Shown here piece after piece: positions 1-64,000 of a stretch of 64,000 nucleotides of DNA. The stretch lies in NCBI GenBank assembly GCA_964462015.1, contig CAYWXI010000004.1, positions 15,859-79,858 of the forward strand, read 5' to 3'. Each line of letters opens with the position of its first letter. Within the stretch, counting starts at the first letter, position 1. Below the pieces are notes generated by a model. It saw only the letters and a list, made by a program, of their open reading frames with translations. It had not been told where the DNA came from and made no database searches. This DNA is from an uncultured Bacteroidales bacterium. Its GTDB lineage: Bacteria > Bacteroidota > Bacteroidia > Bacteroidales > JAEINX01. A program made the position numbers and the translations under genes.

Positions 1-545
1 TTACCTAACGAAAGAGAAAATGAATCAATAATTGCCCAATATTCCTTTTTTGTTTTTATATAAGCTTCGATTGCTTTTGTATTTGATAAAAAAGCGAGTT
101 TTGGTATTTTTTTAATCGGAAAATATTTAACTGAAACAGCGTCGTCACCGGCTTCTAATATTCCGCCGGTTTGCTCTACTTCGAATGAAAGAAAAATCAG
201 GTCGCCATATAAATAATTTGTACATGAATCCGCATCAATAAAAGTTGTGATTTTTGCTTTCAAACCTGTCTCTTCTTCGAGTTCTCTAAGGGCTGCTTTC
301 TCGATGGTTTCGCCTGTTTCGGCAAAACCAGAGGGTAAGCACCACATTCCTTTGTATGGTTTATTCCCTCTTTTTACGAGCAATATCTTTCGATCCTTTT
401 CAAGAATTGTTGATACCACAGGTAAAGGATTATCATAGAAAAAGAGATTACATGACTGACAGTGTTCTCTTAATATGTCGTTTTCCAATTTCTTAGAAAT
501 TTTTTCACTGCAATAGGGACAAAAAATCCTGTTTTTCTTTTTCAT
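1..545 (-). CDS. NUDIX hydrolase with N-terminal zinc ribbon (C-terminus runs off the left window edge)
   Basis: Own translation of the minus strand from ATG (545-543): MKKKNRIFCPYCSEKISKKLENDILREHCQSCN (CxxC-N16-CxxC), then Nudix box GFAETGETIEKAALRELEEETG. The frame stays open to the window edge, so it is missing from the ORF track. Confidence 0.85.
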   Translation of the reverse strand, partial: MKKKNRIFCPYCSEKISKKLENDILREHCQSCNLFFYDNPLPVVSTILEKDRKILLVKRGNKPYKGMWCLPSGFAETGETIEKAALRELEEETGLKAKITTFIDADSCTNYLYGDLIFLSFEVEQTGGILEAGDDAVSVKYFPIKKIPKLAFLSNTKAIEAYIKTKKEYWAIIDSFSLSLG

Positions 546-630
546 AGTTCCTCGTTTTTCATATTCTAATTTTCAAAACAAAACCAATTTATTACTAATT
601 AAGCATTTCTTTTTCCAAAATTTCTAAATT

Positions 631-672
631 AAAAAACAAGGAACATTGAATAAGGAACAAGAAATCAGGAAT
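631..672. repeat. GAACAAG-word arm, left flank of the four-helix-bundle gene
   Basis: aaaaaacaaggaacattgaataaggaacaagaaatcaggaat. It is complementary in word content to 1067-1112 (654-665 pairs with 1067-1078 at 11/12). Confidence 0.6.
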
Positions 673-673
673 T

Positions 674-1027
674 TTACTGCTTAGCTGTTTCAATACTTTT
701 TAAATATATAGCTATCAATTCATTGTTTTCATTTATTATACTATCCATTTTATCAGGTTTTAATAATGGTTTTCTTTGGATGATTTTCAAGCAAATTCTT
801 GTTTCTCTTAGTTCTTTTAAAATAACTTTTAGTTTGTGTACAAAATCCTTTGTTGATTCAGCTGATTGGGCTTCGCCACAATTTAAAGCAGGGGAAGTTC
901 CACAACGGATTAATTGATTACCAATGTGGTTGCCCAACCTTGTATTTGGAAGAACCTCAACGATTTCACTAATTCGTATCGCAAAGTCGATTAATCTGTC
1001 TTCTAAGTCAAATTTTTTATTTGCCAT
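674..1027 (-). CDS. four-helix-bundle protein (23S rRNA intervening-sequence protein / Avd-like family)
   Basis: 117-aa ORF. Size and sequence (RLIDFAIRI...LPNTRLGNHIGNQLIRCGTSPALNCGEAQSAES..DFVHKL.I.LKELRET..CL) match the family as I remember it. Confidence 0.85.
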   Translation of the reverse strand: MANKKFDLEDRLIDFAIRISEIVEVLPNTRLGNHIGNQLIRCGTSPALNCGEAQSAESTKDFVHKLKVILKELRETRICLKIIQRKPLLKPDKMDSIINENNELIAIYLKSIETAKQ

Positions 1028-1066
1028 TTTAATTAAAGCTTTTTTAATTAATAATTATATGTTTGC

Positions 1067-1112
1067 ATTTCTTGTTTCTTGTTTCTTGTTTCTTGTTTTT
1101 GTTCCTAATTCG
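1067..1112. repeat. CTTGTTT-word arm, right flank of the four-helix-bundle gene (complement of the left arm words)
   Basis: atttcttgtttcttgtttcttgtttcttgtttttgttcctaattcg. Tandem ttcttgt units. Confidence 0.6.
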
Positions 1113-1182
1113 TTATTCATCATTTTACAGATACGAAGGTACATAAACCAATGAATTATTCCTTTTTTTAAAATATGATGTT

Positions 1183-1989
1183 TTAAGTTTTTGAACAAAT
1201 AAATATAATATCATCCTTATTGGTCTCAAAACTTTTCATGGTTTTTATATTTTGCTTTAAGCAATTAATCACTTTATCATGTAAACCTTTGTTATTCCGA
1301 ATGAAAAAGGGGCATTTATGTCGAAAATATTTAATGAAATCAGAAAAATCTTTTTTATCAAAAACCAAAGAATTTTTATAACCTAATACCTCTATTTTCT
1401 TAAACCATGGTGACAATAGTTGAAAGCCATTTTTGTCGGAAAAATTATTTAACAATTTTTCATATGGCAAATCCTTTTCCATAACAATGCTGTTTTCTTT
1501 GAGTATTCTTTTTACCAACAAGGTTAATTCATTGAGGTGTTGTTTTGTATGAGTTATAGTGATAAATAAATCATCTTTATTCATCATCTTCGAAATTTGA
1601 GGTATGACCTCAGGGAAAAAATATAAGGCATAGCTGCAAAGAATTAAATCAAATTTTTTATTAATAATTAAGTTTAATTCCGGCAGGTTGGAATTAAGAA
1701 ATTCCCCTTTAAAACCGGCTGTTTGGCAAATATTAAGAAAATCATTTTTATTGTTAATACAGTAGTCAATTCCGGTTAAATGAGCATTAGATTGAACTCT
1801 CCCTTTTAAAGCTTTTGTAAAAAAACCGGTTCCACATCCCAGGTCTAGAATTGATTTTACCGATTTAATATTAACAAAGTTTAGAACTATATCTCTAATA
1901 TCCTGCTTGTTTTTCGAGTGGATATTAATTATATCAGCAACAGTATTATTAATAACAACATCAGCAAAAGCCTCAACAAGATTATTCAT
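1183..1989 (-). CDS. class I SAM-dependent methyltransferase
   Basis: 268-aa ORF with motif I ILDLGCGTGFF and a post-I/II region (FDLILCSYALYFF). Confidence 0.8.
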   Translation of the reverse strand: MNNLVEAFADVVINNTVADIINIHSKNKQDIRDIVLNFVNIKSVKSILDLGCGTGFFTKALKGRVQSNAHLTGIDYCINNKNDFLNICQTAGFKGEFLNSNLPELNLIINKKFDLILCSYALYFFPEVIPQISKMMNKDDLFITITHTKQHLNELTLLVKRILKENSIVMEKDLPYEKLLNNFSDKNGFQLLSPWFKKIEVLGYKNSLVFDKKDFSDFIKYFRHKCPFFIRNNKGLHDKVINCLKQNIKTMKSFETNKDDIIFICSKT

Positions 1990-2171
1990 TTTTATTTAAA
2001 TAATTTACCTAGTTATATTTTTTACTAATTTAATAAAAAATTTAGAAAGTGAATTAGAAAGCAGATTAAAATTCATTACGGAATATATCAGTTACTCATA
2101 TTCGCCACAGATTCTCAGACAATAAGAAATAGAGTGTTTTTAATCAGAGAATCTTTGGCTTTCTTAATTCT

Positions 2172-2852
2172 TCACAACCGTAAATCACTTAGAACCAAAC
2201 TTAAAAAAGTCGGTTTAAAATTGAAAACCAATATATTTCTTGCCAGGTCAAATATTTTTACATTGGACTTGTCGATAACTACAGAATCGGAAGTAGCACA
2301 AATCCCTTTATTAAGGTTTATTAAGTTATAATCAGGAGAATGAACTGTTTTGGCAAAGCCGGAAATATTATTGTTTGCAAGAGTTTCATTTAGATAAGAG
2401 GATAATTCACCACTAAAACTTACCGGATTATCCAAATAAAATATGGTTTCTTTTGGATATAGAATTTTCAAATAATTAATAATTAACCCAATTGATTTTT
2501 GAAAAAAGTTATCGCGGAAAGCTTTTCCGTGAATCTCAGAAGCATCGCGCAAGAAATTATCATTCCCTACAAAAACTACATTTCCAAACAAGTAACTACT
2601 GATTGTTATTAAAACATTATAAGCATCTACATAAAGAGTATTGTTTTTTACATCTTCTATATCAATAATTTTTTTTTGTCTGTTTATTGCAATTTTCTGA
2701 GGTGCTATTCCTCTGAATAAAATTGTTCTTTCAACGGATGATAAAGAATATCTGTCGCAAATAATTTTTATTATTGCTTTTTGGGGGTATTTTTTGTCAA
2801 GCAAATACTGATAATCATTAATAGCATTTAGAAAATTTTCAGTAAAAGTCAT
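2172..2852 (-). CDS. conserved hypothetical protein, DUF434-like N-terminus
   Basis: 226-aa ORF. AINDYQYLLDKKYPQKAIIKIICDRYSLSSVERTILFRG resembles the DUF434 signature from memory. Function unknown. Confidence 0.6.
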   Translation of the reverse strand: MTFTENFLNAINDYQYLLDKKYPQKAIIKIICDRYSLSSVERTILFRGIAPQKIAINRQKKIIDIEDVKNNTLYVDAYNVLITISSYLFGNVVFVGNDNFLRDASEIHGKAFRDNFFQKSIGLIINYLKILYPKETIFYLDNPVSFSGELSSYLNETLANNNISGFAKTVHSPDYNLINLNKGICATSDSVVIDKSNVKIFDLARNILVFNFKPTFLSLVLSDLRL

Positions 2853-3028
2853 TTTATTTTCATTTAGTGGTCATTCAATGGTCATTTCCCCTTTTCCACT
2901 TATTTCATCTACTTCCCAATTAAAAAAAATTGTTTCATTGTTAATATAATACTGATTAGGCACAACATAAATTTTTCTGTATAAAGTTATAAAAAACATT
3001 AACTTTACACTCAAAAAAACTTCAAAAC

Positions 3029-3454
3029 TTGAAACTAATAATAATTAACGGACCAAATTTGAATTTGCTTGGAAAAAGAGAAACTTCGGTTTACGGTTCC
3101 ATCTCGTTTGAAGAATATTTAAGAAAACTGGAAAAACTCTTTCCGGATATTGAAATTGAGTATTTTCAAAGCAATATTGAAGGAGAAATAATTGATGCTT
3201 TACATAAAACGGGCTATTTGTTCGATGGAATTATTTTAAATGCAGGAGCTTATACCCACACATCTATTGCAATTGCCGATGCCGTAAAAGCTATCCCCGC
3301 TCCTGTTGTCGAAGTTCATATTTCAAATGTATTTTCAAGGGAAGATTTCAGGCATACTTCCTATCTTGCACCAAATTGCAAGGGTTCAATTATAGGATTT
3401 GGATTGGATTCATATAGATTGGCTATTGAAAGTTTTCTGATAGACACGAATTAG
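3029..3454 (+). CDS. aroQ: type II 3-dehydroquinate dehydratase
   Basis: 141 aa, TTG start. Has INGPNLNLLGKRE and HISNVFSRE motifs typical of type II dehydroquinase. Confidence 0.95.
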   Translation: MKLIIINGPNLNLLGKRETSVYGSISFEEYLRKLEKLFPDIEIEYFQSNIEGEIIDALHKTGYLFDGIILNAGAYTHTSIAIADAVKAIPAPVVEVHISNVFSREDFRHTSYLAPNCKGSIIGFGLDSYRLAIESFLIDTN

Positions 3455-3540
3455 TGTTCATCTATAAGCTTATAAAAAGACACGAATTTCACAAATTTAC
3501 ACGAATCTAAACTTTTTTGGCTTGTCCAGATTAGGAATGA

Positions 3541-3576
3541 GAAACAAAGAACAAAGAACAAGGAACAAAGAATGAG
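3541..3576. repeat. solo GAACAAA/GAACAAG word tract
   Basis: gaaacaaagaacaaagaacaaggaacaaagaatgag. Same word family as the arms flanking the 4HB gene 2.5 kb away. Confidence 0.6.
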
Positions 3577-3642
3577 TCTCCTATAGCCGCTTTTACCAAT
3601 CTGGAAAATCGTAACAGACTATGTTGTTCAAATGATGTTTTG

Positions 3643-3700
3643 TCATCGAATTACACTAATTGAACGAATTAAAATTCGTATAATTCGTTCAATTCGATGA
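3643..3700. repeat. ACGAATT-word hairpin (8 + 12 bp stem with a 9-nt bulge, 9-nt loop)
   Basis: tcatcgaa[ttacactaa]ttgaacgaatta-aaattcgta-taattcgttcaattcgatga. Base pairing checked by hand. Confidence 0.6.
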
Positions 3701-3752
3701 TAAATATTTCCGCTTGAAATTAGTGGGAAAAATCTTTTCCGGTTTGTTTGGT

Positions 3753-5015
3753 TTATGTTTTTTGTTTTTTCTTTTTTGCTGCCGGAAAAAGAATGTTATT
3801 TAAAATCAATCGATAGCCTGTTGAGTTTGGATGTAAATTCAAATCTGTCGGGGGATCACCGATAAAGTGATGATAATCTTCGGGATCGTGTCCGCCGTAG
3901 AATGTCCAGGTACCCTTACCAAATTCGCCATGAATATACCTCACCTCATTTGAAGCCTTATTTTCGCCCATTATCAAAGCATCGGATTTTAAATTATCAG
4001 CATTAAAAGCCGTTGTTTGTCCCATAAAACCTTTTACGACTGATTCATGATTTTGGCATAACATAGTTGGAACCGGATCCCATTTTGCAGAAAAATCAAA
4101 TAGTGTAAAAAAATCATTGTTTTGCCTTTGATTTTTTGGACGTGTTTGAGTTACATCAATTGAGGAAATCTCGTATTCATAGGGATTAGTGCTGATTGTA
4201 AAATTGGTAAAAGCAATGCATTTATTGAAATCCAATTTTTCCTGAGCATTCGGATCAGCTCCATCACCATCAAACATCACATCACAAATATCAATACCTT
4301 CGGCTGCCAATGCAACATCAAAACTATCTCCTGCCGAACACATTGCAAACAAATATCCTCCACCGGCAACAAACTCTTTTATTTTATTTGCTACGGCCAA
4401 TTTGCATTGCGATACTTTACTATACCCCAATTTATGAGCAATTTCTTCGGAAGCTTTTACATCCTCAATATACCATTGATTATTTTTATATCTTGACCAA
4501 AACTTTCCATATTGTCCTGTGAAATCTTCGTGGTGAAGGTGTAACCAATCGTATAAAGGTAGTACGCCACTAATAATTTCTTCATCATAAATTACATCAT
4601 AAGGAATTTCGGCATAAGTGAGAGCCATTGTAACAGCATCATCCCAGGGTTGTTTATTTTTGGGAGAATATATTGCAATTTTTGGTGCTTTATGCAATTT
4701 TACTTCATCCATATTTATTTCGGGGTAGGAAATCTCCTGCAAAATTGCAGTTGATTGAACATCGGCAATTACCTGATAAGTAACACCCCGAATAATACAT
4801 TCATCTTCAAATATCTGATTATATTTAAACATATAGCTTCCCCCTCTATAGTTTAGTAACCAACTAATTTCAATATCGTGTTGTAACACCCAGTATGCTA
4901 CTCCATAAGCTTTTAGGTGATCTTTTTGAGTGTCGTCCATTGGGATAAGCAAATATGCTCCCTGGCTAAAAAGTATTGAGAATAAAAATATTGAAAGTAA
5001 AAATATTCGTTTCAT
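3753..5015 (-). CDS. secreted conserved protein of unknown function
   Basis: 420-aa ORF with signal peptide MKRIFLLSIFLFSILFSQG. Homologs are, as I recall, often auto-annotated asparagine synthetase B, which I cannot support from motifs. Confidence 0.6.
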   Translation of the reverse strand: MKRIFLLSIFLFSILFSQGAYLLIPMDDTQKDHLKAYGVAYWVLQHDIEISWLLNYRGGSYMFKYNQIFEDECIIRGVTYQVIADVQSTAILQEISYPEINMDEVKLHKAPKIAIYSPKNKQPWDDAVTMALTYAEIPYDVIYDEEIISGVLPLYDWLHLHHEDFTGQYGKFWSRYKNNQWYIEDVKASEEIAHKLGYSKVSQCKLAVANKIKEFVAGGGYLFAMCSAGDSFDVALAAEGIDICDVMFDGDGADPNAQEKLDFNKCIAFTNFTISTNPYEYEISSIDVTQTRPKNQRQNNDFFTLFDFSAKWDPVPTMLCQNHESVVKGFMGQTTAFNADNLKSDALIMGENKASNEVRYIHGEFGKGTWTFYGGHDPEDYHHFIGDPPTDLNLHPNSTGYRLILNNILFPAAKKKKQKT

Positions 5016-5166
5016 GTGTTTGTTTTTTGTAGTTAATACATTTTTAGTTGGTGATATTTTTAAAACTCATATTGAAGAAATTGAAAATTAAAATTCATGA
5101 AAATTTTAGGATTCATTACATAATCATGCTCCTGTGTGTTCAATTTGCCTTGCAATATTTGTTTCA

Positions 5167-7038
5167 TCACTCATTATCAAGTTTTTCGAAAATAGAGTTT
5201 CGGCTAATATATTCAGGAATAATTTCCTTCATTTTTTTTACAATTTCAAATTGATCATGCGAACCATTCATTTTAATCAATTCATCAATTTGTTCCACAA
5301 TTTCCTTAGGATCATATTCTTTTACTTTCCCAATGAGAATTTGCGGATGATGGGTTGGAATTGTATTTTCCTGATTATTTAATAATTCTTCATATAATTT
5401 TTCACCGGGACGTAATCCTGTAAATTTAATCTTAATATCTTTTTCAAGGATTAAACCCGATAATCTGATCATTTTTTTTGCAAGATCAACAATTTTAACT
5501 GATTTCCCCATATCAAACACCAAAATCTCGCCACCTTTTCCCATTGTACATGCTTCAAGCACTAATTGGCATGCCTCCGGAATAGTCATAAAAAAGCGTG
5601 TTATATCGGGATGAGTTATCGTGATTGGGCCACCTTTTTCTATTTGTTTTCGAAACAATGGAATTACTGAACCATTTGAACCAAGGACATTGCCGAAGCG
5701 AGTTGTAATGAAACTCGTTTTTGCGTTATTTTGTAATGATTGGATATAAATTTCAGCAATACGTTTTGTGGCACCCATTACATTTGTCGGATTAACGGCC
5801 TTGTCAGTAGAAATTAAAACAAATTTTTTCACTTTAAATTCAATTGCGAGGTCGGATAAAACTTTTGATCCGTAAATATTGGTTTGGAGAGCTTCTAAGA
5901 TATTGTTTTCCATTACAGGTACATGTTTATATGCAGCGGCATGAAACACAATTTCGGGTGTAAATTTTCGGAAAATACTCTCAATACGGGATTTATTACA
6001 AATATCAGCTATAATAAACTCATAATTAACTTGTGGGAATTTCTCGTTACATTCCAGTTCGAGATGAAATAATGGGCTTTCTGCCTGATCTACTAAAATT
6101 ATTTGTTTACACGAAAAGCGAGAAACCTGCCGTACCAACTCACCTCCTATCGAACCTGAAGCTCCGGTTATCAAAACTATCTTTCCTTCCAGCTCCAGGC
6201 TAATTTTCTCCTCATTAAGTTTTATAACATTACGGCCAAGTAAATCCTCTATTTTTATTTTCTTAATTTGATTAAAACTTAATTCGCCATTAATCCAGGT
6301 GATTACAGGAGGTACACTTAATACCTTAACATTTTTTTGAAGGCATAATTCAATGATCTCTTTCTTTCTTTTTATATTTAAATTTTGAACAGAAATAATA
6401 AGTTGATCAATCTCTTTTTCAGCTAACAGGTATTTTAATTTATTAAATCCTGAAATTTTTACACCTTCAAGTTTTTTACCTGCTTTTTTTTGATCGTCAT
6501 CAATAAAAGCAAGTACTTTATATTTTGAGCCTGCATCTCTGTCCAGAACACGTTTTGAAATAATTCCTGCTTCACCGGCACCAAATATGATAATATTTAA
6601 TTTTTCCTTGGATGAATTTGAAAATTCAAGATAGGAAAGTTTCACAATTACTCTAAACGATGTCAAAACAAAAGAACTGGTTATGAAATCAATTATGATG
6701 ATTGAATACGGAATGAAATTAATTTTATTAATAAAATAAAATGTAATAATGTCAGTCAACACAAAAATAACACTCCCACATAATATCATAAGAAAAATCA
6801 TCACAACATCCTGACTATTCGTGTGTCGAACTATGCCCGCATAAGTTTTTGCAATAAAAAACCCAATTATTCTAACGACTAAAACAAAAAGTAAAACCTT
6901 AGGAAAGGCTTGCATTTCATTTTCAGGGATCGAAAAATTAAAACGCAGTAAATAAGCCAGGCTAACAGAAAAAATTATAATACAGACATCTATAAGAAAT
7001 ATTAACCAACGTGGTGTATTATTTTTTATTAAAATCAT
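5167..7038 (-). CDS. membrane-bound polysaccharide biosynthesis protein, CapD/PglF/WbpM-like nucleotide-sugar 4,6-dehydratase
   Basis: 623 aa. N-terminal TM helices, then Rossmann segments FGAGEAG and TGASGSIGGEL and the SDR catalytic region HAAAYKHVP. Confidence 0.9.
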   Translation of the reverse strand: MILIKNNTPRWLIFLIDVCIIIFSVSLAYLLRFNFSIPENEMQAFPKVLLFVLVVRIIGFFIAKTYAGIVRHTNSQDVVMIFLMILCGSVIFVLTDIITFYFINKINFIPYSIIIIDFITSSFVLTSFRVIVKLSYLEFSNSSKEKLNIIIFGAGEAGIISKRVLDRDAGSKYKVLAFIDDDQKKAGKKLEGVKISGFNKLKYLLAEKEIDQLIISVQNLNIKRKKEIIELCLQKNVKVLSVPPVITWINGELSFNQIKKIKIEDLLGRNVIKLNEEKISLELEGKIVLITGASGSIGGELVRQVSRFSCKQIILVDQAESPLFHLELECNEKFPQVNYEFIIADICNKSRIESIFRKFTPEIVFHAAAYKHVPVMENNILEALQTNIYGSKVLSDLAIEFKVKKFVLISTDKAVNPTNVMGATKRIAEIYIQSLQNNAKTSFITTRFGNVLGSNGSVIPLFRKQIEKGGPITITHPDITRFFMTIPEACQLVLEACTMGKGGEILVFDMGKSVKIVDLAKKMIRLSGLILEKDIKIKFTGLRPGEKLYEELLNNQENTIPTHHPQILIGKVKEYDPKEIVEQIDELIKMNGSHDQFEIVKKMKEIIPEYISRNSIFEKLDNE

Positions 7039-7201
7039 TTGTCCGATTTATCAAATATGATTTATTAAATATTTTTTTTGTAAAATTAACAAAATCAATA
7101 CTACAAACCTTTTAATAATTATTAATGTTTTAATATGCTTTTTAGTATTGAAAAATGAAAAAAAATATTAGCAAGTTCTATGTTTGTTCCACTCAAATTA
7201 A

Positions 7202-7209
7202 TACTTTTG
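7202..7209 (+). promoter_or_regulatory. candidate Bacteroidota -7 promoter box (TAnnTTTG) for gcvT
   Basis: TACTTTTG 42 nt upstream of the gcvT ATG. A TTTG lies at 7183-7186, though the spacing is shorter than the textbook value. Confidence 0.45.
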
Positions 7210-7250
7210 CCGCACATAAATTAATTTTGTACATATAAAATAATCTGAAC

Positions 7251-8339
7251 ATGAAAAATACAGCATTTATTGATTTTCATAAATCCTTGGGTGCAAAAAT
7301 CGTTGCTTTTGCCGGATATAATATGCCAATTCAGTTTGAAGGCATTAATATTGAACACGAAACAGTTAGAAAAAATGTTGGAGTTTTTGATGTTTCACAC
7401 ATGGGTGAATTTTGGGTAAAAGGCCCAAAAGCTTTTGAATTAGTGCAAAAACTCACCTCAAATGATGTAGCAAAATTAACAGAAGGGAAAATTCAATACA
7501 CTTGTTTTCCAAATGACAAAGGAGGAATTGTTGATGATTTGTTGGTTTATTGCATCGATAATGAGACATATTTGTTAGTTGTTAACGCCTCAAACATAGC
7601 AAAAGATTGGGATTGGGTCAATAGTAAAAATGATGTTGGTGCAGAATTAATCAATGCTTCTGATGAAATTTCTCAACTAGCAATTCAAGGCCCAAAAGCC
7701 TTGGAACTTATGCAAAAACTCACCTATACCGATCTTTCTGTTATTTCATATTATACTTTTAAGTATACTGAATTTGCGGGAGTTAAAAATGTTTTAATTT
7801 CCGCAACAGGATATACAGGTGCAGGTGGATTTGAAATTTATTTGGAAAATAAAGATGCCAAAAAAATATGGGATGCAATTTTTGAAGCCGGTAAGGAATT
7901 TGGTGTAAAACCCATTGGATTAGCTGCTCGTGATACTCTTCGTTTAGAAATGGGATTTTGCCTTTACGGAAACGATATCAATGAAACAACCTCCCCCATC
8001 GAAGCCGGGCTGGGTTGGATCACAAAATTTGTTGAAGGTAATAATTTCATTAATCGTGAAACGTTTCAAAAACAAAAAGAAGATGGTGTTAACAAGCGAT
8101 TAAAGGCCTTTGAAATGATTGATAACGGAATTCCGCGACAACATTATGAGATTTGTGATAATCTGGGAAACATTATTGGCGAAGTTACATCGGGAACTAT
8201 GTCACCTTCAATGAAAAAAGCTATCGGAATGGGATATGTTAGAACAGGTTTTACGAAACTTGATACTGAGATTTTTATTAAAATCAGAAATAAATTACGA
8301 AAAGCAAAAATTGTAAAACTTCCGTTTTATAAAGGATAG
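7251..8339 (+). CDS. gcvT: glycine cleavage system aminomethyltransferase (T protein)
   Basis: 362 aa. N-terminal [35 protein letters not shown] and a C-terminal barrel are typical of GcvT. Confidence 0.95.
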
Positions 8340-8391
8340 TGAAAAAATATAATCACAATCTCAGAAAATTCTTGTTAATATTGTTAAATTG

Positions 8392-8871
8392 TTATATTGT
8401 TGTAATATTCAACGTCTCTATTATCTCATTAATATACTTCATGGCATTGGGATCACCTTCCCCAGGTGCCCAACTTGCAAAGTTTTTATCTACTGTTGCA
8501 TCATAAGGCCCATCTTTAACTTCGTAGGCAACGCTGTTTTTTTCAAGGCTAATAATTGAATGCCACGTTCGGGGAGGAATTTCTGCACCAAAATTTCCAA
8601 CTAAAGGATTGAGAATAATATGATCACTAATATTTCCTTCATCATCAAACTCAACTACAAGTATCTTTCCTCTTAGCACAAAAAATGCTTCAACCTTGTC
8701 GGGATTTTCATGTTTATGTGGTTGAATGTAAGTACCAGGTTCAATTGCATTGAGCATTCTTTGCAAAGTTGCCGAAGGATCTTTATGGAAATTAAAATTC
8801 ATCCTGCGACGTTTTGAGGTTCTAGCTTTTACTGAGGTTATTTCAATAAATTCTTCATTAATTTTTATCAT
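8392..8871 (-). CDS. WbuC-family cupin fold metalloprotein
   Basis: 159 aa. Cupin core IQPHKHENPDKVEAFFVLRG...WHS, in a polysaccharide gene context. Confidence 0.7.
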   Translation of the reverse strand: MIKINEEFIEITSVKARTSKRRRMNFNFHKDPSATLQRMLNAIEPGTYIQPHKHENPDKVEAFFVLRGKILVVEFDDEGNISDHIILNPLVGNFGAEIPPRTWHSIISLEKNSVAYEVKDGPYDATVDKNFASWAPGEGDPNAMKYINEIIETLNITTI

Positions 8872-8943
8872 TTGATAGTAATTTAATTGTAATTTCCTTT
8901 ATTTCCCATATTCCCCATATACCTACTGTTCTCATTATCTCCC

Positions 8944-10107
8944 CTATTTCCAAATCATTAGTTTTTCAAGTTTGGCTGTTGCACTTTCCCAATTATAATT
9001 ATTAATTATATATTTATAACCATTTTTGGCTAATTTTTCGGCTTTTATTGGATTTTTTAATAAATCAATAATAAGTGAAGCATATTCATCAGGTGAAGAA
9101 CCTATTAAAATTTCTTTTTCCTGTTCTGCTCCTAATGCATTATTTGCCAGTTGCGAAGTTATTGAAGGTATTTGCATTGCCATTGCTTCCAATAATTTAT
9201 TTTGCAATCCGGTTCCAATTTGCATGGGTGCAATAAATATTTTCGCTTTAGCATAACTTTCACGCATATCGTCAACCCATCCGGCAACCTTTACATTTTT
9301 CGAATCAAGAGCTAAAACGCTTTTATCAGGATTAGCTCCTGCCAACAGCAAATTGACTTCAGGCATTGTTTTATGAACTAACGGAAGGATATTTTTAACA
9401 ATATAAACCGCAGCTTTTGCATTTGGCGGATATCCCATATTTCCCGTAAAAACAAGATCATATTCTTTTTTCATTTCAAAAGGATGAAAAAAATCCGTAT
9501 CAACGCCGTTAATAACTATTTCGATTTTATGATTTTCGGAATGTGAAATTAAATCACGATCAGGTATTGATATAATTGTTTTATTATCAAATAAATCAAA
9601 AACAATTCTTTCGTAGGCCAAAACACGATTATATTCAATCCTGAAAAATGGTTTTAAATAAAACGGCGCTGAGTGAATTCGCCTTTCAATCCCTTTCGAA
9701 AAAACATCCTGATAATCTATGGTTTTTGAAATTTCCTGATCTTTAACATATTCAGCTACCCTGATCAATTGACAATAAATGTGATCGGGTTTATGTTTTT
9801 TAATCAGGTCATTTATCTTTTTCTTTGCTTTTGAATTATAAAAATACCCTACCTGAAAAGGTTTCCCAAACAAAAAGGCTTTTAAAATATTAAAGATTAT
9901 CGAAAACCTGGAAATTGTGAAAAAATTTATCGATTTACAATATTTTTGTAAAGTTTTTCTTGCTTCTATATGAATTTTCGTGTCATTAATTGCACAAAGA
10001 ATTATTTCATTATTTTTCGATAAGCAACGGATTTGATGAAAAGCGCGCAACTTATCACCTTTTTCTAAAGGGTATGGTATTCGGGGAAGGATTACGAAAA
10101 TTTTCAT
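8944..10107 (-). CDS. glycosyltransferase family 4 (GT-B)
   Basis: 387 aa. C-terminal GT1/GT4 region FIAPMQIGTGLQNKLLEAMAMQIPSI. Confidence 0.85.
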   Translation of the reverse strand: MKIFVILPRIPYPLEKGDKLRAFHQIRCLSKNNEIILCAINDTKIHIEARKTLQKYCKSINFFTISRFSIIFNILKAFLFGKPFQVGYFYNSKAKKKINDLIKKHKPDHIYCQLIRVAEYVKDQEISKTIDYQDVFSKGIERRIHSAPFYLKPFFRIEYNRVLAYERIVFDLFDNKTIISIPDRDLISHSENHKIEIVINGVDTDFFHPFEMKKEYDLVFTGNMGYPPNAKAAVYIVKNILPLVHKTMPEVNLLLAGANPDKSVLALDSKNVKVAGWVDDMRESYAKAKIFIAPMQIGTGLQNKLLEAMAMQIPSITSQLANNALGAEQEKEILIGSSPDEYASLIIDLLKNPIKAEKLAKNGYKYIINNYNWESATAKLEKLMIWK

Positions 10108-10177
10108 CTGTTAATATTTTTGTAACTGGCGCATATTTAAAAATTTGCGATTTTATTAAAAATTTGGTCTTCCCCCA

Positions 10178-10197
10178 AATTTCCAATTTCTAATTTC
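10178..10197 (-). repeat. (AATTTCY)3 heptamer tract, identical 20-mer to 18421-18440
   Basis: aatttccaatttctaatttc ends 3 nt from the stop codon of the upstream minus-strand GT4 gene (10201-10203). A local 8-bp hairpin pairs aaatttgg with ccaaattt. Confidence 0.7.
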
Positions 10198-10200
10198 ATT

Positions 10201-11394
10201 TCAAATTTCTTCATAAAACTTAACTAATTTTTGAATAATTTTCTCATTATCATATTCTTCTTCAATTAATTTTCGTGCATTCAATCCAATGGTTTCGCAT
10301 AATTCTTTTAATTTTATACATTTTTCTATTTGATCAACAAATTCTTCCGGAGTATTTGCAATCAAAATATTTTTATTTTCTTCATAATGAATTCCTTCAG
10401 CACCTAATTTTGTCGAAATAATTGTTTTACCAAGTGCCATTCCTTCTATTATTTTAATTCGTATTCCGCTACCCGAAAATAAAGGTACTATCATAATAGC
10501 TTTGGAATTAATAAAATCCCGGGCACTTCCAACCTCGCCAACAACTTCAACATTAGTTTTTTTGTTGTTAATCAACCATTCGGGCATTTCTCTACCTGCA
10601 AGATAAAATTTCAGTTCAGGCATTTTTTTATTTATCAAATCCCAGGTTTTATTTAGAAACCAATCAATTCCTTCTTCATTTGGCATCCAGTTCATTGATC
10701 CTATGTGAAACAAAGAAGGAAATTCATATTCATCATTTGACAAATGAAATTTATTCAGATTAATTCCAAAAGGAATATCAGTAATTGGCGTTTTCGTGCC
10801 TGTTTTTTTAAAAAAAACGGCATCGGTTTTTGTAATTGCAGCTATTCCGTCATACTTTTCTAAAGCCTCAAGCTCATAATTTTTAAGAGTTTTGCTAAGA
10901 TGAGATAAATAAAATTTCTTAATCGGATTTTTAGTAGTTTGAGTAATTCTATCCCAAATTATATGCTCAATATTATGGGCACGCAAAACAATTTTTGCAT
11001 TTGAGTGTTTACGAATTGTTTCAATATAAGGAGTAACATAAAGCGTTTCTAATTGAATTATATCGTATGTATTATTGTTAAGAATCTCAATGATTTTTTC
11101 GTCAAATTCTTTAGAAATAAATCTTTGAACATGATAGGATTTGGAAGAAAAAAGATTTAAAAAAGCATCTAACGGTTTTATTCTTAGATCAAGAAAAACA
11201 CCTTCTATTTGTGTTTTTTCTTTATAGTCATCAGGAATAGAATTAATATCGACGGAATATTTATAAGAATTAACTGCAAGAACCTTTACTTTATGGCCCG
11301 AATCAACTAATCCCTCAACAATAGTGTTCATAGCAATCGGGCCTCCTTCTTTTGGAGGATATGGTGATTTATTACAAATCAAAAGAATATTCAT
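10201..11394 (-). CDS. glycosyltransferase family 4 (GT-B)
   Basis: 397 aa. C-terminal MIVPLFSGSGIRIKIIEGMALGKTIIST motif. Confidence 0.85.
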   Translation of the reverse strand: MNILLICNKSPYPPKEGGPIAMNTIVEGLVDSGHKVKVLAVNSYKYSVDINSIPDDYKEKTQIEGVFLDLRIKPLDAFLNLFSSKSYHVQRFISKEFDEKIIEILNNNTYDIIQLETLYVTPYIETIRKHSNAKIVLRAHNIEHIIWDRITQTTKNPIKKFYLSHLSKTLKNYELEALEKYDGIAAITKTDAVFFKKTGTKTPITDIPFGINLNKFHLSNDEYEFPSLFHIGSMNWMPNEEGIDWFLNKTWDLINKKMPELKFYLAGREMPEWLINNKKTNVEVVGEVGSARDFINSKAIMIVPLFSGSGIRIKIIEGMALGKTIISTKLGAEGIHYEENKNILIANTPEEFVDQIEKCIKLKELCETIGLNARKLIEEEYDNEKIIQKLVKFYEEI

Positions 11395-11405
11395 AAAATA
11401 GCAAT

Positions 11406-12827
11406 TTATGTTTTTTTGAAAATTTTAAAAAACACTTTTCTCCATGCATCAGAGTCTAATAATGGAGAATCGGTGGTTGCTTTATAAGTTAGAAAAATAC
11501 CAATCGGGAGCAATACTGCCGAGGCTAACCACATTCCGAGGTAAGGTTCCCAAATACCTGATTCGGAATATTTTTTTCCAATAATTGAGGTAATATGAAA
11601 AATCACAAAAAAGAAAACTGAAATCACAACCGGAAGCCCTAAACCGCCTTTACGGATGATTGCTCCAAGAGGGGCGCCAATAAAAAATAAAATAAAACAA
11701 GCAATTGAAAGTGTAAACTTTTCATTCCAGGCAATTTTGTGCTTTATAATAAATTCATCTCTGGCTTTAATATAGTTTATTTGATGTGAAATATTAGTAT
11801 TTATCCTGTCAACCGTAGTTATTGCTGCTTCAATGATAGATTCCTGTTCTTCAAATTCAAAATTTTCAATGAAATTCGTATTAAAAATATTTCCGGTATC
11901 AACAAAGTTTACATCGTTTGTATCAAGCTTTGAATAAAAATGATAATTACGGCTAAAATTATTGACAAAAGTTTTCTTTTTTTGTTGATTTAATCCTTCT
12001 AACGAATCAATTCCATAATCAAGCTGTTTTAGATTCAACATCATATAATGCGCTTTAAATAAACTTTCATCCGAGCGTTCCATATTAAAGTCCGTTAAAT
12101 CAAAACTCCTCGTTTCTTTGTCAAAACTTGTTCGCTGGAAAGGCCTTGTAATTCTATGTCCTTTCTTATCAATTTTTTCAGAATAATTACACCCATCGTA
12201 AAGTGTGAAAATAAGAAATTTGCTATCAGGAGTTGATTCCATTTTTCCGGATTTGGCTGCTGTTACGTTAATATTGCCTTTTCTGCCGGTATGATCATAA
12301 ATTAATATATCATATAAAGTTGAACCGTCATCATTCTTTTTCCCAACTCTAATCACATAGCCGTCAAGGCCATTATAAAAAACACCTTCTTTTATATTAA
12401 AAGCTAATTTATGTTTTCTTATATCATAAAGTAATGTACGAAACTTTAAATTTGCTTGTGGTAAAATATTATTTGAAAAATATAAAGCCAAAACACTAAT
12501 CAAAAATGATAAAATAATTAAGGGCATCATAATTTTTTTCAATGAAATTCCGGCAGCTTTCATTGCAATTAGTTCATAATGTTCACCCAAATTACCAAAG
12601 GTCATTAATGATGAAAGTAAAATAGCTAATGGTAAGGCAAGAGGAACGAATGTTGATGCAGCATAAAACATCAACTCTGTAACAGTGTACCACTCAAGCC
12701 CTTTCCCAACCAAATCATCAATATATTTCCATAAAAATTGCATCACCAAAATGAATAATGCAATAAAAAAAGTCATTACCAATGGACCCAAATACGACTT
12801 AATAACTAAAATATATATTTTTTTCAC
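11406..12827 (-). CDS. LptF/LptG family LPS export permease
   Basis: 473 aa. YjgP/YjgQ-type N-terminus (YILVIKSYLGPLVMTFFIALFILVMQF), a periplasmic middle domain and C-terminal TM helices. Confidence 0.85.
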   Translation of the reverse strand: MKKIYILVIKSYLGPLVMTFFIALFILVMQFLWKYIDDLVGKGLEWYTVTELMFYAASTFVPLALPLAILLSSLMTFGNLGEHYELIAMKAAGISLKKIMMPLIILSFLISVLALYFSNNILPQANLKFRTLLYDIRKHKLAFNIKEGVFYNGLDGYVIRVGKKNDDGSTLYDILIYDHTGRKGNINVTAAKSGKMESTPDSKFLIFTLYDGCNYSEKIDKKGHRITRPFQRTSFDKETRSFDLTDFNMERSDESLFKAHYMMLNLKQLDYGIDSLEGLNQQKKKTFVNNFSRNYHFYSKLDTNDVNFVDTGNIFNTNFIENFEFEEQESIIEAAITTVDRINTNISHQINYIKARDEFIIKHKIAWNEKFTLSIACFILFFIGAPLGAIIRKGGLGLPVVISVFFFVIFHITSIIGKKYSESGIWEPYLGMWLASAVLLPIGIFLTYKATTDSPLLDSDAWRKVFFKIFKKT

Positions 12828-12970
12828 AATCTTAGATCAAAACAACTTACGTTTTTGAAATTTTTCGATGCAAATATAAAATAAAAAGTTGGCAGTTGGT
12901 AGTCATTAGTCCACACCCGAAAGCATACAGCAGTTTTTTACGGATGATTAAATTATTTTAAAAAAATCCT

Positions 12971-12978
12971 TAGATTTG
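12971..12978 (+). promoter_or_regulatory. candidate -7 promoter box (TAnnTTTG)
   Basis: TAGATTTG 13 nt upstream of the ATG at 12992. Confidence 0.4.
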
Positions 12979-12991
12979 TAAGAAAAAATTA

Positions 12992-13876
12992 ATGAAAATC
13001 CTTTACAACGAAAAATTCCTTAAACATAATGTCAATAGCAGTGCCGAAGGTGCCTATCGAATTAAAGATTTTAAGGATATTGAAAATACTGAAGCTGATG
13101 GTGAGAAATATTTCTCGTTAATTCACGATGCAGATTATATAAAAATGATAAAAGAGGCATGCATGAATAACGATATGCTTGCCGAAGTCCAACTTACAAA
13201 ATCTTCTTATGATGCAGCACGAACAGCAGTCGGATTAGCAATACTTGCTTCTGAGCAAAACGATTTTGCAGTTATTAGGCCTCCTGGACATCATGCCGGA
13301 AGAAAAAGAGCTGCCGGATTTTGTTTCTTTAATAATCTTGCAATTGCCACACAAAAACTTGTTAATGAAGGCAAAAAGGTATTTATCCTTGATTTCGACG
13401 GCCATCATGGCGATGGAACTCAAGATATATTTTATGAAACCGACAATGTATTTTTCTGTTCTATACACCAATTATATGCTTACCCTTTTTCAGGCATGGA
13501 AAATGAAAAAGGAGAAGGGCCAGGCGATGGATTTACAATGAATATTCCTTTAGTTGCCGAAAGCGGGGATAAAGAATTTTTGGCTGCGGTGGATAAAGCA
13601 ATAATGATGGCTGTAGATTTTAATCCCGATGTTATTGCCGTATCAGCAGGTTTTGATGCCTATAAACTTGACAGATTGCTCAATTTGAATTATTCCCTTG
13701 ATGCATTTTTTCAATGCGGTTTAAAACTTCGTCGTTCATTCGGGAATATTTTTGCAGTTCTTGAAGGAGGCTATCATTACGATATCAGAAAATGTGTCGA
13801 TAGCTTTATTGAAGGTGTAAACAAAGGCAACAATCCTCCAAAAAGCAATTGGAATCACGAAATGTCGATGGGTTAG
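12992..13876 (+). CDS. histone deacetylase-family (acetoin utilization / acetylpolyamine amidohydrolase-like) protein
   Basis: 294 aa. Motifs RPPGHHA, DFDGHHGDGTQ, EGGY. Confidence 0.9.
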   Translation: MKILYNEKFLKHNVNSSAEGAYRIKDFKDIENTEADGEKYFSLIHDADYIKMIKEACMNNDMLAEVQLTKSSYDAARTAVGLAILASEQNDFAVIRPPGHHAGRKRAAGFCFFNNLAIATQKLVNEGKKVFILDFDGHHGDGTQDIFYETDNVFFCSIHQLYAYPFSGMENEKGEGPGDGFTMNIPLVAESGDKEFLAAVDKAIMMAVDFNPDVIAVSAGFDAYKLDRLLNLNYSLDAFFQCGLKLRRSFGNIFAVLEGGYHYDIRKCVDSFIEGVNKGNNPPKSNWNHEMSMG

Positions 13877-14064
13877 GAAGAAAGTTTCGGGTTTCGGGTT
13901 TCGGGTTACGCCGTCTCTTCGTCTCTTTGTTTCGCAGTCTCTCCTTTCAGGTTTTCCTTCTCCGCTAAAGCTACAGCGGACAGGCAGGTTTCAGGTTACT
14001 TTTGACCTCCATCATTCCAAAACTCCACTATTCCATCACTCCATCTCCCCGTCTCTCCTTTCAG
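13877..14064. repeat. convergent intergenic region composed almost entirely of word repeats
   Basis: (gtttcgg)x3 at 13884-13904. gtctctcctttcag occurs twice (13937-13950, 14051-14064). ccatcattccaaaactccactattccatcactccatctcccc abuts the stop of the minus-strand gene. Confidence 0.75.
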
Positions 14065-15627
14065 CTAATTACCCAAAATCATTTTTCGCTTTACGTTTTG
14101 TTTTTCAGTTGATAGTGAAAAATAATAAATACCGGGGGCAAGATTATATTTTTGTGCATTAAACTGTTTTTCATATTTTCCGGCAGGCAAAAATTCATTA
14201 TTGATAATTGATGTAATTTTTCTTCCAAACATATCAAAAACCGATAAACTTACAACAGAGTGCTCTCTTAACTTAAATTTGAACCATGTATTATCAGAAA
14301 ATGGATTTGGATAATTTTGTTCTAAAGCAAAAGGAACAGACTCGAAATTATCAATTCCAACCCATTCGGAGTCAACTATTGCTGCCCAGACACTTCTTAC
14401 ACTATTTTCCATTCTTATCCAAACAGGCCGAATTACATTATTGTGTACTACAATGTTATTGTAGTCGCCGAAAAAGAGATTGGAATTTGGGATAAATGGC
14501 GACTCGCTGATTTTGAAATTTACAAATGTTTCTCCTCCATCTTTTGAAACAGCCATATAAACATCAGTAGAAGGATCATCATATTCACGTCTATCATAAT
14601 AAACAAAATAAATATAGCCTGTAATTTGGTCAACTGTCATCCATGTAAAAAATTGTTGCTTTCCGGCAGGATCATCATTTACCCGTTTTACATCACCCCA
14701 GGTTTCACCTCCGTCGGTGGATTTGATAAACCAAACGTCGGTGTCATCTATACCATTTCTTTGATCCGACCAATTTATATAGATGTTTCCATGAAATTCA
14801 CCATTACTTAAATCACAAACTGTTACAGGCAATCCATTGCAGCGGTAAATACCCGGGATTTCATAGGCCCATCCGTCAGGAATATCCGTTACAAAAATAT
14901 CGTCATCTAACCAGGTTTCTCCCTGATCAAGTGATTTATCGAAGACAAGGCCCAAAGGCCCGGCCCAGGAAACATATATTTCGCCGTTTGGCCCGACAGC
15001 CGGAACTGCACCCTCAACAGTATTATCATCATCAATGCAATCACCTGAAACCTGATTAATTTGCATGGCATCACTCCATGTTTCACCGGCATCTGTTGAT
15101 TTGGAAAACATTATATTGCTTTTATCCAAAGGATTTGGACTACCGTAATCATCAAACTGTGTCCAGGTAACATATATGTTGTTATTTGTTCGATCGACAA
15201 TTGCCCATTCTTTATCCTGGGCCTTAGTTCCATTCAAACCCATATAAGTCCCATTATTCCAAACTCCTCCGGGTTCATCAACTTTTTGGCAAACAATTCT
15301 GTCTATCCAGCTTCCCGATTGTGGATTCGATAAATGGAAAAAATAGAAACTTCCGGTAGTATCAGTAATGATGCAAGGATCTCCCCAAACACCATATTCA
15401 GGGGAAACTAAAGTTCCGGCAATCCAGTTATATCCACCATCTGTCGAATAAAAATATTTATTAGTATTGGCCCCTACTATCATTTGATCAGTGTTTTTTA
15501 AGTTTAAATAAATAGAAGGTTCATTTGGCCCATTGACATCACTTATCATTATATTTAAATGATATTGAGCTTGTGTGCTAATTACATAACATAAACTCAT
15601 TAAAATAAAAAGATATAGTTTTTTCAT
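14065..15627 (-). CDS. secreted BNR/Asp-box repeat (sialidase-like beta-propeller) protein with T9SS C-terminal sorting domain
   Basis: 520 aa. Signal peptide, Asp-boxes STDAGETWS, SLDQGETWL, STDGGETWG, SKDGGETF, and a C-terminal NYPNPF...YYFSL...KMIL sorting domain. Confidence 0.85.
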   Translation of the reverse strand: MKKLYLFILMSLCYVISTQAQYHLNIMISDVNGPNEPSIYLNLKNTDQMIVGANTNKYFYSTDGGYNWIAGTLVSPEYGVWGDPCIITDTTGSFYFFHLSNPQSGSWIDRIVCQKVDEPGGVWNNGTYMGLNGTKAQDKEWAIVDRTNNNIYVTWTQFDDYGSPNPLDKSNIMFSKSTDAGETWSDAMQINQVSGDCIDDDNTVEGAVPAVGPNGEIYVSWAGPLGLVFDKSLDQGETWLDDDIFVTDIPDGWAYEIPGIYRCNGLPVTVCDLSNGEFHGNIYINWSDQRNGIDDTDVWFIKSTDGGETWGDVKRVNDDPAGKQQFFTWMTVDQITGYIYFVYYDRREYDDPSTDVYMAVSKDGGETFVNFKISESPFIPNSNLFFGDYNNIVVHNNVIRPVWIRMENSVRSVWAAIVDSEWVGIDNFESVPFALEQNYPNPFSDNTWFKFKLREHSVVSLSVFDMFGRKITSIINNEFLPAGKYEKQFNAQKYNLAPGIYYFSLSTEKQNVKRKMILGN

Positions 15628-15811
15628 ATTTGTTTTTATTTATGAGACAAAAAAGCAATCTTTTAAGTTGCCTAAATTCTGTCTTTTTTAACAAAAGTAC
15701 AATTAAATAATAAATATTGAATGATGATAGAATGATTTTTCATAATTTTTCTAATTTTAAGGGCTTGAAATGATGTGAAAAATGAATATAGTTTTAATTT
15801 GATATATTTTT

Positions 15812-15819
15812 TACTTTTG
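15812..15819 (+). promoter_or_regulatory. candidate -7 promoter box (TAnnTTTG), unusually close to the start codon
   Basis: TACTTTTG ends 8 nt before the ATG at 15828. This implies a near-leaderless mRNA or use of another promoter. Confidence 0.3.
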
Positions 15820-15827
15820 CTATAAAT

Positions 15828-17495
15828 ATGAATGAAAATAATTTATCAGAACCCGGCAATTCCCGCTTAGTAAAATCTTCGTCTGGGAAAGGAAAAAAGA
15901 AACGACCCGGTATTCTTTTTTGGATCATTATTGCCATTATTCTGGGGACTTTGACAGGAGGATGGTTTCCTGAATTTGCTTTAAACTTTTCTATATTGGG
16001 AGAGGTATTCCTCAATTCACTGATGATGCTGGTTGTTCCTGTTGTAATGTTGTCACTTATTGTCGGTATCACCCGTCTGGGAAATATTCGTAATCTTGGA
16101 TCAGTAGGTGGCCGTACTATTGCTTATTATCTTATAACAAGTGGTATAGCAGTGATTGTAGGCATTATTCTTGTTAATATTATCAATCCCGGAAAAGGAA
16201 TACAACCGGGGGAAACTCATCCTGATTTCCATTATACAGTGGGAGGGAAAAACAACCGCACTGTATTTCTTTCAAATGAAAAATGGGAAAAAACCCGGTA
16301 CTCTGACAAATATAATATTGCGCTTATAGATCAGGCAGTACAAGGTGTTATTGAGTCATTTTCTGACACTTCAGTAACAGTAAAACTCTGGGAGAGCACT
16401 CATGCTGAAGAACAGTTTTATATCATTGCAGAAGATGGAACACAATTACAATTCAGCCGTATTGAACGGCAACTGGTTTCTACAGAACCGGAAATTACAT
16501 CATATGGAACCGGTTTAGAAATTAAATTTTCTATTACAAGCAAATTGAAAGGAGAAGAAACGGGAAACGTCGGTAAAACGCTAAAACAAATATTAACAGG
16601 TGATGAAGAAACCGGGAAACAGGGATTAATTCCAAGTAATATTTTTTCGGCAATGACCAATATGGATATTCTTCCGCTAATAGTTTTTGCGCTTTTACTT
16701 GGAGCAGCACTTTCGGTATTGGGGGAAAAAGCAAATTCTGCAATCAGTTTTATATCAACATTGAATGATGCTGTAATGAAACTTGTGCATTGGATAATGA
16801 TTGTCTCGCCGATTGGCATTTTCGGTTTAATCACTGCACGAATTGGCGTGGCCGGAGGTTTTAAAGATTTTCTCCCGGAATTAATATCACTCGGCAAATA
16901 TAGTATGACTGTAATGATTGGGCTGTTTATTCACGGATTTATAATTTTACCTCTAATTCTTAAAGTTCTAGGCAATAAAAGACCGGCTCCTTACGCTAAA
17001 GGTGTTGGTGCAGCCCTTTTAAATGCCTTCTCTACAGCATCAAGTACAGCCACCCTGCCATTAACTATTGAAGGTGTTGTGGAAGAAAATAAAGTATCCA
17101 ACAAAACAGCAAGCTTTATACTCCCTCTTGGAGCTACAATAAACATGGATGGAACAGCTCTTTATGAAGCTGTTGCCGCAATTTTCATTGCTCAGGTTTA
17201 TGGAATCCATCTTGAACCTGCCATGATGGGAGTTGTTTTCCTAACAGCAACACTTGCTGCTATTGGTGCCGCAGGAATACCTGAGGCAGGCCTTGTAACC
17301 ATGGTTATTGTTTTGAAAGCTGTTGGCCTACCTATTGAAGGTATCGGACTTCTGTTATCAATAGACTGGATGCTCGACAGATTCAGAACAACTGTCAATG
17401 TTTGGGGTGATAGTGTTGGGGCTGCTGTGATTGATAGTTTGGAAGAAAGGAAAAAGAGTAATATTAAAAAGTCAAACAACCATAAAGGATTTTAA
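15828..17495 (+). CDS. dicarboxylate/amino acid:cation symporter (DAACS/GltP family) with a large soluble insertion
   Basis: 555 aa. Family motifs (SSTATLP, NMDGTALYEAVAAIFIAQ, DRFRTTVNVWGD). About 140 extra residues lie between early TM segments. Confidence 0.9.
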   Translation: MNENNLSEPGNSRLVKSSSGKGKKKRPGILFWIIIAIILGTLTGGWFPEFALNFSILGEVFLNSLMMLVVPVVMLSLIVGITRLGNIRNLGSVGGRTIAYYLITSGIAVIVGIILVNIINPGKGIQPGETHPDFHYTVGGKNNRTVFLSNEKWEKTRYSDKYNIALIDQAVQGVIESFSDTSVTVKLWESTHAEEQFYIIAEDGTQLQFSRIERQLVSTEPEITSYGTGLEIKFSITSKLKGEETGNVGKTLKQILTGDEETGKQGLIPSNIFSAMTNMDILPLIVFALLLGAALSVLGEKANSAISFISTLNDAVMKLVHWIMIVSPIGIFGLITARIGVAGGFKDFLPELISLGKYSMTVMIGLFIHGFIILPLILKVLGNKRPAPYAKGVGAALLNAFSTASSTATLPLTIEGVVEENKVSNKTASFILPLGATINMDGTALYEAVAAIFIAQVYGIHLEPAMMGVVFLTATLAAIGAAGIPEAGLVTMVIVLKAVGLPIEGIGLLLSIDWMLDRFRTTVNVWGDSVGAAVIDSLEERKKSNIKKSNNHKGF

Positions 17496-17606
17496 TCCTC
17501 AATCTTGTTTATCGAATTGTTAATTAGTTGTTCCATAATAATTGCCTTTTACATAAGGCAAAAACTATAAAAAATTGCATTATGCAAAAGGCAATTTAAC
17601 GATATT

Positions 17607-18374
17607 TTATTTCTCCAACCACGCCTTAAAACTCTTCACTTTTTCGCGACTTACAATAATATCTTCATCGTTTTTTACTTTTAATTCAATTTTCAGGCGG
17701 CTGTTTGAATAGCTGATTATGTCGGAAATTGCTTTTAAATTAATAATATATTTTCTGTTTACTCTGAAAAATTCATCGGGATTTATAAGGCTTTCAATTT
17801 GTTCTAAAGAATAATCCAAAACATAATTATTGTTTTCACTTGTTTTTAAAAAACTTGCTTTTTCTAAGGAATAAAAACAACTGATGTCTTCAACCTGAAT
17901 AGATTTTATATGCTCGCCAACTTTTATCACAAAACGGCTTTTATATTCTTTTGTCAAAAGTTGCAAAACCTTATCGAAGGTTAAGTTTTTTGATGAAATA
18001 TTTTCAGGTTTCTTCTCAAAATATATTTTTTTAAACTTTTCGATAGCAGTTGAAAGTTCATCAAAATCAATAGGTTTTAAAAGATAATCTATGCTGTTAA
18101 CCTTAAATGCTTTTATTGCATATTGGTCGTAGGCAGTTGTAAAAATTATCGGGCTGGTGATTAGTGTTTTCTCGAAAATTTCGAAACTTAAACCATCGGC
18201 CAACTGAATATCCATAAAAACCAGGTCGGGAGGTGGGTTTGAATTAAACCATTTAACACTTTTTTCAACAGTATCGAATTTACCGAGAATTTCTACTTCA
18301 GGATCGTATTTAAAGATAAGTTCGAGTAAACGTTTGACAGCCAGTTGTTCGTCTTCGATTATAATTATTTTCAT
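17607..18374 (-). CDS. LytTR-family response regulator
   Basis: 255 aa. REC domain (DLVFMDIQLADG), C-terminal LytTR DNA-binding domain (FFRVNRKYIINL). Confidence 0.9.
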   Translation of the reverse strand: MKIIIIEDEQLAVKRLLELIFKYDPEVEILGKFDTVEKSVKWFNSNPPPDLVFMDIQLADGLSFEIFEKTLITSPIIFTTAYDQYAIKAFKVNSIDYLLKPIDFDELSTAIEKFKKIYFEKKPENISSKNLTFDKVLQLLTKEYKSRFVIKVGEHIKSIQVEDISCFYSLEKASFLKTSENNNYVLDYSLEQIESLINPDEFFRVNRKYIINLKAISDIISYSNSRLKIELKVKNDEDIIVSREKVKSFKAWLEK

Positions 18375-18388
18375 CTGTTTGTTTTTTG

Positions 18389-18440
18389 GAAATTAGAAAT
18401 TGGAAATTCAAGAGAGTCCAAATTTCCAATTTCTAATTTC
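18389..18440 (-). repeat. perfect 20-bp stem / 12-nt loop hairpin in the kinase-regulator intercistronic gap
   Basis: gaaattagaaattggaaatt (18389-18408) and aatttccaatttctaatttc (18421-18440) are exact reverse complements. The loop is caagagagtcca. Confidence 0.9.
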
Positions 18441-18445
18441 AAGTT

Positions 18446-19528
18446 TCATTTTTTCAATATTAAAGGAATTTTCACAACGAATTCTTTTGGCTCCGACCCT
18501 ACATTTTCGGTTTCCGGTTGTTCTACAACAACTTCCTCTTTTGAAAGATATTTATACCTTAATTTAATATTTTCCAATCCAACATGGTTATCCCTTTTTT
18601 CATCATTCTTGTTTTCCTTGATGGTTTTCTTGATCTGCAAATTATTCTTAACAATAATGTGTTTATTATCCTTGAATATATCAATAGTCAAAGGTTTTTC
18701 TTTAGTAATGATATTATGCTTAATAGCATTTTCAACCAACAACTGAATCGACAACGGAATCACCATTATGTTTCCGGAATTGTTTAAATTGATATTTATT
18801 CTAAGGTTTTCACTGAACCGGATTTTTTGAAGAAAACAGTAATTATTAACAAAATCTATTTCGGTTTTAAGCGGCACAAGTTCAACATCTTTGACTTCTA
18901 ACACATAGCGATATACTTCCGACAATTGTTTAATAAACTCAACTGCTCTATCCTGATCGACATAAACTAATGATGACAAAGTATTCAAACTATTAAATAA
19001 AAAATGTGGATTCACCTGGTTTTTCAATGATTCGTATTCTAAAGACAATTTTTCGCGTTTTAAAATTTCTTCGTTAGTAACAGATATTCGCCATTGTTTG
19101 AAAAATTCGATTGAATAAAGAACAAAAATAATAATGATTGTAATCATCATTTGGATTACAAAAATCCAGTACCCGCCATGCTTGAAAATAAAATCATAAA
19201 AATTGTCTCCATGATAAAGCCCAAACCACAAATAATTTACTATAATTATTGTAATTGACGAAAATACAAGCATTATAATGATATGAACAAATATTCGTTT
19301 CTTTGGATTATCTTCCCATTTAACTATACGATCAATAAAGAGTTCAGGAAGTGTATTTGCTTCTAAAAGTGAAAAACCTATTATAAATGAGTAAAGTAAA
19401 TTGTTGGTAAAAAATTCAATAGTAAGATTTGATAAATTGGAAAAAAACAAAGAAAAACATAAACCAATTAAAGTTACTATAATTGTTACTCGTATATGCT
19501 TGTAAACGACCTGTTTAGTAATTTTCAT
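18446..19528 (-). CDS. LytS/YehU-type sensor histidine kinase
   Basis: 360 aa. Multiple TM helices, His_kinase region NPHFLFNSLN, C-terminal ATPase region (NAIKHN...GLENI). Confidence 0.85.
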   Translation of the reverse strand: MKITKQVVYKHIRVTIIVTLIGLCFSLFFSNLSNLTIEFFTNNLLYSFIIGFSLLEANTLPELFIDRIVKWEDNPKKRIFVHIIIMLVFSSITIIIVNYLWFGLYHGDNFYDFIFKHGGYWIFVIQMMITIIIIFVLYSIEFFKQWRISVTNEEILKREKLSLEYESLKNQVNPHFLFNSLNTLSSLVYVDQDRAVEFIKQLSEVYRYVLEVKDVELVPLKTEIDFVNNYCFLQKIRFSENLRININLNNSGNIMVIPLSIQLLVENAIKHNIITKEKPLTIDIFKDNKHIIVKNNLQIKKTIKENKNDEKRDNHVGLENIKLRYKYLSKEEVVVEQPETENVGSEPKEFVVKIPLILKK

Positions 19529-19587
19529 CTTTCATGATTATTGGGTGATAAATTTATAAAAATTTGTTAATATTGAATTTATAAAAC

Positions 19588-19694
19588 CTGAAGTCTTCAG
19601 TCGTCAGTCTGCAATCCTCAATCCACATACCGCCAACTGTTGATTGTTGACCGGACTGCCAACTGAAGACTGATGACTGCCGACTTCCAACTTC
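19588..19694. repeat. GAAGTC/CAGTC word inverted-repeat region abutting a stop codon
   Basis: agtcttcagt (19592-19601) pairs with actgaagact (19662-19671). The surrounding words are gtcagtc, gactgcc, gacttcc. The tract ends at the base before the stop of 19695..20330. Confidence 0.7.
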
Positions 19695-20330
19695 CTACAT
19701 GCTACAATTTTTAATCAATTCTTTTGTATGTTTCATGCCCCAGTTTGGCGAAATTTCGCTTTCGGGTTTAAAAGATTTATATTTTTCAAGAGCAATTGTA
19801 AGTATCGGGCATGCAATAGCCATTCCACCTCCAAATTGTACAGGAGTATGTAAAAGATTTTGTCCCAATAAATAATATGGCCTTGGGTTGTCAGGATTTA
19901 GGGCTTTTGCTTTCTCTAAGCAGGCTGTAGCTTTCTGTGAAAAAGTCATTCCTCTTGTTTGTGGATCGACCATTATTCTGCCCTGACATAAAAATCCTTG
20001 CAGAGTTTCAATTTCTGAATTATTAGGGCTTAAGCGATTTGCTTCATCAATCATTTTTTGGGCTTCATCTAAGTATTGATCACATTTTTCTTTTGCAGAA
20101 AAGCTCATGTTAATTGTGCAAAATGCCGAATAATAATAAGGTAACCATTTTTCTTTTTCGGCTTTTGCAATTCTTTCGAATTTGTTTGCAAGCTCCTGAA
20201 AATCATTAGATGATTTTGCTTTTTCAATACAATTGATGTTCTTTTCCATTTCTTCTCTATAAGTTTCTTCATTTGCGAAAACAGTCAGGCTGAAGATAGC
20301 CATTACGATAATTAATACATTTTTTTTCAT
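19695..20330 (-). CDS. secreted helical (TPR-like) hypothetical protein
   Basis: 211-aa ORF with a signal peptide (MKKNVLIIVMAIFSLTVFA). Helical repeat character, no catalytic motif recognised. Confidence 0.6.
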   Translation of the reverse strand: MKKNVLIIVMAIFSLTVFANEETYREEMEKNINCIEKAKSSNDFQELANKFERIAKAEKEKWLPYYYSAFCTINMSFSAKEKCDQYLDEAQKMIDEANRLSPNNSEIETLQGFLCQGRIMVDPQTRGMTFSQKATACLEKAKALNPDNPRPYYLLGQNLLHTPVQFGGGMAIACPILTIALEKYKSFKPESEISPNWGMKHTKELIKNCSM

Positions 20331-20504
20331 TTTTTATAAATTTTAAATTAATAACATTGAATTATTGTTTGTTTGATTTCATTTTTACTGAAATTGTTCG
20401 TGTGTTTATAATTTGTTTCTCGCTGATTTCGCTGTTTGCTTTCTGCGATTATCTGCGCAATCTGCGGGAAATATATTTGTTTTACAATCATTCTCTTATA
20501 TGTT

Positions 20505-22646
20505 TTATATCGAAATAAACACCCCAAGAAATACAAATCGCTTTGCCCCGGATTTAACAGGAAATGATTTATATACTCCTTCGTTATTTGGTTTTGAGCT
20601 ATAATGATAGCCATAGATATTATCAATCCCGAATATATTTCCAACTGAAAAATATATAATTGTAAATTTCTTAAAGATATTTGTCAAATAACTTACATTC
20701 AGGCTTAAATTATTGTAAGAACCGGTTTTATCACTCAAAAAATCCGGGTTGTTCGGGTTGAAATATGTTCGTCCGCTACTAAAAGAATAAGTAGCTCCAA
20801 ATTGAGTGTACAAAATTGGAACATACCATTTTACTACAGTTGACAGATTATGAGTTGAAACAAATGTAGGTGTAGCAGATACCGGATAATCAAGATAATT
20901 TCTTTCCGTATCGATAAATGAATATGACACCCAATATTCAACATTATCAATAGTTTTATTATCCCTCCAAAAAAAATCAATTCCTTTTGCATATCCATTT
21001 CCGGTATTGTTATACGAATCGGGATTTGATGAGTGAAGACTGTCGTATTTTACTAATCTGTGATATTTTTTATAATAAGCTTCTATTCTGAAAACCCTGT
21101 CGTTTTTTATCATCTGATAATTAAAAATGAAATGATTTGCTGATTCAAAATCAAGATCATTATTAAAAACAAGATAGTTGTTTTGTGGATTTTGAAAAAA
21201 CTTCCCATAAGCAAACGATACCTGACTTTTCTTTCCCGTTTTATATGCAAGTGAAATTCGGGGTGCAAGATTTATTTTCGAAAGCAATGAGGAAAATTCA
21301 AAACGGCTACCTGCCCTGCCAGCAAATTTGGTTCCGAGTGCAATTTCGGTTTCTGCAAAAACAGAACTGATATTATCACTAAATAAAGATTTATAGTTTT
21401 CGTTTTTATTGTTATCAAAATATTTTTGCGAATAATTTCTATTAACAAAGTCACTTCCAAACTTTAGTTTTATTTCTTCGCTAAGCAGATGAGTCAGCGT
21501 ATATTTTCCTTGAAAAGAATAATTGTTTTCCGTAAAATTATCAAGATCAATATCAGTATTATCATTATTATATGAAAATGAAACTCCGGCTTTAGAAATC
21601 CATTTTTCAGATAAAATATCACTGTAAGTTAAATTTAAATATGAGTTGTCATTAATTAGTCCGATATTATTTTTATTACCAATATCATCGAAATCAGGAT
21701 AAGATAGTTGTGATTTGCCATGCGAAAATGAGCCAAAGAACTTAATTAGACCGTTTTTGCCTGTTTTTTTTCTTGCAATCACATTTCCTCCAATTCCCAT
21801 TGGGGGAGTTTTCCAATCAAAGTCCTGATTTATGAGATTATAATAAGGTGCTAAATTTGTATAACTTACCTCAGCTGACACTGATGAGCGATCCCATCGT
21901 TTTGTATGTGAAAATCCTGCACCAACCGACATCAGCGAGATACTTGAAACACTTCTTGGAGGCAGATCATTGGTGTTTAATACTAATGCTGAAGACAATG
22001 CCTGTCCGAATTCAGCTGAATAACCTCCTGTGCTGAACATTGTTCCGCTAAAAAGAAATGGCGAAAAGCGGCCTCTCACAGGAACATCCGGCATTTTCGA
22101 GGTATATGGATTTTCGACCAACATTCCGTCAATGAAAGTTTTTGTTTCGTAGCCATCACCACCACGAACAAAAATACGTCCATCCTCACCAACTGTCTGA
22201 GTCCCGGGAAGTGTGTTCAAAGCTCCGTAAATATCACCAAGTCCTCCGGCGGTTGTAACAATATCGAGAGGTTTTAAAACGACGGCTTTTTTCTCATCTC
22301 CGGCTTCAAATGAACCTGCCGAAATCACCACAGCATCCAATTGATTATTGCTTTCTTTCAAAATTATATTTAATTCAATATCTTTTTCTTCAAGAATGAT
22401 TTCTTTGGAAAAATTTTTATAACCCAAAAAACTAACTATAAGTGTTTGTTTTCCTTTAAGTTTTGTCATAAAATTATAAGCCCCGAAGTTGTCGGAGGAA
22501 GTTCCATCGTAAGAATCAAGAAAATAAATATTTGCTCCGGGCAGCGTTTCACCCTTTTTATCGCTTACAATTCCTGATATTTTTGTTTGACCGATGGTGT
22601 TTGTTGCTGCTATTAGAATAATTATTGAAACGAGTAATTTTTTCAT
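20505..22646 (-). CDS. TonB-dependent outer-membrane receptor with N-terminal carboxypeptidase-regulatory-like domain
   Basis: 713 aa. Signal peptide, ISGIVSDKKGETLPGANIY (CarboxypepD_reg-like), a plug region, and long beta-barrel-type alternating sequence. Confidence 0.85.
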   Translation of the reverse strand: MKKLLVSIIILIAATNTIGQTKISGIVSDKKGETLPGANIYFLDSYDGTSSDNFGAYNFMTKLKGKQTLIVSFLGYKNFSKEIILEEKDIELNIILKESNNQLDAVVISAGSFEAGDEKKAVVLKPLDIVTTAGGLGDIYGALNTLPGTQTVGEDGRIFVRGGDGYETKTFIDGMLVENPYTSKMPDVPVRGRFSPFLFSGTMFSTGGYSAEFGQALSSALVLNTNDLPPRSVSSISLMSVGAGFSHTKRWDRSSVSAEVSYTNLAPYYNLINQDFDWKTPPMGIGGNVIARKKTGKNGLIKFFGSFSHGKSQLSYPDFDDIGNKNNIGLINDNSYLNLTYSDILSEKWISKAGVSFSYNNDNTDIDLDNFTENNYSFQGKYTLTHLLSEEIKLKFGSDFVNRNYSQKYFDNNKNENYKSLFSDNISSVFAETEIALGTKFAGRAGSRFEFSSLLSKINLAPRISLAYKTGKKSQVSFAYGKFFQNPQNNYLVFNNDLDFESANHFIFNYQMIKNDRVFRIEAYYKKYHRLVKYDSLHSSNPDSYNNTGNGYAKGIDFFWRDNKTIDNVEYWVSYSFIDTERNYLDYPVSATPTFVSTHNLSTVVKWYVPILYTQFGATYSFSSGRTYFNPNNPDFLSDKTGSYNNLSLNVSYLTNIFKKFTIIYFSVGNIFGIDNIYGYHYSSKPNNEGVYKSFPVKSGAKRFVFLGVFISI

Positions 22647-22901
22647 TGTTTATTAATTTTGCTGCAAAGATTAACTCAGGAAAGCGATTTCTAAAATTTA
22701 ACTTACCGAATTGTCGAATTCTTAGGATGAATTGTGATGTTTTCAAATATATAAACCGCTAAAGCCGCAAAAAAACGCAAAAAAATTTATCACTTTTTGT
22801 AACATTTTCTATTCTTTAGGAGTCTTTTTATATTAAACAATGTATTTTTTAAAATATAGGATTGTTGTATAAATTAAAAAAACTCAAATAGTAAATTATT
22901 T

Positions 22902-25535
22902 ATGAAAAACTTCCTGCTTTTCTTTTTTATAACTATGACAATATTAGGATATTCACAAGATCCTATTCAGAAGAAATCTTATCAGACTAAAAAATTAACC
23001 AACGGGCCAATAATTATTGACGGAATTATGGATGATGAATCCTGGAATTTGGTTGAATGGGGAGGTAATTTTATTCAACAAAGGCCTTATGAAGGCAAAC
23101 AGCCCTCGCAACCAACATATTTCAAAATCCTTTATGATGATGATAATTTGTATGTCGGTGTGCTTAATTATGATAGTGTTCCCAGTGAAATTGACAGGCG
23201 AATGTGTCGTCGTGATGATTTCGAAGGTGACTTCATTGAAATAAATATCGACAGTTATAATGATCAGATGACAGCTTTTTCGTTTACCTTAAATGCAGCA
23301 GGTGTACGTGGTGATGAAGCAATTACTGAAGACGGTGATGAATGGGATGAGACATGGGACCCGATTTGGTATGGCAAAACCACAATGGTTGATTCGGGCT
23401 GGGTAGCCGAAATTAAAATTCCTTTTACACAATTACGTTTCGGGAAGAAAGCAAATCATAGTTGGGGTATGCAGTTCACACGAAGAATATACAGAAATGA
23501 AGAGCGCTCGCTTTGGCAGTTTACTCCGAGAGATGCAAACGGATGGGTTCATCATTTCGGTACTTTGGAGGGAATTAATAACATTAGCCCAAAGCGTCAG
23601 ATCGATGTATTTCCTTATGTTGTTGCAAAGCAGGAATATCTCGAAAAAGAAGAAGGTAATCCTTATGCAACCGGAAAAAAATCCACTTTATCGGGGGGTA
23701 TTGACGGAAAAGTAGGAATAACAAACGACCTCACACTTGATTTCACAATAAATCCTGATTTTGGACAGGTTGAAGCCGACCCCTCGGAAGTAAATTTAAC
23801 TGCCTTTGAATCATATTTCGATGAGAAACGTCCATTTTTCATAGAAGGAAATAATATTTTGAATTTCCAAATTAACGGTGGCGGGAATTCTATGGCTCGC
23901 GATAATTTATTTTATTCAAGAAGAATAGGCCGTTTACCGCATTATTATCCCAATCTTAATGATGGTGAATATGCCGATTTCCCTGAATATACCACAATTC
24001 TCGGTGCTTTCAAACTTACCGGAAAAACCAAAAACGGCTGGTCAATAGGAGTAATGGAAAGTATTACACCCAGAGAAAATGCAGAAATCGACTTAAAGGG
24101 TGAGAAACGTAAAGAGGAAGTCGAACCATTCACAAATTATTTTGTTGGACGTGTTCAAAAAGATATAAACAAAGGTAATACGGTTATAGGTGGAATTTTT
24201 ACTTCAACAAACAGAAAGATCACAAATGGGGAAATTGATTTTTTGCCAAGATCGGCATATACGGGAGGTATTGATTTTACACAATTTTGGAAAAACAAAG
24301 CATATTACATTAGGTTAAAAGCTGTTGTGAGTAAAGTAAATGCTGATTCAATAGCTATGACAAACATACAACGCTCATCGGTTCATTATTTTCAAAGACC
24401 CGATGCCGATTATATTCATGTTGATTCCTCTCGCACTTCTTTAACCGGACAAGGTGGAACAGTCCAATTTGGAAAAGCCGGTGAAGGACATATCAGATAT
24501 GTTGCATGGGTAACCTGGCGATCACCCGGCCTCGAATTAAATGATGTCGGATTTTTGCGTTCGGGCGATGAAGTTTTTCAGGTATTTTGGATGCAATATG
24601 GAATTTGGGAACCGTTTTCAATTTTCAGAGAAATGCGAATTAATTATAATCAATGGACTACATGGGACTTTGGTGGCAGGAATAATTCTTTTGGTACTAA
24701 TGTTAATATGAATATGGATTTCAAAAACCATTGGTCATTTAATTGTGGTGTAAATTATAATGGGGAGTATTTGTCGAAAAGTTTTTTACGTGGAGGCCCA
24801 TCAATGAAAAAGCCGGCAGACTGGAATACATGGGGCTGGCTTGGTACAGACAGAAGAAAGAAGATCAGATTAAGTTTTAATTATTCTATCAATAAAAATT
24901 TCCACAATGCAGGTGAGTTTAATTTTTATAATGCTCATGTAACATACCGGCCTAATGACGCTATTAAAATAACAGCAGGCCCGTTTTACAGTGATATAAC
25001 ACCAACTTTACAATATGTTACTGATACATGTGATTATAATAATGAACAAAGATATATTATCAGTCGCATGCATCAATCAACTTTTGGCCTTTCGATGCGG
25101 CTGGAATATTATATTACACCCGACCTGAGCGTTCAATATTACGGACAACCATTTATTTCGGCGGGGAATTATACAGAATTTAAACGGATTACAAATCCTG
25201 TTGCCGATGACTTTTTCGATAGGTATCATCAATTTACAGATGAAGAAATTTCTTATGATGCAGAAAACGACACTTATGAAATTGATGAAAACCATGATCA
25301 TACAACCGATTATTCTTTTAGTAATCCAAACTTTAATTTCATGCAATTTAGGTCGAACCTGGTTGTGAGATGGGAATATTTACCCGGCTCGACTGCATAT
25401 TTTGTTTGGTCGCAAGGGCGTACAATGTCAAATGATGAAGGAGATTTTTCTTTTAACAATAATATGGAGGATCTTTTCGACACCCGACCTCATAATATTT
25501 TTCTATTAAAGGTTTCTTATCGTTTGCAATTGTAA
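22902..25535 (+). CDS. CBM9-like / DUF5916 family outer-membrane protein
   Basis: 877 aa. Signal peptide, N-terminal IIDGIMDDESWNLVEW...FKILYDDDNLYVG (CBM9/DOMON-like), and a long C-terminal barrel-like region. Family recalled from memory. Confidence 0.75.
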   Translation: MKNFLLFFFITMTILGYSQDPIQKKSYQTKKLTNGPIIIDGIMDDESWNLVEWGGNFIQQRPYEGKQPSQPTYFKILYDDDNLYVGVLNYDSVPSEIDRRMCRRDDFEGDFIEINIDSYNDQMTAFSFTLNAAGVRGDEAITEDGDEWDETWDPIWYGKTTMVDSGWVAEIKIPFTQLRFGKKANHSWGMQFTRRIYRNEERSLWQFTPRDANGWVHHFGTLEGINNISPKRQIDVFPYVVAKQEYLEKEEGNPYATGKKSTLSGGIDGKVGITNDLTLDFTINPDFGQVEADPSEVNLTAFESYFDEKRPFFIEGNNILNFQINGGGNSMARDNLFYSRRIGRLPHYYPNLNDGEYADFPEYTTILGAFKLTGKTKNGWSIGVMESITPRENAEIDLKGEKRKEEVEPFTNYFVGRVQKDINKGNTVIGGIFTSTNRKITNGEIDFLPRSAYTGGIDFTQFWKNKAYYIRLKAVVSKVNADSIAMTNIQRSSVHYFQRPDADYIHVDSSRTSLTGQGGTVQFGKAGEGHIRYVAWVTWRSPGLELNDVGFLRSGDEVFQVFWMQYGIWEPFSIFREMRINYNQWTTWDFGGRNNSFGTNVNMNMDFKNHWSFNCGVNYNGEYLSKSFLRGGPSMKKPADWNTWGWLGTDRRKKIRLSFNYSINKNFHNAGEFNFYNAHVTYRPNDAIKITAGPFYSDITPTLQYVTDTCDYNNEQRYIISRMHQSTFGLSMRLEYYITPDLSVQYYGQPFISAGNYTEFKRITNPVADDFFDRYHQFTDEEISYDAENDTYEIDENHDHTTDYSFSNPNFNFMQFRSNLVVRWEYLPGSTAYFVWSQGRTMSNDEGDFSFNNNMEDLFDTRPHNIFLLKVSYRLQL

Positions 25536-25709
25536 ACGGAATTGCCGTGAGTAACTTGATTTTGGAGCATTAAAAATGTTTGCCTATTCCGAAATAGTTT
25601 TATACAGGATTGTTCATATAATTTCCCTGCTATTTTAATAATTCATACGATTACTTGGATGGAGTATTTTTTATTTCAGAATCTATTGCTTTTTCTAATA
25701 TTAATTCAG

Positions 25710-25717
25710 TAATTTTG
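25710..25717 (+). promoter_or_regulatory. candidate -7 promoter box (TAnnTTTG)
   Basis: TAATTTTG 46 nt upstream of the ATG at 25764. Confidence 0.4.
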
Positions 25718-25763
25718 GGTCTGATATATAACCAAATTATTGAATATAAATATTCTTTCTATT

Positions 25764-28700
25764 ATGAAAAACCTTTTCACTTTCTTCGTTTTGCTTATAA
25801 GCATCAATATTCTTTTTGCTGATAATAATCCTTTATGGCTAAGATATCCGTCAATTTCTCCCGATGGTAAAACAATAGTATTTTCATATCAGGGAGATCT
25901 TTTCACTGTTGCTGCCACAGGCGGAGAGGCAAAACATTTAACAATTCATAAGGCTTATGATTTTATGCCGGTTTGGTCGCCCGATGGTAAATACATTGCA
26001 TTTGCATCCGACCGTCATGGTAATTTCGATGTTTTTATCATTCCGGCAAAAGGGGGCAAAGCCAAAAGATTAACTTTTAATTCAACGGGCGAATTCCCTA
26101 ATAGTTTCACACCTGATGCAAGCAAAATAGTTTTTTCGGCGACAATTAAAGATTTGAAAGATAATGTTCAGTTTCCTTCGGGAGTTTTATCGGAATTGTA
26201 CAGCGTGCCTGCCGAAGGAGGAAAAGTCAAACAAATTTTATCGACACCGGCAAAAATGGCTCACTACGATAAAGCACAAAAACGGATAATTTATCATGAT
26301 CGTAAGGGATATGAAAATAAATGGCGAAAACATCATACATCCGCGGTTGCCAGAGATGTATGGATTTACGATACCGAAACCGGTAAACATACAAAGTTGA
26401 CGGAGTTTGCAGGTGAGGACCGTAATCCTGTTTTTAGTCCCGATGAATCTGAAATTTATTATCTGAGCGAGAAAAACACTTCTTTCAATATTTGCAAATT
26501 CCCTGTCGATGATCCTCAAAATATTACGCAAATTACAGTTTACGAAGATCATCCTGTAAGATTTTTAAGTATCTCCGACAATGGAATTCTTTGTTATAGT
26601 TATGATGGTGAGATTTATACTTTAAAATCCGGAGAAATTCCTCAAAAAGTTTCAATAGAAATTTTAAATGATGATAAGGAAAATCAAGAGGAATTTTTAA
26701 CTCTGACATCGGGGGCAACGGAAATGGAACTTTCACCCAATGGAAAAGAAATTGTATTTATTGTGAGAGGCGAAGTTTTTGTTACTTCGGTGGATTTTGC
26801 AACAACTAAAAGGATCACCAACACACCTGAGCAGGAAAGGTCGGTAAGTTTTAGCCCCGACGGCAAATCAATTTTATATGCTTCGGAGCGAAACGGAAGC
26901 TGGAATATTTATCAAACAAAGATTACCCGTGAAAACGAAGATTTGTTTTCTCTTGCTACTATTTTAAAAGAAGAGCCTGTTCTGGAAATTAAAGAGGAAA
27001 CATATCAACCTCGTTTTTCGCCCGATGGAAAGGAAGTTGCATATTTGGAAGAAAGAGAAACACTGAAAGTTATTAATCTTAATTCAAAAAAATCAAGAAC
27101 AATCCTGGATGGAAAATATAATTATTCATATTCCGACGGCGATCAATGGTACGAATGGTCGCCCGACGGAAAATGGTTTATGGTGGAATACTCTCCAAAT
27201 GCGGTGTTTTTAAATGATGTAGCCTTAGTTGATGCAAAAGGAGGAAGCGAGCCCGTGAATTTAACCATGAGCGGTTATAGTGACAATCATCCTCGATGGA
27301 TGATGAAAGGAAATGTAATGATATGGTATTCTGATCGTAATGGAATGCGAAGCCACGGAAGCTGGGGTTCGCAGGACGATGTTTGGGCAATGTTTTTAAA
27401 TCAGAAGGCTTATGATAATTTTAAAATGACCAAAGAAGAATATAAATTAATAAAAGAAAAAAAAGAAAAAGAAAAAAAGAAAAAAAATAAAGGTGAGGAA
27501 AATGATGAGGAAGAGGAAATAATTGAAGATATAAATATTGATCTAAAAAATATTGAAGACCGTAAAGAAAGACTTACGATAAATTCATCTTCACTCGCTG
27601 ATGCAATTCTCAGTCCTGACGGTGAAAAATTATATTATCTAAGCAAATTTGAAGACGGTTACGATTTATGGGTTAATAAACTTAAAGATAAAGAAACCAA
27701 ATTACTTGTTAAATTGAAGGGAGGAGCGGGAGCTTTGCAAATGGATAAAAAGGGAGAAAATTTGTATTTGTTTTCCAATAAGCAAATAATTAAAATTAAG
27801 GTTGATGGCAAACCCGAAAAAAAAGCTGTAAGCTACAAAGCTGAGTTTAATCTCGATAAAAGACTTGAACGTGAATATATGTTTGAACATGCATGGCGAC
27901 AAGTGCAAAAAAAATTCTATAATCCCGATCTTCATAATGTTGACTGGGATTATTTCAAGAAAGAGTATAAAAAGTTTTTACCTTACATAAATAATAATTA
28001 CGACTTTGCTGAAATGTTAAGCGAAATGCTTGGCGAATTAAATGCCTCGCATACCGGTTCGGGCTATCGGTCTTCTTCAAAAAACGGGGACAGGACTGCA
28101 AAACTCGGAGCATTCTTCGATGAAACTTATGAAGGTACAGGTATTAAAATTATTGAAATTATTGATAAGAGCCCTCTGTTGCAGGCTGATTCAAAAATAA
28201 AATTTGGAGATATTATTGAAAAAATTGATGGAGTGACGATCTCACCTGATATGAATTATTATCAATTACTTAATCATAAAGCAGGAAAAAACACATTATT
28301 GTCGATTTATGATCCACGATCAAAGAAACGCTGGGAAGAAATAATAAAACCCATTTCGGCAGGAGCAGAAAGTCAATTATTATACAAGCGATGGGTGAAA
28401 AATCGCCGGGAAGAAACCGATAGATTATCCAATGGAAGAATAGGCTATGTGCATGTAAGAAGCATGAACAGTTCAAGCTTCCGTGAATTTTACTCAGAAG
28501 TTTTAGGCAGAAGCTGGGATAAGGAAGCTTTGATAGTCGATACTCGCTTTAATGGCGGAGGCTGGTTGCACGATGACCTGGCAACTATGCTTGCCGGTAA
28601 AAAGTATGCCGATTTTTACCCAAGAGGAGTTCATTACGGTCACGAACCAATGAATAAATGGATCAAGCCTTCAATCGTACTTATCAGCGAAAGTAATTAT

Positions 28701-28991
28701 TCCGATGCTCATGGTTTCCCGTATGCTTACAAAACTCTTGAGATCGGTGAACTTGTGGGAATGCCGGTCCCCGGAACTATGACAGCGGTTTGGTGGGAAA
28801 CTCTTCAGGACAGGTCTTTATATTTTGGTATTCCCCAGGTTGGTGCTAAAGACATGCAGGGAAATTATCTTGAAAACAAACAACTCGAACCAGATCATAA
28901 AATCAGGCAGGATTATGATATTGTGATACAGGGACGCGACCAGCAATTAGAGAAAGCGATTGAAGTATTGTTGGAAGGTTTGGATGAATAA
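25764..28991 (+). CDS. tricorn-like protease (TolB-like beta-propellers + PDZ + S41 peptidase)
   Basis: Start moved to ATG 25764 (MKNLFTFFVLLISINILFA signal peptide). Repeated SPDGK propeller motifs, a PDZ-like region, and a C-terminal S41 core (VDTRFNGGG...ISESNYSDAH). Confidence 0.9.
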   Translation: MKNLFTFFVLLISINILFADNNPLWLRYPSISPDGKTIVFSYQGDLFTVAATGGEAKHLTIHKAYDFMPVWSPDGKYIAFASDRHGNFDVFIIPAKGGKAKRLTFNSTGEFPNSFTPDASKIVFSATIKDLKDNVQFPSGVLSELYSVPAEGGKVKQILSTPAKMAHYDKAQKRIIYHDRKGYENKWRKHHTSAVARDVWIYDTETGKHTKLTEFAGEDRNPVFSPDESEIYYLSEKNTSFNICKFPVDDPQNITQITVYEDHPVRFLSISDNGILCYSYDGEIYTLKSGEIPQKVSIEILNDDKENQEEFLTLTSGATEMELSPNGKEIVFIVRGEVFVTSVDFATTKRITNTPEQERSVSFSPDGKSILYASERNGSWNIYQTKITRENEDLFSLATILKEEPVLEIKEETYQPRFSPDGKEVAYLEERETLKVINLNSKKSRTILDGKYNYSYSDGDQWYEWSPDGKWFMVEYSPNAVFLNDVALVDAKGGSEPVNLTMSGYSDNHPRWMMKGNVMIWYSDRNGMRSHGSWGSQDDVWAMFLNQKAYDNFKMTKEEYKLIKEKKEKEKKKKNKGEENDEEEEIIEDINIDLKNIEDRKERLTINSSSLADAILSPDGEKLYYLSKFEDGYDLWVNKLKDKETKLLVKLKGGAGALQMDKKGENLYLFSNKQIIKIKVDGKPEKKAVSYKAEFNLDKRLEREYMFEHAWRQVQKKFYNPDLHNVDWDYFKKEYKKFLPYINNNYDFAEMLSEMLGELNASHTGSGYRSSSKNGDRTAKLGAFFDETYEGTGIKIIEIIDKSPLLQADSKIKFGDIIEKIDGVTISPDMNYYQLLNHKAGKNTLLSIYDPRSKKRWEEIIKPISAGAESQLLYKRWVKNRREETDRLSNGRIGYVHVRSMNSSSFREFYSEVLGRSWDKEALIVDTRFNGGGWLHDDLATMLAGKKYADFYPRGVHYGHEPMNKWIKPSIVLISESNYSDAHGFPYAYKTLEIGELVGMPVPGTMTAVWWETLQDRSLYFGIPQVGAKDMQGNYLENKQLEPDHKIRQDYDIVIQGRDQQLEKAIEVLLEGLDE

Positions 28992-29149
28992 GTGCTTGCC
29001 AGAAAACGCCAATTTCTTTCCCGAAAAGTCGGGACAGGCTGTTATGCTCGTGCAGAAAATCAGCCATCTACAATAGTAAACTCTTGATTTTCTGCATTTC
29101 GCATTCCGATAGCTATCGGAACAAACTTGACGTTTTCTGTCTAAGCACT
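28991..29149. other. 159-nt multibranch palindromic element (outer 7+9 bp stem enclosing three hairpins), MITE-like or structured 3' element
   Basis: Outer arms agtgcttgccagaaaacg and cgttttctgtctaagcact. Inner hairpins at 29019-29034 (tcccga-aaag-tcggga), 29051-29096 (12-bp stem) and 29104-29121 (ttccgatagctatcggaa). It starts at the last base of the tricorn stop codon. Confidence 0.65.
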
Positions 29150-29218
29150 CCAAAATATTGAGTTTTCACTTTTGGTTATCATGCTGCTTTTTTCCCAATT
29201 TTCATTGTCGAATCCTTT

Positions 29219-29417
29219 CAGGATTCTGTAATGTGATTTTTTACTTTTTGACCACAGGTTTCACCTGTGGCTATTCACGTTTAACCACTTCGTGGTTTGC
29301 TAATGCATGAGATTTTTTAAACAATCCTGAAAGGATTGAATATGAATAGCCCTGTACGAAGTGCAGGGAAAACAAAACAGTATTTAAAAAAGAACCCTGA
29401 AAGGGTTCAACAAATTG
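29219..29417. repeat. hairpin-cassette cluster (six short hairpins, two hairpin-linker-hairpin modules)
   Basis: 29219-29235, 29261-29279 + ctattcacgttt + 29292-29306, 29332-29346 + gaatatgaatag + 29359-29377, and 29401-29417. Loops are TTTCA/TTC in the first half and TGAAA/GAA in the second. Confidence 0.8.
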
Positions 29418-29541
29418 AGACTAAATATTTTTCCTTCCGTTTTTTATTACATGCTCATTGAAATTTTAATTGTTGAAATAATTTGATCATTAAGATTCCT
29501 GAGACCATTTTGAGTTTAATTTCCATCTCTCCATCTCTCCA

Positions 29542-31296
29542 TCATTCCAATTCTTTCATTATCTTCAATTTCAATTCATCCAATTGTTCTTCGGAAATTG
29601 ATGAAGGCGAGTCAATCATCACATCTCTTCCCGAATTGTTTTTCGGGAAAGCAATAAATTCACGGATTGAATCCTGTCCGCCAAATAATGCAACCAAACG
29701 ATCGAAACCAAGAGCAATACCACCATGAGGGGGTGCCCCGAATTCAAAAGCATTCATTAAAAAACCAAATTGATCCTGGGCTTCTTCGTCGGTGAAACCA
29801 AGATGTTTAAACATTAGTTTTTGAAGATCACGATCATGAATACGAATCGAACCTCCACCAATTTCAACACCATTAATAACCATATCATAAGCATTTGCAC
29901 GAACATTTCCGGGAGCGGTTTCCAGCAATTCTATATCCTCTGCTTTTGGTGACGTGAAAGGATGGTGCATTGCGTGATAACGTTTAGTGTCTTCATCCCA
30001 TTCGAGTAACGGAAAATCTACAACCCAAAGAGGGCAATAGCTCAACGGATCGCGAAGTTCAAGGCGATTGCCCATTTCGAGACGTAATTCACAAAGGGCT
30101 TTTCGAGTGTGATCAGTCTCACCTGCAAGAACGAGTAAAAGGTCACCGGGTTTTGCACTAAATTTCTCAGCCCAGAGTTTCAATGCTTCCTGATCAAAAA
30201 ACTTATCTACAGATGATTTAAAACTTCCGTCTTCATTACATTTTACATATACCAAACCATTTGCACCAATCTGGGGCTTTTTAACAAAATTAGTTAATTT
30301 ATCTATTTGTTTTCTTGAGTATGTTCCGCAATTTTTCGCACAAATACCAACAATCAATTCAGCATCATCGAAAACTTTAAAATTCTTTCCTTTAGCAACA
30401 TCGTTTAATTCTGCAAATTTCATCCCGAAACGAATATCAGGTTTATCCGAGCCATAATATTTCATTGCTTCAGAATAAGACATCACCGGAAATTTTTCAA
30501 CTTCAATTCCTTTGACTTCTCTAAAAAGATATTTTGCAAGTCCTTCGAAAGTTTCCAAAACATCATTCTGATCAACAAATGACATTTCGCAGTCGATTTG
30601 AGTGAATTCCGGTTGGCGGTCAGCTCTCAGGTCCTCATCACGAAAACATTTTACAATCTGATAATAACGATCATAGCCGGCGATCATTAATAATTGCTTA
30701 AATGTTTGAGGTGATTGAGGTAAAGCATAAAATTCTCCTTCATTCATACGAGAAGGTACAACAAAATCTCTGGCACCTTCAGGTGTTGATTTAATTAAAT
30801 AAGGAGTTTCGATTTCAAAAAATCCTATTGAATCAAGGTATTTTCTCGTTTCAATCGACATGCGATGCCTGAGTTCCATGTTTTTTTTCAAGGGATTTCG
30901 ACGTAAGTCTAGATAACGATATTTCATCCTTAGTTCTTCACCGCCATCGGTATTATCCTCAATAGTAAAAGGAGGTAGTTTTGATTTATTTAAAACTTCG
31001 AGTTTTTCAACAATTATCTCAATTTCTCCTGTAGGGATTTTCAGGTTTTTATTGCTACGTTCTTCAATTTCACCACTTACACAAATAACAAATTCTCGTC
31101 CGAGTTTCCGGGCTTCTTCGCATAAAGCTGAATTTTTTTCCATATTAAAAACCAATTGGGTAATTCCATATCGGTCGCGAAGATCAATAAAAGTCATTCC
31201 ACCCAAATCTCTCGATTTCTGTATCCATCCGCATAAAGTTGTTTTCTGTCCTACATTTTTTTTACTTAATTCTCCGCAATTATGTGATCGTAACAT
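29542..31296 (-). CDS. aspS: aspartate--tRNA ligase
   Basis: 584 aa. OB-fold N-terminus and class II motifs ([34 protein letters not shown]). Confidence 0.97.
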
Positions 31297-31547
31297 ATAT
31301 TTTGTATTTCTTAATTTTCAATTAATTTCGACTGCGAAAATAAAAAATTTGTTTTGAAGTGCTTACTGAATTGGAAATATATAATTTTTTGATCATTCGA
31401 AAGCCTTTCGATGGTTATGGTGGCCATTCAATTGTACTAGATCAAAAGCTTATTTCCCCTGTTTCCATTATCCCCCTAGATTTTTCTCTAAATAAAAATA
31501 TCTACTAGGAAATTTTCAATGCCTCCTGATTAGCAATAAATTGCCCG

Positions 31548-31646
31548 TTATGCATCACTTGGCATAATTGTATAGTAAACATAAATAGCAAGAAGAATGC
31601 TAAGAATAATGATAATAATTTGTTCTTTCGGTGATAATTTTTTCAT
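31548..31646 (-). CDS. possible small single-pass membrane protein (32 aa)
   Basis: Own translation: MKKLSPKEQIIIIILSILLAIYVYYTIMPSDA. ATG start and a hydrophobic core, but no other support. Confidence 0.25.
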   Translation of the reverse strand: MKKLSPKEQIIIIILSILLAIYVYYTIMPSDA

Positions 31647-32078
31647 TACTGATAAAAATTGGTATTACAAAAATAGTAAATTATAGTTTAATGAAACTTG
31701 AGATTAGAAATTAGTCCTGAGCATTCAGCAATTTTCAATTGGTAATTGATTATTGTCTATTGCCTGCCCATCTGAAATATAATGAAGGCGGGATTATTAA
31801 AAAATTGTTATTCAGTATGATAAATGAATTATGGTGATAATTTTACTTTTTGTGTATTTTGAGTCTTAGAGCCTTAGTGGCTAATTTTTCTCTAATTGCC
31901 ACAAAGACACCGAGGCACTAAGGTTCATAAAGAAAACATCAAAAAAACAACCATCATATTTTATATTGGTATTTACGTTTTTAATAGTTTGATTATTTAT
32001 TCATTACCATATTTTTTGCTAATTATCTTATCTATAAAAAATCACTGAGTATTCGGGAAGAAATTCAGAAAAAATCCA

Positions 32079-32105
32079 AATTTCTAATTTCTAATTTCCA
32101 ATTTC
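32079..32105 (-). repeat. (AATTTCY)4 heptamer tract directly abutting a stop codon
   Basis: aatttctaatttctaatttccaatttc ends at the base before the ClC gene stop (32106-32108). Same word family as 10178-10197 and 18389-18440. Confidence 0.7.
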
Positions 32106-33881
32106 TTAGTCATCAGAGAACTCTTTAAGGATTTTCCTATAGCTTGAAAAAACATTTGCTCTGGAAATAAATCCAAGATATTTTCCATCTTTCACAACTG
32201 CCAGATTATATTTTCCCGAGTGCTGAAATCTTTTAGCTACCTGATCCATCGACTCTTCAGGATCGACAATCGAAGAAGGAACTATCATAAGGTTTTGAAC
32301 AAAAGTAATATCGTATAAATCAGGGTTAAACATAATATTCCTGATGTCGTCGAGGCGGATAATCCCGAAAAAGTTATTGTCTTTATCAACAACAGGATAA
32401 ATATTTCTTTTTGAATTGGAAATTATTTTTACCAGGTCACCAAGCGTTGCCTGCGGAGAAACCGAAGTAAAATTCCTTTCAATCAACTTAGTTACTTTCA
32501 TCCGCGACAGAGCTGCTTTATCTTTATGATGCGTTATTAATTCGCCGCGTTTTGCCAATTGATGCGTATAAACCGAATTAGTTACAAATAATTTTATTGT
32601 TGCGTAAGAAATTGTTGAGGTAATCATTAAAGGAACAAAAAGCTTATATCCGCCTGTGATCTCAGCAATAAGGAAAATTGCCGTTAGCGGGGCATGCAAA
32701 ACTCCAGCAATTAATCCTCCCATCCCGACAAGGGCAAAATTTCCGGTTGAAATATCTCCAAAATTCAGATGATTAACTAAGCTTGCAAACAGGAGTCCGG
32801 TAAAAGCACCCATAAAAAGTGTAGGAGCGAAAATACCACCAATTCCGCCGGCACCGAAAGTTATGGATGTTGCTATAACTTTGAAAAAAATTATCAAAAA
32901 CAATAGAAGAAAGACGATATAAATATTATCTCTAAATGAATAAAAAATACTATTGTTAAATAATGGATCAAAATTACCATGCAATGAAGCGTTTATAGCT
33001 TCATAACCTTCACCGTAAAGCGATGGAAAGAAAAATATCAGTATTCCGAGACAAAGCCCGCCAAAAATCACTTTTGAATACCATTTTTTAATTTTAAAAA
33101 AATTAAATTCGATAAACATATACATTCTTGTAAAGTAAACGGAAATTAATCCGGCAAGAATTCCTAAAACTATGAAATAGGGTGAATCTTTTAGAAGAAA
33201 TTCTTCGGTTATTTCATAAGGATACAAAACTGCTTGTCCGAGAAAGAAATATGAAGTTAACACGGCAGTAGCTGACGCAATTAACAAAGGAATAACCGAT
33301 GCTGCTGTTAAGTCGATCATAATAACTTCAACAGCAAAAACTACCGCAGCAATTGGCGATTTAAAAATTGCAGCCATAGCCGCAGCACTTGCAAGCCCCA
33401 ACAACAAAGTGATTTGCTTATAACTAAGACGAAACATTTGCCCAATATTTGAACCTATTGCAGCTCCTGTTGCAACAGTCGGGCCCTCAAGTCCTACCGA
33501 TCCACCAAAACCAACTGTTAATGTACTTGTAATTATCGACGAAAAAATATTGTGCCGTTTAATTATTCCGTGATTTTTCGAAATGGCAAACAAAACACTT
33601 GGTATCCCGTGGCCAACATGCTGACGAACGATGAATTTTATATAAATAACTGCAATTAAAATGCCTATTGCCGGATATGCGAAATATAAATAATTATGAT
33701 AATTGGCAGCAAAACTACTTGTCAGCAGTTCCTTAATGAGGTGAACTGAATTTTTAATAATTACTGCTCCCAGACCGGCAAGAATTCCGATAACAACACT
33801 AAGAATCATAATAAAATTCTTAATGCTAATATGCTTAACTCTCCAAATCAAAAATCGCCCTAATAAACTCTGTTTTTTCAT
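32106..33881 (-). CDS. ClC-family chloride channel/antiporter with C-terminal CBS pair
   Basis: 591 aa. GLEGPTV and GGIFAPTLFMG selectivity motifs, with two CBS-like segments at the C-terminus. Confidence 0.9.
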   Translation of the reverse strand: MKKQSLLGRFLIWRVKHISIKNFIMILSVVIGILAGLGAVIIKNSVHLIKELLTSSFAANYHNYLYFAYPAIGILIAVIYIKFIVRQHVGHGIPSVLFAISKNHGIIKRHNIFSSIITSTLTVGFGGSVGLEGPTVATGAAIGSNIGQMFRLSYKQITLLLGLASAAAMAAIFKSPIAAVVFAVEVIMIDLTAASVIPLLIASATAVLTSYFFLGQAVLYPYEITEEFLLKDSPYFIVLGILAGLISVYFTRMYMFIEFNFFKIKKWYSKVIFGGLCLGILIFFFPSLYGEGYEAINASLHGNFDPLFNNSIFYSFRDNIYIVFLLLFLIIFFKVIATSITFGAGGIGGIFAPTLFMGAFTGLLFASLVNHLNFGDISTGNFALVGMGGLIAGVLHAPLTAIFLIAEITGGYKLFVPLMITSTISYATIKLFVTNSVYTHQLAKRGELITHHKDKAALSRMKVTKLIERNFTSVSPQATLGDLVKIISNSKRNIYPVVDKDNNFFGIIRLDDIRNIMFNPDLYDITFVQNLMIVPSSIVDPEESMDQVAKRFQHSGKYNLAVVKDGKYLGFISRANVFSSYRKILKEFSDD

Positions 33882-33990
33882 TCAGTTGTGGTTGATTACA
33901 AAATTAAGCGTTTTTTATTCAAACTATATATTCTTATTACCACAAAAACCCAATAAATATTTGTCTATAAAGTTTTCACATTTTTTGTTA

Positions 33991-34092
33991 AAACCGTTAA
34001 AACGGGTAATGGTTTCACATTTCATTGGTAGCCCACGACTTAAGTCGTGGGTTGCTAAATACATGTGGTCTCGAAAACCATTTTAATGGTTT
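33991..34092. repeat. palindrome cluster, possible third member of the hairpin-cassette family
   Basis: Perfect 20-nt palindrome cccacgacttaagtcgtggg (34032-34051) and aaaccattttaatggttt (34075-34092). On the minus strand it reads hairpin-ctaccaatgaaa-hairpin, loosely like the CTATTCA linker. Confidence 0.45.
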
Positions 34093-34277
34093 ATTAATAA
34101 CATTATAAAAAAACACTAATTAATATTAATTGGCGAAAATAATTAATTTTGGCTCTTAGTTGGATACTGTGGATATTTTTATTCAAAAAAACAGTATTTC
34201 ATTAATGAATGATAGAATGATTAATATGTTGCATCCATTTTTTCTTATATGACTTATATGGTTAAATTTTTAAAAAC

Positions 34278-35042
34278 ATGAAGATAATTTCTTACAACGT
34301 AAATGGAATTCGGGCAGCTATACAAAAAGGCCTGATTGATTGGATTAAGATTATTGATCCTGATGTAATTTGTATTCAGGAAACTAAAGCCCAACCACAT
34401 CAAATACCAATTTTCGATTTTGAAGAAGCCGGATATATGGGATATTGGTTTTCGGCTCAGAAAAAAGGATATAGCGGAGTTGGTATTTTGACAAAGAAAA
34501 AGCCCGACAATATTGTTTATGGTATGAATATCGAAAAATATGATAACGAAGGCAGGTTCCTCAGGATTGATTATGGTGATATTTCAATAGTAAGCGTTTA
34601 TCATCCGTCAGGATCGAGCGGAGATGGACGTCAGGCTTTTAAAATGATATGGTTAGATGATTTTCAGAATTATATTAATGAATTGAAAAAATCCCGACCG
34701 AATCTTATTCTTTCGGGCGATTATAATATCTGCCATGAAGCTATTGATATTCATGATCCGATTAGAAATGCAAAAAGTTCAGGATTTTTACCCGAAGAAC
34801 GTCAATGGATGAGCGATTTTTTAAATTCCGGATTTATTGATACTTTCAGGCATATTAACAAAGAACCCGATAATTATACATGGTGGAGTTACAGGGCAAA
34901 TGCACGTGCAAGAAATCTTGGTTGGCGTATTGACTACCACATGATTTCCGATTCACTTGAAGAAAAACTAAAGAGAGCTTTAATACTTCCTGATGCCAAG
35001 CATTCCGATCATTGTCCGATAGTAGTGGAGATGGATTTGTAG
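34278..35042 (+). CDS. xth: exodeoxyribonuclease III (AP endonuclease)
   Basis: 254 aa. [16 protein letters not shown] and SDHCP motifs of the ExoIII/EEP family. Confidence 0.95.
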
Positions 35043-35091
35043 TTTTTTGTTAAATTGATTTTAAAAAAAAATTAAACTTATTTGAAAACTA

Positions 35092-36468
35092 ATGATATTT
35101 AATACTGAATTTCTTAATTGGGCCTTAGTTAGTATTTCAGGAATTTTATTCTTGATTTTTGTTTATGCTGCTGTGGTGTCTATTATAGAAAAAGAATATC
35201 CTGCTGCAAGACGATTTTTTTTTATTTCATTCTTCATACCAGTAATATTTCTACTAATTGCATATTTTGATTTTAACCAAAAAGAATATTTTGTTTCGAT
35301 ATTTTTGTTTTTATTGTTTTTAGCATTAGTTGTTATTTTTATTCCATTCGGCCATAAAAAACAGAAATCAAATGGATTACTAGCAGAAAAAATAGATGAA
35401 CGAGACATTATGTTTTCGAGAAAGGATTTGCAGAAAAGCACAGAGAATTATAAAGAATATTACAAGAATAATCCTGAAAAAAGAGAAGGAGATGATTTTA
35501 TTAGAAGTTTACCGGGATTGTGTTCTACAAAATCAACTCTGTTTAATCCGTTTTCTTTTTTTGCGTCTGATGCAAACTTTTTTGCTATTGATCAACTTAA
35601 GAATGCAATTGATGGAGAAGTCTCAACAATAAAAATTGAAGCTGAACCATTGGATGTTACGGTTTTTATTAACAAATGGCTTAAAAAACTCGGAGCATTA
35701 AACTCAGGTATATGTGAATTGAAACCCTATCATCAATATAGTAACCGTGGAAGGTTGCATAATTACGGTGAAAAAGTGACCTTGAATCATAAGTTAGCAA
35801 TTGCTTTCACGGTTGAGATGGATAAGGACTTTACTGCCTGTGCTCCTGCAGGGCCAACAATTATGGAATCAGCTCAGCAGTATTTTTCGGCCGGATCAAT
35901 TGCTATCAGACTTGCTGCATTTATTAGGAATTTAGGTTATCCTGCCAAGGCTCATATTGATGGAAATTACGAAGTAGTTTGTCCACTGGTTGCCCGTGAT
36001 GCAGGCCTTGGTGAAATTGGCCGGATGGGATTATTAATGACACCAAAACTAGGCCCAAGAGTTAGAATCGCAGTAGTTACGACAGATTTACCCTTGATAT
36101 GCAATGAATACAAATTTGATTATTCTGTGATTGATTTTTGCAGGATTTGTAAAAAGTGTGTTGAGAACTGCCCTGCAAATGCAATTTCCAATGATGACAG
36201 AAAAATAATTAACGGCGTTAAAAGATGGCAGATAGAACAGGAAAAATGCTTTGAATTTTGGTGCAAAACAGGTACTGATTGTGGAAGATGCCTGAGTGTT
36301 TGCCCTTACTCACATCCCGATAATTTATTACATAATTTCATTAGGTTTGGAATTCGCAACTCTTCAATCTTTCGAAAAATTGCTTTATCGTTAGACGACG
36401 TTTTTTATGGACGAAAACCGGCAAGCCATAAAGTTCCAAAATGGATTATAAGTAAATTTGAACATTGA
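35092..36468 (+). CDS. membrane-anchored 2x[4Fe-4S] protein of the reductive dehalogenase / QueG-like superfamily
   Basis: 458 aa. Two or three N-terminal TM helices, and C-terminal CRICKKCVENCP and CGRCLSVCPYSHP ferredoxin motifs. Superfamily assignment from memory. Confidence 0.55.
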   Translation: MIFNTEFLNWALVSISGILFLIFVYAAVVSIIEKEYPAARRFFFISFFIPVIFLLIAYFDFNQKEYFVSIFLFLLFLALVVIFIPFGHKKQKSNGLLAEKIDERDIMFSRKDLQKSTENYKEYYKNNPEKREGDDFIRSLPGLCSTKSTLFNPFSFFASDANFFAIDQLKNAIDGEVSTIKIEAEPLDVTVFINKWLKKLGALNSGICELKPYHQYSNRGRLHNYGEKVTLNHKLAIAFTVEMDKDFTACAPAGPTIMESAQQYFSAGSIAIRLAAFIRNLGYPAKAHIDGNYEVVCPLVARDAGLGEIGRMGLLMTPKLGPRVRIAVVTTDLPLICNEYKFDYSVIDFCRICKKCVENCPANAISNDDRKIINGVKRWQIEQEKCFEFWCKTGTDCGRCLSVCPYSHPDNLLHNFIRFGIRNSSIFRKIALSLDDVFYGRKPASHKVPKWIISKFEH

Positions 36469-36616
36469 TTAGTATGATTAACTTTCATATTTACATATAT
36501 TTTTTACACCATTATACTTCTATAGCTCTATGCACATAGCAAATAGAATTTGATGATAAAAAATATTTTATATGATAAAAAATATTTACTTTTATCGAAT
36601 AATTAAAAGCAAATTA

Positions 36617-38134
36617 ATGAAGAAATTCTCCATAATTATAATATTTGTTCTTTTTGGATGCTCTCAATTGTTTTCGCAAAGCCGAATACAATCGCGTATT
36701 TTGCATTCATTAAGCGATGATGAATCTATTATTTATCATAAAATGCAAAGTTTGATTGTTGATGATTCTCAGGTTCATTCCCTTTTATTTACTGAAAAAA
36801 AAACTTCATCAGGCACAAAACAATTTGCAATATTAAATGGAGAAATCTATGGCCCTTACGAAAATATTTTCTTTAGTAAAGAAACAGCTTTTATAAACGA
36901 CAGCACTTATACTTACAACTTTTTTCAAAACGGTGAAACTTTCATAAATGTTAACGGAGATATTTTTGGCCCTTATAATTTAATTGATGTTAATATTATA
37001 TTTTTTGATAACGGAAAGTTTTATTTTAATTATCAAAAAGATTTTCTCTGGTATTCAAATTTTGATGGTGAAGAATACGGGCCATTCCCGGAGGCTCCTG
37101 TTTTTTCTCAAAATGCAGCTTATTATTATTCGTTTGATCGCTATGGAATTAATTTCGTGAATGTTAATGGTGCAGAATACGGGCCCTTCGATAATTTTTC
37201 CGACTTTAATGTTAATGACAATGGAAGTTTCTATTATAGGTTTTCAAAGGAAACTATTTCTTATATAAATATTAACGGCGAAACGTATGGACCTTACGAA
37301 GATGTTAATAATATAGTAGTTATTGACAGTGTGAATTTTGGTTTTGAAATCAAACAAGGAAATAATTGGTTTGTTAATGTCAAAGGGAAAATTTTTGGTC
37401 CTTTTGAAAAGGTAAACGGCCTAACAATCAATCCTAATGGTGATTATTATTTCAATCTAATACAAAAAGGAAAAGAGTTTACAAAAATTAATCAATTGAT
37501 TTTTGGCCCTTACGATAATATTAGCAATCAGATATTAACTGATAGTAGTTATTATTGTTTTATTTATATTAAAGAACGACAAAACTATATAGTTATTAAC
37601 GGAGAGATGTTTGGCCCATATTTGAATATTGATGAATTAATGGTCAAAAACTCCGGTAAATATAGGTATAGCTATACGCAAGACGATATGTATTATGCAA
37701 ATATCAACGGAGAAGTTCTTGGCCCATTTGAACAAATTATTAGTATGGCGATGGGTGAAAATGGTGATTATAGAATTTATTTCAAACAAAACGGAAATTA
37801 TTATGCCCTTGTTTCACAAATAATTTTCGGCCCTTTTGATTATAACTTTTCTTCCTTTAGAATTTCACCTTTGAATCATGAAGATTATTGTTTTAAATAT
37901 CATGAGGGTGTAAATATTAATGGAAAAGAATATTTATCGAATCCTAATGTTATTTGGAGTTATGATTGCCTTCACTTTTTCAGTTACGATAATTTCAGCC
38001 TTGACTTAATAATTGATGGAATATTTTATTATAATTCGGGTGGTTTTAGGTATGTTTATGTACCAGTTCAAAATAATGTTAAATGGCTATCATTAAATGG
38101 CCGGAAAGTATTATTAAATAGTTGTGATTTTTAA
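36617..38134 (+). CDS. lipoprotein with about 11 copies of an NGxxYGP[YF] repeat (unassigned repeat family)
   Basis: Start moved to ATG 36617 (MKKFSIIIIFVLFGC lipobox). Repeats include INGEIYGPY, VNGDIFGPY, FDGEEYGPF, VNGAEYGPF, INGETYGPY, VKGKIFGPF, spaced about 36-42 aa. Confidence 0.7.
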   Translation: MKKFSIIIIFVLFGCSQLFSQSRIQSRILHSLSDDESIIYHKMQSLIVDDSQVHSLLFTEKKTSSGTKQFAILNGEIYGPYENIFFSKETAFINDSTYTYNFFQNGETFINVNGDIFGPYNLIDVNIIFFDNGKFYFNYQKDFLWYSNFDGEEYGPFPEAPVFSQNAAYYYSFDRYGINFVNVNGAEYGPFDNFSDFNVNDNGSFYYRFSKETISYININGETYGPYEDVNNIVVIDSVNFGFEIKQGNNWFVNVKGKIFGPFEKVNGLTINPNGDYYFNLIQKGKEFTKINQLIFGPYDNISNQILTDSSYYCFIYIKERQNYIVINGEMFGPYLNIDELMVKNSGKYRYSYTQDDMYYANINGEVLGPFEQIISMAMGENGDYRIYFKQNGNYYALVSQIIFGPFDYNFSSFRISPLNHEDYCFKYHEGVNINGKEYLSNPNVIWSYDCLHFFSYDNFSLDLIIDGIFYYNSGGFRYVYVPVQNNVKWLSLNGRKVLLNSCDF

Positions 38135-38293
38135 TATTCAATGGTAATATGATAGAAACACGATGGTATTACGATTGAAATACAATAGAAATTCAATGGT
38201 GATTAATGGCGTTTTACGCAATTTAACCAATTAACATTAACTAAAGTTTGCAATTTAACATACAATACTTTAGCTAATGTGAGTTCGAGAGTT

Positions 38294-39985
38294 TTATTTT
38301 AGTCCCACAACTTTTGGCCCTTGTTTAAAAACAATATCCACCGGGATATTTGCATCTTTCAATCTATCGAGGTCAGCTTGTAATTGAGGCATTATAACAC
38401 CATCTTTTTTAACCCAATCATAGGCTTTATTATAATCGCCATCACCCTGAATATGAAGGATGTTTTGCATCAGGCTGACCATTGCTTCTTTCATTTTCTC
38501 AAAATTGACGGTGTAAGTTCCATCCTCATTTCGGGTAAAAGCTTCTTTTTCCTGGAAATAATTAAAACGCATCATATTTGCTTTACCATGTGAACTCGCA
38601 GCACCAAAGCGACTTGAGCGGAAAATACCTGCAAAAAAAGTAACAAAGTTATCCATTACTTCACCTTCGGTCAATTCTCCTGCTTCATATAATTTGCTTA
38701 CTAAATAAAGTCCCATAATGTCAGCTTTTCCCTCTTCTATGGCTGAATATTGCTCTTTTAAGGCACCCCGAACAGTTCCTTTTCCGTCGAGAGTATTTTT
38801 AATACCCATTGCATGGCCAACTTCATGAAACATCGTATTTTCAAAAAATGCATTAAAAGTGATATATTTTCTTTGTGAAGTGTCGATTAAGAGCTCCGAA
38901 ATCGGAATAAGAATTTTATCGAACTTTGCTTTCATAGCATTTTTTAATTGTAATTTTCGTGAACCTATTTTCAGGTGAACCTCTTCATCGTTTGGTAGAT
39001 TTATAGCAATTGTTTTACTTCCTGCATTACAATCACCGGCGTAATAAATTACATCATAAGCATTCATATCGGCTTTTGAGCCCGGAACTTCTTTTTTATA
39101 ATCATTTTCGATAGGTAGTCCTGCTTGCAAACCGGGTAGAAGTGCTGCAAATTTTTCAAGTTTTTTACTCCACTCAATATCTTTAAGAAGAATGAATGAT
39201 TCGTTCGCCGCCTTATAACCATAGAGTGCATCTTCGTAGTTTTCAATTGGCCCGACAACAAAATCAATATTTGAATTACGCATATCCATCCATGCAAAAT
39301 CGCTTTCCTGATATTTATCTGTTAGCAATGCTTCGGCACGCAGATTCAAATATTTTTTAAACCCGGGGTCCTCAGCAAGTAGAGCAGCTTGTTTTATGAG
39401 CTCAGCAGCTCGTTGTACTTCTGTGGCATAAGCATCATGATACCAAACAACTTTTAATGAATCATTGTCTTTTCGCCTGATTAAAGTGTAAAGACTTGTT
39501 TTGTCAGGATCATCAAAAGCTTCAAATTCTTCTTTTGTCATGTTTTTAGGATAAAAATTTGCCCCGGGTGGTTTTACACCAATACTGGAAATAAAAGGTA
39601 TATTATTATTTAGTCTATCCCAGGGACCGTAATTTATAATAGCAAATTCTTTTGTTACTTTACCGGGAATACGTTTTAAGAAATTCTCTTTATTACCAAT
39701 TGCCTGTTGCCAGAAAATATCATCCATAATTCCTGCAACTTCAAATAATAATGGCAACATTTGTTTTTCTTTCTCCGAAAGATGACTTATATCGGCAGTT
39801 AATGTAAATGGAGCATAGATTTCCAATCTTTCTTTTACTGCTGCTTCCGAAAAAGGAGATAACGGCATATGGGGAGGGATAATTCCTTGTCGCTCTTCTT
39901 CGCACTGTTCTACAGTAGAGCTACACGAAGAAAATAATACAATAATCGCCAAAACAACGATTGACGAACCTACTTTTTTTATCAT
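38294..39985 (-). CDS. M49 (dipeptidyl-peptidase III)-like zinc metallopeptidase lipoprotein
   Basis: 563 aa. Lipobox LFSSC, HEVGH zinc motif followed by EEGKADIMGLY. Family recalled from memory. Confidence 0.6.
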   Translation of the reverse strand: MIKKVGSSIVVLAIIVLFSSCSSTVEQCEEERQGIIPPHMPLSPFSEAAVKERLEIYAPFTLTADISHLSEKEKQMLPLLFEVAGIMDDIFWQQAIGNKENFLKRIPGKVTKEFAIINYGPWDRLNNNIPFISSIGVKPPGANFYPKNMTKEEFEAFDDPDKTSLYTLIRRKDNDSLKVVWYHDAYATEVQRAAELIKQAALLAEDPGFKKYLNLRAEALLTDKYQESDFAWMDMRNSNIDFVVGPIENYEDALYGYKAANESFILLKDIEWSKKLEKFAALLPGLQAGLPIENDYKKEVPGSKADMNAYDVIYYAGDCNAGSKTIAINLPNDEEVHLKIGSRKLQLKNAMKAKFDKILIPISELLIDTSQRKYITFNAFFENTMFHEVGHAMGIKNTLDGKGTVRGALKEQYSAIEEGKADIMGLYLVSKLYEAGELTEGEVMDNFVTFFAGIFRSSRFGAASSHGKANMMRFNYFQEKEAFTRNEDGTYTVNFEKMKEAMVSLMQNILHIQGDGDYNKAYDWVKKDGVIMPQLQADLDRLKDANIPVDIVFKQGPKVVGLK

Positions 39986-40154
39986 AGCAAATTTTTTTAA
40001 GATTTAATATTTAGTGTACAAAATTAGGTAAAGTTTTTGAATTTATGATTTAATTTATTGGAAAGTAGGATAAAATAAAAAATCCGCACAACTAAAAATT
40101 TAGTTATACGGATCAAAAAAAATCTAATAATTCTTTACGAATGAAAAGATTATG

Positions 40155-41534
40155 CTAAGATTTTATTTTTGTCTTTGATTTTACTTTCTCCTTTGAAAGC
40201 GAAAATTTTATTGGTAAGTTAAATTGCACTCTGACATTTTTTCCTCTTTGGGTTCCGGGTTCCCACTTCGGCATAAGTTTGACAACCCTGATAGCTTCTT
40301 CGTCGCAACCACCTCCTATTCCACGCAATATTTTAATATTGGTAACCGAGCCGTCAGGTTCAACAACAAATGAAACATATACTTTTCCCTGAATACCATT
40401 TTCTTTTGCTTGTTTGGGATATTTCAGGTTGTCAGCGAAGAATTTTAGTCTTGCAGGTTCTCCTCCGGGATATTTTGGTGGTACTTCTACAACTCTAAAA
40501 ACTGTGTCTTTTTTTTGATCATCCTCAATTATAATTCTTGTGAGATGAGGTTTTTCCTTTTTTTCTTTTTGATCTTTCTCAATTTCTTTAATTGTTTTAA
40601 GAGATTTCTCCTTTTTTTCTTGTTTAACATTCTTCTCTTTTGAATTTTTGCTTTGTGCCGTAATTGATTTACTTGCCGTTACCGAAAATGCAAAAATTAA
40701 CATAATAGTAAGAGGCAATACAAGTAGCAACTTTAATTTAGCTCTGTGAGCCGATTTGGATTTTGTCATCATAATGAATCTTTTTTTAATTAATGAATGA
40801 TTGAAATTATTTGTTATCTCATTTAGCCTCATGCCTGTTATTAAAACAAACAAAAGGTTTTGATAATTTATTTTACTATATCCCTGGCCAAGAACACCAT
40901 CATCGGCAAGATATTCGTGGATTTCTTTTATTGAATGTTTATAAAACCAAACAAATGGATTGAACCATTGAAATATGCATAGGATCTCTAAAAATACTAC
41001 ATCAATAGAATGCCTTTGGCGAATATGGATATTTTCATGTGCAATGATTTTATCCATTTTTTCATCTGAAATGTTTTCATTATTTATAAAAATTATATTG
41101 AAAAATGAAAATGTGGAATACTTTTTTCTGATGTAAACTACTTTTGTTCCTTTGTAAAGAGAGACCCCATATTTTATTATAAAATATCTTATTTGAAAAA
41201 TCTGAAAAACAAAGCGAATCAAAAAAACAATTGCACCCGTAAAATATATTATTGAAATGTAATTTATAGTCGGAACCGAATTATTTATTGTCCGGCTGAT
41301 ACTTTGGCCGGAATAAGTAACTGTTTCTAGCATTGCAGTATAAATCGGGCTTGTTTGCGTACTATCAAATGAAATCTTAAAAAGCGGTATTAAAACAGAT
41401 AATATAACTGAACTAATTAAATAAATACGATTTAATACGAAAAACGTTTCTTTTCGAAGAAGAAACCAATATAATGAATATAAGCAGCCTAAGCAAATCA
41501 AACTTTGAATCAGGTATTCGAAATAATTAGTCAT
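40155..41534 (-). CDS. BlaR1-like M56 peptidase fused to a TonB C-terminal domain
   Basis: 459 aa. TM region with HENIHIRQRH (HExxH), a K/E-rich linker, and a C-terminal TonB_C region (PKYPGGEPARLKFF...GIQGKVYVSFVVEPDGSV). Confidence 0.85.
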   Translation of the reverse strand: MTNYFEYLIQSLICLGCLYSLYWFLLRKETFFVLNRIYLISSVILSVLIPLFKISFDSTQTSPIYTAMLETVTYSGQSISRTINNSVPTINYISIIYFTGAIVFLIRFVFQIFQIRYFIIKYGVSLYKGTKVVYIRKKYSTFSFFNIIFINNENISDEKMDKIIAHENIHIRQRHSIDVVFLEILCIFQWFNPFVWFYKHSIKEIHEYLADDGVLGQGYSKINYQNLLFVLITGMRLNEITNNFNHSLIKKRFIMMTKSKSAHRAKLKLLLVLPLTIMLIFAFSVTASKSITAQSKNSKEKNVKQEKKEKSLKTIKEIEKDQKEKKEKPHLTRIIIEDDQKKDTVFRVVEVPPKYPGGEPARLKFFADNLKYPKQAKENGIQGKVYVSFVVEPDGSVTNIKILRGIGGGCDEEAIRVVKLMPKWEPGTQRGKNVRVQFNLPIKFSLSKEKVKSKTKIKS

Positions 41535-41913
41535 TTTTCGTTGATTTTTGTTTTTCTATCTCATTTTCCATCATTTTTTTTATTTCCTCCATATCGCTTA
41601 GGCTTAAATTTTCATCTTTAGCAAAAAATGAAGCAAGAGCCGGATAAGAGTTTTCAAAGTAATTATTTATAAAACTCTTGAAATAAGTACGCGTATATTC
41701 TTTTTTTGAAACCAGTGGATAATATTGGTGTGTTTTTCCATAAGCAGTGTAACTGACAAATTTCTTTTTTTCTAAAATCCTTACAATCGTTGAAATAGTG
41801 TTATATGCCGGTTTAGGTTCCGGGAATTTATCTAAAATATCGTGAACAAAGCCTTTTCCTAATTTCCATAGGATTTGCATGATTTGTTCTTCTGCCTTTG
41901 TTAACTCCTTCAT
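41527..41913 (-). CDS. BlaI/MecI/CopY-family transcriptional repressor
   Basis: Start moved to ATG 41913 (MKELTKAEEQIMQILW...). Winged-helix Penicillinase_R type. Overlaps the downstream blaR1-like gene by 8 nt. Confidence 0.9.
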   Translation of the reverse strand: MKELTKAEEQIMQILWKLGKGFVHDILDKFPEPKPAYNTISTIVRILEKKKFVSYTAYGKTHQYYPLVSKKEYTRTYFKSFINNYFENSYPALASFFAKDENLSLSDMEEIKKMMENEIEKQKSTKND

Positions 41914-41938
41914 AGTATTTATTTTTTTACAAACATAC

Positions 41939-41974
41939 AACTAAATAATTAGTTATACAACTATTGTTTTAGTT
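41939..41974. promoter_or_regulatory. candidate BlaI operator: two AACTA-N6-TAGTT dyads 20 bp apart
   Basis: aactaaataattagtt (41939-41954) and aactattgttttagtt (41959-41974), each preceded by ATACAACTA. They lie 26-61 nt upstream of the repressor ATG. Confidence 0.45.
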
Positions 41975-42074
41975 TTTTATTGTAATATTTCGATTTTTTT
42001 ATATTCTTTGAACACATTTCATTACTCCATGCCTAATTAATAAGCATGTATGAAATTCGGAATTTAATAATTGA

Positions 42075-42240
42075 GCCTACTCCGAAAAAGTGTTTTTAAG
42101 CCATTAAACTTGTCCGTATGGAAGCACAAAAACACTAAATATCACTAAAATTAATCATTTGATAATCTTTATTTTGTGGGTTTTTGTGTCTTAGTGTTTT
42201 AGTGGCATTTTTTATATTTTAGCTTTTCGGTGTGGGCACA
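42075..42240. repeat. long imperfect inverted word region (CACTAAA / CACAAAAA words)
   Basis: Complementary word pairs: cacaaaaa/tttttgtg (42125-32/42181-88), cactaa/ttagtg (42133-38/42191-96), cactaaaa/ttttagtg (42143-50/42197-204), ccgaaaa/ttttcgg (42082-88/42224-30). Confidence 0.6.
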
Positions 42241-42243
42241 AAA

Positions 42244-42453
42244 TCAATTTGTAAAAAAGTCAAGAATATTTCCTAACTTATTACTTGGAACTGCATAAAA
42301 CTCGGTGTATTTACATTGGGAGCAAATAATAGTTGTAAATTTTTTGTTTTGAATATTAAAAAGTTTGTGTGCAAAACTACCGGTTGCACGTATTTCACTT
42401 GTCTCGAAATACTTGTTTCCACATTTCAGGCATTGGTATTTTTTCTGGCTCAT
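42244..42453 (-). CDS. zinc-ribbon domain protein
   Basis: Start moved to ATG 42453 (MSQKKYQCLKCGN...CSQCKYTEFY). Two CxxC pairs. Confidence 0.65.
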   Translation of the reverse strand: MSQKKYQCLKCGNKYFETSEIRATGSFAHKLFNIQNKKFTTIICSQCKYTEFYAVPSNKLGNILDFFTN

Positions 42454-42705
42454 TTTTTTGATTTGTAAATTAATCAATGAATTTTCAGTTCACTAAAATA
42501 ATAAATAATCTATAACTAATGAGTATTATCTTAAGAATGTATTTTAGAAATAAAGGGATTGATATTTATTTTTTAAATTATATCCCGGAACTTCAGGATT
42601 GATTGGCTGATTAGTTACAAGATTTCTAATATCGAAACAGTATAATTTTTTGGATTTTTTCGAAAAATATTGTTCCTTTACAATGATTTATTAAAAGGAA
42701 AAGAA

Positions 42706-43776
42706 ATGAATAAAATATACCAAAAGCTTGCAGAACAACTTGATAAGATACCAAATGGTTTCCCTAAAACAAAGAGCGGTGTTGAGATAAAAATACTTAA
42801 AAAGCTTTTTAGCCCGGAAGAAGCTAAGCTTGCTTCTACTCTAAGTCTTGAATTACAATCAATAAAAACCATTGCCAAGAATAACAATGCAGATGAATCT
42901 GAGGTTAAAGCTTTATTAATAAGAATGGTTAAGAAGGGTTTGATTGATTTGAAAAGAGAAGAAGGCAAAGGGCTTGTATTTTGTCTGATCCCTTTTGTTG
43001 TTGGTTTTTACGAACGTCAGAATGCAAAAATTGATAAGGAATTTGCTGAGCTCTTTGAGTCTTATTATAATGAAGGTTTTCACAAAGTAATGACTGCTGA
43101 TCCTTCTGTACACAGGGTTATCCCGATTGAAAAAAGCATTCCTGTAAATATTGATGTTATGCCTTATGAAAAAGCCTCAACCTATCTTGATAATGCAAAA
43201 TCATGGGGTGTATTGCCTTGTATTTGCAGGGTGCAGAAAAAATTAATCGGGCAGGCTTGTGAACATAGCCTCGAAAATTGTATTGTATTTTCAGGTAAGG
43301 AAAATGCTTTTGATAGGACGGATGATATCAGGACGATCTCAAAAAAAGAAGCCCTGGAAATTTTGGTTCAGTCTGATAAAGAAGGATTAGTACATTCAAC
43401 AAACAATGCCCGGCAAGATGTAAGTTATATTTGCAATTGCTGCACCTGCTCATGTGGTGTACTTCAGGGAATAGCAAAATATGGCAACCTTAATTCGGTT
43501 GCCCGCTCCGATTTTTATGCAGTTGTTGATAAGGATACATGTATTGGATGCGAAATATGTATTGAAAGATGTCAATTCGATGCTTTAATAATGATTGATA
43601 ATATTTGTTCGGTAAATAAGACTTTTTGTTTTGGCTGCGGCCTTTGTGTTACATCATGTACTTCAGGAGCTCTTTTGCTTCAACAAAAGAATTCGGAAGA
43701 GCTTTGCCCTCCCCCATTAACTGAAGAAGACTGGAGAGTAAAAAGAGAAAAGTCAATGAAAAAATTGCAGGAATAA
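42706..43776 (+). CDS. cysteine-rich 4Fe-4S dicluster protein
   Basis: Start moved to ATG 42706 (MNKIYQKLAEQLDKIPNGFP). CIGCEICIERC and CFGCGLCVTSC ferredoxin motifs, plus an additional Cys cluster CNCCTCSCG. Confidence 0.7.
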   Translation: MNKIYQKLAEQLDKIPNGFPKTKSGVEIKILKKLFSPEEAKLASTLSLELQSIKTIAKNNNADESEVKALLIRMVKKGLIDLKREEGKGLVFCLIPFVVGFYERQNAKIDKEFAELFESYYNEGFHKVMTADPSVHRVIPIEKSIPVNIDVMPYEKASTYLDNAKSWGVLPCICRVQKKLIGQACEHSLENCIVFSGKENAFDRTDDIRTISKKEALEILVQSDKEGLVHSTNNARQDVSYICNCCTCSCGVLQGIAKYGNLNSVARSDFYAVVDKDTCIGCEICIERCQFDALIMIDNICSVNKTFCFGCGLCVTSCTSGALLLQQKNSEELCPPPLTEEDWRVKREKSMKKLQE

Positions 43777-43788
43777 ATATTTCTGCAA

Positions 43789-45201
43789 TTAATCTTTCAT
43801 CTCAAAAATCAGCAAGGGATACTTTTTTCTTATCATTTTTCTTTCCTCATAAGTACGTAGCATATTATATTTTCTTGAGTATTCACTTATTGAATACACA
43901 TCCCTTAACTCATGAACAACTGTTAATAGATCAGATAAAACTTTAATGTAAGCCGAAAAATCTAAGTTTTTATTATGATAAAATTTCACAATATTATTTG
44001 GATTTTCGATCATCCGATTTTTATACTCTTTTTTCAAATCTTTGGCCTCAATTAAAGTTTCATTAAAAAGGCAAAATCCTGATTCAAGGGGTTTGATTTC
44101 AATCACATCTCCATTTTCACAAAATCTATTAACAATTTCCTTAAAATCTGATGAATCAGAATGAAATCGTGGTAAACTTAACTGTAATCCTATATCTTTA
44201 TAATACCTGAAATCAAATTCAGGATTACATGGTGTAACGGCGTAGCTTACCTTCCTAAAACCAATATCATATAATTGATTTCTTACTTTATTAATGAAGC
44301 TCATTTTAATATCTCTATGAATATGCATATTGAAAATAATGTATTTTGCATCATCCTTATCTCTTGATGATTGAATTTCTTTAATTTTATCAGGCAAGTC
44401 CGATAAAGAGATTTCATTATTATCAATTACAATAACAGGTTTTAAACTATTAGGACTTCCTTTTGGAGTAACAATAAAGATATCCTCAACTAGCGATCTT
44501 TTCTCATTTCTTTGATATAAATCAGATTCCGGCAATTCAAGATTATAATTATAAAAAATATTCTTTTGTAGAATTCCATTTTTCAATTTATTAAAGTCAA
44601 TTAAATTGATCTTTGACAATCCGTAAGATGTAGCTGTAAGTACTATCATTGAAACCAAAAGCCACTTTATGCTTCGACCTTTAAACACCTGTCTGATGGT
44701 TTTCCATGTTTGAAAATACAAAACTATAATTATGAGAATAAAAAGGTAGTTGTAATCAGGATAAAAGCTAAAAGCATAATAACCAACATGCAATGTAGGA
44801 CCGAAGAAAATCCCAAAACATACAGCCAGTTTTGAAAACCACCATAAAAAATACCAGTTAAGAACTCTTTGATCATTTACAATCGTTGTTCTTCTCAAAT
44901 TGGTCTTTCTAAAGACTTTTTTCGGCCTGTCAATCCAAAAAGTAAAACATAATGATTGGCCAAGAATCACAGAAATAAAGGCAAAAAACAAATTGTAGAA
45001 ATTTTCCTCAGAACCTGATAATTCCCATATATCGTAATACTCAGAGACTGATAACAAAGTAAAACCTTCTCTGACTACAATAACAAAAGAATAAAACACA
45101 AAAGAGTATAACAATCCAATAATAATTCCGGCGACAAATCTGAATCTTGATATTTCAAGTGATTTTGTGTCGGGATGGAGGAAATTCTTTTTTAATGTCA
45201 T
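43789..45201 (-). CDS. polytopic membrane protein with ExbD/TolR-like soluble region(s), function unknown
   Basis: 470-aa ORF. About 6 TM helices, then IVIDNNEISLSDLPDKIKE...YIIFNMHIHRDIKMSFINKVRNQLYDIGFRKVSYAV, which resembles ExbD. ATGA overlap with the upstream ORF. Confidence 0.55.
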   Translation of the reverse strand: MTLKKNFLHPDTKSLEISRFRFVAGIIIGLLYSFVFYSFVIVVREGFTLLSVSEYYDIWELSGSEENFYNLFFAFISVILGQSLCFTFWIDRPKKVFRKTNLRRTTIVNDQRVLNWYFLWWFSKLAVCFGIFFGPTLHVGYYAFSFYPDYNYLFILIIIVLYFQTWKTIRQVFKGRSIKWLLVSMIVLTATSYGLSKINLIDFNKLKNGILQKNIFYNYNLELPESDLYQRNEKRSLVEDIFIVTPKGSPNSLKPVIVIDNNEISLSDLPDKIKEIQSSRDKDDAKYIIFNMHIHRDIKMSFINKVRNQLYDIGFRKVSYAVTPCNPEFDFRYYKDIGLQLSLPRFHSDSSDFKEIVNRFCENGDVIEIKPLESGFCLFNETLIEAKDLKKEYKNRMIENPNNIVKFYHNKNLDFSAYIKVLSDLLTVVHELRDVYSISEYSRKYNMLRTYEERKMIRKKYPLLIFEMKD

Positions 45202-45710
45202 TGTTGTTCAACTAATTTATATTCATTGTTTTCAAAGGAAACAGAATCGAATGGTTTCCACTCACTTTCGTAATAACCTGATGGCTTGTTTTTAGAAGAA
45301 TTAGTTTTTAAAAACTTTTTAAAATTAAATTTATTAACAACACTTTTTCTCCGCAACAAACCACTTTTTTTATTAGTTCTAATACATCTCCAACTTTTCA
45401 ATTCCCAATCAATATATGATTGACAAATAATGTAATCGTCCTCTTCATTTTGATTTATATAAAAATAAACATCCGTATAATTTGTAATAAAACCTGGTGA
45501 AACAAAAGATATCATAAACCAAATTATGGTTAACCATAATAATATAAATGATGAAAGCCCATATTTACCGGTTTTTACTACTTTCTTATTCTCTTTTTTT
45601 ATGTTCATTATTAGCCAAACAATAATAAGAGCCTCAATTGACAAAACAGAAATACCACATTTTAAAAAATAGTTAAGAAAGGCATTAGTCACTTCAATAT
45701 TAAAAAACAC
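45198..45710 (-). CDS. small membrane protein, function unknown
   Basis: 170-aa ORF with a GTG start (alternative ATG at 45608), 2-3 TM helices, and translational coupling (ATGA) to 43789..45201. Confidence 0.45.
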   Translation of the reverse strand: MFFNIEVTNAFLNYFLKCGISVLSIEALIIVWLIMNIKKENKKVVKTGKYGLSSFILLWLTIIWFMISFVSPGFITNYTDVYFYINQNEEDDYIICQSYIDWELKSWRCIRTNKKSGLLRRKSVVNKFNFKKFLKTNSSKNKPSGYYESEWKPFDSVSFENNEYKLVEQQ

Positions 45711-45764
45711 TAAAGCAAACCATACAACGATCTTTCTTCTCCAACCCAGTTAATTGCCGGTGGT

Positions 45765-48700
45765 GTGGATGATGAAATATCTGGTTTAACCAATATAGGT
45801 TTTACATTTTCTTATAACGGTATTGATTATACACAATTTAAGGCAAGTTCAAATGGTTTTGTGAACTTAGGAGGAGCGCTTTCAGATTCTTATTGGTCCA
45901 ACGATCTGGAAAGCAGTACTAAAAAAGAAATATTGGCACCCCTCTGGGATGATCTTGAAACTAATACCGCTGGAAGTATCGGATATGAATTAAGCGGGTC
46001 ATCAGGAAGCTATATTTTGAAAATTGAGTTCAAAAATTTAGACTTCAATGGAGATTATGGAACAAATATGTATTTCCAGGTTTGGCTTTATGAAGCAACC
46101 TACGAAGTTGAATTCCGGTATGGAGCAATGGGTACGTGGACGGGGCAAAGTGCAAGTATCGGCCTAAATGATGAAACTGATGATCGTTTTATGAGTATTA
46201 CCCCTGCTGAGACACCTACATATAATACTGAAACAGTGAACAATTCAATAGCTACAAATGATTATCTCACAAACGGACTTAGATACAGTTTTAATAAAGG
46301 AAGCGATTGGTATTGTTGGAAAGGAGCAAGCAACACCGATTGGGCAACAGAAGCTAATTGGTATGGGGGTGCGTTTCCAACTACCTCACAACATGTTACA
46401 ATATCAAAGGGGAAGTCCTATGATCCCATTATAGATGAGACCGCTGCATGCAATGACTTGGGTATTGGAGATGGCACTAAAGTAACGGTGAATACTGGTA
46501 CTGATCTTACAGTTAATGATGATATTTGGGTATGTAGCGGTGGTGAGTTTGAATTGAATGGAGGTACGGTGACAGTTAGTGATGGTTTTAGATCAGTAGC
46601 TAATAGCACTGTTGACATTAATGGAGGCACATTAAATATCGGAGGCGACTGGGAGCTAAATTCTAGTGACGAATCAGCAAAGGGAACAATAGAATTATCA
46701 GGAGGAACTATTAATATTACTGATGATTGCTGTTTTTCCTCGAGTGATGTGACCGGCTCAATGACAGGTGATTTTCAAATGACAATAGGGGATGATTTTA
46801 AGATTAGTTCCAACACATGGAGTGATCCTACTGGAGGTACAATTATATTAACTGCATCAAAAGATGGTAGTATGTATTTATTCTCGAACAATGCTTCGTC
46901 TGATGTCATTGCCTATAACCTTACGATCAACGGATCAGGTAATAACTTTTATATGGCATCTACCGGTGATCTCGTTGATCAGGGCATACATATTTTTAAC
47001 AACTTCACGCTTACTACCGGTACTGTTGAAACAAAAGATGCCGATGGACATACTGATAAATTGGATGTTAATGGAACTTTTAGTATGGGAAGCGGCTCTC
47101 ATTTTAAAGATGCCATAGAATCTACTGATACGTATAGTGTGGGTAGTTTTAGTTTTGATGCAGCCAGTACATATGAGTTTTACGGTACTGCTCAAAATAT
47201 TCCAGCAACTACCTTTGGACATCTCAATGTTAGTGCGGCCGGGACAAAGTCAATAACAGGAAATACAACTGCTGCAGGAAACCTCTCAATAACAGCAGGT
47301 GTGTTAAGTGCTACTGAGACCAATGGATTTACTATAACAGGAACCACTACCAACAGTGTGGGAGCAGCAGGTTTAGTTGTAGAGTCAGACGCCTCCGGTA
47401 CCGGTTCAGTTATTTTTGGTGGTACTGTAACAGGAGATGTTACAGTTGAACGCTTTCTCACCCACGACAGATGGCATTACATAGCAGGCCAAAGCAATAT
47501 TTCAGGAAATTTCAGCACATTGAGTATGGGATTGACAGGAGGAGTAAATAACGACCAGTTTTACCGCTGGGATGAAAGCCTGGATTGGGGAGGAAATGTC
47601 GGGAACTGGGTTGATATCCTAAACGGCCCTAATGGTAATGACCCAACAATGGCAACTGAAGGTTTTTTGGCATGTAAAGGATATGCTATCAATTATATTA
47701 CCACCGATAAAACTTTAAGCCTAAGCGGAGCACCTTATACTGTCGATAAGAGTATCAACCTTACAAAAACTACAGGAAGCTTAAATGAAGGTTGTAACCT
47801 TGTTGGCAATCCTTTTACTTCCACTCTTGCAGTAAATACAGATGCCGAGACTACCAACAACTTTCTTACACAGAATACAGATGTCCTTGATGCATCTTAT
47901 GTAGCTGTTTATTTGTGGAACGAACAGGCTGGCTGGACCTATCCGGACAATAATGATTATGTTACCATTAATAATTCAAGCGGAGCAACATATATTCAAG
48001 CGGGACAGGCCTTTATGGTAGTAGCAAAAACCAATGGTGCATCTTTATCTTTTCCGGCAGCAATCAGAAAGCATGGATCAGCCTCTTTCTATAAAAATCA
48101 GGTTAACGATGAAGTTTCAAGGTTTGAACTCGGTGTATTTAACCCTGAAGGACAAACCAACTCAGTACTTATTGCTTTTATCCCCGAAATGACAAACGGC
48201 CTTGATCCTTCGTATGATGCCGGAAAAATGAGCGGCAATGCCAGTCTTTCACTCTACACAAAACTTGTTGAAGATAACGGCCATAATTTTGCAATCCAGG
48301 CCCTGCCACCATTAGATGGTACTACTTCTGTGAAATTAGGTTTAAGGGCAGAACTCACCGGAACGTATAAGTTTGAACCTGTTAATGTTGAAAACTTTAA
48401 TGAGAGTGTTTCCATTAAACTGGAAGATAAACAAACCGGTGCAATGATTGATTTAACAACCATTCCTGAATATTCATTTGGGATAAATGAAGCCGGAACC
48501 TTTGATGACAGGTTTGTGCTGCACTTTAAAGGGGCTGTCGGTATTGAGGAAGTGCTGGAAAGCAATAAAATACGTTTTTATGTTTACGACAATAAACTTT
48601 ATATTATTGATAAAGAACTGAAAAACGCAACAATTCAGTTATTCAATATGCTTGGGCAACCGGTGATGAAAAAACAATATTCACAAGCAGTAAATGTCAT

Positions 48701-48785
48701 TGATTTAAATCTATCGAAGGGATATTATATTGTTAGAATTATTACGAATAAGATGTCAGTAAAGGGGAAAATATATGTTGAGTAG
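45765..48785 (+). CDS. T9SS-sorted surface protein paralog 1 (NIDO-like N-terminal region, beta-helix-like repeats, T9SS CTD); probably 5'-truncated
   Basis: 1006-aa ORF with only a GTG start, no signal peptide, and a frame open back to 45714 without an ATG. The C-terminal 70 aa is a type A T9SS sorting domain. Confidence 0.6.
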   Translation: MDDEISGLTNIGFTFSYNGIDYTQFKASSNGFVNLGGALSDSYWSNDLESSTKKEILAPLWDDLETNTAGSIGYELSGSSGSYILKIEFKNLDFNGDYGTNMYFQVWLYEATYEVEFRYGAMGTWTGQSASIGLNDETDDRFMSITPAETPTYNTETVNNSIATNDYLTNGLRYSFNKGSDWYCWKGASNTDWATEANWYGGAFPTTSQHVTISKGKSYDPIIDETAACNDLGIGDGTKVTVNTGTDLTVNDDIWVCSGGEFELNGGTVTVSDGFRSVANSTVDINGGTLNIGGDWELNSSDESAKGTIELSGGTINITDDCCFSSSDVTGSMTGDFQMTIGDDFKISSNTWSDPTGGTIILTASKDGSMYLFSNNASSDVIAYNLTINGSGNNFYMASTGDLVDQGIHIFNNFTLTTGTVETKDADGHTDKLDVNGTFSMGSGSHFKDAIESTDTYSVGSFSFDAASTYEFYGTAQNIPATTFGHLNVSAAGTKSITGNTTAAGNLSITAGVLSATETNGFTITGTTTNSVGAAGLVVESDASGTGSVIFGGTVTGDVTVERFLTHDRWHYIAGQSNISGNFSTLSMGLTGGVNNDQFYRWDESLDWGGNVGNWVDILNGPNGNDPTMATEGFLACKGYAINYITTDKTLSLSGAPYTVDKSINLTKTTGSLNEGCNLVGNPFTSTLAVNTDAETTNNFLTQNTDVLDASYVAVYLWNEQAGWTYPDNNDYVTINNSSGATYIQAGQAFMVVAKTNGASLSFPAAIRKHGSASFYKNQVNDEVSRFELGVFNPEGQTNSVLIAFIPEMTNGLDPSYDAGKMSGNASLSLYTKLVEDNGHNFAIQALPPLDGTTSVKLGLRAELTGTYKFEPVNVENFNESVSIKLEDKQTGAMIDLTTIPEYSFGINEAGTFDDRFVLHFKGAVGIEEVLESNKIRFYVYDNKLYIIDKELKNATIQLFNMLGQPVMKKQYSQAVNVIDLNLSKGYYIVRIITNKMSVKGKIYVE

Positions 48786-48800
48786 GAATAGGATGCAGGA
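47392..48800 (+). repeat. 1.4-kb direct repeat, copy 1 (shared 3' region of the T9SS paralogs)
   Basis: Aligns with 49748-51156 at a constant offset of 2356 nt with no indels. The translated copies differ at only 5 of the last 430 aa. Confidence 0.9.
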
Positions 48801-48999
48801 TACAGGATACAAGTTACAGGATACAAGATACTTGAAACCCGAAACTATAAATTTTATCAAAAAAAGAGAAGAATTTATAATAAGTAAGATAAATATTTTT
48901 TCATGCGTTTGCCCTGATAATACCACTTTTTATAATATATCTAAATTAAGGAAAGTTTATTGCAATTCAAAAAAAAATTTGTATATTAGCACAAATGTT

Positions 49000-51141
49000 A
49001 TGCTTTTGATTATGAAATCATTTATAATATTTTTTGCAATGATATTGCTTCCAGGTTTGATGCAATCCCAAACCATAGCCGGAGGCAATCCCGGTTTTGA
49101 ATCTGACTTTAGTGGATGGACACGGTTGATAAATTGGGGGGCAGGGACTACACATATTTCTATTTCTACTTCAAACCCTCAGAGTGGTTCGAAAGCAGCT
49201 TTTTTTGATGCAGGACCTACTTATTATGAACAACTTTATGCAGACATAACCGGCTTAACTATATCAACAAAATATACATTGTCTTTTTATGCTGCAGGAG
49301 AAGAAGCTGATTTTTATGTTGGCCCAACCTCTAACGTATATGAAGGGACTTATTATTATGTAGATTGTGGCAGTTCAGGACTAACCTACTATTTACAAGT
49401 TGTGGGCTTTACAGCTACCGCAACTACAATGAGAATCTGGTTTGATTTTTACCCCGCTATGGATATGTATGTTGATAATTTTGTAATAACTGAAACGCCT
49501 GTATGGGAAGGAACTACCAACACTGATTGGGCAACCGGAACAAATTGGAGTACTGGAACTGAGCCCGGCTCATCTGATTATATTGTTTCGGTACCAAATA
49601 CTACAAATGATCCTATTATTTCAACAACTGTTTCTGTATATGAAATTAGTATTGAGAGCGGGGCAGATTTTACTATTGCTTATAATGGCAATTTAACATC
49701 ATTAAATAGTTTTACGAACGCTGGAACTTTCACTATTAAATCAACATCTTCCGGAACCGGTTCCGTTATAATAGAAGGGAGTGCTACAGGAGATGTTACC
49801 GTAGAGCGCTTTCTTACCCACGACAGATGGCATTACATAGCAGGCCAAAGCAATATTTCTGGAAATTTCAGCACATTGAGTATGGGGCTGACAGGTGGAG
49901 TAAATAACGACCAGTTTTATCGCTGGGATGAAAGTCTGGATTGGGGAGGAAATATCGGGAACTGGGTTGATATCCTAAACGGCCCTAATGGTAATGACCC
50001 AACAATGGCAACTGAAGGTTTTTTGGCATGTAAAGGATATGCTATCAATTATATTACCACCGATAAAACTTTAAGCCTAAGCGGAGCACCTTATACTGTC
50101 GATAAGAGTATCAACCTTACAAAAACTACAGGAAGCTTAAATGAAGGTTGTAACCTTGTTGGCAATCCTTTTACTTCCACTCTTGCAGTAAATACAGATG
50201 CCGAGACTACCAACAACTTTCTTACACAGAATACAGATGTCCTTGATGCATCTTATGTAGCTGTTTATTTGTGGAACGAACAGGCTGGCTGGACCTATCC
50301 GGACAATAATGATTATGTTACCATTAATAATTCAAGCGGAGCAACATATATTCAAGCGGGACAGGCCTTTATGGTAGTAGCAAAAACCAATGGTGCATCT
50401 TTATCTTTTCCGGCAGCAATCAGAAAGCATGGATCAGCCTCTTTCTATAAAAATCAGGTTAACGATGAAGTTTCAAGGTTTGAACTCGGTGTATTTAACC
50501 CTGAAGGACAAACCAACTCAGTACTTATTGCTTTTATCCCCGAAATGACAAACGGCCTTGATCCTTCGTATGATGCCGGAAAAATGAGCGGCAATGCCAG
50601 TCTTTCACTCTACACAAAACTTGTTGAAGATAACGGCCATAATTTTGCAATCCAGGCCCTGCCACCATTAGATGGTACTACTTCTGTGAAATTAGGTTTA
50701 AGGGCAGAACTCACCGGAACGTATAAGTTTGAACCTGTTAATGTTGAAAACTTTAATGAGAGTGTTTCCATTAAACTGGAAGATAAACAAACCGGTGCAA
50801 TGATTGATTTAACAACCATTCCTGAATATTCATTTGGGATAAATGAAGCCGGAACCTTTGATGACAGGTTTGTGCTGCACTTTAAAGGGGCTGTCGGTAT
50901 TGAGGAAGTGCTGGAAAGCAATAAAATACGTTTTTATGTTTACGACAATAAACTTTATATTATTGATAAAGAACTGAAAAACGCAACAATTCAGTTATTC
51001 AATATGCTTGGGCAACCGGTGATGAAAAAACAATATTCACAAGCAGTAAATGCCATTGATTTAAATCTATCGAAGGGATATTATATTGTAAGAATAATTA
51101 CGGATAAGATGTATGTAAGTGGGAAAATATATGTTGAGTAG
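49000..51141 (+). CDS. T9SS-sorted surface protein paralog 2 (CBM4/9-like N-terminal domain, shared C-terminal region, T9SS CTD)
   Basis: Start moved to ATG 49000/49012 (MLLIMKSFIIFFAMILLPGLMQSQ signal peptide). GNPGFESDFSGW...MYVDNFVITE is a CBM-like domain. The C-terminus is near-identical to paralog 1. Confidence 0.8.
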   Translation: MLLIMKSFIIFFAMILLPGLMQSQTIAGGNPGFESDFSGWTRLINWGAGTTHISISTSNPQSGSKAAFFDAGPTYYEQLYADITGLTISTKYTLSFYAAGEEADFYVGPTSNVYEGTYYYVDCGSSGLTYYLQVVGFTATATTMRIWFDFYPAMDMYVDNFVITETPVWEGTTNTDWATGTNWSTGTEPGSSDYIVSVPNTTNDPIISTTVSVYEISIESGADFTIAYNGNLTSLNSFTNAGTFTIKSTSSGTGSVIIEGSATGDVTVERFLTHDRWHYIAGQSNISGNFSTLSMGLTGGVNNDQFYRWDESLDWGGNIGNWVDILNGPNGNDPTMATEGFLACKGYAINYITTDKTLSLSGAPYTVDKSINLTKTTGSLNEGCNLVGNPFTSTLAVNTDAETTNNFLTQNTDVLDASYVAVYLWNEQAGWTYPDNNDYVTINNSSGATYIQAGQAFMVVAKTNGASLSFPAAIRKHGSASFYKNQVNDEVSRFELGVFNPEGQTNSVLIAFIPEMTNGLDPSYDAGKMSGNASLSLYTKLVEDNGHNFAIQALPPLDGTTSVKLGLRAELTGTYKFEPVNVENFNESVSIKLEDKQTGAMIDLTTIPEYSFGINEAGTFDDRFVLHFKGAVGIEEVLESNKIRFYVYDNKLYIIDKELKNATIQLFNMLGQPVMKKQYSQAVNAIDLNLSKGYYIVRIITDKMYVSGKIYVE

Positions 51142-51156
51142 GAACTGGATGCTGGA
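49748..51156 (+). repeat. 1.4-kb direct repeat, copy 2
   Basis: See copy 1. The antisense ORFs at 48254..48565 and 50610..50921 translate identically, confirming DNA identity there. Confidence 0.9.
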
Positions 51157-51345
51157 TACAAGATACAGGATGCAGGATAATGAACACTATAGCCTGTATA
51201 TTAATCGAAAACTACCCATTCTATTAATCGAAAAGTATCCACTTTTTAAAAGACCAGCCTGATTATTGCAAATAATCGGCGTAAATCAATGGATAAAAGG
51301 GATCAATGTGAAAAGTTGGAGGGTATTTAAAAAAAAACAGGGGCA

Positions 51346-51507
51346 ATCTTCTGCTGCAGATAGGGCTTCTCGATGTCAAGAAAAACTATCTGTTGCTGCG
51401 TATAGGGCTTCTCAATGTCAAGAAAGGCTATCTGTTGCTGCGAAGCTTCTCAATGTCAAGAAAGTTGATCTGCTGTTGCAGATAGGATACCTCGGAGTCA
51501 GGAAATT
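51346..51507 (+). repeat. 4-unit tandem array, 42-nt period (one 38-nt unit)
   Basis: Units start at 51346, 51388, 51430 and 51468. Consensus atctgttgctgcgtatagggcttctcaatgtcaagaaaggct. Shares period, orientation and the core GCTGC..ATAG..CTTCTC with the 53.7-kb array. Confidence 0.8.
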
Positions 51508-51661
51508 AAAGCTTATAGTCAAAAAAGGTTCTATCAGAATTAGTAAGCTAATCAACTAAGTAATATAATCAGAATAATTTCAATAATTCAAGAAAATATA
51601 TGATAACGAAAGAAGAATATGGAGGAGTAGAGTGCTTTTATCATTCCTCAAAATGTGCCTG

Positions 51662-52075
51662 CTAATTTGTTAGTATTGCTGTTGCTTCAATTTCTATAAG
51701 ACACCCAAAATGTAATTCCCTTGTCGGAATAATGCTTCTTACTGGTTTATGGTCTTCGAAAAAAGAACTGTATCTTTCGTTTACTTTATCCCAAAGAGCA
51801 ATATTTGATATATAAACACGCATCTGAAGCACCTGGTTTTTTGAACTACCTGCCTCATTCAAAATTAATTCAACATTTTTTAATGCCTGATCGGCCTGCT
51901 CTTCAATAGTTTTTGGAATAGATTTAGTAATCGGGTCAATTGGAAGTTGCCCTGATAAGTACAAAATTCCATTATGATGAATGCATTGTGAATAATGGCC
52001 ATTACTCTTTGGCATTTTTGAGGTTTCTATAATTTCCATTTTATTAATATTTTTCGATAACTCATTTTTAATCAA
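51662..52075 (-). CDS. ridA: RidA/YjgF-family reactive-intermediate deaminase
   Basis: 137-aa ORF (likely true start ATG 52039, MEIIETSKMPKSNGHYSQ). YLSGQLP...RVYI...R..IPTRELHFGCLIEIEA is typical of the family. Confidence 0.85.
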   Translation of the reverse strand: MIKNELSKNINKMEIIETSKMPKSNGHYSQCIHHNGILYLSGQLPIDPITKSIPKTIEEQADQALKNVELILNEAGSSKNQVLQMRVYISNIALWDKVNERYSSFFEDHKPVRSIIPTRELHFGCLIEIEATAILTN

Positions 52076-52349
52076 AATATATGTTTTTCTTTGTGAAACT
52101 TTGAGTTTTCTTCGTGATTCTTTGCCGCAATAACTATTTCAAAGAAGTATCAAAGAAAATACATCGTTACACAAAAGTATGATAAAAAACGATTTATTAT
52201 AATATTCTGAACATAAAAATATTTCGTTATTTTATATAAATAATGAACACAGAAAAAGGAACATCGAATAATGAATTTTTATCAGCATTCATCATTCCTT
52301 GTTCAATATTCGATATTTTTTAAAAACAAATTCAAACCTTGAAATTTCA

Positions 52350-52597
52350 AACCACAAAGTGGTTAAACGTGAATAGCCTCAGGTTTACCCCGTGGAATAA
52401 TAGCTTTGCTATTCAACGGGGTGAACCTGTGGATATAAAGCAGAAAGACACATCAATAACCCCAAAGGGGGTTTAATAAATCAATATAAGTACTCGCTTG
52501 TTGTTAACATTAAACCCTTTCAGGGTTTTTTGCTGATTATATTTTATTACCCTGCACTTCGTACAGGGCTATTCATATTTAATCCGCTTTGCGGATT
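52350..52597. repeat. hairpin-cassette cluster, inverted copies of the 29.2-kb modules
   Basis: aaccacaaagtggtt + aaacgtgaatag + a nested 56-nt hairpin (52377-52432). Then 52458-52473, 52512-52528, and ccctgcacttcgtacaggg + ctattcatattt + aatccgctttgcggatt (52550-52597). Confidence 0.8.
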
Positions 52598-52629
52598 GTC
52601 TGTCCTTCTTTCTATTTTTTCCAATTATT

Positions 52630-53589
52630 TCAAACAATCAAAATCTCAATTTCTCCCACCACCTCAGTATTCTTATTTGTTATTAAAATATAGTCATTCC
52701 CAGCATCACCGAGTTCGCTTGCAAGGCACGACTTTTCGTTGTCGGCCTCAATGACTATTGCATTTTCGGGACAAGAAGCATCGGGAGTAGCTGCCGAAAA
52801 AGCATATAATGTAACATTACCGAAATTATTAAACCTGAAAACATCATTTTCATCAAACTCAATTCCAGCATCGGTTGTGGAATCAGGTTCAATGCTTATT
52901 ACATGAGGTTCGGGGCCTGATTTCTTCTCATGCGCGCGAATATTTTCCAATTCAAAAAATTCCTCAACAGTTTCGGGGTTTTGATAATATAAGTTCATCA
53001 GGTATCCGAGATTTGCATACATAATTTCACCGGCTGCAATACGCGCCTGGTCCAATTCTCCCGAAGTGGAAGCCGTAAGCTGCTCTTTTTGTTGCTGAAC
53101 ATCACGAGCTGCCAACAACTCCTTATAACAAGCATCAACCTCACTTTGTGCAGTTGCCAGCAATTCGTAATTTAAAAGTGTTTCGGCCAATGCTCCCACC
53201 TTTGCAATTCGTGTTTCGAAATTACCAATCCTGAATGTCGTACGTCCATCGGGGAAAATAATTTTAAAATCAGCCGACCTTTCAGGATACTCAATTCTTA
53301 CCATTGCTTCCCATCGTGGTATTTTTACGGCACTTAATTCATTCATTAAATTATTGAATCGCAATGTTTCGCCTTCACGAATACCTTTTGCCGACTTCCA
53401 TGAATTAAATTTAGCCGATAGCTCATTTTTTGCCGTAGTTGTCCGCTCAATTATTGGCTGAATTTCTACATCCGATTCTTTTGCCTTTAGTTTTGATTCA
53501 TGATCGGTGATAATGCTAAGCATTTTAACATAGCTACCTTTAGTAACGTTTACAAAAACATTAACTAAATAATTCCAGGTTCTTTTCAT
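52630..53589 (-). CDS. orphan hypothetical protein (helical N-terminal two-thirds, small beta-rich C-terminal domain)
   Basis: 319-aa ORF with an ATG start and clean coding-like composition. No motif I recognise, no signal peptide or TM helix. Confidence 0.6.
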   Translation of the reverse strand: MKRTWNYLVNVFVNVTKGSYVKMLSIITDHESKLKAKESDVEIQPIIERTTTAKNELSAKFNSWKSAKGIREGETLRFNNLMNELSAVKIPRWEAMVRIEYPERSADFKIIFPDGRTTFRIGNFETRIAKVGALAETLLNYELLATAQSEVDACYKELLAARDVQQQKEQLTASTSGELDQARIAAGEIMYANLGYLMNLYYQNPETVEEFFELENIRAHEKKSGPEPHVISIEPDSTTDAGIEFDENDVFRFNNFGNVTLYAFSAATPDASCPENAIVIEADNEKSCLASELGDAGNDYILITNKNTEVVGEIEILIV

Positions 53590-53695
53590 TTTTTTAAAAT
53601 TTTAATTAATAAATAATTTTATAATTAGTTGATATTGCAACTTTTTCAAATATGTTTGCTTTATTGGAACCTTTTTCTTTGTTGTTGAAAACAAT

Positions 53696-54157
53696 ATTCT
53701 GCAGCACCAGATAGTTTCCCAAAACATTTTGTGACGCATTCTGTAGTAAGAAATAGCTTCTCCAAACATTTAGTGACGCATTCTGTGGCAAGGGATAGCC
53801 TCCCCAAACGTTTAGTGACGCATTCTGTAGCAAGAGATAGCTTCTCCAAACATTTAGTGACGCATTCTGTGGCAAGGGATAGCCTCCCCAAACGTTTAGT
53901 GACGCATTCTGTAGCAAGAGATAGCTTCTCCAAACATTTAGTGACGTATTCTGCTTCAAAAGATAGCCTCCCCAAACGTTTAGTGACGCATTCTGTAGAA
54001 AGGGATAGCTTTCCCAAACGTTTAGTGAGGCTTTCTGCTGCAAGAGATAGCTTCTCCAAACGTTTAGTGACGCATTCTGTAACTGCAGATAGCTTCTCCA
54101 AATATTTAATGATGCATTCTGCTGCAAGAGATAAACTCTATAAATGTCTGATAACTC
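53696..54157 (+). repeat. 11-unit tandem array, exact 42-nt period, alternating A/B unit types
   Basis: Units start at 53696 + 42n. A = attctgtagcaagagatagcttctccaaacatttagtgacgc. B = attctgtggcaagggatagcctccccaaacgtttagtgacgc. The terminal units are degenerate. Confidence 0.95.
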
Positions 54158-54437
54158 ATTTTTCCTCAGCAGATTACATTTCTCAAAAAGAAAAACACCC
54201 TTCAGTAGCACTTTACAATCAGTTTTTAGCTTAAGATAATTTCTTAAAAATGTTCAATTAATGTTATCAAAAACAAAGAAACCGTTAATGTTTAAACAAT
54301 ATTTTTAGAAAAAACTTTATATCGATTTTTTGTTTTCGATTTTGCGTAGCAATATTACAAAAAAATAATTAATAAAACAAAAACCGGAAAAAAAAATTTT
54401 TGTTCTACTACCATTTTAGTGGGTAAGGAATATAAAG

Positions 54438-54573
54438 AGACCGAAGTCAGAAGACTGAAGTCGGAAGAAAATTACTGTTGGTTATTAGTTTATTATCCTT
54501 TTAATGATACTTAATATATTAATGCTCCAAATATTTTGGTGTGTTAACTTCTGACTTCGGTCTTCCGACTTCG
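54438..54573. repeat. GAAGTC-word inverted repeats flanking an 80-nt AT-rich spacer
   Basis: 54438-54453 pairs perfectly (16 bp) with 54548-54563. 54457-54467 pairs perfectly (11 bp) with 54562-54572. The two helices are in the same order on both sides. Confidence 0.8.
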
Positions 54574-54735
54574 TACCAAATACAATCTCATTTTACACAT
54601 AACATTATTTGTTTCCAATTAAATTCGCAGTAGAACCTTTTTTATATAGATAATATTTTTAGTGAAAAGGCGGAAATAATGTTTATTACTATGTTTATAA
54701 TCTAAACTTTACGAGCTTTGCGATTCGACTGCGTT

Positions 54736-54749
54736 CAGATAATTATCTG
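54736..54749. promoter_or_regulatory. perfect 14-bp palindrome CAGATAATTATCTG
   Basis: Read directly from the sequence. It lies about 350 nt upstream of the GAF/PAS gene in an 860-nt ORF-free region. Confidence 0.3.
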
Positions 54750-55098
54750 CTTTGCGTGAACCATTTTCAGCTCTTTTATATCGGATTCATTATTACATTC
54801 AGCACTCTGGAAAAAAAATCAATTTTTTTTTAAATATTAATAAAAAATGCTATATTTGCGTATACTTTAATAGAATAATGATTTCAATATTTTTACAGGA
54901 ATGATTATTAAATTATTGGCAAAAGTGAAAGAGGCATTTATTATAAATAAAAAAGAAATTTATCGGCAGGCTTAATCGTCATTACTATTTCTTAATTCGA
55001 TCATAGGGATGATAATTTTCAATGCCGAATGAAATACTAAGTAGTTTGTACTTAGCGAAACAAAAATCAATAAATTAATTTTATTAATAATCTGACAT

Positions 55099-57408
55099 AT
55101 GGATCCTCCAAAACCATCTATACCAAATGATATCAAAAAGAATTGGCAACGAATTGTAAACCTGATAGCTAAGCAAACAAAAACTTGTGCCTGCCTGATC
55201 ATGAAGATTCAAACAGAGGAAATTGAGGTTTTTCTTTCAAGTGAAACTACAAATAATCCTTATAAAAAAGGTGATAGGGAAAATTTAAAAACCGGGCTGT
55301 ATTGCGAAACAGTAATTGATACGAACAAACCTTTGCTTGTTCCTGAAGCTTTAAAAGACCCTCAATGGAAAAACAATCCGGATATTAAATTGGGAATGAC
55401 ATATTACTTTGGATATCCTTTGAAATGGCCTGATGGAGAAGCTTTTGGTACATTATGTATTCTCGATAGCAAAAACAACCCCAATGCTTCATTACAATCT
55501 GACCTGATTTTTGAGTTTCAACAAATCATTGAAAAAGATTTGAAAATAATTTATCAGGAAAATCAAGTCATGGAAGTAAATGAAATGATAAGGAAAAATG
55601 AACAAAGGCATTCACTTTATGTTGAGAATACTCCTTTAGCCGTAATAGAATGGAATACAGATTTTCGGGTAATCAAATGGAATCCTGCTGCTGAAGAAAT
55701 ATTTGGTTATTCGGTTGATGAAGCCATTGGGCAACATGCCGGATTATTTGTACCTGACAAGTATAAGGCTCATGTTAATCAGGTTTGGAATGACCTTTTA
55801 ACACAAAAAGGAGGCAAAAGAAGTACCAACGAGAATGTTACAAAAGAAGGTAAGGCCATTTTTTGCGAATGGTACAATACACCGCTTACTACTGCCGGAG
55901 GAGAAACCTTAGGGGTTACTTCTCTTGTGTTGGATATTACAGATCGTATGTTGATCGAAAAAGCCTTAAATGATAGTGAGGCCAAATACAGAAACCTTTT
56001 TGAGAATGCAGTGCTTGGCATATACCGAACTTCACCGGATGGTAAAATATTGATGACTAACAAAGCTTTATTAACTATGCTGGGTTATTCAACTTTTGAG
56101 GAATTAAAGGATCGTAATTTGGATAAAGAAGGATTTGAAACTCAATCAGAACGTTCGGTTTTTAAAAACAAGATTGATAATAAAGGAAAGGTTTCTGGAA
56201 TGGAATCGACATGGTTGAAAGCAAACGGTGAGAAAATTTATGTCAGGGAAAGCTCGATAGCAATTTATGATTCTGATAACAAGGTTCAGTATTATGAAGG
56301 TATTGTTGAAGATATAACACAGCAACGGAAAGACAAGGAAGCTTTACTTGAAAAAGATAGAAATTACGAGGATATTATTGAAAAATCCAAAATCGGAATA
56401 TCAATCGATGATATTGATGGTAATTTAACCTATTGCAATATGAGATATGCGGAGTTATTTGGTTATACTCTTGAGGAAATAAAATCGTTACCTTTATCAG
56501 CCTTTGTTCATCCGGAGGATTTAAAAAGAGTAGAGAAAATTCATAATGACAGGGTTAAAGGGAAAGATGTCGTATCCAGGTATGAATGCCGGGCTGTAAC
56601 AAAAGATTCCAAAGTAATTCATGTTGAAATTGATGTAATTCCAATAATTGAAAACAATAAGATAGTTGGTACCAGGTCGTATGTTTGGGATATTACCGAA
56701 CGAAAAAAAATTGAAAAGGATATTCAATGGAAGGCACGTATTGACAAAGCTTTAGCAGCTCTATACACCCCCCTTATCTCTCCTTCTTCAAACATGATGG
56801 ATATTGCTTTAATGATAAAAAAACAGGCTCAGAATCTTACAGAAAGTACACAATGTTATGTTGGCACTATTGATTTGGAAAACGGTGATCTTGTATCTCA
56901 TACTCTGACGGAGATGATGGAGAACGGACAATGCGCTATCCTTCAGGAGAACAATCAACGTATTGCATTTCCTATGGGTAAAAATGGCAAATATGGCAGG
57001 CTGTGGGGGTACTCACTCAATACAAAGGAAGCTTTTTATACGAATGATGTGGAAAATCATTTTGCCTCAAAGGGAATACCGGAGGGACATATTAAGATTG
57101 AGAAATTTCTCAGCTTACCGGTTATGCTCGAACAGGAACTGGTTGGACAAATTGCTTTAGCCAACCCTGTAAGGGCTTACACTGATAAAGATTTGATTGC
57201 GATAAAAAGTATGGCAGATTTCTTCGCCCTTGCCATTCAGAAACTCCGATTTGAGGAAGACTTAAAAAAACGTACCGAAGAACTGGAAACTTTTAATAAA
57301 TCAATGATTGATCGCGAAATGAGGATCATAGAGTTGAAAGAAGAAATCAACAAACAATGTGAAGAATTGAACAGGCCTGTCAGGTTTCCGGCTGTTTGGG
57401 ATTATTAA
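55099..57408 (+). CDS. GAF-PAS-PAS-PAS-GAF sensory protein with C-terminal coiled coil and no recognisable output domain
   Basis: 769 aa. N-terminal and C-terminal GAF-like regions, three PAS/PAC segments (e.g. PLAVIEWN...NPAAEEIFGYS), and terminal heptad-rich EEDLKKRTEELETFNKSMIDREMRIIELKEEIN. Confidence 0.85.
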   Translation: MDPPKPSIPNDIKKNWQRIVNLIAKQTKTCACLIMKIQTEEIEVFLSSETTNNPYKKGDRENLKTGLYCETVIDTNKPLLVPEALKDPQWKNNPDIKLGMTYYFGYPLKWPDGEAFGTLCILDSKNNPNASLQSDLIFEFQQIIEKDLKIIYQENQVMEVNEMIRKNEQRHSLYVENTPLAVIEWNTDFRVIKWNPAAEEIFGYSVDEAIGQHAGLFVPDKYKAHVNQVWNDLLTQKGGKRSTNENVTKEGKAIFCEWYNTPLTTAGGETLGVTSLVLDITDRMLIEKALNDSEAKYRNLFENAVLGIYRTSPDGKILMTNKALLTMLGYSTFEELKDRNLDKEGFETQSERSVFKNKIDNKGKVSGMESTWLKANGEKIYVRESSIAIYDSDNKVQYYEGIVEDITQQRKDKEALLEKDRNYEDIIEKSKIGISIDDIDGNLTYCNMRYAELFGYTLEEIKSLPLSAFVHPEDLKRVEKIHNDRVKGKDVVSRYECRAVTKDSKVIHVEIDVIPIIENNKIVGTRSYVWDITERKKIEKDIQWKARIDKALAALYTPLISPSSNMMDIALMIKKQAQNLTESTQCYVGTIDLENGDLVSHTLTEMMENGQCAILQENNQRIAFPMGKNGKYGRLWGYSLNTKEAFYTNDVENHFASKGIPEGHIKIEKFLSLPVMLEQELVGQIALANPVRAYTDKDLIAIKSMADFFALAIQKLRFEEDLKKRTEELETFNKSMIDREMRIIELKEEINKQCEELNRPVRFPAVWDY

Positions 57409-57430
57409 ATAATTGATCATTTTATACGCA

Positions 57431-60400
57431 ATGAATTATACATCTATGAAAAGGAAAAACTCACTCAATATAAAAGAACTGAAAACAAAAAGAATAAGCA
57501 CCAAATTGCTGTTCTGGTTTCTTTGTATTTCCATCATTCCACTTATTATTTTCAGTTTTTTCTTTAGTTCTTACATGGAAAAAGCTCTTGAGGTTAACGA
57601 ACTTAAGAATTTTTCTCTGATAGCAGAGAACAAAAACAAGCAAATTGTAAATTATTTTATGGAGCAGGAAAGAGATATTTCTGCCATAGCTCAATCACCT
57701 GCAATTATAGAAGCCCTACAGGCTTATGAAAGTGCAATAAAAAACTTTGGGGCCAAATCAGATCAATACCTTGCTGTAGAAAAAAAATACAATGATTACC
57801 TTAATTTTTATGCCAGGGAGTTTGATTATTATGATTTGTTTCTAATTAATGCAAAGGGAGATATTGTTTTTACAAATGAAAGAGAAGATGATTTTGGAAC
57901 AAATCTAACAAATGGGAAGTACGCTGACACTGAACTTGCTCATGCATTTGATCAAACTTATAAAACAAAAAATATCATTATTTCAAAATACAAATACTAT
58001 CTGCCTTCTGATGAACCTGCTTCATTTCTTACTGCTCCAATCATCCAAAACGATCAATTGGTTGGAGTCCTGGCAGTCCAATTACCAGTTGATGTAATTT
58101 TCAGTATTATTCAGGATTATTCGGAATTGGGAGAAACCGGAGAAGTCTTGATTGGGCAAAAAATGGGTAATGAAGCTGTTTTTATTAACCCGTTACGTTT
58201 TGATCAGAATGCTGCTTTTAACCGAAAAGTACCATTTGGATCTGATCTGGCATTGTCGTTACAAGATGCAGTTCAAAAAAAGGAAGGCTCAGGAATTTCT
58301 ATTGACTACCGGGGAATCCCAATTATTGCTGTTTGGAAATATATTCCCGGGCCTAATTGGGGAATTGTTGTAAAAGCGGATAAAGATGAGATATTTCATT
58401 CGGTTAATAAAATGAGAAAACGGTTTATAATAACCGGACTTATCTTCATTCTGTTAGCAATAAGCATAGCAATATACCTATCCCGTTCAATTTCAAATCC
58501 TATAAAAAGACTACAGTCAGGCTTTCAAAAGGTGGGCAGAGGGGATTTAAAATACAAAGTGGGCAATGATGATCCCGATGAGATAGGGCAGTTGTCAAGG
58601 TCGTTTGATGAAATGACATCCCGCCTGGAAACCATTACTGCCTGGAGGGATGATCTCAACCAAGAAATTAAGCAACGCAAGGAGGCCAATCAGGAGATAC
58701 AATTCCTTTCCAAAGCGCTTGAAGAAAGTCCTTCAATGGTTATTATAACCGATAAAGATGGAGTAATTACCTATGTAAACCAAAAATTCATTACTGAAAC
58801 CGGATATTCTCGTGAAGAAGCAATCGGGCAAAAACCAAGGATAATAAAAAGTGAAACGCAACCCAACTCCTATTATAAGAAACTCTGGTCCGTCATCACA
58901 CAGGGAAAAGAATGGAACGAAGAAATTCAAAACAAAAGAAAGAATGGTGAACTATTCTGGCAATCCATATCTATTTCGCCCATTATTAATGATTCCGATG
59001 AAATCACACATTTTGTTTCCAATCAGATGAATATAACCGAAAGGAAAGAGTTGAACGAAGAATTAAAAAACAAAACCGAAAACCTGGAAAAATCAAGGAG
59101 GGCCGCTTTAAATATAATGCAGGATGCACAAGAACAACGCAAAAAAAGCGAGGCAACCCTGAAAAAACTGGAAGATTCCTACGATGAAATTAAAAAATTG
59201 TCTCAAGCCATTGAGCAAAGCCCCGTGACAGTTGGAATCACTGATATTAAAGGAAACCTGGAATATGTTAACCAAACATTTAACAAAGTTACCGGATATA
59301 CTGCAGAAGAAGTGATTGGGAAAAATCCCAGGATTTTCAAATCAGGACTCCATCCCAGGTCTTTCTATAAGAATCTTTGGGATACAATTCTATCAGGAAA
59401 AACCTGGAAAGGGGAGTTTATAAACAAAATTAAAAACGGGAATTTGATATGGGAATCAGCAACAGTTTCACCATTAAAAAACGATGAGGGTGAAATCATT
59501 CATTTCATTGCCATCAAAGAAGATATAACGGAAAGAAAAAAAGCTGAGGAAGCACTTCAAAGGAGCGAAGACCAAATACGACTCTTGCTAAACAGTACAG
59601 CAGAAGCAATTTATGGAATTGATTTAAATGGAAAATGTACTTTCTGTAACAAGGCTTGCCTAAATATTCTCGGTTATGATAATACTTATGATTTGATTGG
59701 AAAAAATATGCATGATCAAATACACTCAAAATATGAGGATGGAACACTATTCCCAGCGGAAAAATGCAGAATCTTTCAGGCTTTTCGAATTGGTAAAGGC
59801 TCACATGTTGACGATGAAGTACTATGGAAGGCCAATGGAACAAGCTTTCCTGCCGAATACTGGTCATATCCTCAAAAACGTGATGGGAAAATAATTGGAG
59901 CCGTGGTGACATTCATTGATATTACTGAAAGGAAAATCATAGAGAAACAGTTGAAAAAAGCAAAAGAATCTGCTGAAGAAGCGGCAAGGGCTAAAAGTAT
60001 ATTTTTAACAAATATGAGTCATGAGATCCGTACCCCTATGAATGCCATTCTTGGATTTTCGGAAATCCTGTCGCGAATGGTAAAGGACAATACTTTAAAA
60101 GATTATGTTTCTTCCATACAGTCAAGTGGTAAAACATTACTGAGCCTGATCAATAATATTCTTGATCTGTCGAAAATAGATGCCGGAAAACTTGAACTTA
60201 AGCTAAATGCTGTTGATATAAGGTTGTTTACTGAAGAAATTACGGATATTTTCAGGCAAAGCATTGAAAATAAAGGCCTGCAGTTAATAACTGAAATAGC
60301 GAATGATTTACCGGTTTCTATGCTGCTTGATGAATTGAGGTTAAAACAGGTGTTTATTAACCTGATAAGCAATGCAATAAAATTCACCGACAAGGGATTG

Positions 60401-61423
60401 ATAAAAATCTCAATAGCAAACAAACGGATCAGTAGTAAGACAGTTGATTTATTGATTAATATTGAAGATAGCGGGATCGGAATTAAAAAAACTCACCAAC
60501 AAAAGATATTTGATTCCTTTGTTCAGAAAGAAGACCAGGACAGCCGGAAATATGGAGGCACGGGATTAGGGCTTGCTATTACAAAACAACTGATTGAGCT
60601 TATGAATGGTGAAGTATCACTCGAAAGTGAACCCAATAAAGGAAGTAAATTCACTATTAGCTTAAACAATGTTGCAGTCTCAAATGAGGCAGTAATTAAG
60701 GATCAAAACTTACAAGTTGATTTCGATTCCATACATTTCCGAAAATCTCTGGTATTAAATGTTGACGATATCAAGGAAAACCTTGCAGTCCTTGAAGGGC
60801 TTATGGGGCCTTTCGATTTTGAATTCCTGAGGGCAGTTTGTGGCAAAGAGGCGTTACAATTGCTAAAAGTAAAGAAACCGGATATCATTTTTATGGACTT
60901 GATCATGCCTGAAATGAGTGGATATGATACACTTAAAAAAATCAGGGAAAATCCGGAATGGGTAAAAATACCTGTTATTGCGGTAACTGCCTCTGCATTT
61001 AAGGAAGAAAAAGAAAAAGCACTTTCCTGTGGATTTGATGGTTATATCCGGAAACCAATCAATCCACAATTTTTATTAAAATACCTGAAAGATCATCTTG
61101 AATATTCAATTGATGATAAGCAGATTGACAAAGAAATCAGGCTTATGCCTAAAAACATTAAAGTGACACCTCAGGTATTGCAGGAAATTAATCAGGAGGT
61201 TATCCCGTTGTTAGATGAACTTCAAAAAATAAGGCCCAAGAAAAAGGTTGAAAAACTTGCAAATTTAATATCCGGTATCGGAAAAAAATACAGGATACCA
61301 TCTTTTGAAAAACATGGCAAGGAATTAAAACTGGCTTCCGAATCATTCAATATTGAAAAGGAAAAGAACCTGATCAATCAATTGCCCGGCATTATTGCCA
61401 GGTTAAAAGAAATAAGTACATAA
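57431..61423 (+). CDS. hybrid sensor histidine kinase (dCache-HAMP-3xPAS-HisKA-HATPase-REC + C-terminal helical, possibly HPt-like, region)
   Basis: About 1330 aa. Two TM helices flank a Cache-like periplasmic domain. HisKA H-box SHEIRTPMNAI, G-boxes DSGIGI/GGTGLGL, and REC (DLIMPEMSGYD...K). Confidence 0.9.
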   Translation: MNYTSMKRKNSLNIKELKTKRISTKLLFWFLCISIIPLIIFSFFFSSYMEKALEVNELKNFSLIAENKNKQIVNYFMEQERDISAIAQSPAIIEALQAYESAIKNFGAKSDQYLAVEKKYNDYLNFYAREFDYYDLFLINAKGDIVFTNEREDDFGTNLTNGKYADTELAHAFDQTYKTKNIIISKYKYYLPSDEPASFLTAPIIQNDQLVGVLAVQLPVDVIFSIIQDYSELGETGEVLIGQKMGNEAVFINPLRFDQNAAFNRKVPFGSDLALSLQDAVQKKEGSGISIDYRGIPIIAVWKYIPGPNWGIVVKADKDEIFHSVNKMRKRFIITGLIFILLAISIAIYLSRSISNPIKRLQSGFQKVGRGDLKYKVGNDDPDEIGQLSRSFDEMTSRLETITAWRDDLNQEIKQRKEANQEIQFLSKALEESPSMVIITDKDGVITYVNQKFITETGYSREEAIGQKPRIIKSETQPNSYYKKLWSVITQGKEWNEEIQNKRKNGELFWQSISISPIINDSDEITHFVSNQMNITERKELNEELKNKTENLEKSRRAALNIMQDAQEQRKKSEATLKKLEDSYDEIKKLSQAIEQSPVTVGITDIKGNLEYVNQTFNKVTGYTAEEVIGKNPRIFKSGLHPRSFYKNLWDTILSGKTWKGEFINKIKNGNLIWESATVSPLKNDEGEIIHFIAIKEDITERKKAEEALQRSEDQIRLLLNSTAEAIYGIDLNGKCTFCNKACLNILGYDNTYDLIGKNMHDQIHSKYEDGTLFPAEKCRIFQAFRIGKGSHVDDEVLWKANGTSFPAEYWSYPQKRDGKIIGAVVTFIDITERKIIEKQLKKAKESAEEAARAKSIFLTNMSHEIRTPMNAILGFSEILSRMVKDNTLKDYVSSIQSSGKTLLSLINNILDLSKIDAGKLELKLNAVDIRLFTEEITDIFRQSIENKGLQLITEIANDLPVSMLLDELRLKQVFINLISNAIKFTDKGLIKISIANKRISSKTVDLLINIEDSGIGIKKTHQQKIFDSFVQKEDQDSRKYGGTGLGLAITKQLIELMNGEVSLESEPNKGSKFTISLNNVAVSNEAVIKDQNLQVDFDSIHFRKSLVLNVDDIKENLAVLEGLMGPFDFEFLRAVCGKEALQLLKVKKPDIIFMDLIMPEMSGYDTLKKIRENPEWVKIPVIAVTASAFKEEKEKALSCGFDGYIRKPINPQFLLKYLKDHLEYSIDDKQIDKEIRLMPKNIKVTPQVLQEINQEVIPLLDELQKIRPKKKVEKLANLISGIGKKYRIPSFEKHGKELKLASESFNIEKEKNLINQLPGIIARLKEIST

Positions 61424-61476
61424 TTAATTAATAATTAAAGACAATGCTATGCCTTGTCTAAAAAAAATTCAGACTA

Positions 61477-62655
61477 ATGAAAAATACTGACCGAAAAATC
61501 CTTATTGTTGATGATAATCCAAAGAATATTCAGGTATTGGCTAAACTTTTGAGTGACAACGACTATAATATTGAAACTGCTATATCGGGGGCAGAAGCAT
61601 TACATTGGATTGATGAAGATGAATTCGATCTCATACTGCTTGATATAATGATGCCCGAGATGGATGGTTTTGAAGTTTGTGAAAAGATAAAGCAGCAAAA
61701 GAAGAACAAAGACTTACCAATAATTTTTCTTACTGCCAAAACAGATGTGGAAAGCGTAACAAAAGCTTTTTTGAAGGGAGGATATGATTATTTAACTAAA
61801 CCTTTTAATAGCGATGAATTACTGGCCAGGGTTAAAACGCATGTGGAACTTAGGAAAAGTAAAGAACAATTAAAAAAGGTGAACCAATGGCTGGAGGAAA
61901 AGGTTACCGAAAGAACAAGAGAATTAAAAGAATCAAATGAAGAACTGGCAAAAGCTAAAGAAGAACTCGAGGAATTGGATTTGGCAAAGAACGAATTTCT
62001 AAGGCTTATTAATCATGAAATCAGAACTCCTTTAAACGGGATTCTTGGTGGACTAATGATCATAAAAGACTACGAACTTCCCGGGGAAATCAATGATTTT
62101 ATTGAAATGCTTGATCTCTCCACCCAACGATTGGAGCGGTTTTCGTACAAAGCCCTGGATATTTCGGCCCTGCGAACAATAGGGAAGGAAGGATTAGGTT
62201 TGAAATCCTGCAACCTTTACGGAATGCTAAATGATATTAAAAATGACCTCACCGGACAGTTGGCAGCAAAGAATATTAACCTGATAATGAATAACAGTTT
62301 AAAAGATATTAAAATTTTTGTAAACAGGGAATTGGTTATGAACTCACTGGAATATATCATAGAAAATGCCATTAGATTTTCGGATCAGGATTCGGGAATA
62401 GAAATTAATTCCACAGAACATGACAATACGGTTATTATTGACATTAAAGATGAAGGGGCCGGTTTTTCTGAATATGCCTTAAAGAATCTTTTTAAACCAT
62501 TCAGCAATACTAAGCACCATACCGATGAAAATATGGGTCTGAGTTTATATTATGCAAAACTAGTAATGGATGCTCATGAAGGTAGCATATCAATTGAACC
62601 GAATCAACCTAAAGGAAGCATTGTAAAATTATCAGTCCTCAGCGCTACACAATAA
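61477..62655 (+). CDS. response-regulator / histidine-kinase hybrid (REC-coiled coil-HisKA-HATPase)
   Basis: 392 aa. REC (ILIVDDNP...[13 protein letters not shown]...TAK), H-box [12 protein letters not shown]-terminal ATPase (DEGAGF...GLSL). Confidence 0.9.
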
Positions 62656-62661
62656 ATTTTA

Positions 62662-62669
62662 TACTTTTG
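62662..62669 (+). promoter_or_regulatory. candidate -7 promoter box (TAnnTTTG)
   Basis: TACTTTTG 15 nt upstream of ATG 62685. It overlaps the TTG that the ORF track used as a start, which supports the downstream ATG. Confidence 0.45.
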
Positions 62670-62684
62670 CAAAAACCAAAAAAA

Positions 62685-63290
62685 ATGGATTTAGTTTTTG
62701 CAACAAATAACCTACACAAAATAAGCGAAATAAAAAACCTGCTAAAACAGCATTTACATAATGATAATAATTTATATAAAATTTTAAGTTTAAAAGACAT
62801 AAATTGCTTTGAAGATATTCCGGAGACCAGCAAAACACTTGAAGGAAATGCTTCTGAGAAATCAATGTTTGTTTATAAGAATTTTCATATTAATTGTTTT
62901 GCCGATGATACCGGCCTTGAAATTGAAGCTTTAGATGGAAAACCCGGAGTTTATTCAGCCAGATATTCCGGTGAAGAAAGGAGCTTTGAAAAAAACATGA
63001 ATAAAGTTCTGAGTAAATTGGAAGGAAAAATAAACCGAAAAGCAAGATTCAGAACCGTGATCTCACTAATAATTGATGGTGAGGAAAAGCTCTTTGAAGG
63101 AATTGTAAATGGAATAATCCTTGAGCAAAAAAGAGGGAAAGAAGGTTTTGGATATGATCCGATTTTTCAAGCTGAGGGATATAATATTTCTTTTGCCGAG
63201 ATGACGCTTGAAGAAAAGAACAAAATTAGTCATCGTGCCATTGCAACAAGAAAACTAATTGATTATCTTAAAGATATTTCAAAGCAATAG
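62685..63290 (+). CDS. rdgB: RdgB/HAM1-family non-canonical purine NTP pyrophosphatase
   Basis: Start moved to ATG 62685 ([16 protein letters not shown]). [39 protein letters not shown] and SHR motifs. Confidence 0.9.
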
Positions 63291-63431
63291 ACAAAAAAAC
63301 CTGGGCAATAAATATCCGAAAATGAAAAAAATTAAAATCTCTTAATTCTTTGATAGTTATATTTTTATTGGAAACAATGTTATTCCAAAATCGAGAATAA
63401 ATACAGTTTAAAGAATAATTTTGTTTTTGGG

Positions 63432-64000
63432 TTACATGTTTTCTAAGATCATTGAAAATAATTCTTTCAATGATAAACCGAATTCATTAATCATTTTCGG
63501 AACTATACTTTCTTCGGTAAGCCCGGGAATAGAATTAACTTCTAAAAACACCAATTCATTATTTTCTGATAAAATATAATCAAAACGAACTATTCCTTTA
63601 CAATTAAGCTTATTGAACAGTAAAGCAGAAATCCCTTTACATTCAATTTCTATGCTTTCAGGTATCTGTGCAGGAACAATTTCATTAACCAGTGTTTCAT
63701 TATATTTTGCTTCAAAATCAAAAAATCTATTTTTGCTAATAATTTCTGCAAGAGGCAATACGATTATTTTTTCACCGGTTTTGAAAACACCACATGTTAG
63801 TTCTCTTCCTTTTATATAGTTTTCAATTAATACGCCATCATCTTCTTTAAAGGCTTTATTAATTGCTTTTTCTAAATCTTCAATCTTTTCAACCATCGAC
63901 ATACCAATACTTGAGCCTCCATTATTGGGTTTTACAAAACAAGGCAGGGAAATTTCAGCATTGATTTTTTCAATTGAATATTTTTCATTTTTACTAAGAA
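63432..64000 (-). CDS. ddl: D-alanine--D-alanine ligase (N-terminus beyond the right window edge)
   Basis: The frame continues upstream of the listed Met to the window end (..LPCFVKPNNGGSSIGMSMV..). C-terminal ATP-grasp motifs RFDYIL...FLEVNSIPGLTEESI. Confidence 0.9.
   Translation of the reverse strand, partial: LSKNEKYSIEKINAEISLPCFVKPNNGGSSIGMSMVEKIEDLEKAINKAFKEDDGVLIENYIKGRELTCGVFKTGEKIIVLPLAEIISKNRFFDFEAKYNETLVNEIVPAQIPESIEIECKGISALLFNKLNCKGIVRFDYILSENNELVFLEVNSIPGLTEESIVPKMINEFGLSLKELFSMILENM

Follow-up and report, generated by a model that had tools for sequence, protein, structure and literature searches.

Two adjacent genes in a 64-kb stretch of DNA from an uncultured Bacteroidales bacterium (hereafter, the window) end in almost the same 1.4 kb of sequence but begin with different N-terminal domains, or "heads". 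An earlier note on this DNA proposed that one of the two is apparently silent and that their layout is what cassette-type variation of a surface protein by recombination would require. We asked if these genes form a switching system of that kind, or if they are ordinary paralogs whose shared 3' regions have been kept alike by recombination. The evidence presented below argues for the second answer: this is ordinary gene conversion, not a switching system, and it falls under the concerted evolution of tandem paralogs by ectopic gene conversion. We refer to the upstream gene as copy 1 and to the downstream gene as copy 2, and to the C-terminal region that they share as the module. Their features are collected in Table 1.

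Table 1. Features of the two tandem genes, in positions of the window.
Feature	Position	Strand	Basis
In-frame TAA closing the copy 1 frame at its 5' end	45711..45713	+	homology to full-length relatives reaches the TAA
Copy 1, 5'-truncated RemA-like T9SS cargo gene	45714..48785	+	open frame, homolog alignment
Copy 1 head, NIDO-like, lacking its first ~10 mature residues and the signal peptide	45723..46292	+	homologs
Copy 1 linker motif (W.G..NTDWAT..NW...P)	46314..46511	+	35% aa identity to copy 2 linker
Insert found only in copy 1, ~280 aa, repetitive, all-beta, beta-solenoid-like	46512..47348	+	AF2 model, Foldseek
Repeat copy A: RemA-type C-terminal module, CTD and 38 nt beyond the stop	47392..48823	+	ungapped comparison, blastn
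Identical tract, copy A (putative latest conversion tract, 1098 nt)	47599..48696	+	ungapped comparison, run test
Copy 1 T9SS type A C-terminal sorting domain	48600..48779	+	TIGR04183, 32.6 bits (cutoff 23); 8glk_D, TM 0.81
Heptamer tract past the copy 1 stop, (AGGATAC) x6	48790..48831	+	
Copy 2, intact RemA-like T9SS cargo gene, 714 aa	48997..51141	+	
Copy 2 head, CBM4/9-like	49069..49500	+	homologs
Copy 2 conserved linker motif	49501..49698	+	35% aa identity to copy 1 linker
Repeat copy B: module, CTD and 38 nt beyond the stop	49748..51179	+	ungapped comparison, blastn
Identical tract, copy B	49955..51052	+	ungapped comparison
Copy 2 T9SS type A C-terminal sorting domain	50956..51132	+	TIGR04183, 31.1 bits (cutoff 23); fold match
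Heptamer tract past the copy 2 stop, (GGATACA) x3.7	51154..51179	+	

The repeated regions have an identical core and diverged edges

If the two 3' regions were the product of a single duplication, differences between them should be spread evenly along the repeat. An ungapped comparison, with the copies shifted by 2356 nt, aligns 47392-48800 with 49748-51156, and 34 of the 1409 positions differ. The near-identical 1.4-kb regions described in the earlier note are thus indeed present; blastn reports 47394-48823 against 49750-51179 at 97.4% identity, also gap-free. The mismatches lie exclusively at the two edges, with 23 in the first 207 nt (the 5' flank), 11 in the last 104 nt (the 3' flank), and none between. 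In 50-nt windows, identity is 76% at 47400-47449 and 92-96% at 47450-47599, reaches 100% throughout 47600-48649, and then descends through 98%, 94% and 86% up to 48799 and 60% at 48800-48849, past which it is at background (18-30%). Mismatches at 47598 and 48697 bound the identical run, which contains zero differences in 1098 nt and, consequently, 0 synonymous changes across 366 codons. When 34 differences were placed at random, none of 200,000 permutations gave a clean run of this length, and an analytic estimate for such a run is about 1.7e-21. Divergence along the repeat is therefore not uniform, and the gradient of identity that had been described as typical of gene conversion is borne out by the exact alignment. 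The same is true of the proteins, which upon re-alignment again differ at 5 of their last 430 aa.

An identical core could also be expected if this part of the module were simply intolerant of change. However, comparison to L001 and L007, the nearest relatives, gives only 70-94% identity for the core (100-nt windows), which shows that it can vary. The flanks, in turn, record real older divergence, because the differences in them are mostly synonymous (16 of the 25 differing codons). Altogether, a recent gene-conversion tract within older homology is well supported. When flank sites were compared to two outgroups, each copy agreed with them equally often (5 versus 5), which favors neither direction of conversion.

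The shared module resembles the C-terminal regions of RemA and RemZ

A profile of the module (A1), searched against PDB sequences, matched residues 609-1112 of RemZ (E 1.5e-43) and residues 934-1435 of RemA (E 2.8e-39). Both were found by the profile only, as a single-sequence search of the PDB sequences returned no match. The shared tail is all-beta and comprises ~475 residues; its homologous counterpart in RemA and RemZ is the final ~500 residues of each protein. In more than 100 homologs this module is always C-terminal, and it is found under many different heads. When the module was modeled with AF2 (pLDDT 82), its final ~75 aa matched the C-terminal sorting domains (CTDs) of NucA (8glk_D; TM 0.81, rmsd 2.0) and RgpB. 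TIGR04183 scores above its cutoff in both copies (Table 1), while PF18962 scores 22.8 and 24.6 bits, under its gathering score of 27. These matches uphold the earlier description of the genes as tandem T9SS paralogs. From sequence comparison, the two are neighboring paralogs and belong to a large family of modular surface proteins that the T9SS secretes; the predicted plan of its members is a signal peptide, a variable ligand-binding head, a linker motif, a RemA/RemZ-type module, and a terminal type A sorting domain. A search of 5.8 billion proteins returned no relative above 78% in the module and none for the copy 2 head, and the best hit in a scan of genome contigs was 77%. No second strain of the locus was found, and the protein clusters hold a single member each.

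In Flavobacterium johnsoniae, RemA (Fjoh_0808), a mobile gliding adhesin, and RemZ (Fjoh_0803) are T9SS type A substrates encoded by clustered paralogs, five locus tags apart (PMC10994853, PMC5445135). The window genes are similar to these in their homologous ~500-residue C-terminal region, in the type A CTD that both encode, and in being clustered paralogs. They differ in three respects. First, they are distant members, such that similarity is undetectable with single sequences. Second, their heads are NIDO-like and CBM4/9-like, and no RemA-type head was found; Pfam and NCBIfam scans revealed no lectin domain in either one. Third, the modules of RemA and RemZ are clearly diverged from one another, rather than homogenised, as judged by eye from HMMER alignments.

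The heads differ, but a linker upstream of the module is conserved

The N-terminal regions had been described as unrelated, with a NIDO-like head in copy 1 and a CBM4/9-like head in copy 2. The heads do differ, but the regions as a whole are not unrelated: a linker motif of ~65 aa (W.G..NTDWAT..NW) is common to both copies at 35% aa identity, and most family members have it ahead of the module. At the nucleotide level the linker regions share no exact match longer than 11 nt, and blastn gives only 45 nt at 80%. Because this linker is conserved upstream of both modules, the two genes are paralogs of older standing.

The head assignments hold by way of homologs, and not by direct Pfam scans, which were empty for both heads even at E <= 10. 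Homolog P0177 matches PF06119 (NIDO) with 32.5 bits over residues aligned to aa 28-139 of the copy 1 protein (p1), and P0183 and P0195 match PF02018 (CBM_4_9) with 43.3 and 128 bits over residues aligned to the copy 2 head. By transitive homology only, then, we refer to the heads as NIDO-like and CBM4/9-like, respectively. The domain that forms the copy 2 head is seldom found, and a set of 1.8 billion proteins contains 21 representatives of it. The insert that follows the linker in copy 1 was modeled by AF2 with a pLDDT of 73, and the top weak Foldseek matches to this model are nearly all beta-helix proteins, none of them at E <= 0.001, which hints at a beta-helix without reaching significance.

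Copy 1 lacks its 5' end

By its sequence, copy 2 would be a complete gene whose product can be secreted: a signal peptide, MKSFIIFFAMILLPGLMQSQ, was recognized by inspection, and the likely start is the ATG at 48997 or at 49009, which precede it. The situation is different for copy 1. Its frame is open from 45714, with GTG 45765 as the earliest possible start, and it aligns to homologs only from their residue ~47-56 onward; for instance, P0123 aligns from its aa 47 onward, beginning at 45714. About 45-50 N-terminal codons are missing, the signal peptide included. Inspection of copy 1 revealed no signal peptide, no remnant of one was seen upstream in any frame, and a search of the rest of the window for a remnant of the missing 5' end was negative.

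Without a signal peptide the copy 1 product would not enter the Sec/T9SS route, and the gene was therefore most likely inactivated recently; we regard it as probably a pseudogene. The suggestion that one copy is apparently silent is thus supported by the truncation, from which we infer that copy 1 is not expressed. Copy 1 keeps an open frame of 1023 codons in an AT-rich genome. Such a long frame fits a very recent truncation, and it also fits some retained use.

Related arrays in other genomes provide a comparison. Every interior member of these arrays has its own signal peptide, which indicates that the truncated copy 1 is an exception, rather than a design feature. The closest relative, P0003, likewise has no signal peptide; it is 5'-truncated, at a recurrent assembly break, and could be a sign that truncation has happened more than once in the family.

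Gene conversion between paralogs is the probable explanation of the locus

We consider it probable that the locus is best explained, as a whole, by older paralogy of the two genes, recent conversion of their modules, and truncation of copy 1. The modules would have been homologous beforehand, as their flanks are ~89% identical with mostly synonymous differences. Recent non-reciprocal homologous recombination between the direct repeats, by an intrachromosomal or sister-chromatid route, would then have overwritten 1098 nt of one copy. The stepped fall of identity at both edges may reflect several conversion events with different end points, and the module of the inactivated copy 1 may still be a partner in conversion. 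The 5' limit of the repeat is also the start of the module, which would be expected, as homology runs out at this point and leaves nothing for a tract to extend into. We infer both the recombination mechanism and its timing from this pattern.

Alternatively, the identical core could be an artefact of assembly or polishing, in which case the modules would really be ~90-95% identical throughout and the core would derive from a collapsed path or multi-mapped reads. An exact repeat of 1098 nt exceeds short reads and typical insert sizes, and the sequence comes from one NCBI contig of 171.7 kb, from an uncultured-type lineage. However, the edges keep clean in-frame differences, most of them synonymous, and a collapse would normally break the contig instead of leaving two tidy in-frame copies. 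Moreover, the tandem pair from L017, whose record is titled as a single 4.86-Mb chromosome, has a comparable pattern: this pair is a mosaic of 100% and 80% blocks (95%). Between paralogs of one genome, the sister arrays show identities of 96.6% (L017) and 93.5% (L018), whereas orthologs are 84.4% and 85.5% identical. Since paralogs are closer than orthologs in this pair of sister genomes, concerted evolution recurs in the family, and its appearance in L017 and L018 is independent of the window. Given these observations, we find an artefact quite unlikely.

A simple recent duplication, or domain graft, would have copied the 1.4-kb module beside an existing head by illegitimate recombination, with no prior homology and no conversion. 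The coincidence of the 5' boundary of the repeat with that of the module would be expected under this scenario, and the extensive shuffling of heads in the family is in keeping with it. A single duplication nevertheless predicts uniform divergence, as opposed to the 0 differences in 1098 nt against ~11% in both flanks seen here, and the conserved linker (35% aa) upstream of both modules shows that the paralogy of the two genes predates the event. We thus hold a graft to be very unlikely. A tandem duplication of the whole 2356-nt unit was rejected, as it cannot yield two different heads.

The layout does not fit cassette-type variation

In a cassette-type system, copy 1 would serve as a silent donor without a promoter, and its head could be moved into copy 2 by way of the shared module, thereby switching the specificity of the adhesin. 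Several observations could be taken this way. Copy 1 is truncated and without a signal peptide, yet has a long intact frame; an intact paralog follows it directly, with 1.4 kb of near identity between the two; recombination between the copies clearly happens; and P0003 is another 5'-truncated gene, at its recurrent assembly break. A search for the Bacteroidetes -7 motif (TAnnTTTG) was negative upstream of copy 1 and copy 2 alike, and a sigma-70 promoter scan is uninformative for this phylum.

Known cassette systems depend either on homology that flanks the variable segment on each side or on a site-specific recombinase. The earlier claim that the layout is what such variation would require is not supported in this regard: homology is one-sided, lying only 3' of the heads, with no shared block 5' of them. 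If the direct repeats underwent a single crossover, the copy 2 head, the only intact one, would be lost, and what remained would be a copy with no signal peptide. A tblastn search found only two copies in the window. No recombinase was found among the neighboring genes in Pfam and NCBIfam scans, nor any mobile-element signal with PHROGs, and no meaningful inverted repeats were found to flank the locus, those nearby being short, weak, AT-rich pairs that resemble chance matches. Rfam gave no matches in the whole window. In addition, the converted segment is the invariant part of the genes, such that conversion homogenises rather than diversifies, and the array members of other genomes all carry their own signal peptides. 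Cassette-type variation is for these reasons highly improbable here. More remote still is the possibility that copy 1 is a stored alternative head, with the module as a recombination handle for changing the ligand specificity of a RemA-like adhesin, and P0003 as a second instance.

Comparison to known systems leads to the same reading. In Neisseria pilE/pilS, Borrelia vlsE and Anaplasma msp2, there are many donor cassettes, and conserved blocks flank or are interspersed with the variable part. The window locus is similar to these silent-cassette systems in having a 5'-truncated copy beside an intact paralog, a shared conserved segment, and non-reciprocal recombination, but it has a single truncated copy, its homology is one-sided, and it is the invariant part that is converted. 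Concerted evolution by ectopic gene conversion is known from tuf genes, rRNA operons and surface-protein arrays. Ectopic conversion of tandem paralogs leaves an identical core with diverged homologous edges, as is found here, and we see no essential difference from it.

Among T9SS surface proteins, homologous recombination and gene conversion have been invoked for the modularity of rgpA, kgp and hagA in Porphyromonas gingivalis (PMC5266723). Those proteins also combine different N-terminal domains with shared, rearranging C-terminal modules. In contrast to the tandem window genes, the gingipain genes lie scattered, and the domains that they have in common (CAD, DUF2436) bear no relation to the RemA-type module; in addition, the diversity of these genes is documented across strains, whereas the window locus is known from one genome.

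Implications for the protein family and for annotation

Nothing here would be unexpected to a specialist. The locus documents active, recent gene conversion in modular T9SS surface proteins of uncultured Bacteroidales, and it allows the shared "stalk" to be identified as a RemA/RemZ-type C-terminal region, a conserved chassis under many binding heads. If this chassis is kept the same across the paralogs of a genome, a single apparatus may be able to secrete and anchor all of them.

There are practical consequences as well. The database protein for copy 1 (P0002) is listed as a complete protein of 1006 aa, though its N-terminus is missing. The database call for copy 2 (P0001) begins at ATG 48775, which over-calls the start by 74 codons. 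Exact repeats of 1.1 kb, such as this one, break or confound metagenome assemblies. As a minor observation, relatives carry one GGATACAGGATG-like word at the site of the heptamer tract that follows the copy 1 stop codon.

Identity profile of the tandem repeat

Two RemA-like T9SS cargo genes, copy 1 (upstream; database protein P0002) and copy 2 (downstream; P0001), are encoded by long same-strand ORFs arranged head to tail (see table). When aligned without gaps at a fixed offset of 2356 nt, their 3' regions differ at 34 of 1409 nt. All mismatches lie near the ends, 23 within the 5'-most 207 nt and 11 within the final 104 nt; blastn gives 97.4% identity (47394-48823 vs 49750-51179). The interior is a core of 1098 identical bases, bounded by mismatches at 47598 and 48697. 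Window identity climbs from 76% at the 5' edge through 92-96% to 100% across the core, then steps down through 98, 94 and 86% as the stop codon is approached. The 50 nt just past it show 60%, and background is reached thereafter. A run of at least 1098 did not arise in any of 200,000 permutations of 34 randomly placed differences (analytic estimate, ~2e-21). The proteins differ at 5 of their last 430 residues, the count given in the earlier note, and the identity gradient described there was likewise recovered.

A single duplication would predict uniform divergence along the repeat, and the observed profile refutes it. We also considered whether constraint could explain the core, in which 0 of 366 codons changed between copies. 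Constraint does not account for this identity, because most differing flank codons (16 of 25) are synonymous and the core varies among relatives: against L001 and L007, the nearest related loci, each ~80% identical to either copy, it shows 70-94% identity in 100-nt windows. The gene-conversion reading of the earlier note thus stands, and the alignments give good support to a recent conversion tract within older homology as the likely origin of this profile. The stepped edges suggest more than one conversion event. Where the copies differ in the flanks, copy 1 sides with both outgroups at five sites and copy 2 at another five, a balance that favours neither direction of conversion. Because homology to relatives starts at the 5' limit of the repeat (47392-47397), conversion tracts cannot go farther upstream.

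Table. Coordinates of the paralogs, their repeats and neighbouring features
Feature	Position	Strand	Remark
Copy 1 gene	45714..48785	+	
Copy 1 long ORF	45765..48785	+	
Copy 2 gene	48997..51141	+	
Copy 2 long ORF	48775..51141	+	
Repeat	47392-48800; 49748-51156		
Identical core	47599-48696; 49955-51052		
Linker motif	46314-46511; 49501-49698		W.G..(S/N)TDW....NW....P...; also in many homologs
BlaR1/M56-TonB_C protein	40155-41534	-	
BlaI-like regulator	41527-41940	-	
Membrane proteins	43789-45201; 45198-45710	-	no family match
7-8-nt arrays	1068-1103; 3543-3572; 3742-3778; 10178-10209; 13884-13907; 14007-14045; 18419-18448; 29522-29543; 32079-32106; 48790-48831; 51154-51179		
42-nt array	51346-51509		3 copies
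42-nt array	53696-54133		10.4 copies
L017 tandem family members	191-5394		
L018 tandem family members	1-4978		

A RemA-type module beneath different heads

The repeated unit has one direct family match, a T9SS type A sorting domain (TIGR04183; 32.6 bits in copy 1 and 31.1 in copy 2, cutoff 23), with Pfam PF18962 scoring slightly under its gathering score. A search of 5.8 billion proteins returned 183 relatives. Among the best 120 of these, the ~475-aa unit is always C-terminal and has the same starting point, whether it follows heads such as LamG, Glug, G8, beta-helix and others or stands nearly alone in proteins of ~520 aa. An AlphaFold model of this module (29-sequence alignment) is all-beta, with a pLDDT of 82, and Foldseek identified nothing in it but a T9SS CTD, formed by the last ~75 residues (8glk_D, TM 0.81). 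The single module sequence found no match among PDB sequences; its profile matched RemZ residues 609-1112 (E 1.5e-43) and RemA residues 934-1435 (E 2.8e-39) of Flavobacterium johnsoniae. The stalk is therefore a RemA-type C-terminal region. RemA (Fjoh_0808) is a mobile surface adhesin required for gliding (PMC5445135), and its homologue RemZ (Fjoh_0803) is a type A T9SS substrate (PMC10994853). The RemA/RemZ paralogs, which carry the same module, are among the closest known parallels to the two copies; rgpA, kgp and hagA of P. gingivalis also have recombining C-terminal modules in common (PMC5266723).

Direct Pfam scans of both heads were empty. Homologs of head 1 cover residues 4-193 of the copy 1 protein, and one of them, P0177, matches NIDO (32.5 bits) within the aligned stretch. 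The head 2 domain is rare (21 representatives among 1.8 billion proteins), and its relatives P0183 and P0195 match CBM_4_9 over the aligned residues (43 and 128 bits). The proposed NIDO-like and CBM4/9-like heads are thus borne out, by transitive homology only, as is the description of two heads on one stalk. As for the proposed beta-helix-like repeats, the ~280-aa insert unique to copy 1 is indeed modelled as repetitive and all-beta (pLDDT 73); Foldseek returned a weak list, mostly of beta-helix proteins, none significant. The N-terminal regions are not wholly unrelated, as had been claimed: both genes have a ~65-aa linker motif (W.G..NTDWAT..NW), 35% identical between them, ahead of the module, as do most family members. 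The copies were therefore already paralogs before the latest event. Some homologs give weak, sub-threshold Pfam Amnionless matches at this linker.

Copy 1 lacks its 5' end

A plausible start for copy 2 is ATG 48997 or 49009, and the residues after it form a typical signal peptide. The frame of copy 1 opens immediately 3' of a TAA (45711-45713). No start is possible in it before GTG 45765, and no signal peptide was found in copy 1. Full-length homologs match copy 1 only from their own residue ~47-56, with similarity reaching up to that stop codon. Neither the upstream DNA, read in every frame, nor the rest of the window holds a trace of the lost part. A CTD protein that lacks a Sec signal cannot reach the T9SS, so copy 1 would be functionally dead as a surface protein, in agreement with the suspicion that one copy is silent. 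Judged from its sequence, copy 1 looks like a truncated relic, and the persistence of an open frame of 1023 codons in DNA of 30-40% G+C points to a recent truncation.

Upstream, two genes for membrane proteins on the minus strand adjoin the truncated end; they gave no mobile-element signal. G+C is ~0.30 across 40155-45710, which also holds the BlaI-like and BlaR1/M56-TonB_C genes, vs 0.39-0.41 in the paralogs. Within 48763-48996 the copy 2 frame is open across the entire 211-nt AT-rich spacer (>70 codons without a stop), so the database start of P0001 is ATG 48775, which puts 74 extra residues before the signal peptide. This open frame, unusual in such AT-rich DNA, is probably chance combined with an over-called start.

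Homogenised modules in other genomes

At least two modules within ~20 kb were found in 18 of 82 fetched loci, some of them redundant. L017 belongs to a Bacteroidales genome given as one 4.86-Mb chromosome. Its two tandem genes (566 and 963 aa) are 95% identical over 1.2 kb at their 3' ends, where blocks of 100% alternate with blocks of 80-92% identity, a mosaic continuing ~280 nt past the stop codon. A sister genome carries an orthologous array (L018). In the final 352 nt of the modules, paralogs within a genome are 96.6% (L017) and 93.5% (L018) identical, orthologs 84.4% and 85.5%, and the surrounding sequence is ~92% identical between genomes. Paralogs closer than orthologs are the classic signature of concerted evolution, as read from these alignments, and this argues against assembly artefact as a general explanation of homogenised modules. 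Not all arrays are homogenised: in most of them the modules have diverged, and those of RemA and RemZ look clearly diverged in profile-search alignments.

The closest module relative, P0003, is encoded on six metagenome contigs (L001-L006), all of which break off at one position, ~650-700 nt upstream of the gene as called. Its frame opens ~160 nt from the contig end, with neither start codon nor signal peptide; P0003 looks like a second 5'-truncated family member, beside a recurrent assembly break caused by a repeat or a variable region.

Cassette-type variation is not supported

The earlier note held that this layout is what cassette-type surface variation by recombination would require. The anatomy of the locus does not support this reading, which is improbable: features on which known cassette systems depend are lacking. 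Homology is confined to the 3' side of the heads (best 5' similarity, 45 nt at 80%; longest exact match, 11 nt), the 64-kb window holds two copies only, inverted repeats around the locus are short, chance-like AT-rich matches, and no recombinase was found among neighbouring genes. A direct-repeat crossover would delete head 2 together with its signal peptide, so that the dead copy remained; unequal exchange would alter only the copy number of the head-2 gene, and conversion here homogenises the invariant part. Among 12 two- or three-member loci of other genomes, every interior member carries a signal peptide of its own, so arrays normally consist of complete genes.

Tandem arrays elsewhere in the window

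No Rfam match was found anywhere in the window. Tandem arrays of 7-8-nt units (3-6 copies) lie at or up to ~90 nt 3' of stop codons, with a unit that differs per gene; ~14 of the 21 period-7/8 arrays are placed near stop codons. Two related 42-nt arrays, with the common core ATTCTG..GCA.GAGATAG..TC, lie on either side of a RidA-like gene and a 319-aa ORF that has no family, and the larger lies inside ORFs on both strands. In relatives a single GGATACAGGATG-like word is found past the stop codon, and the post-stop tract of both paralogs is an expansion of it.
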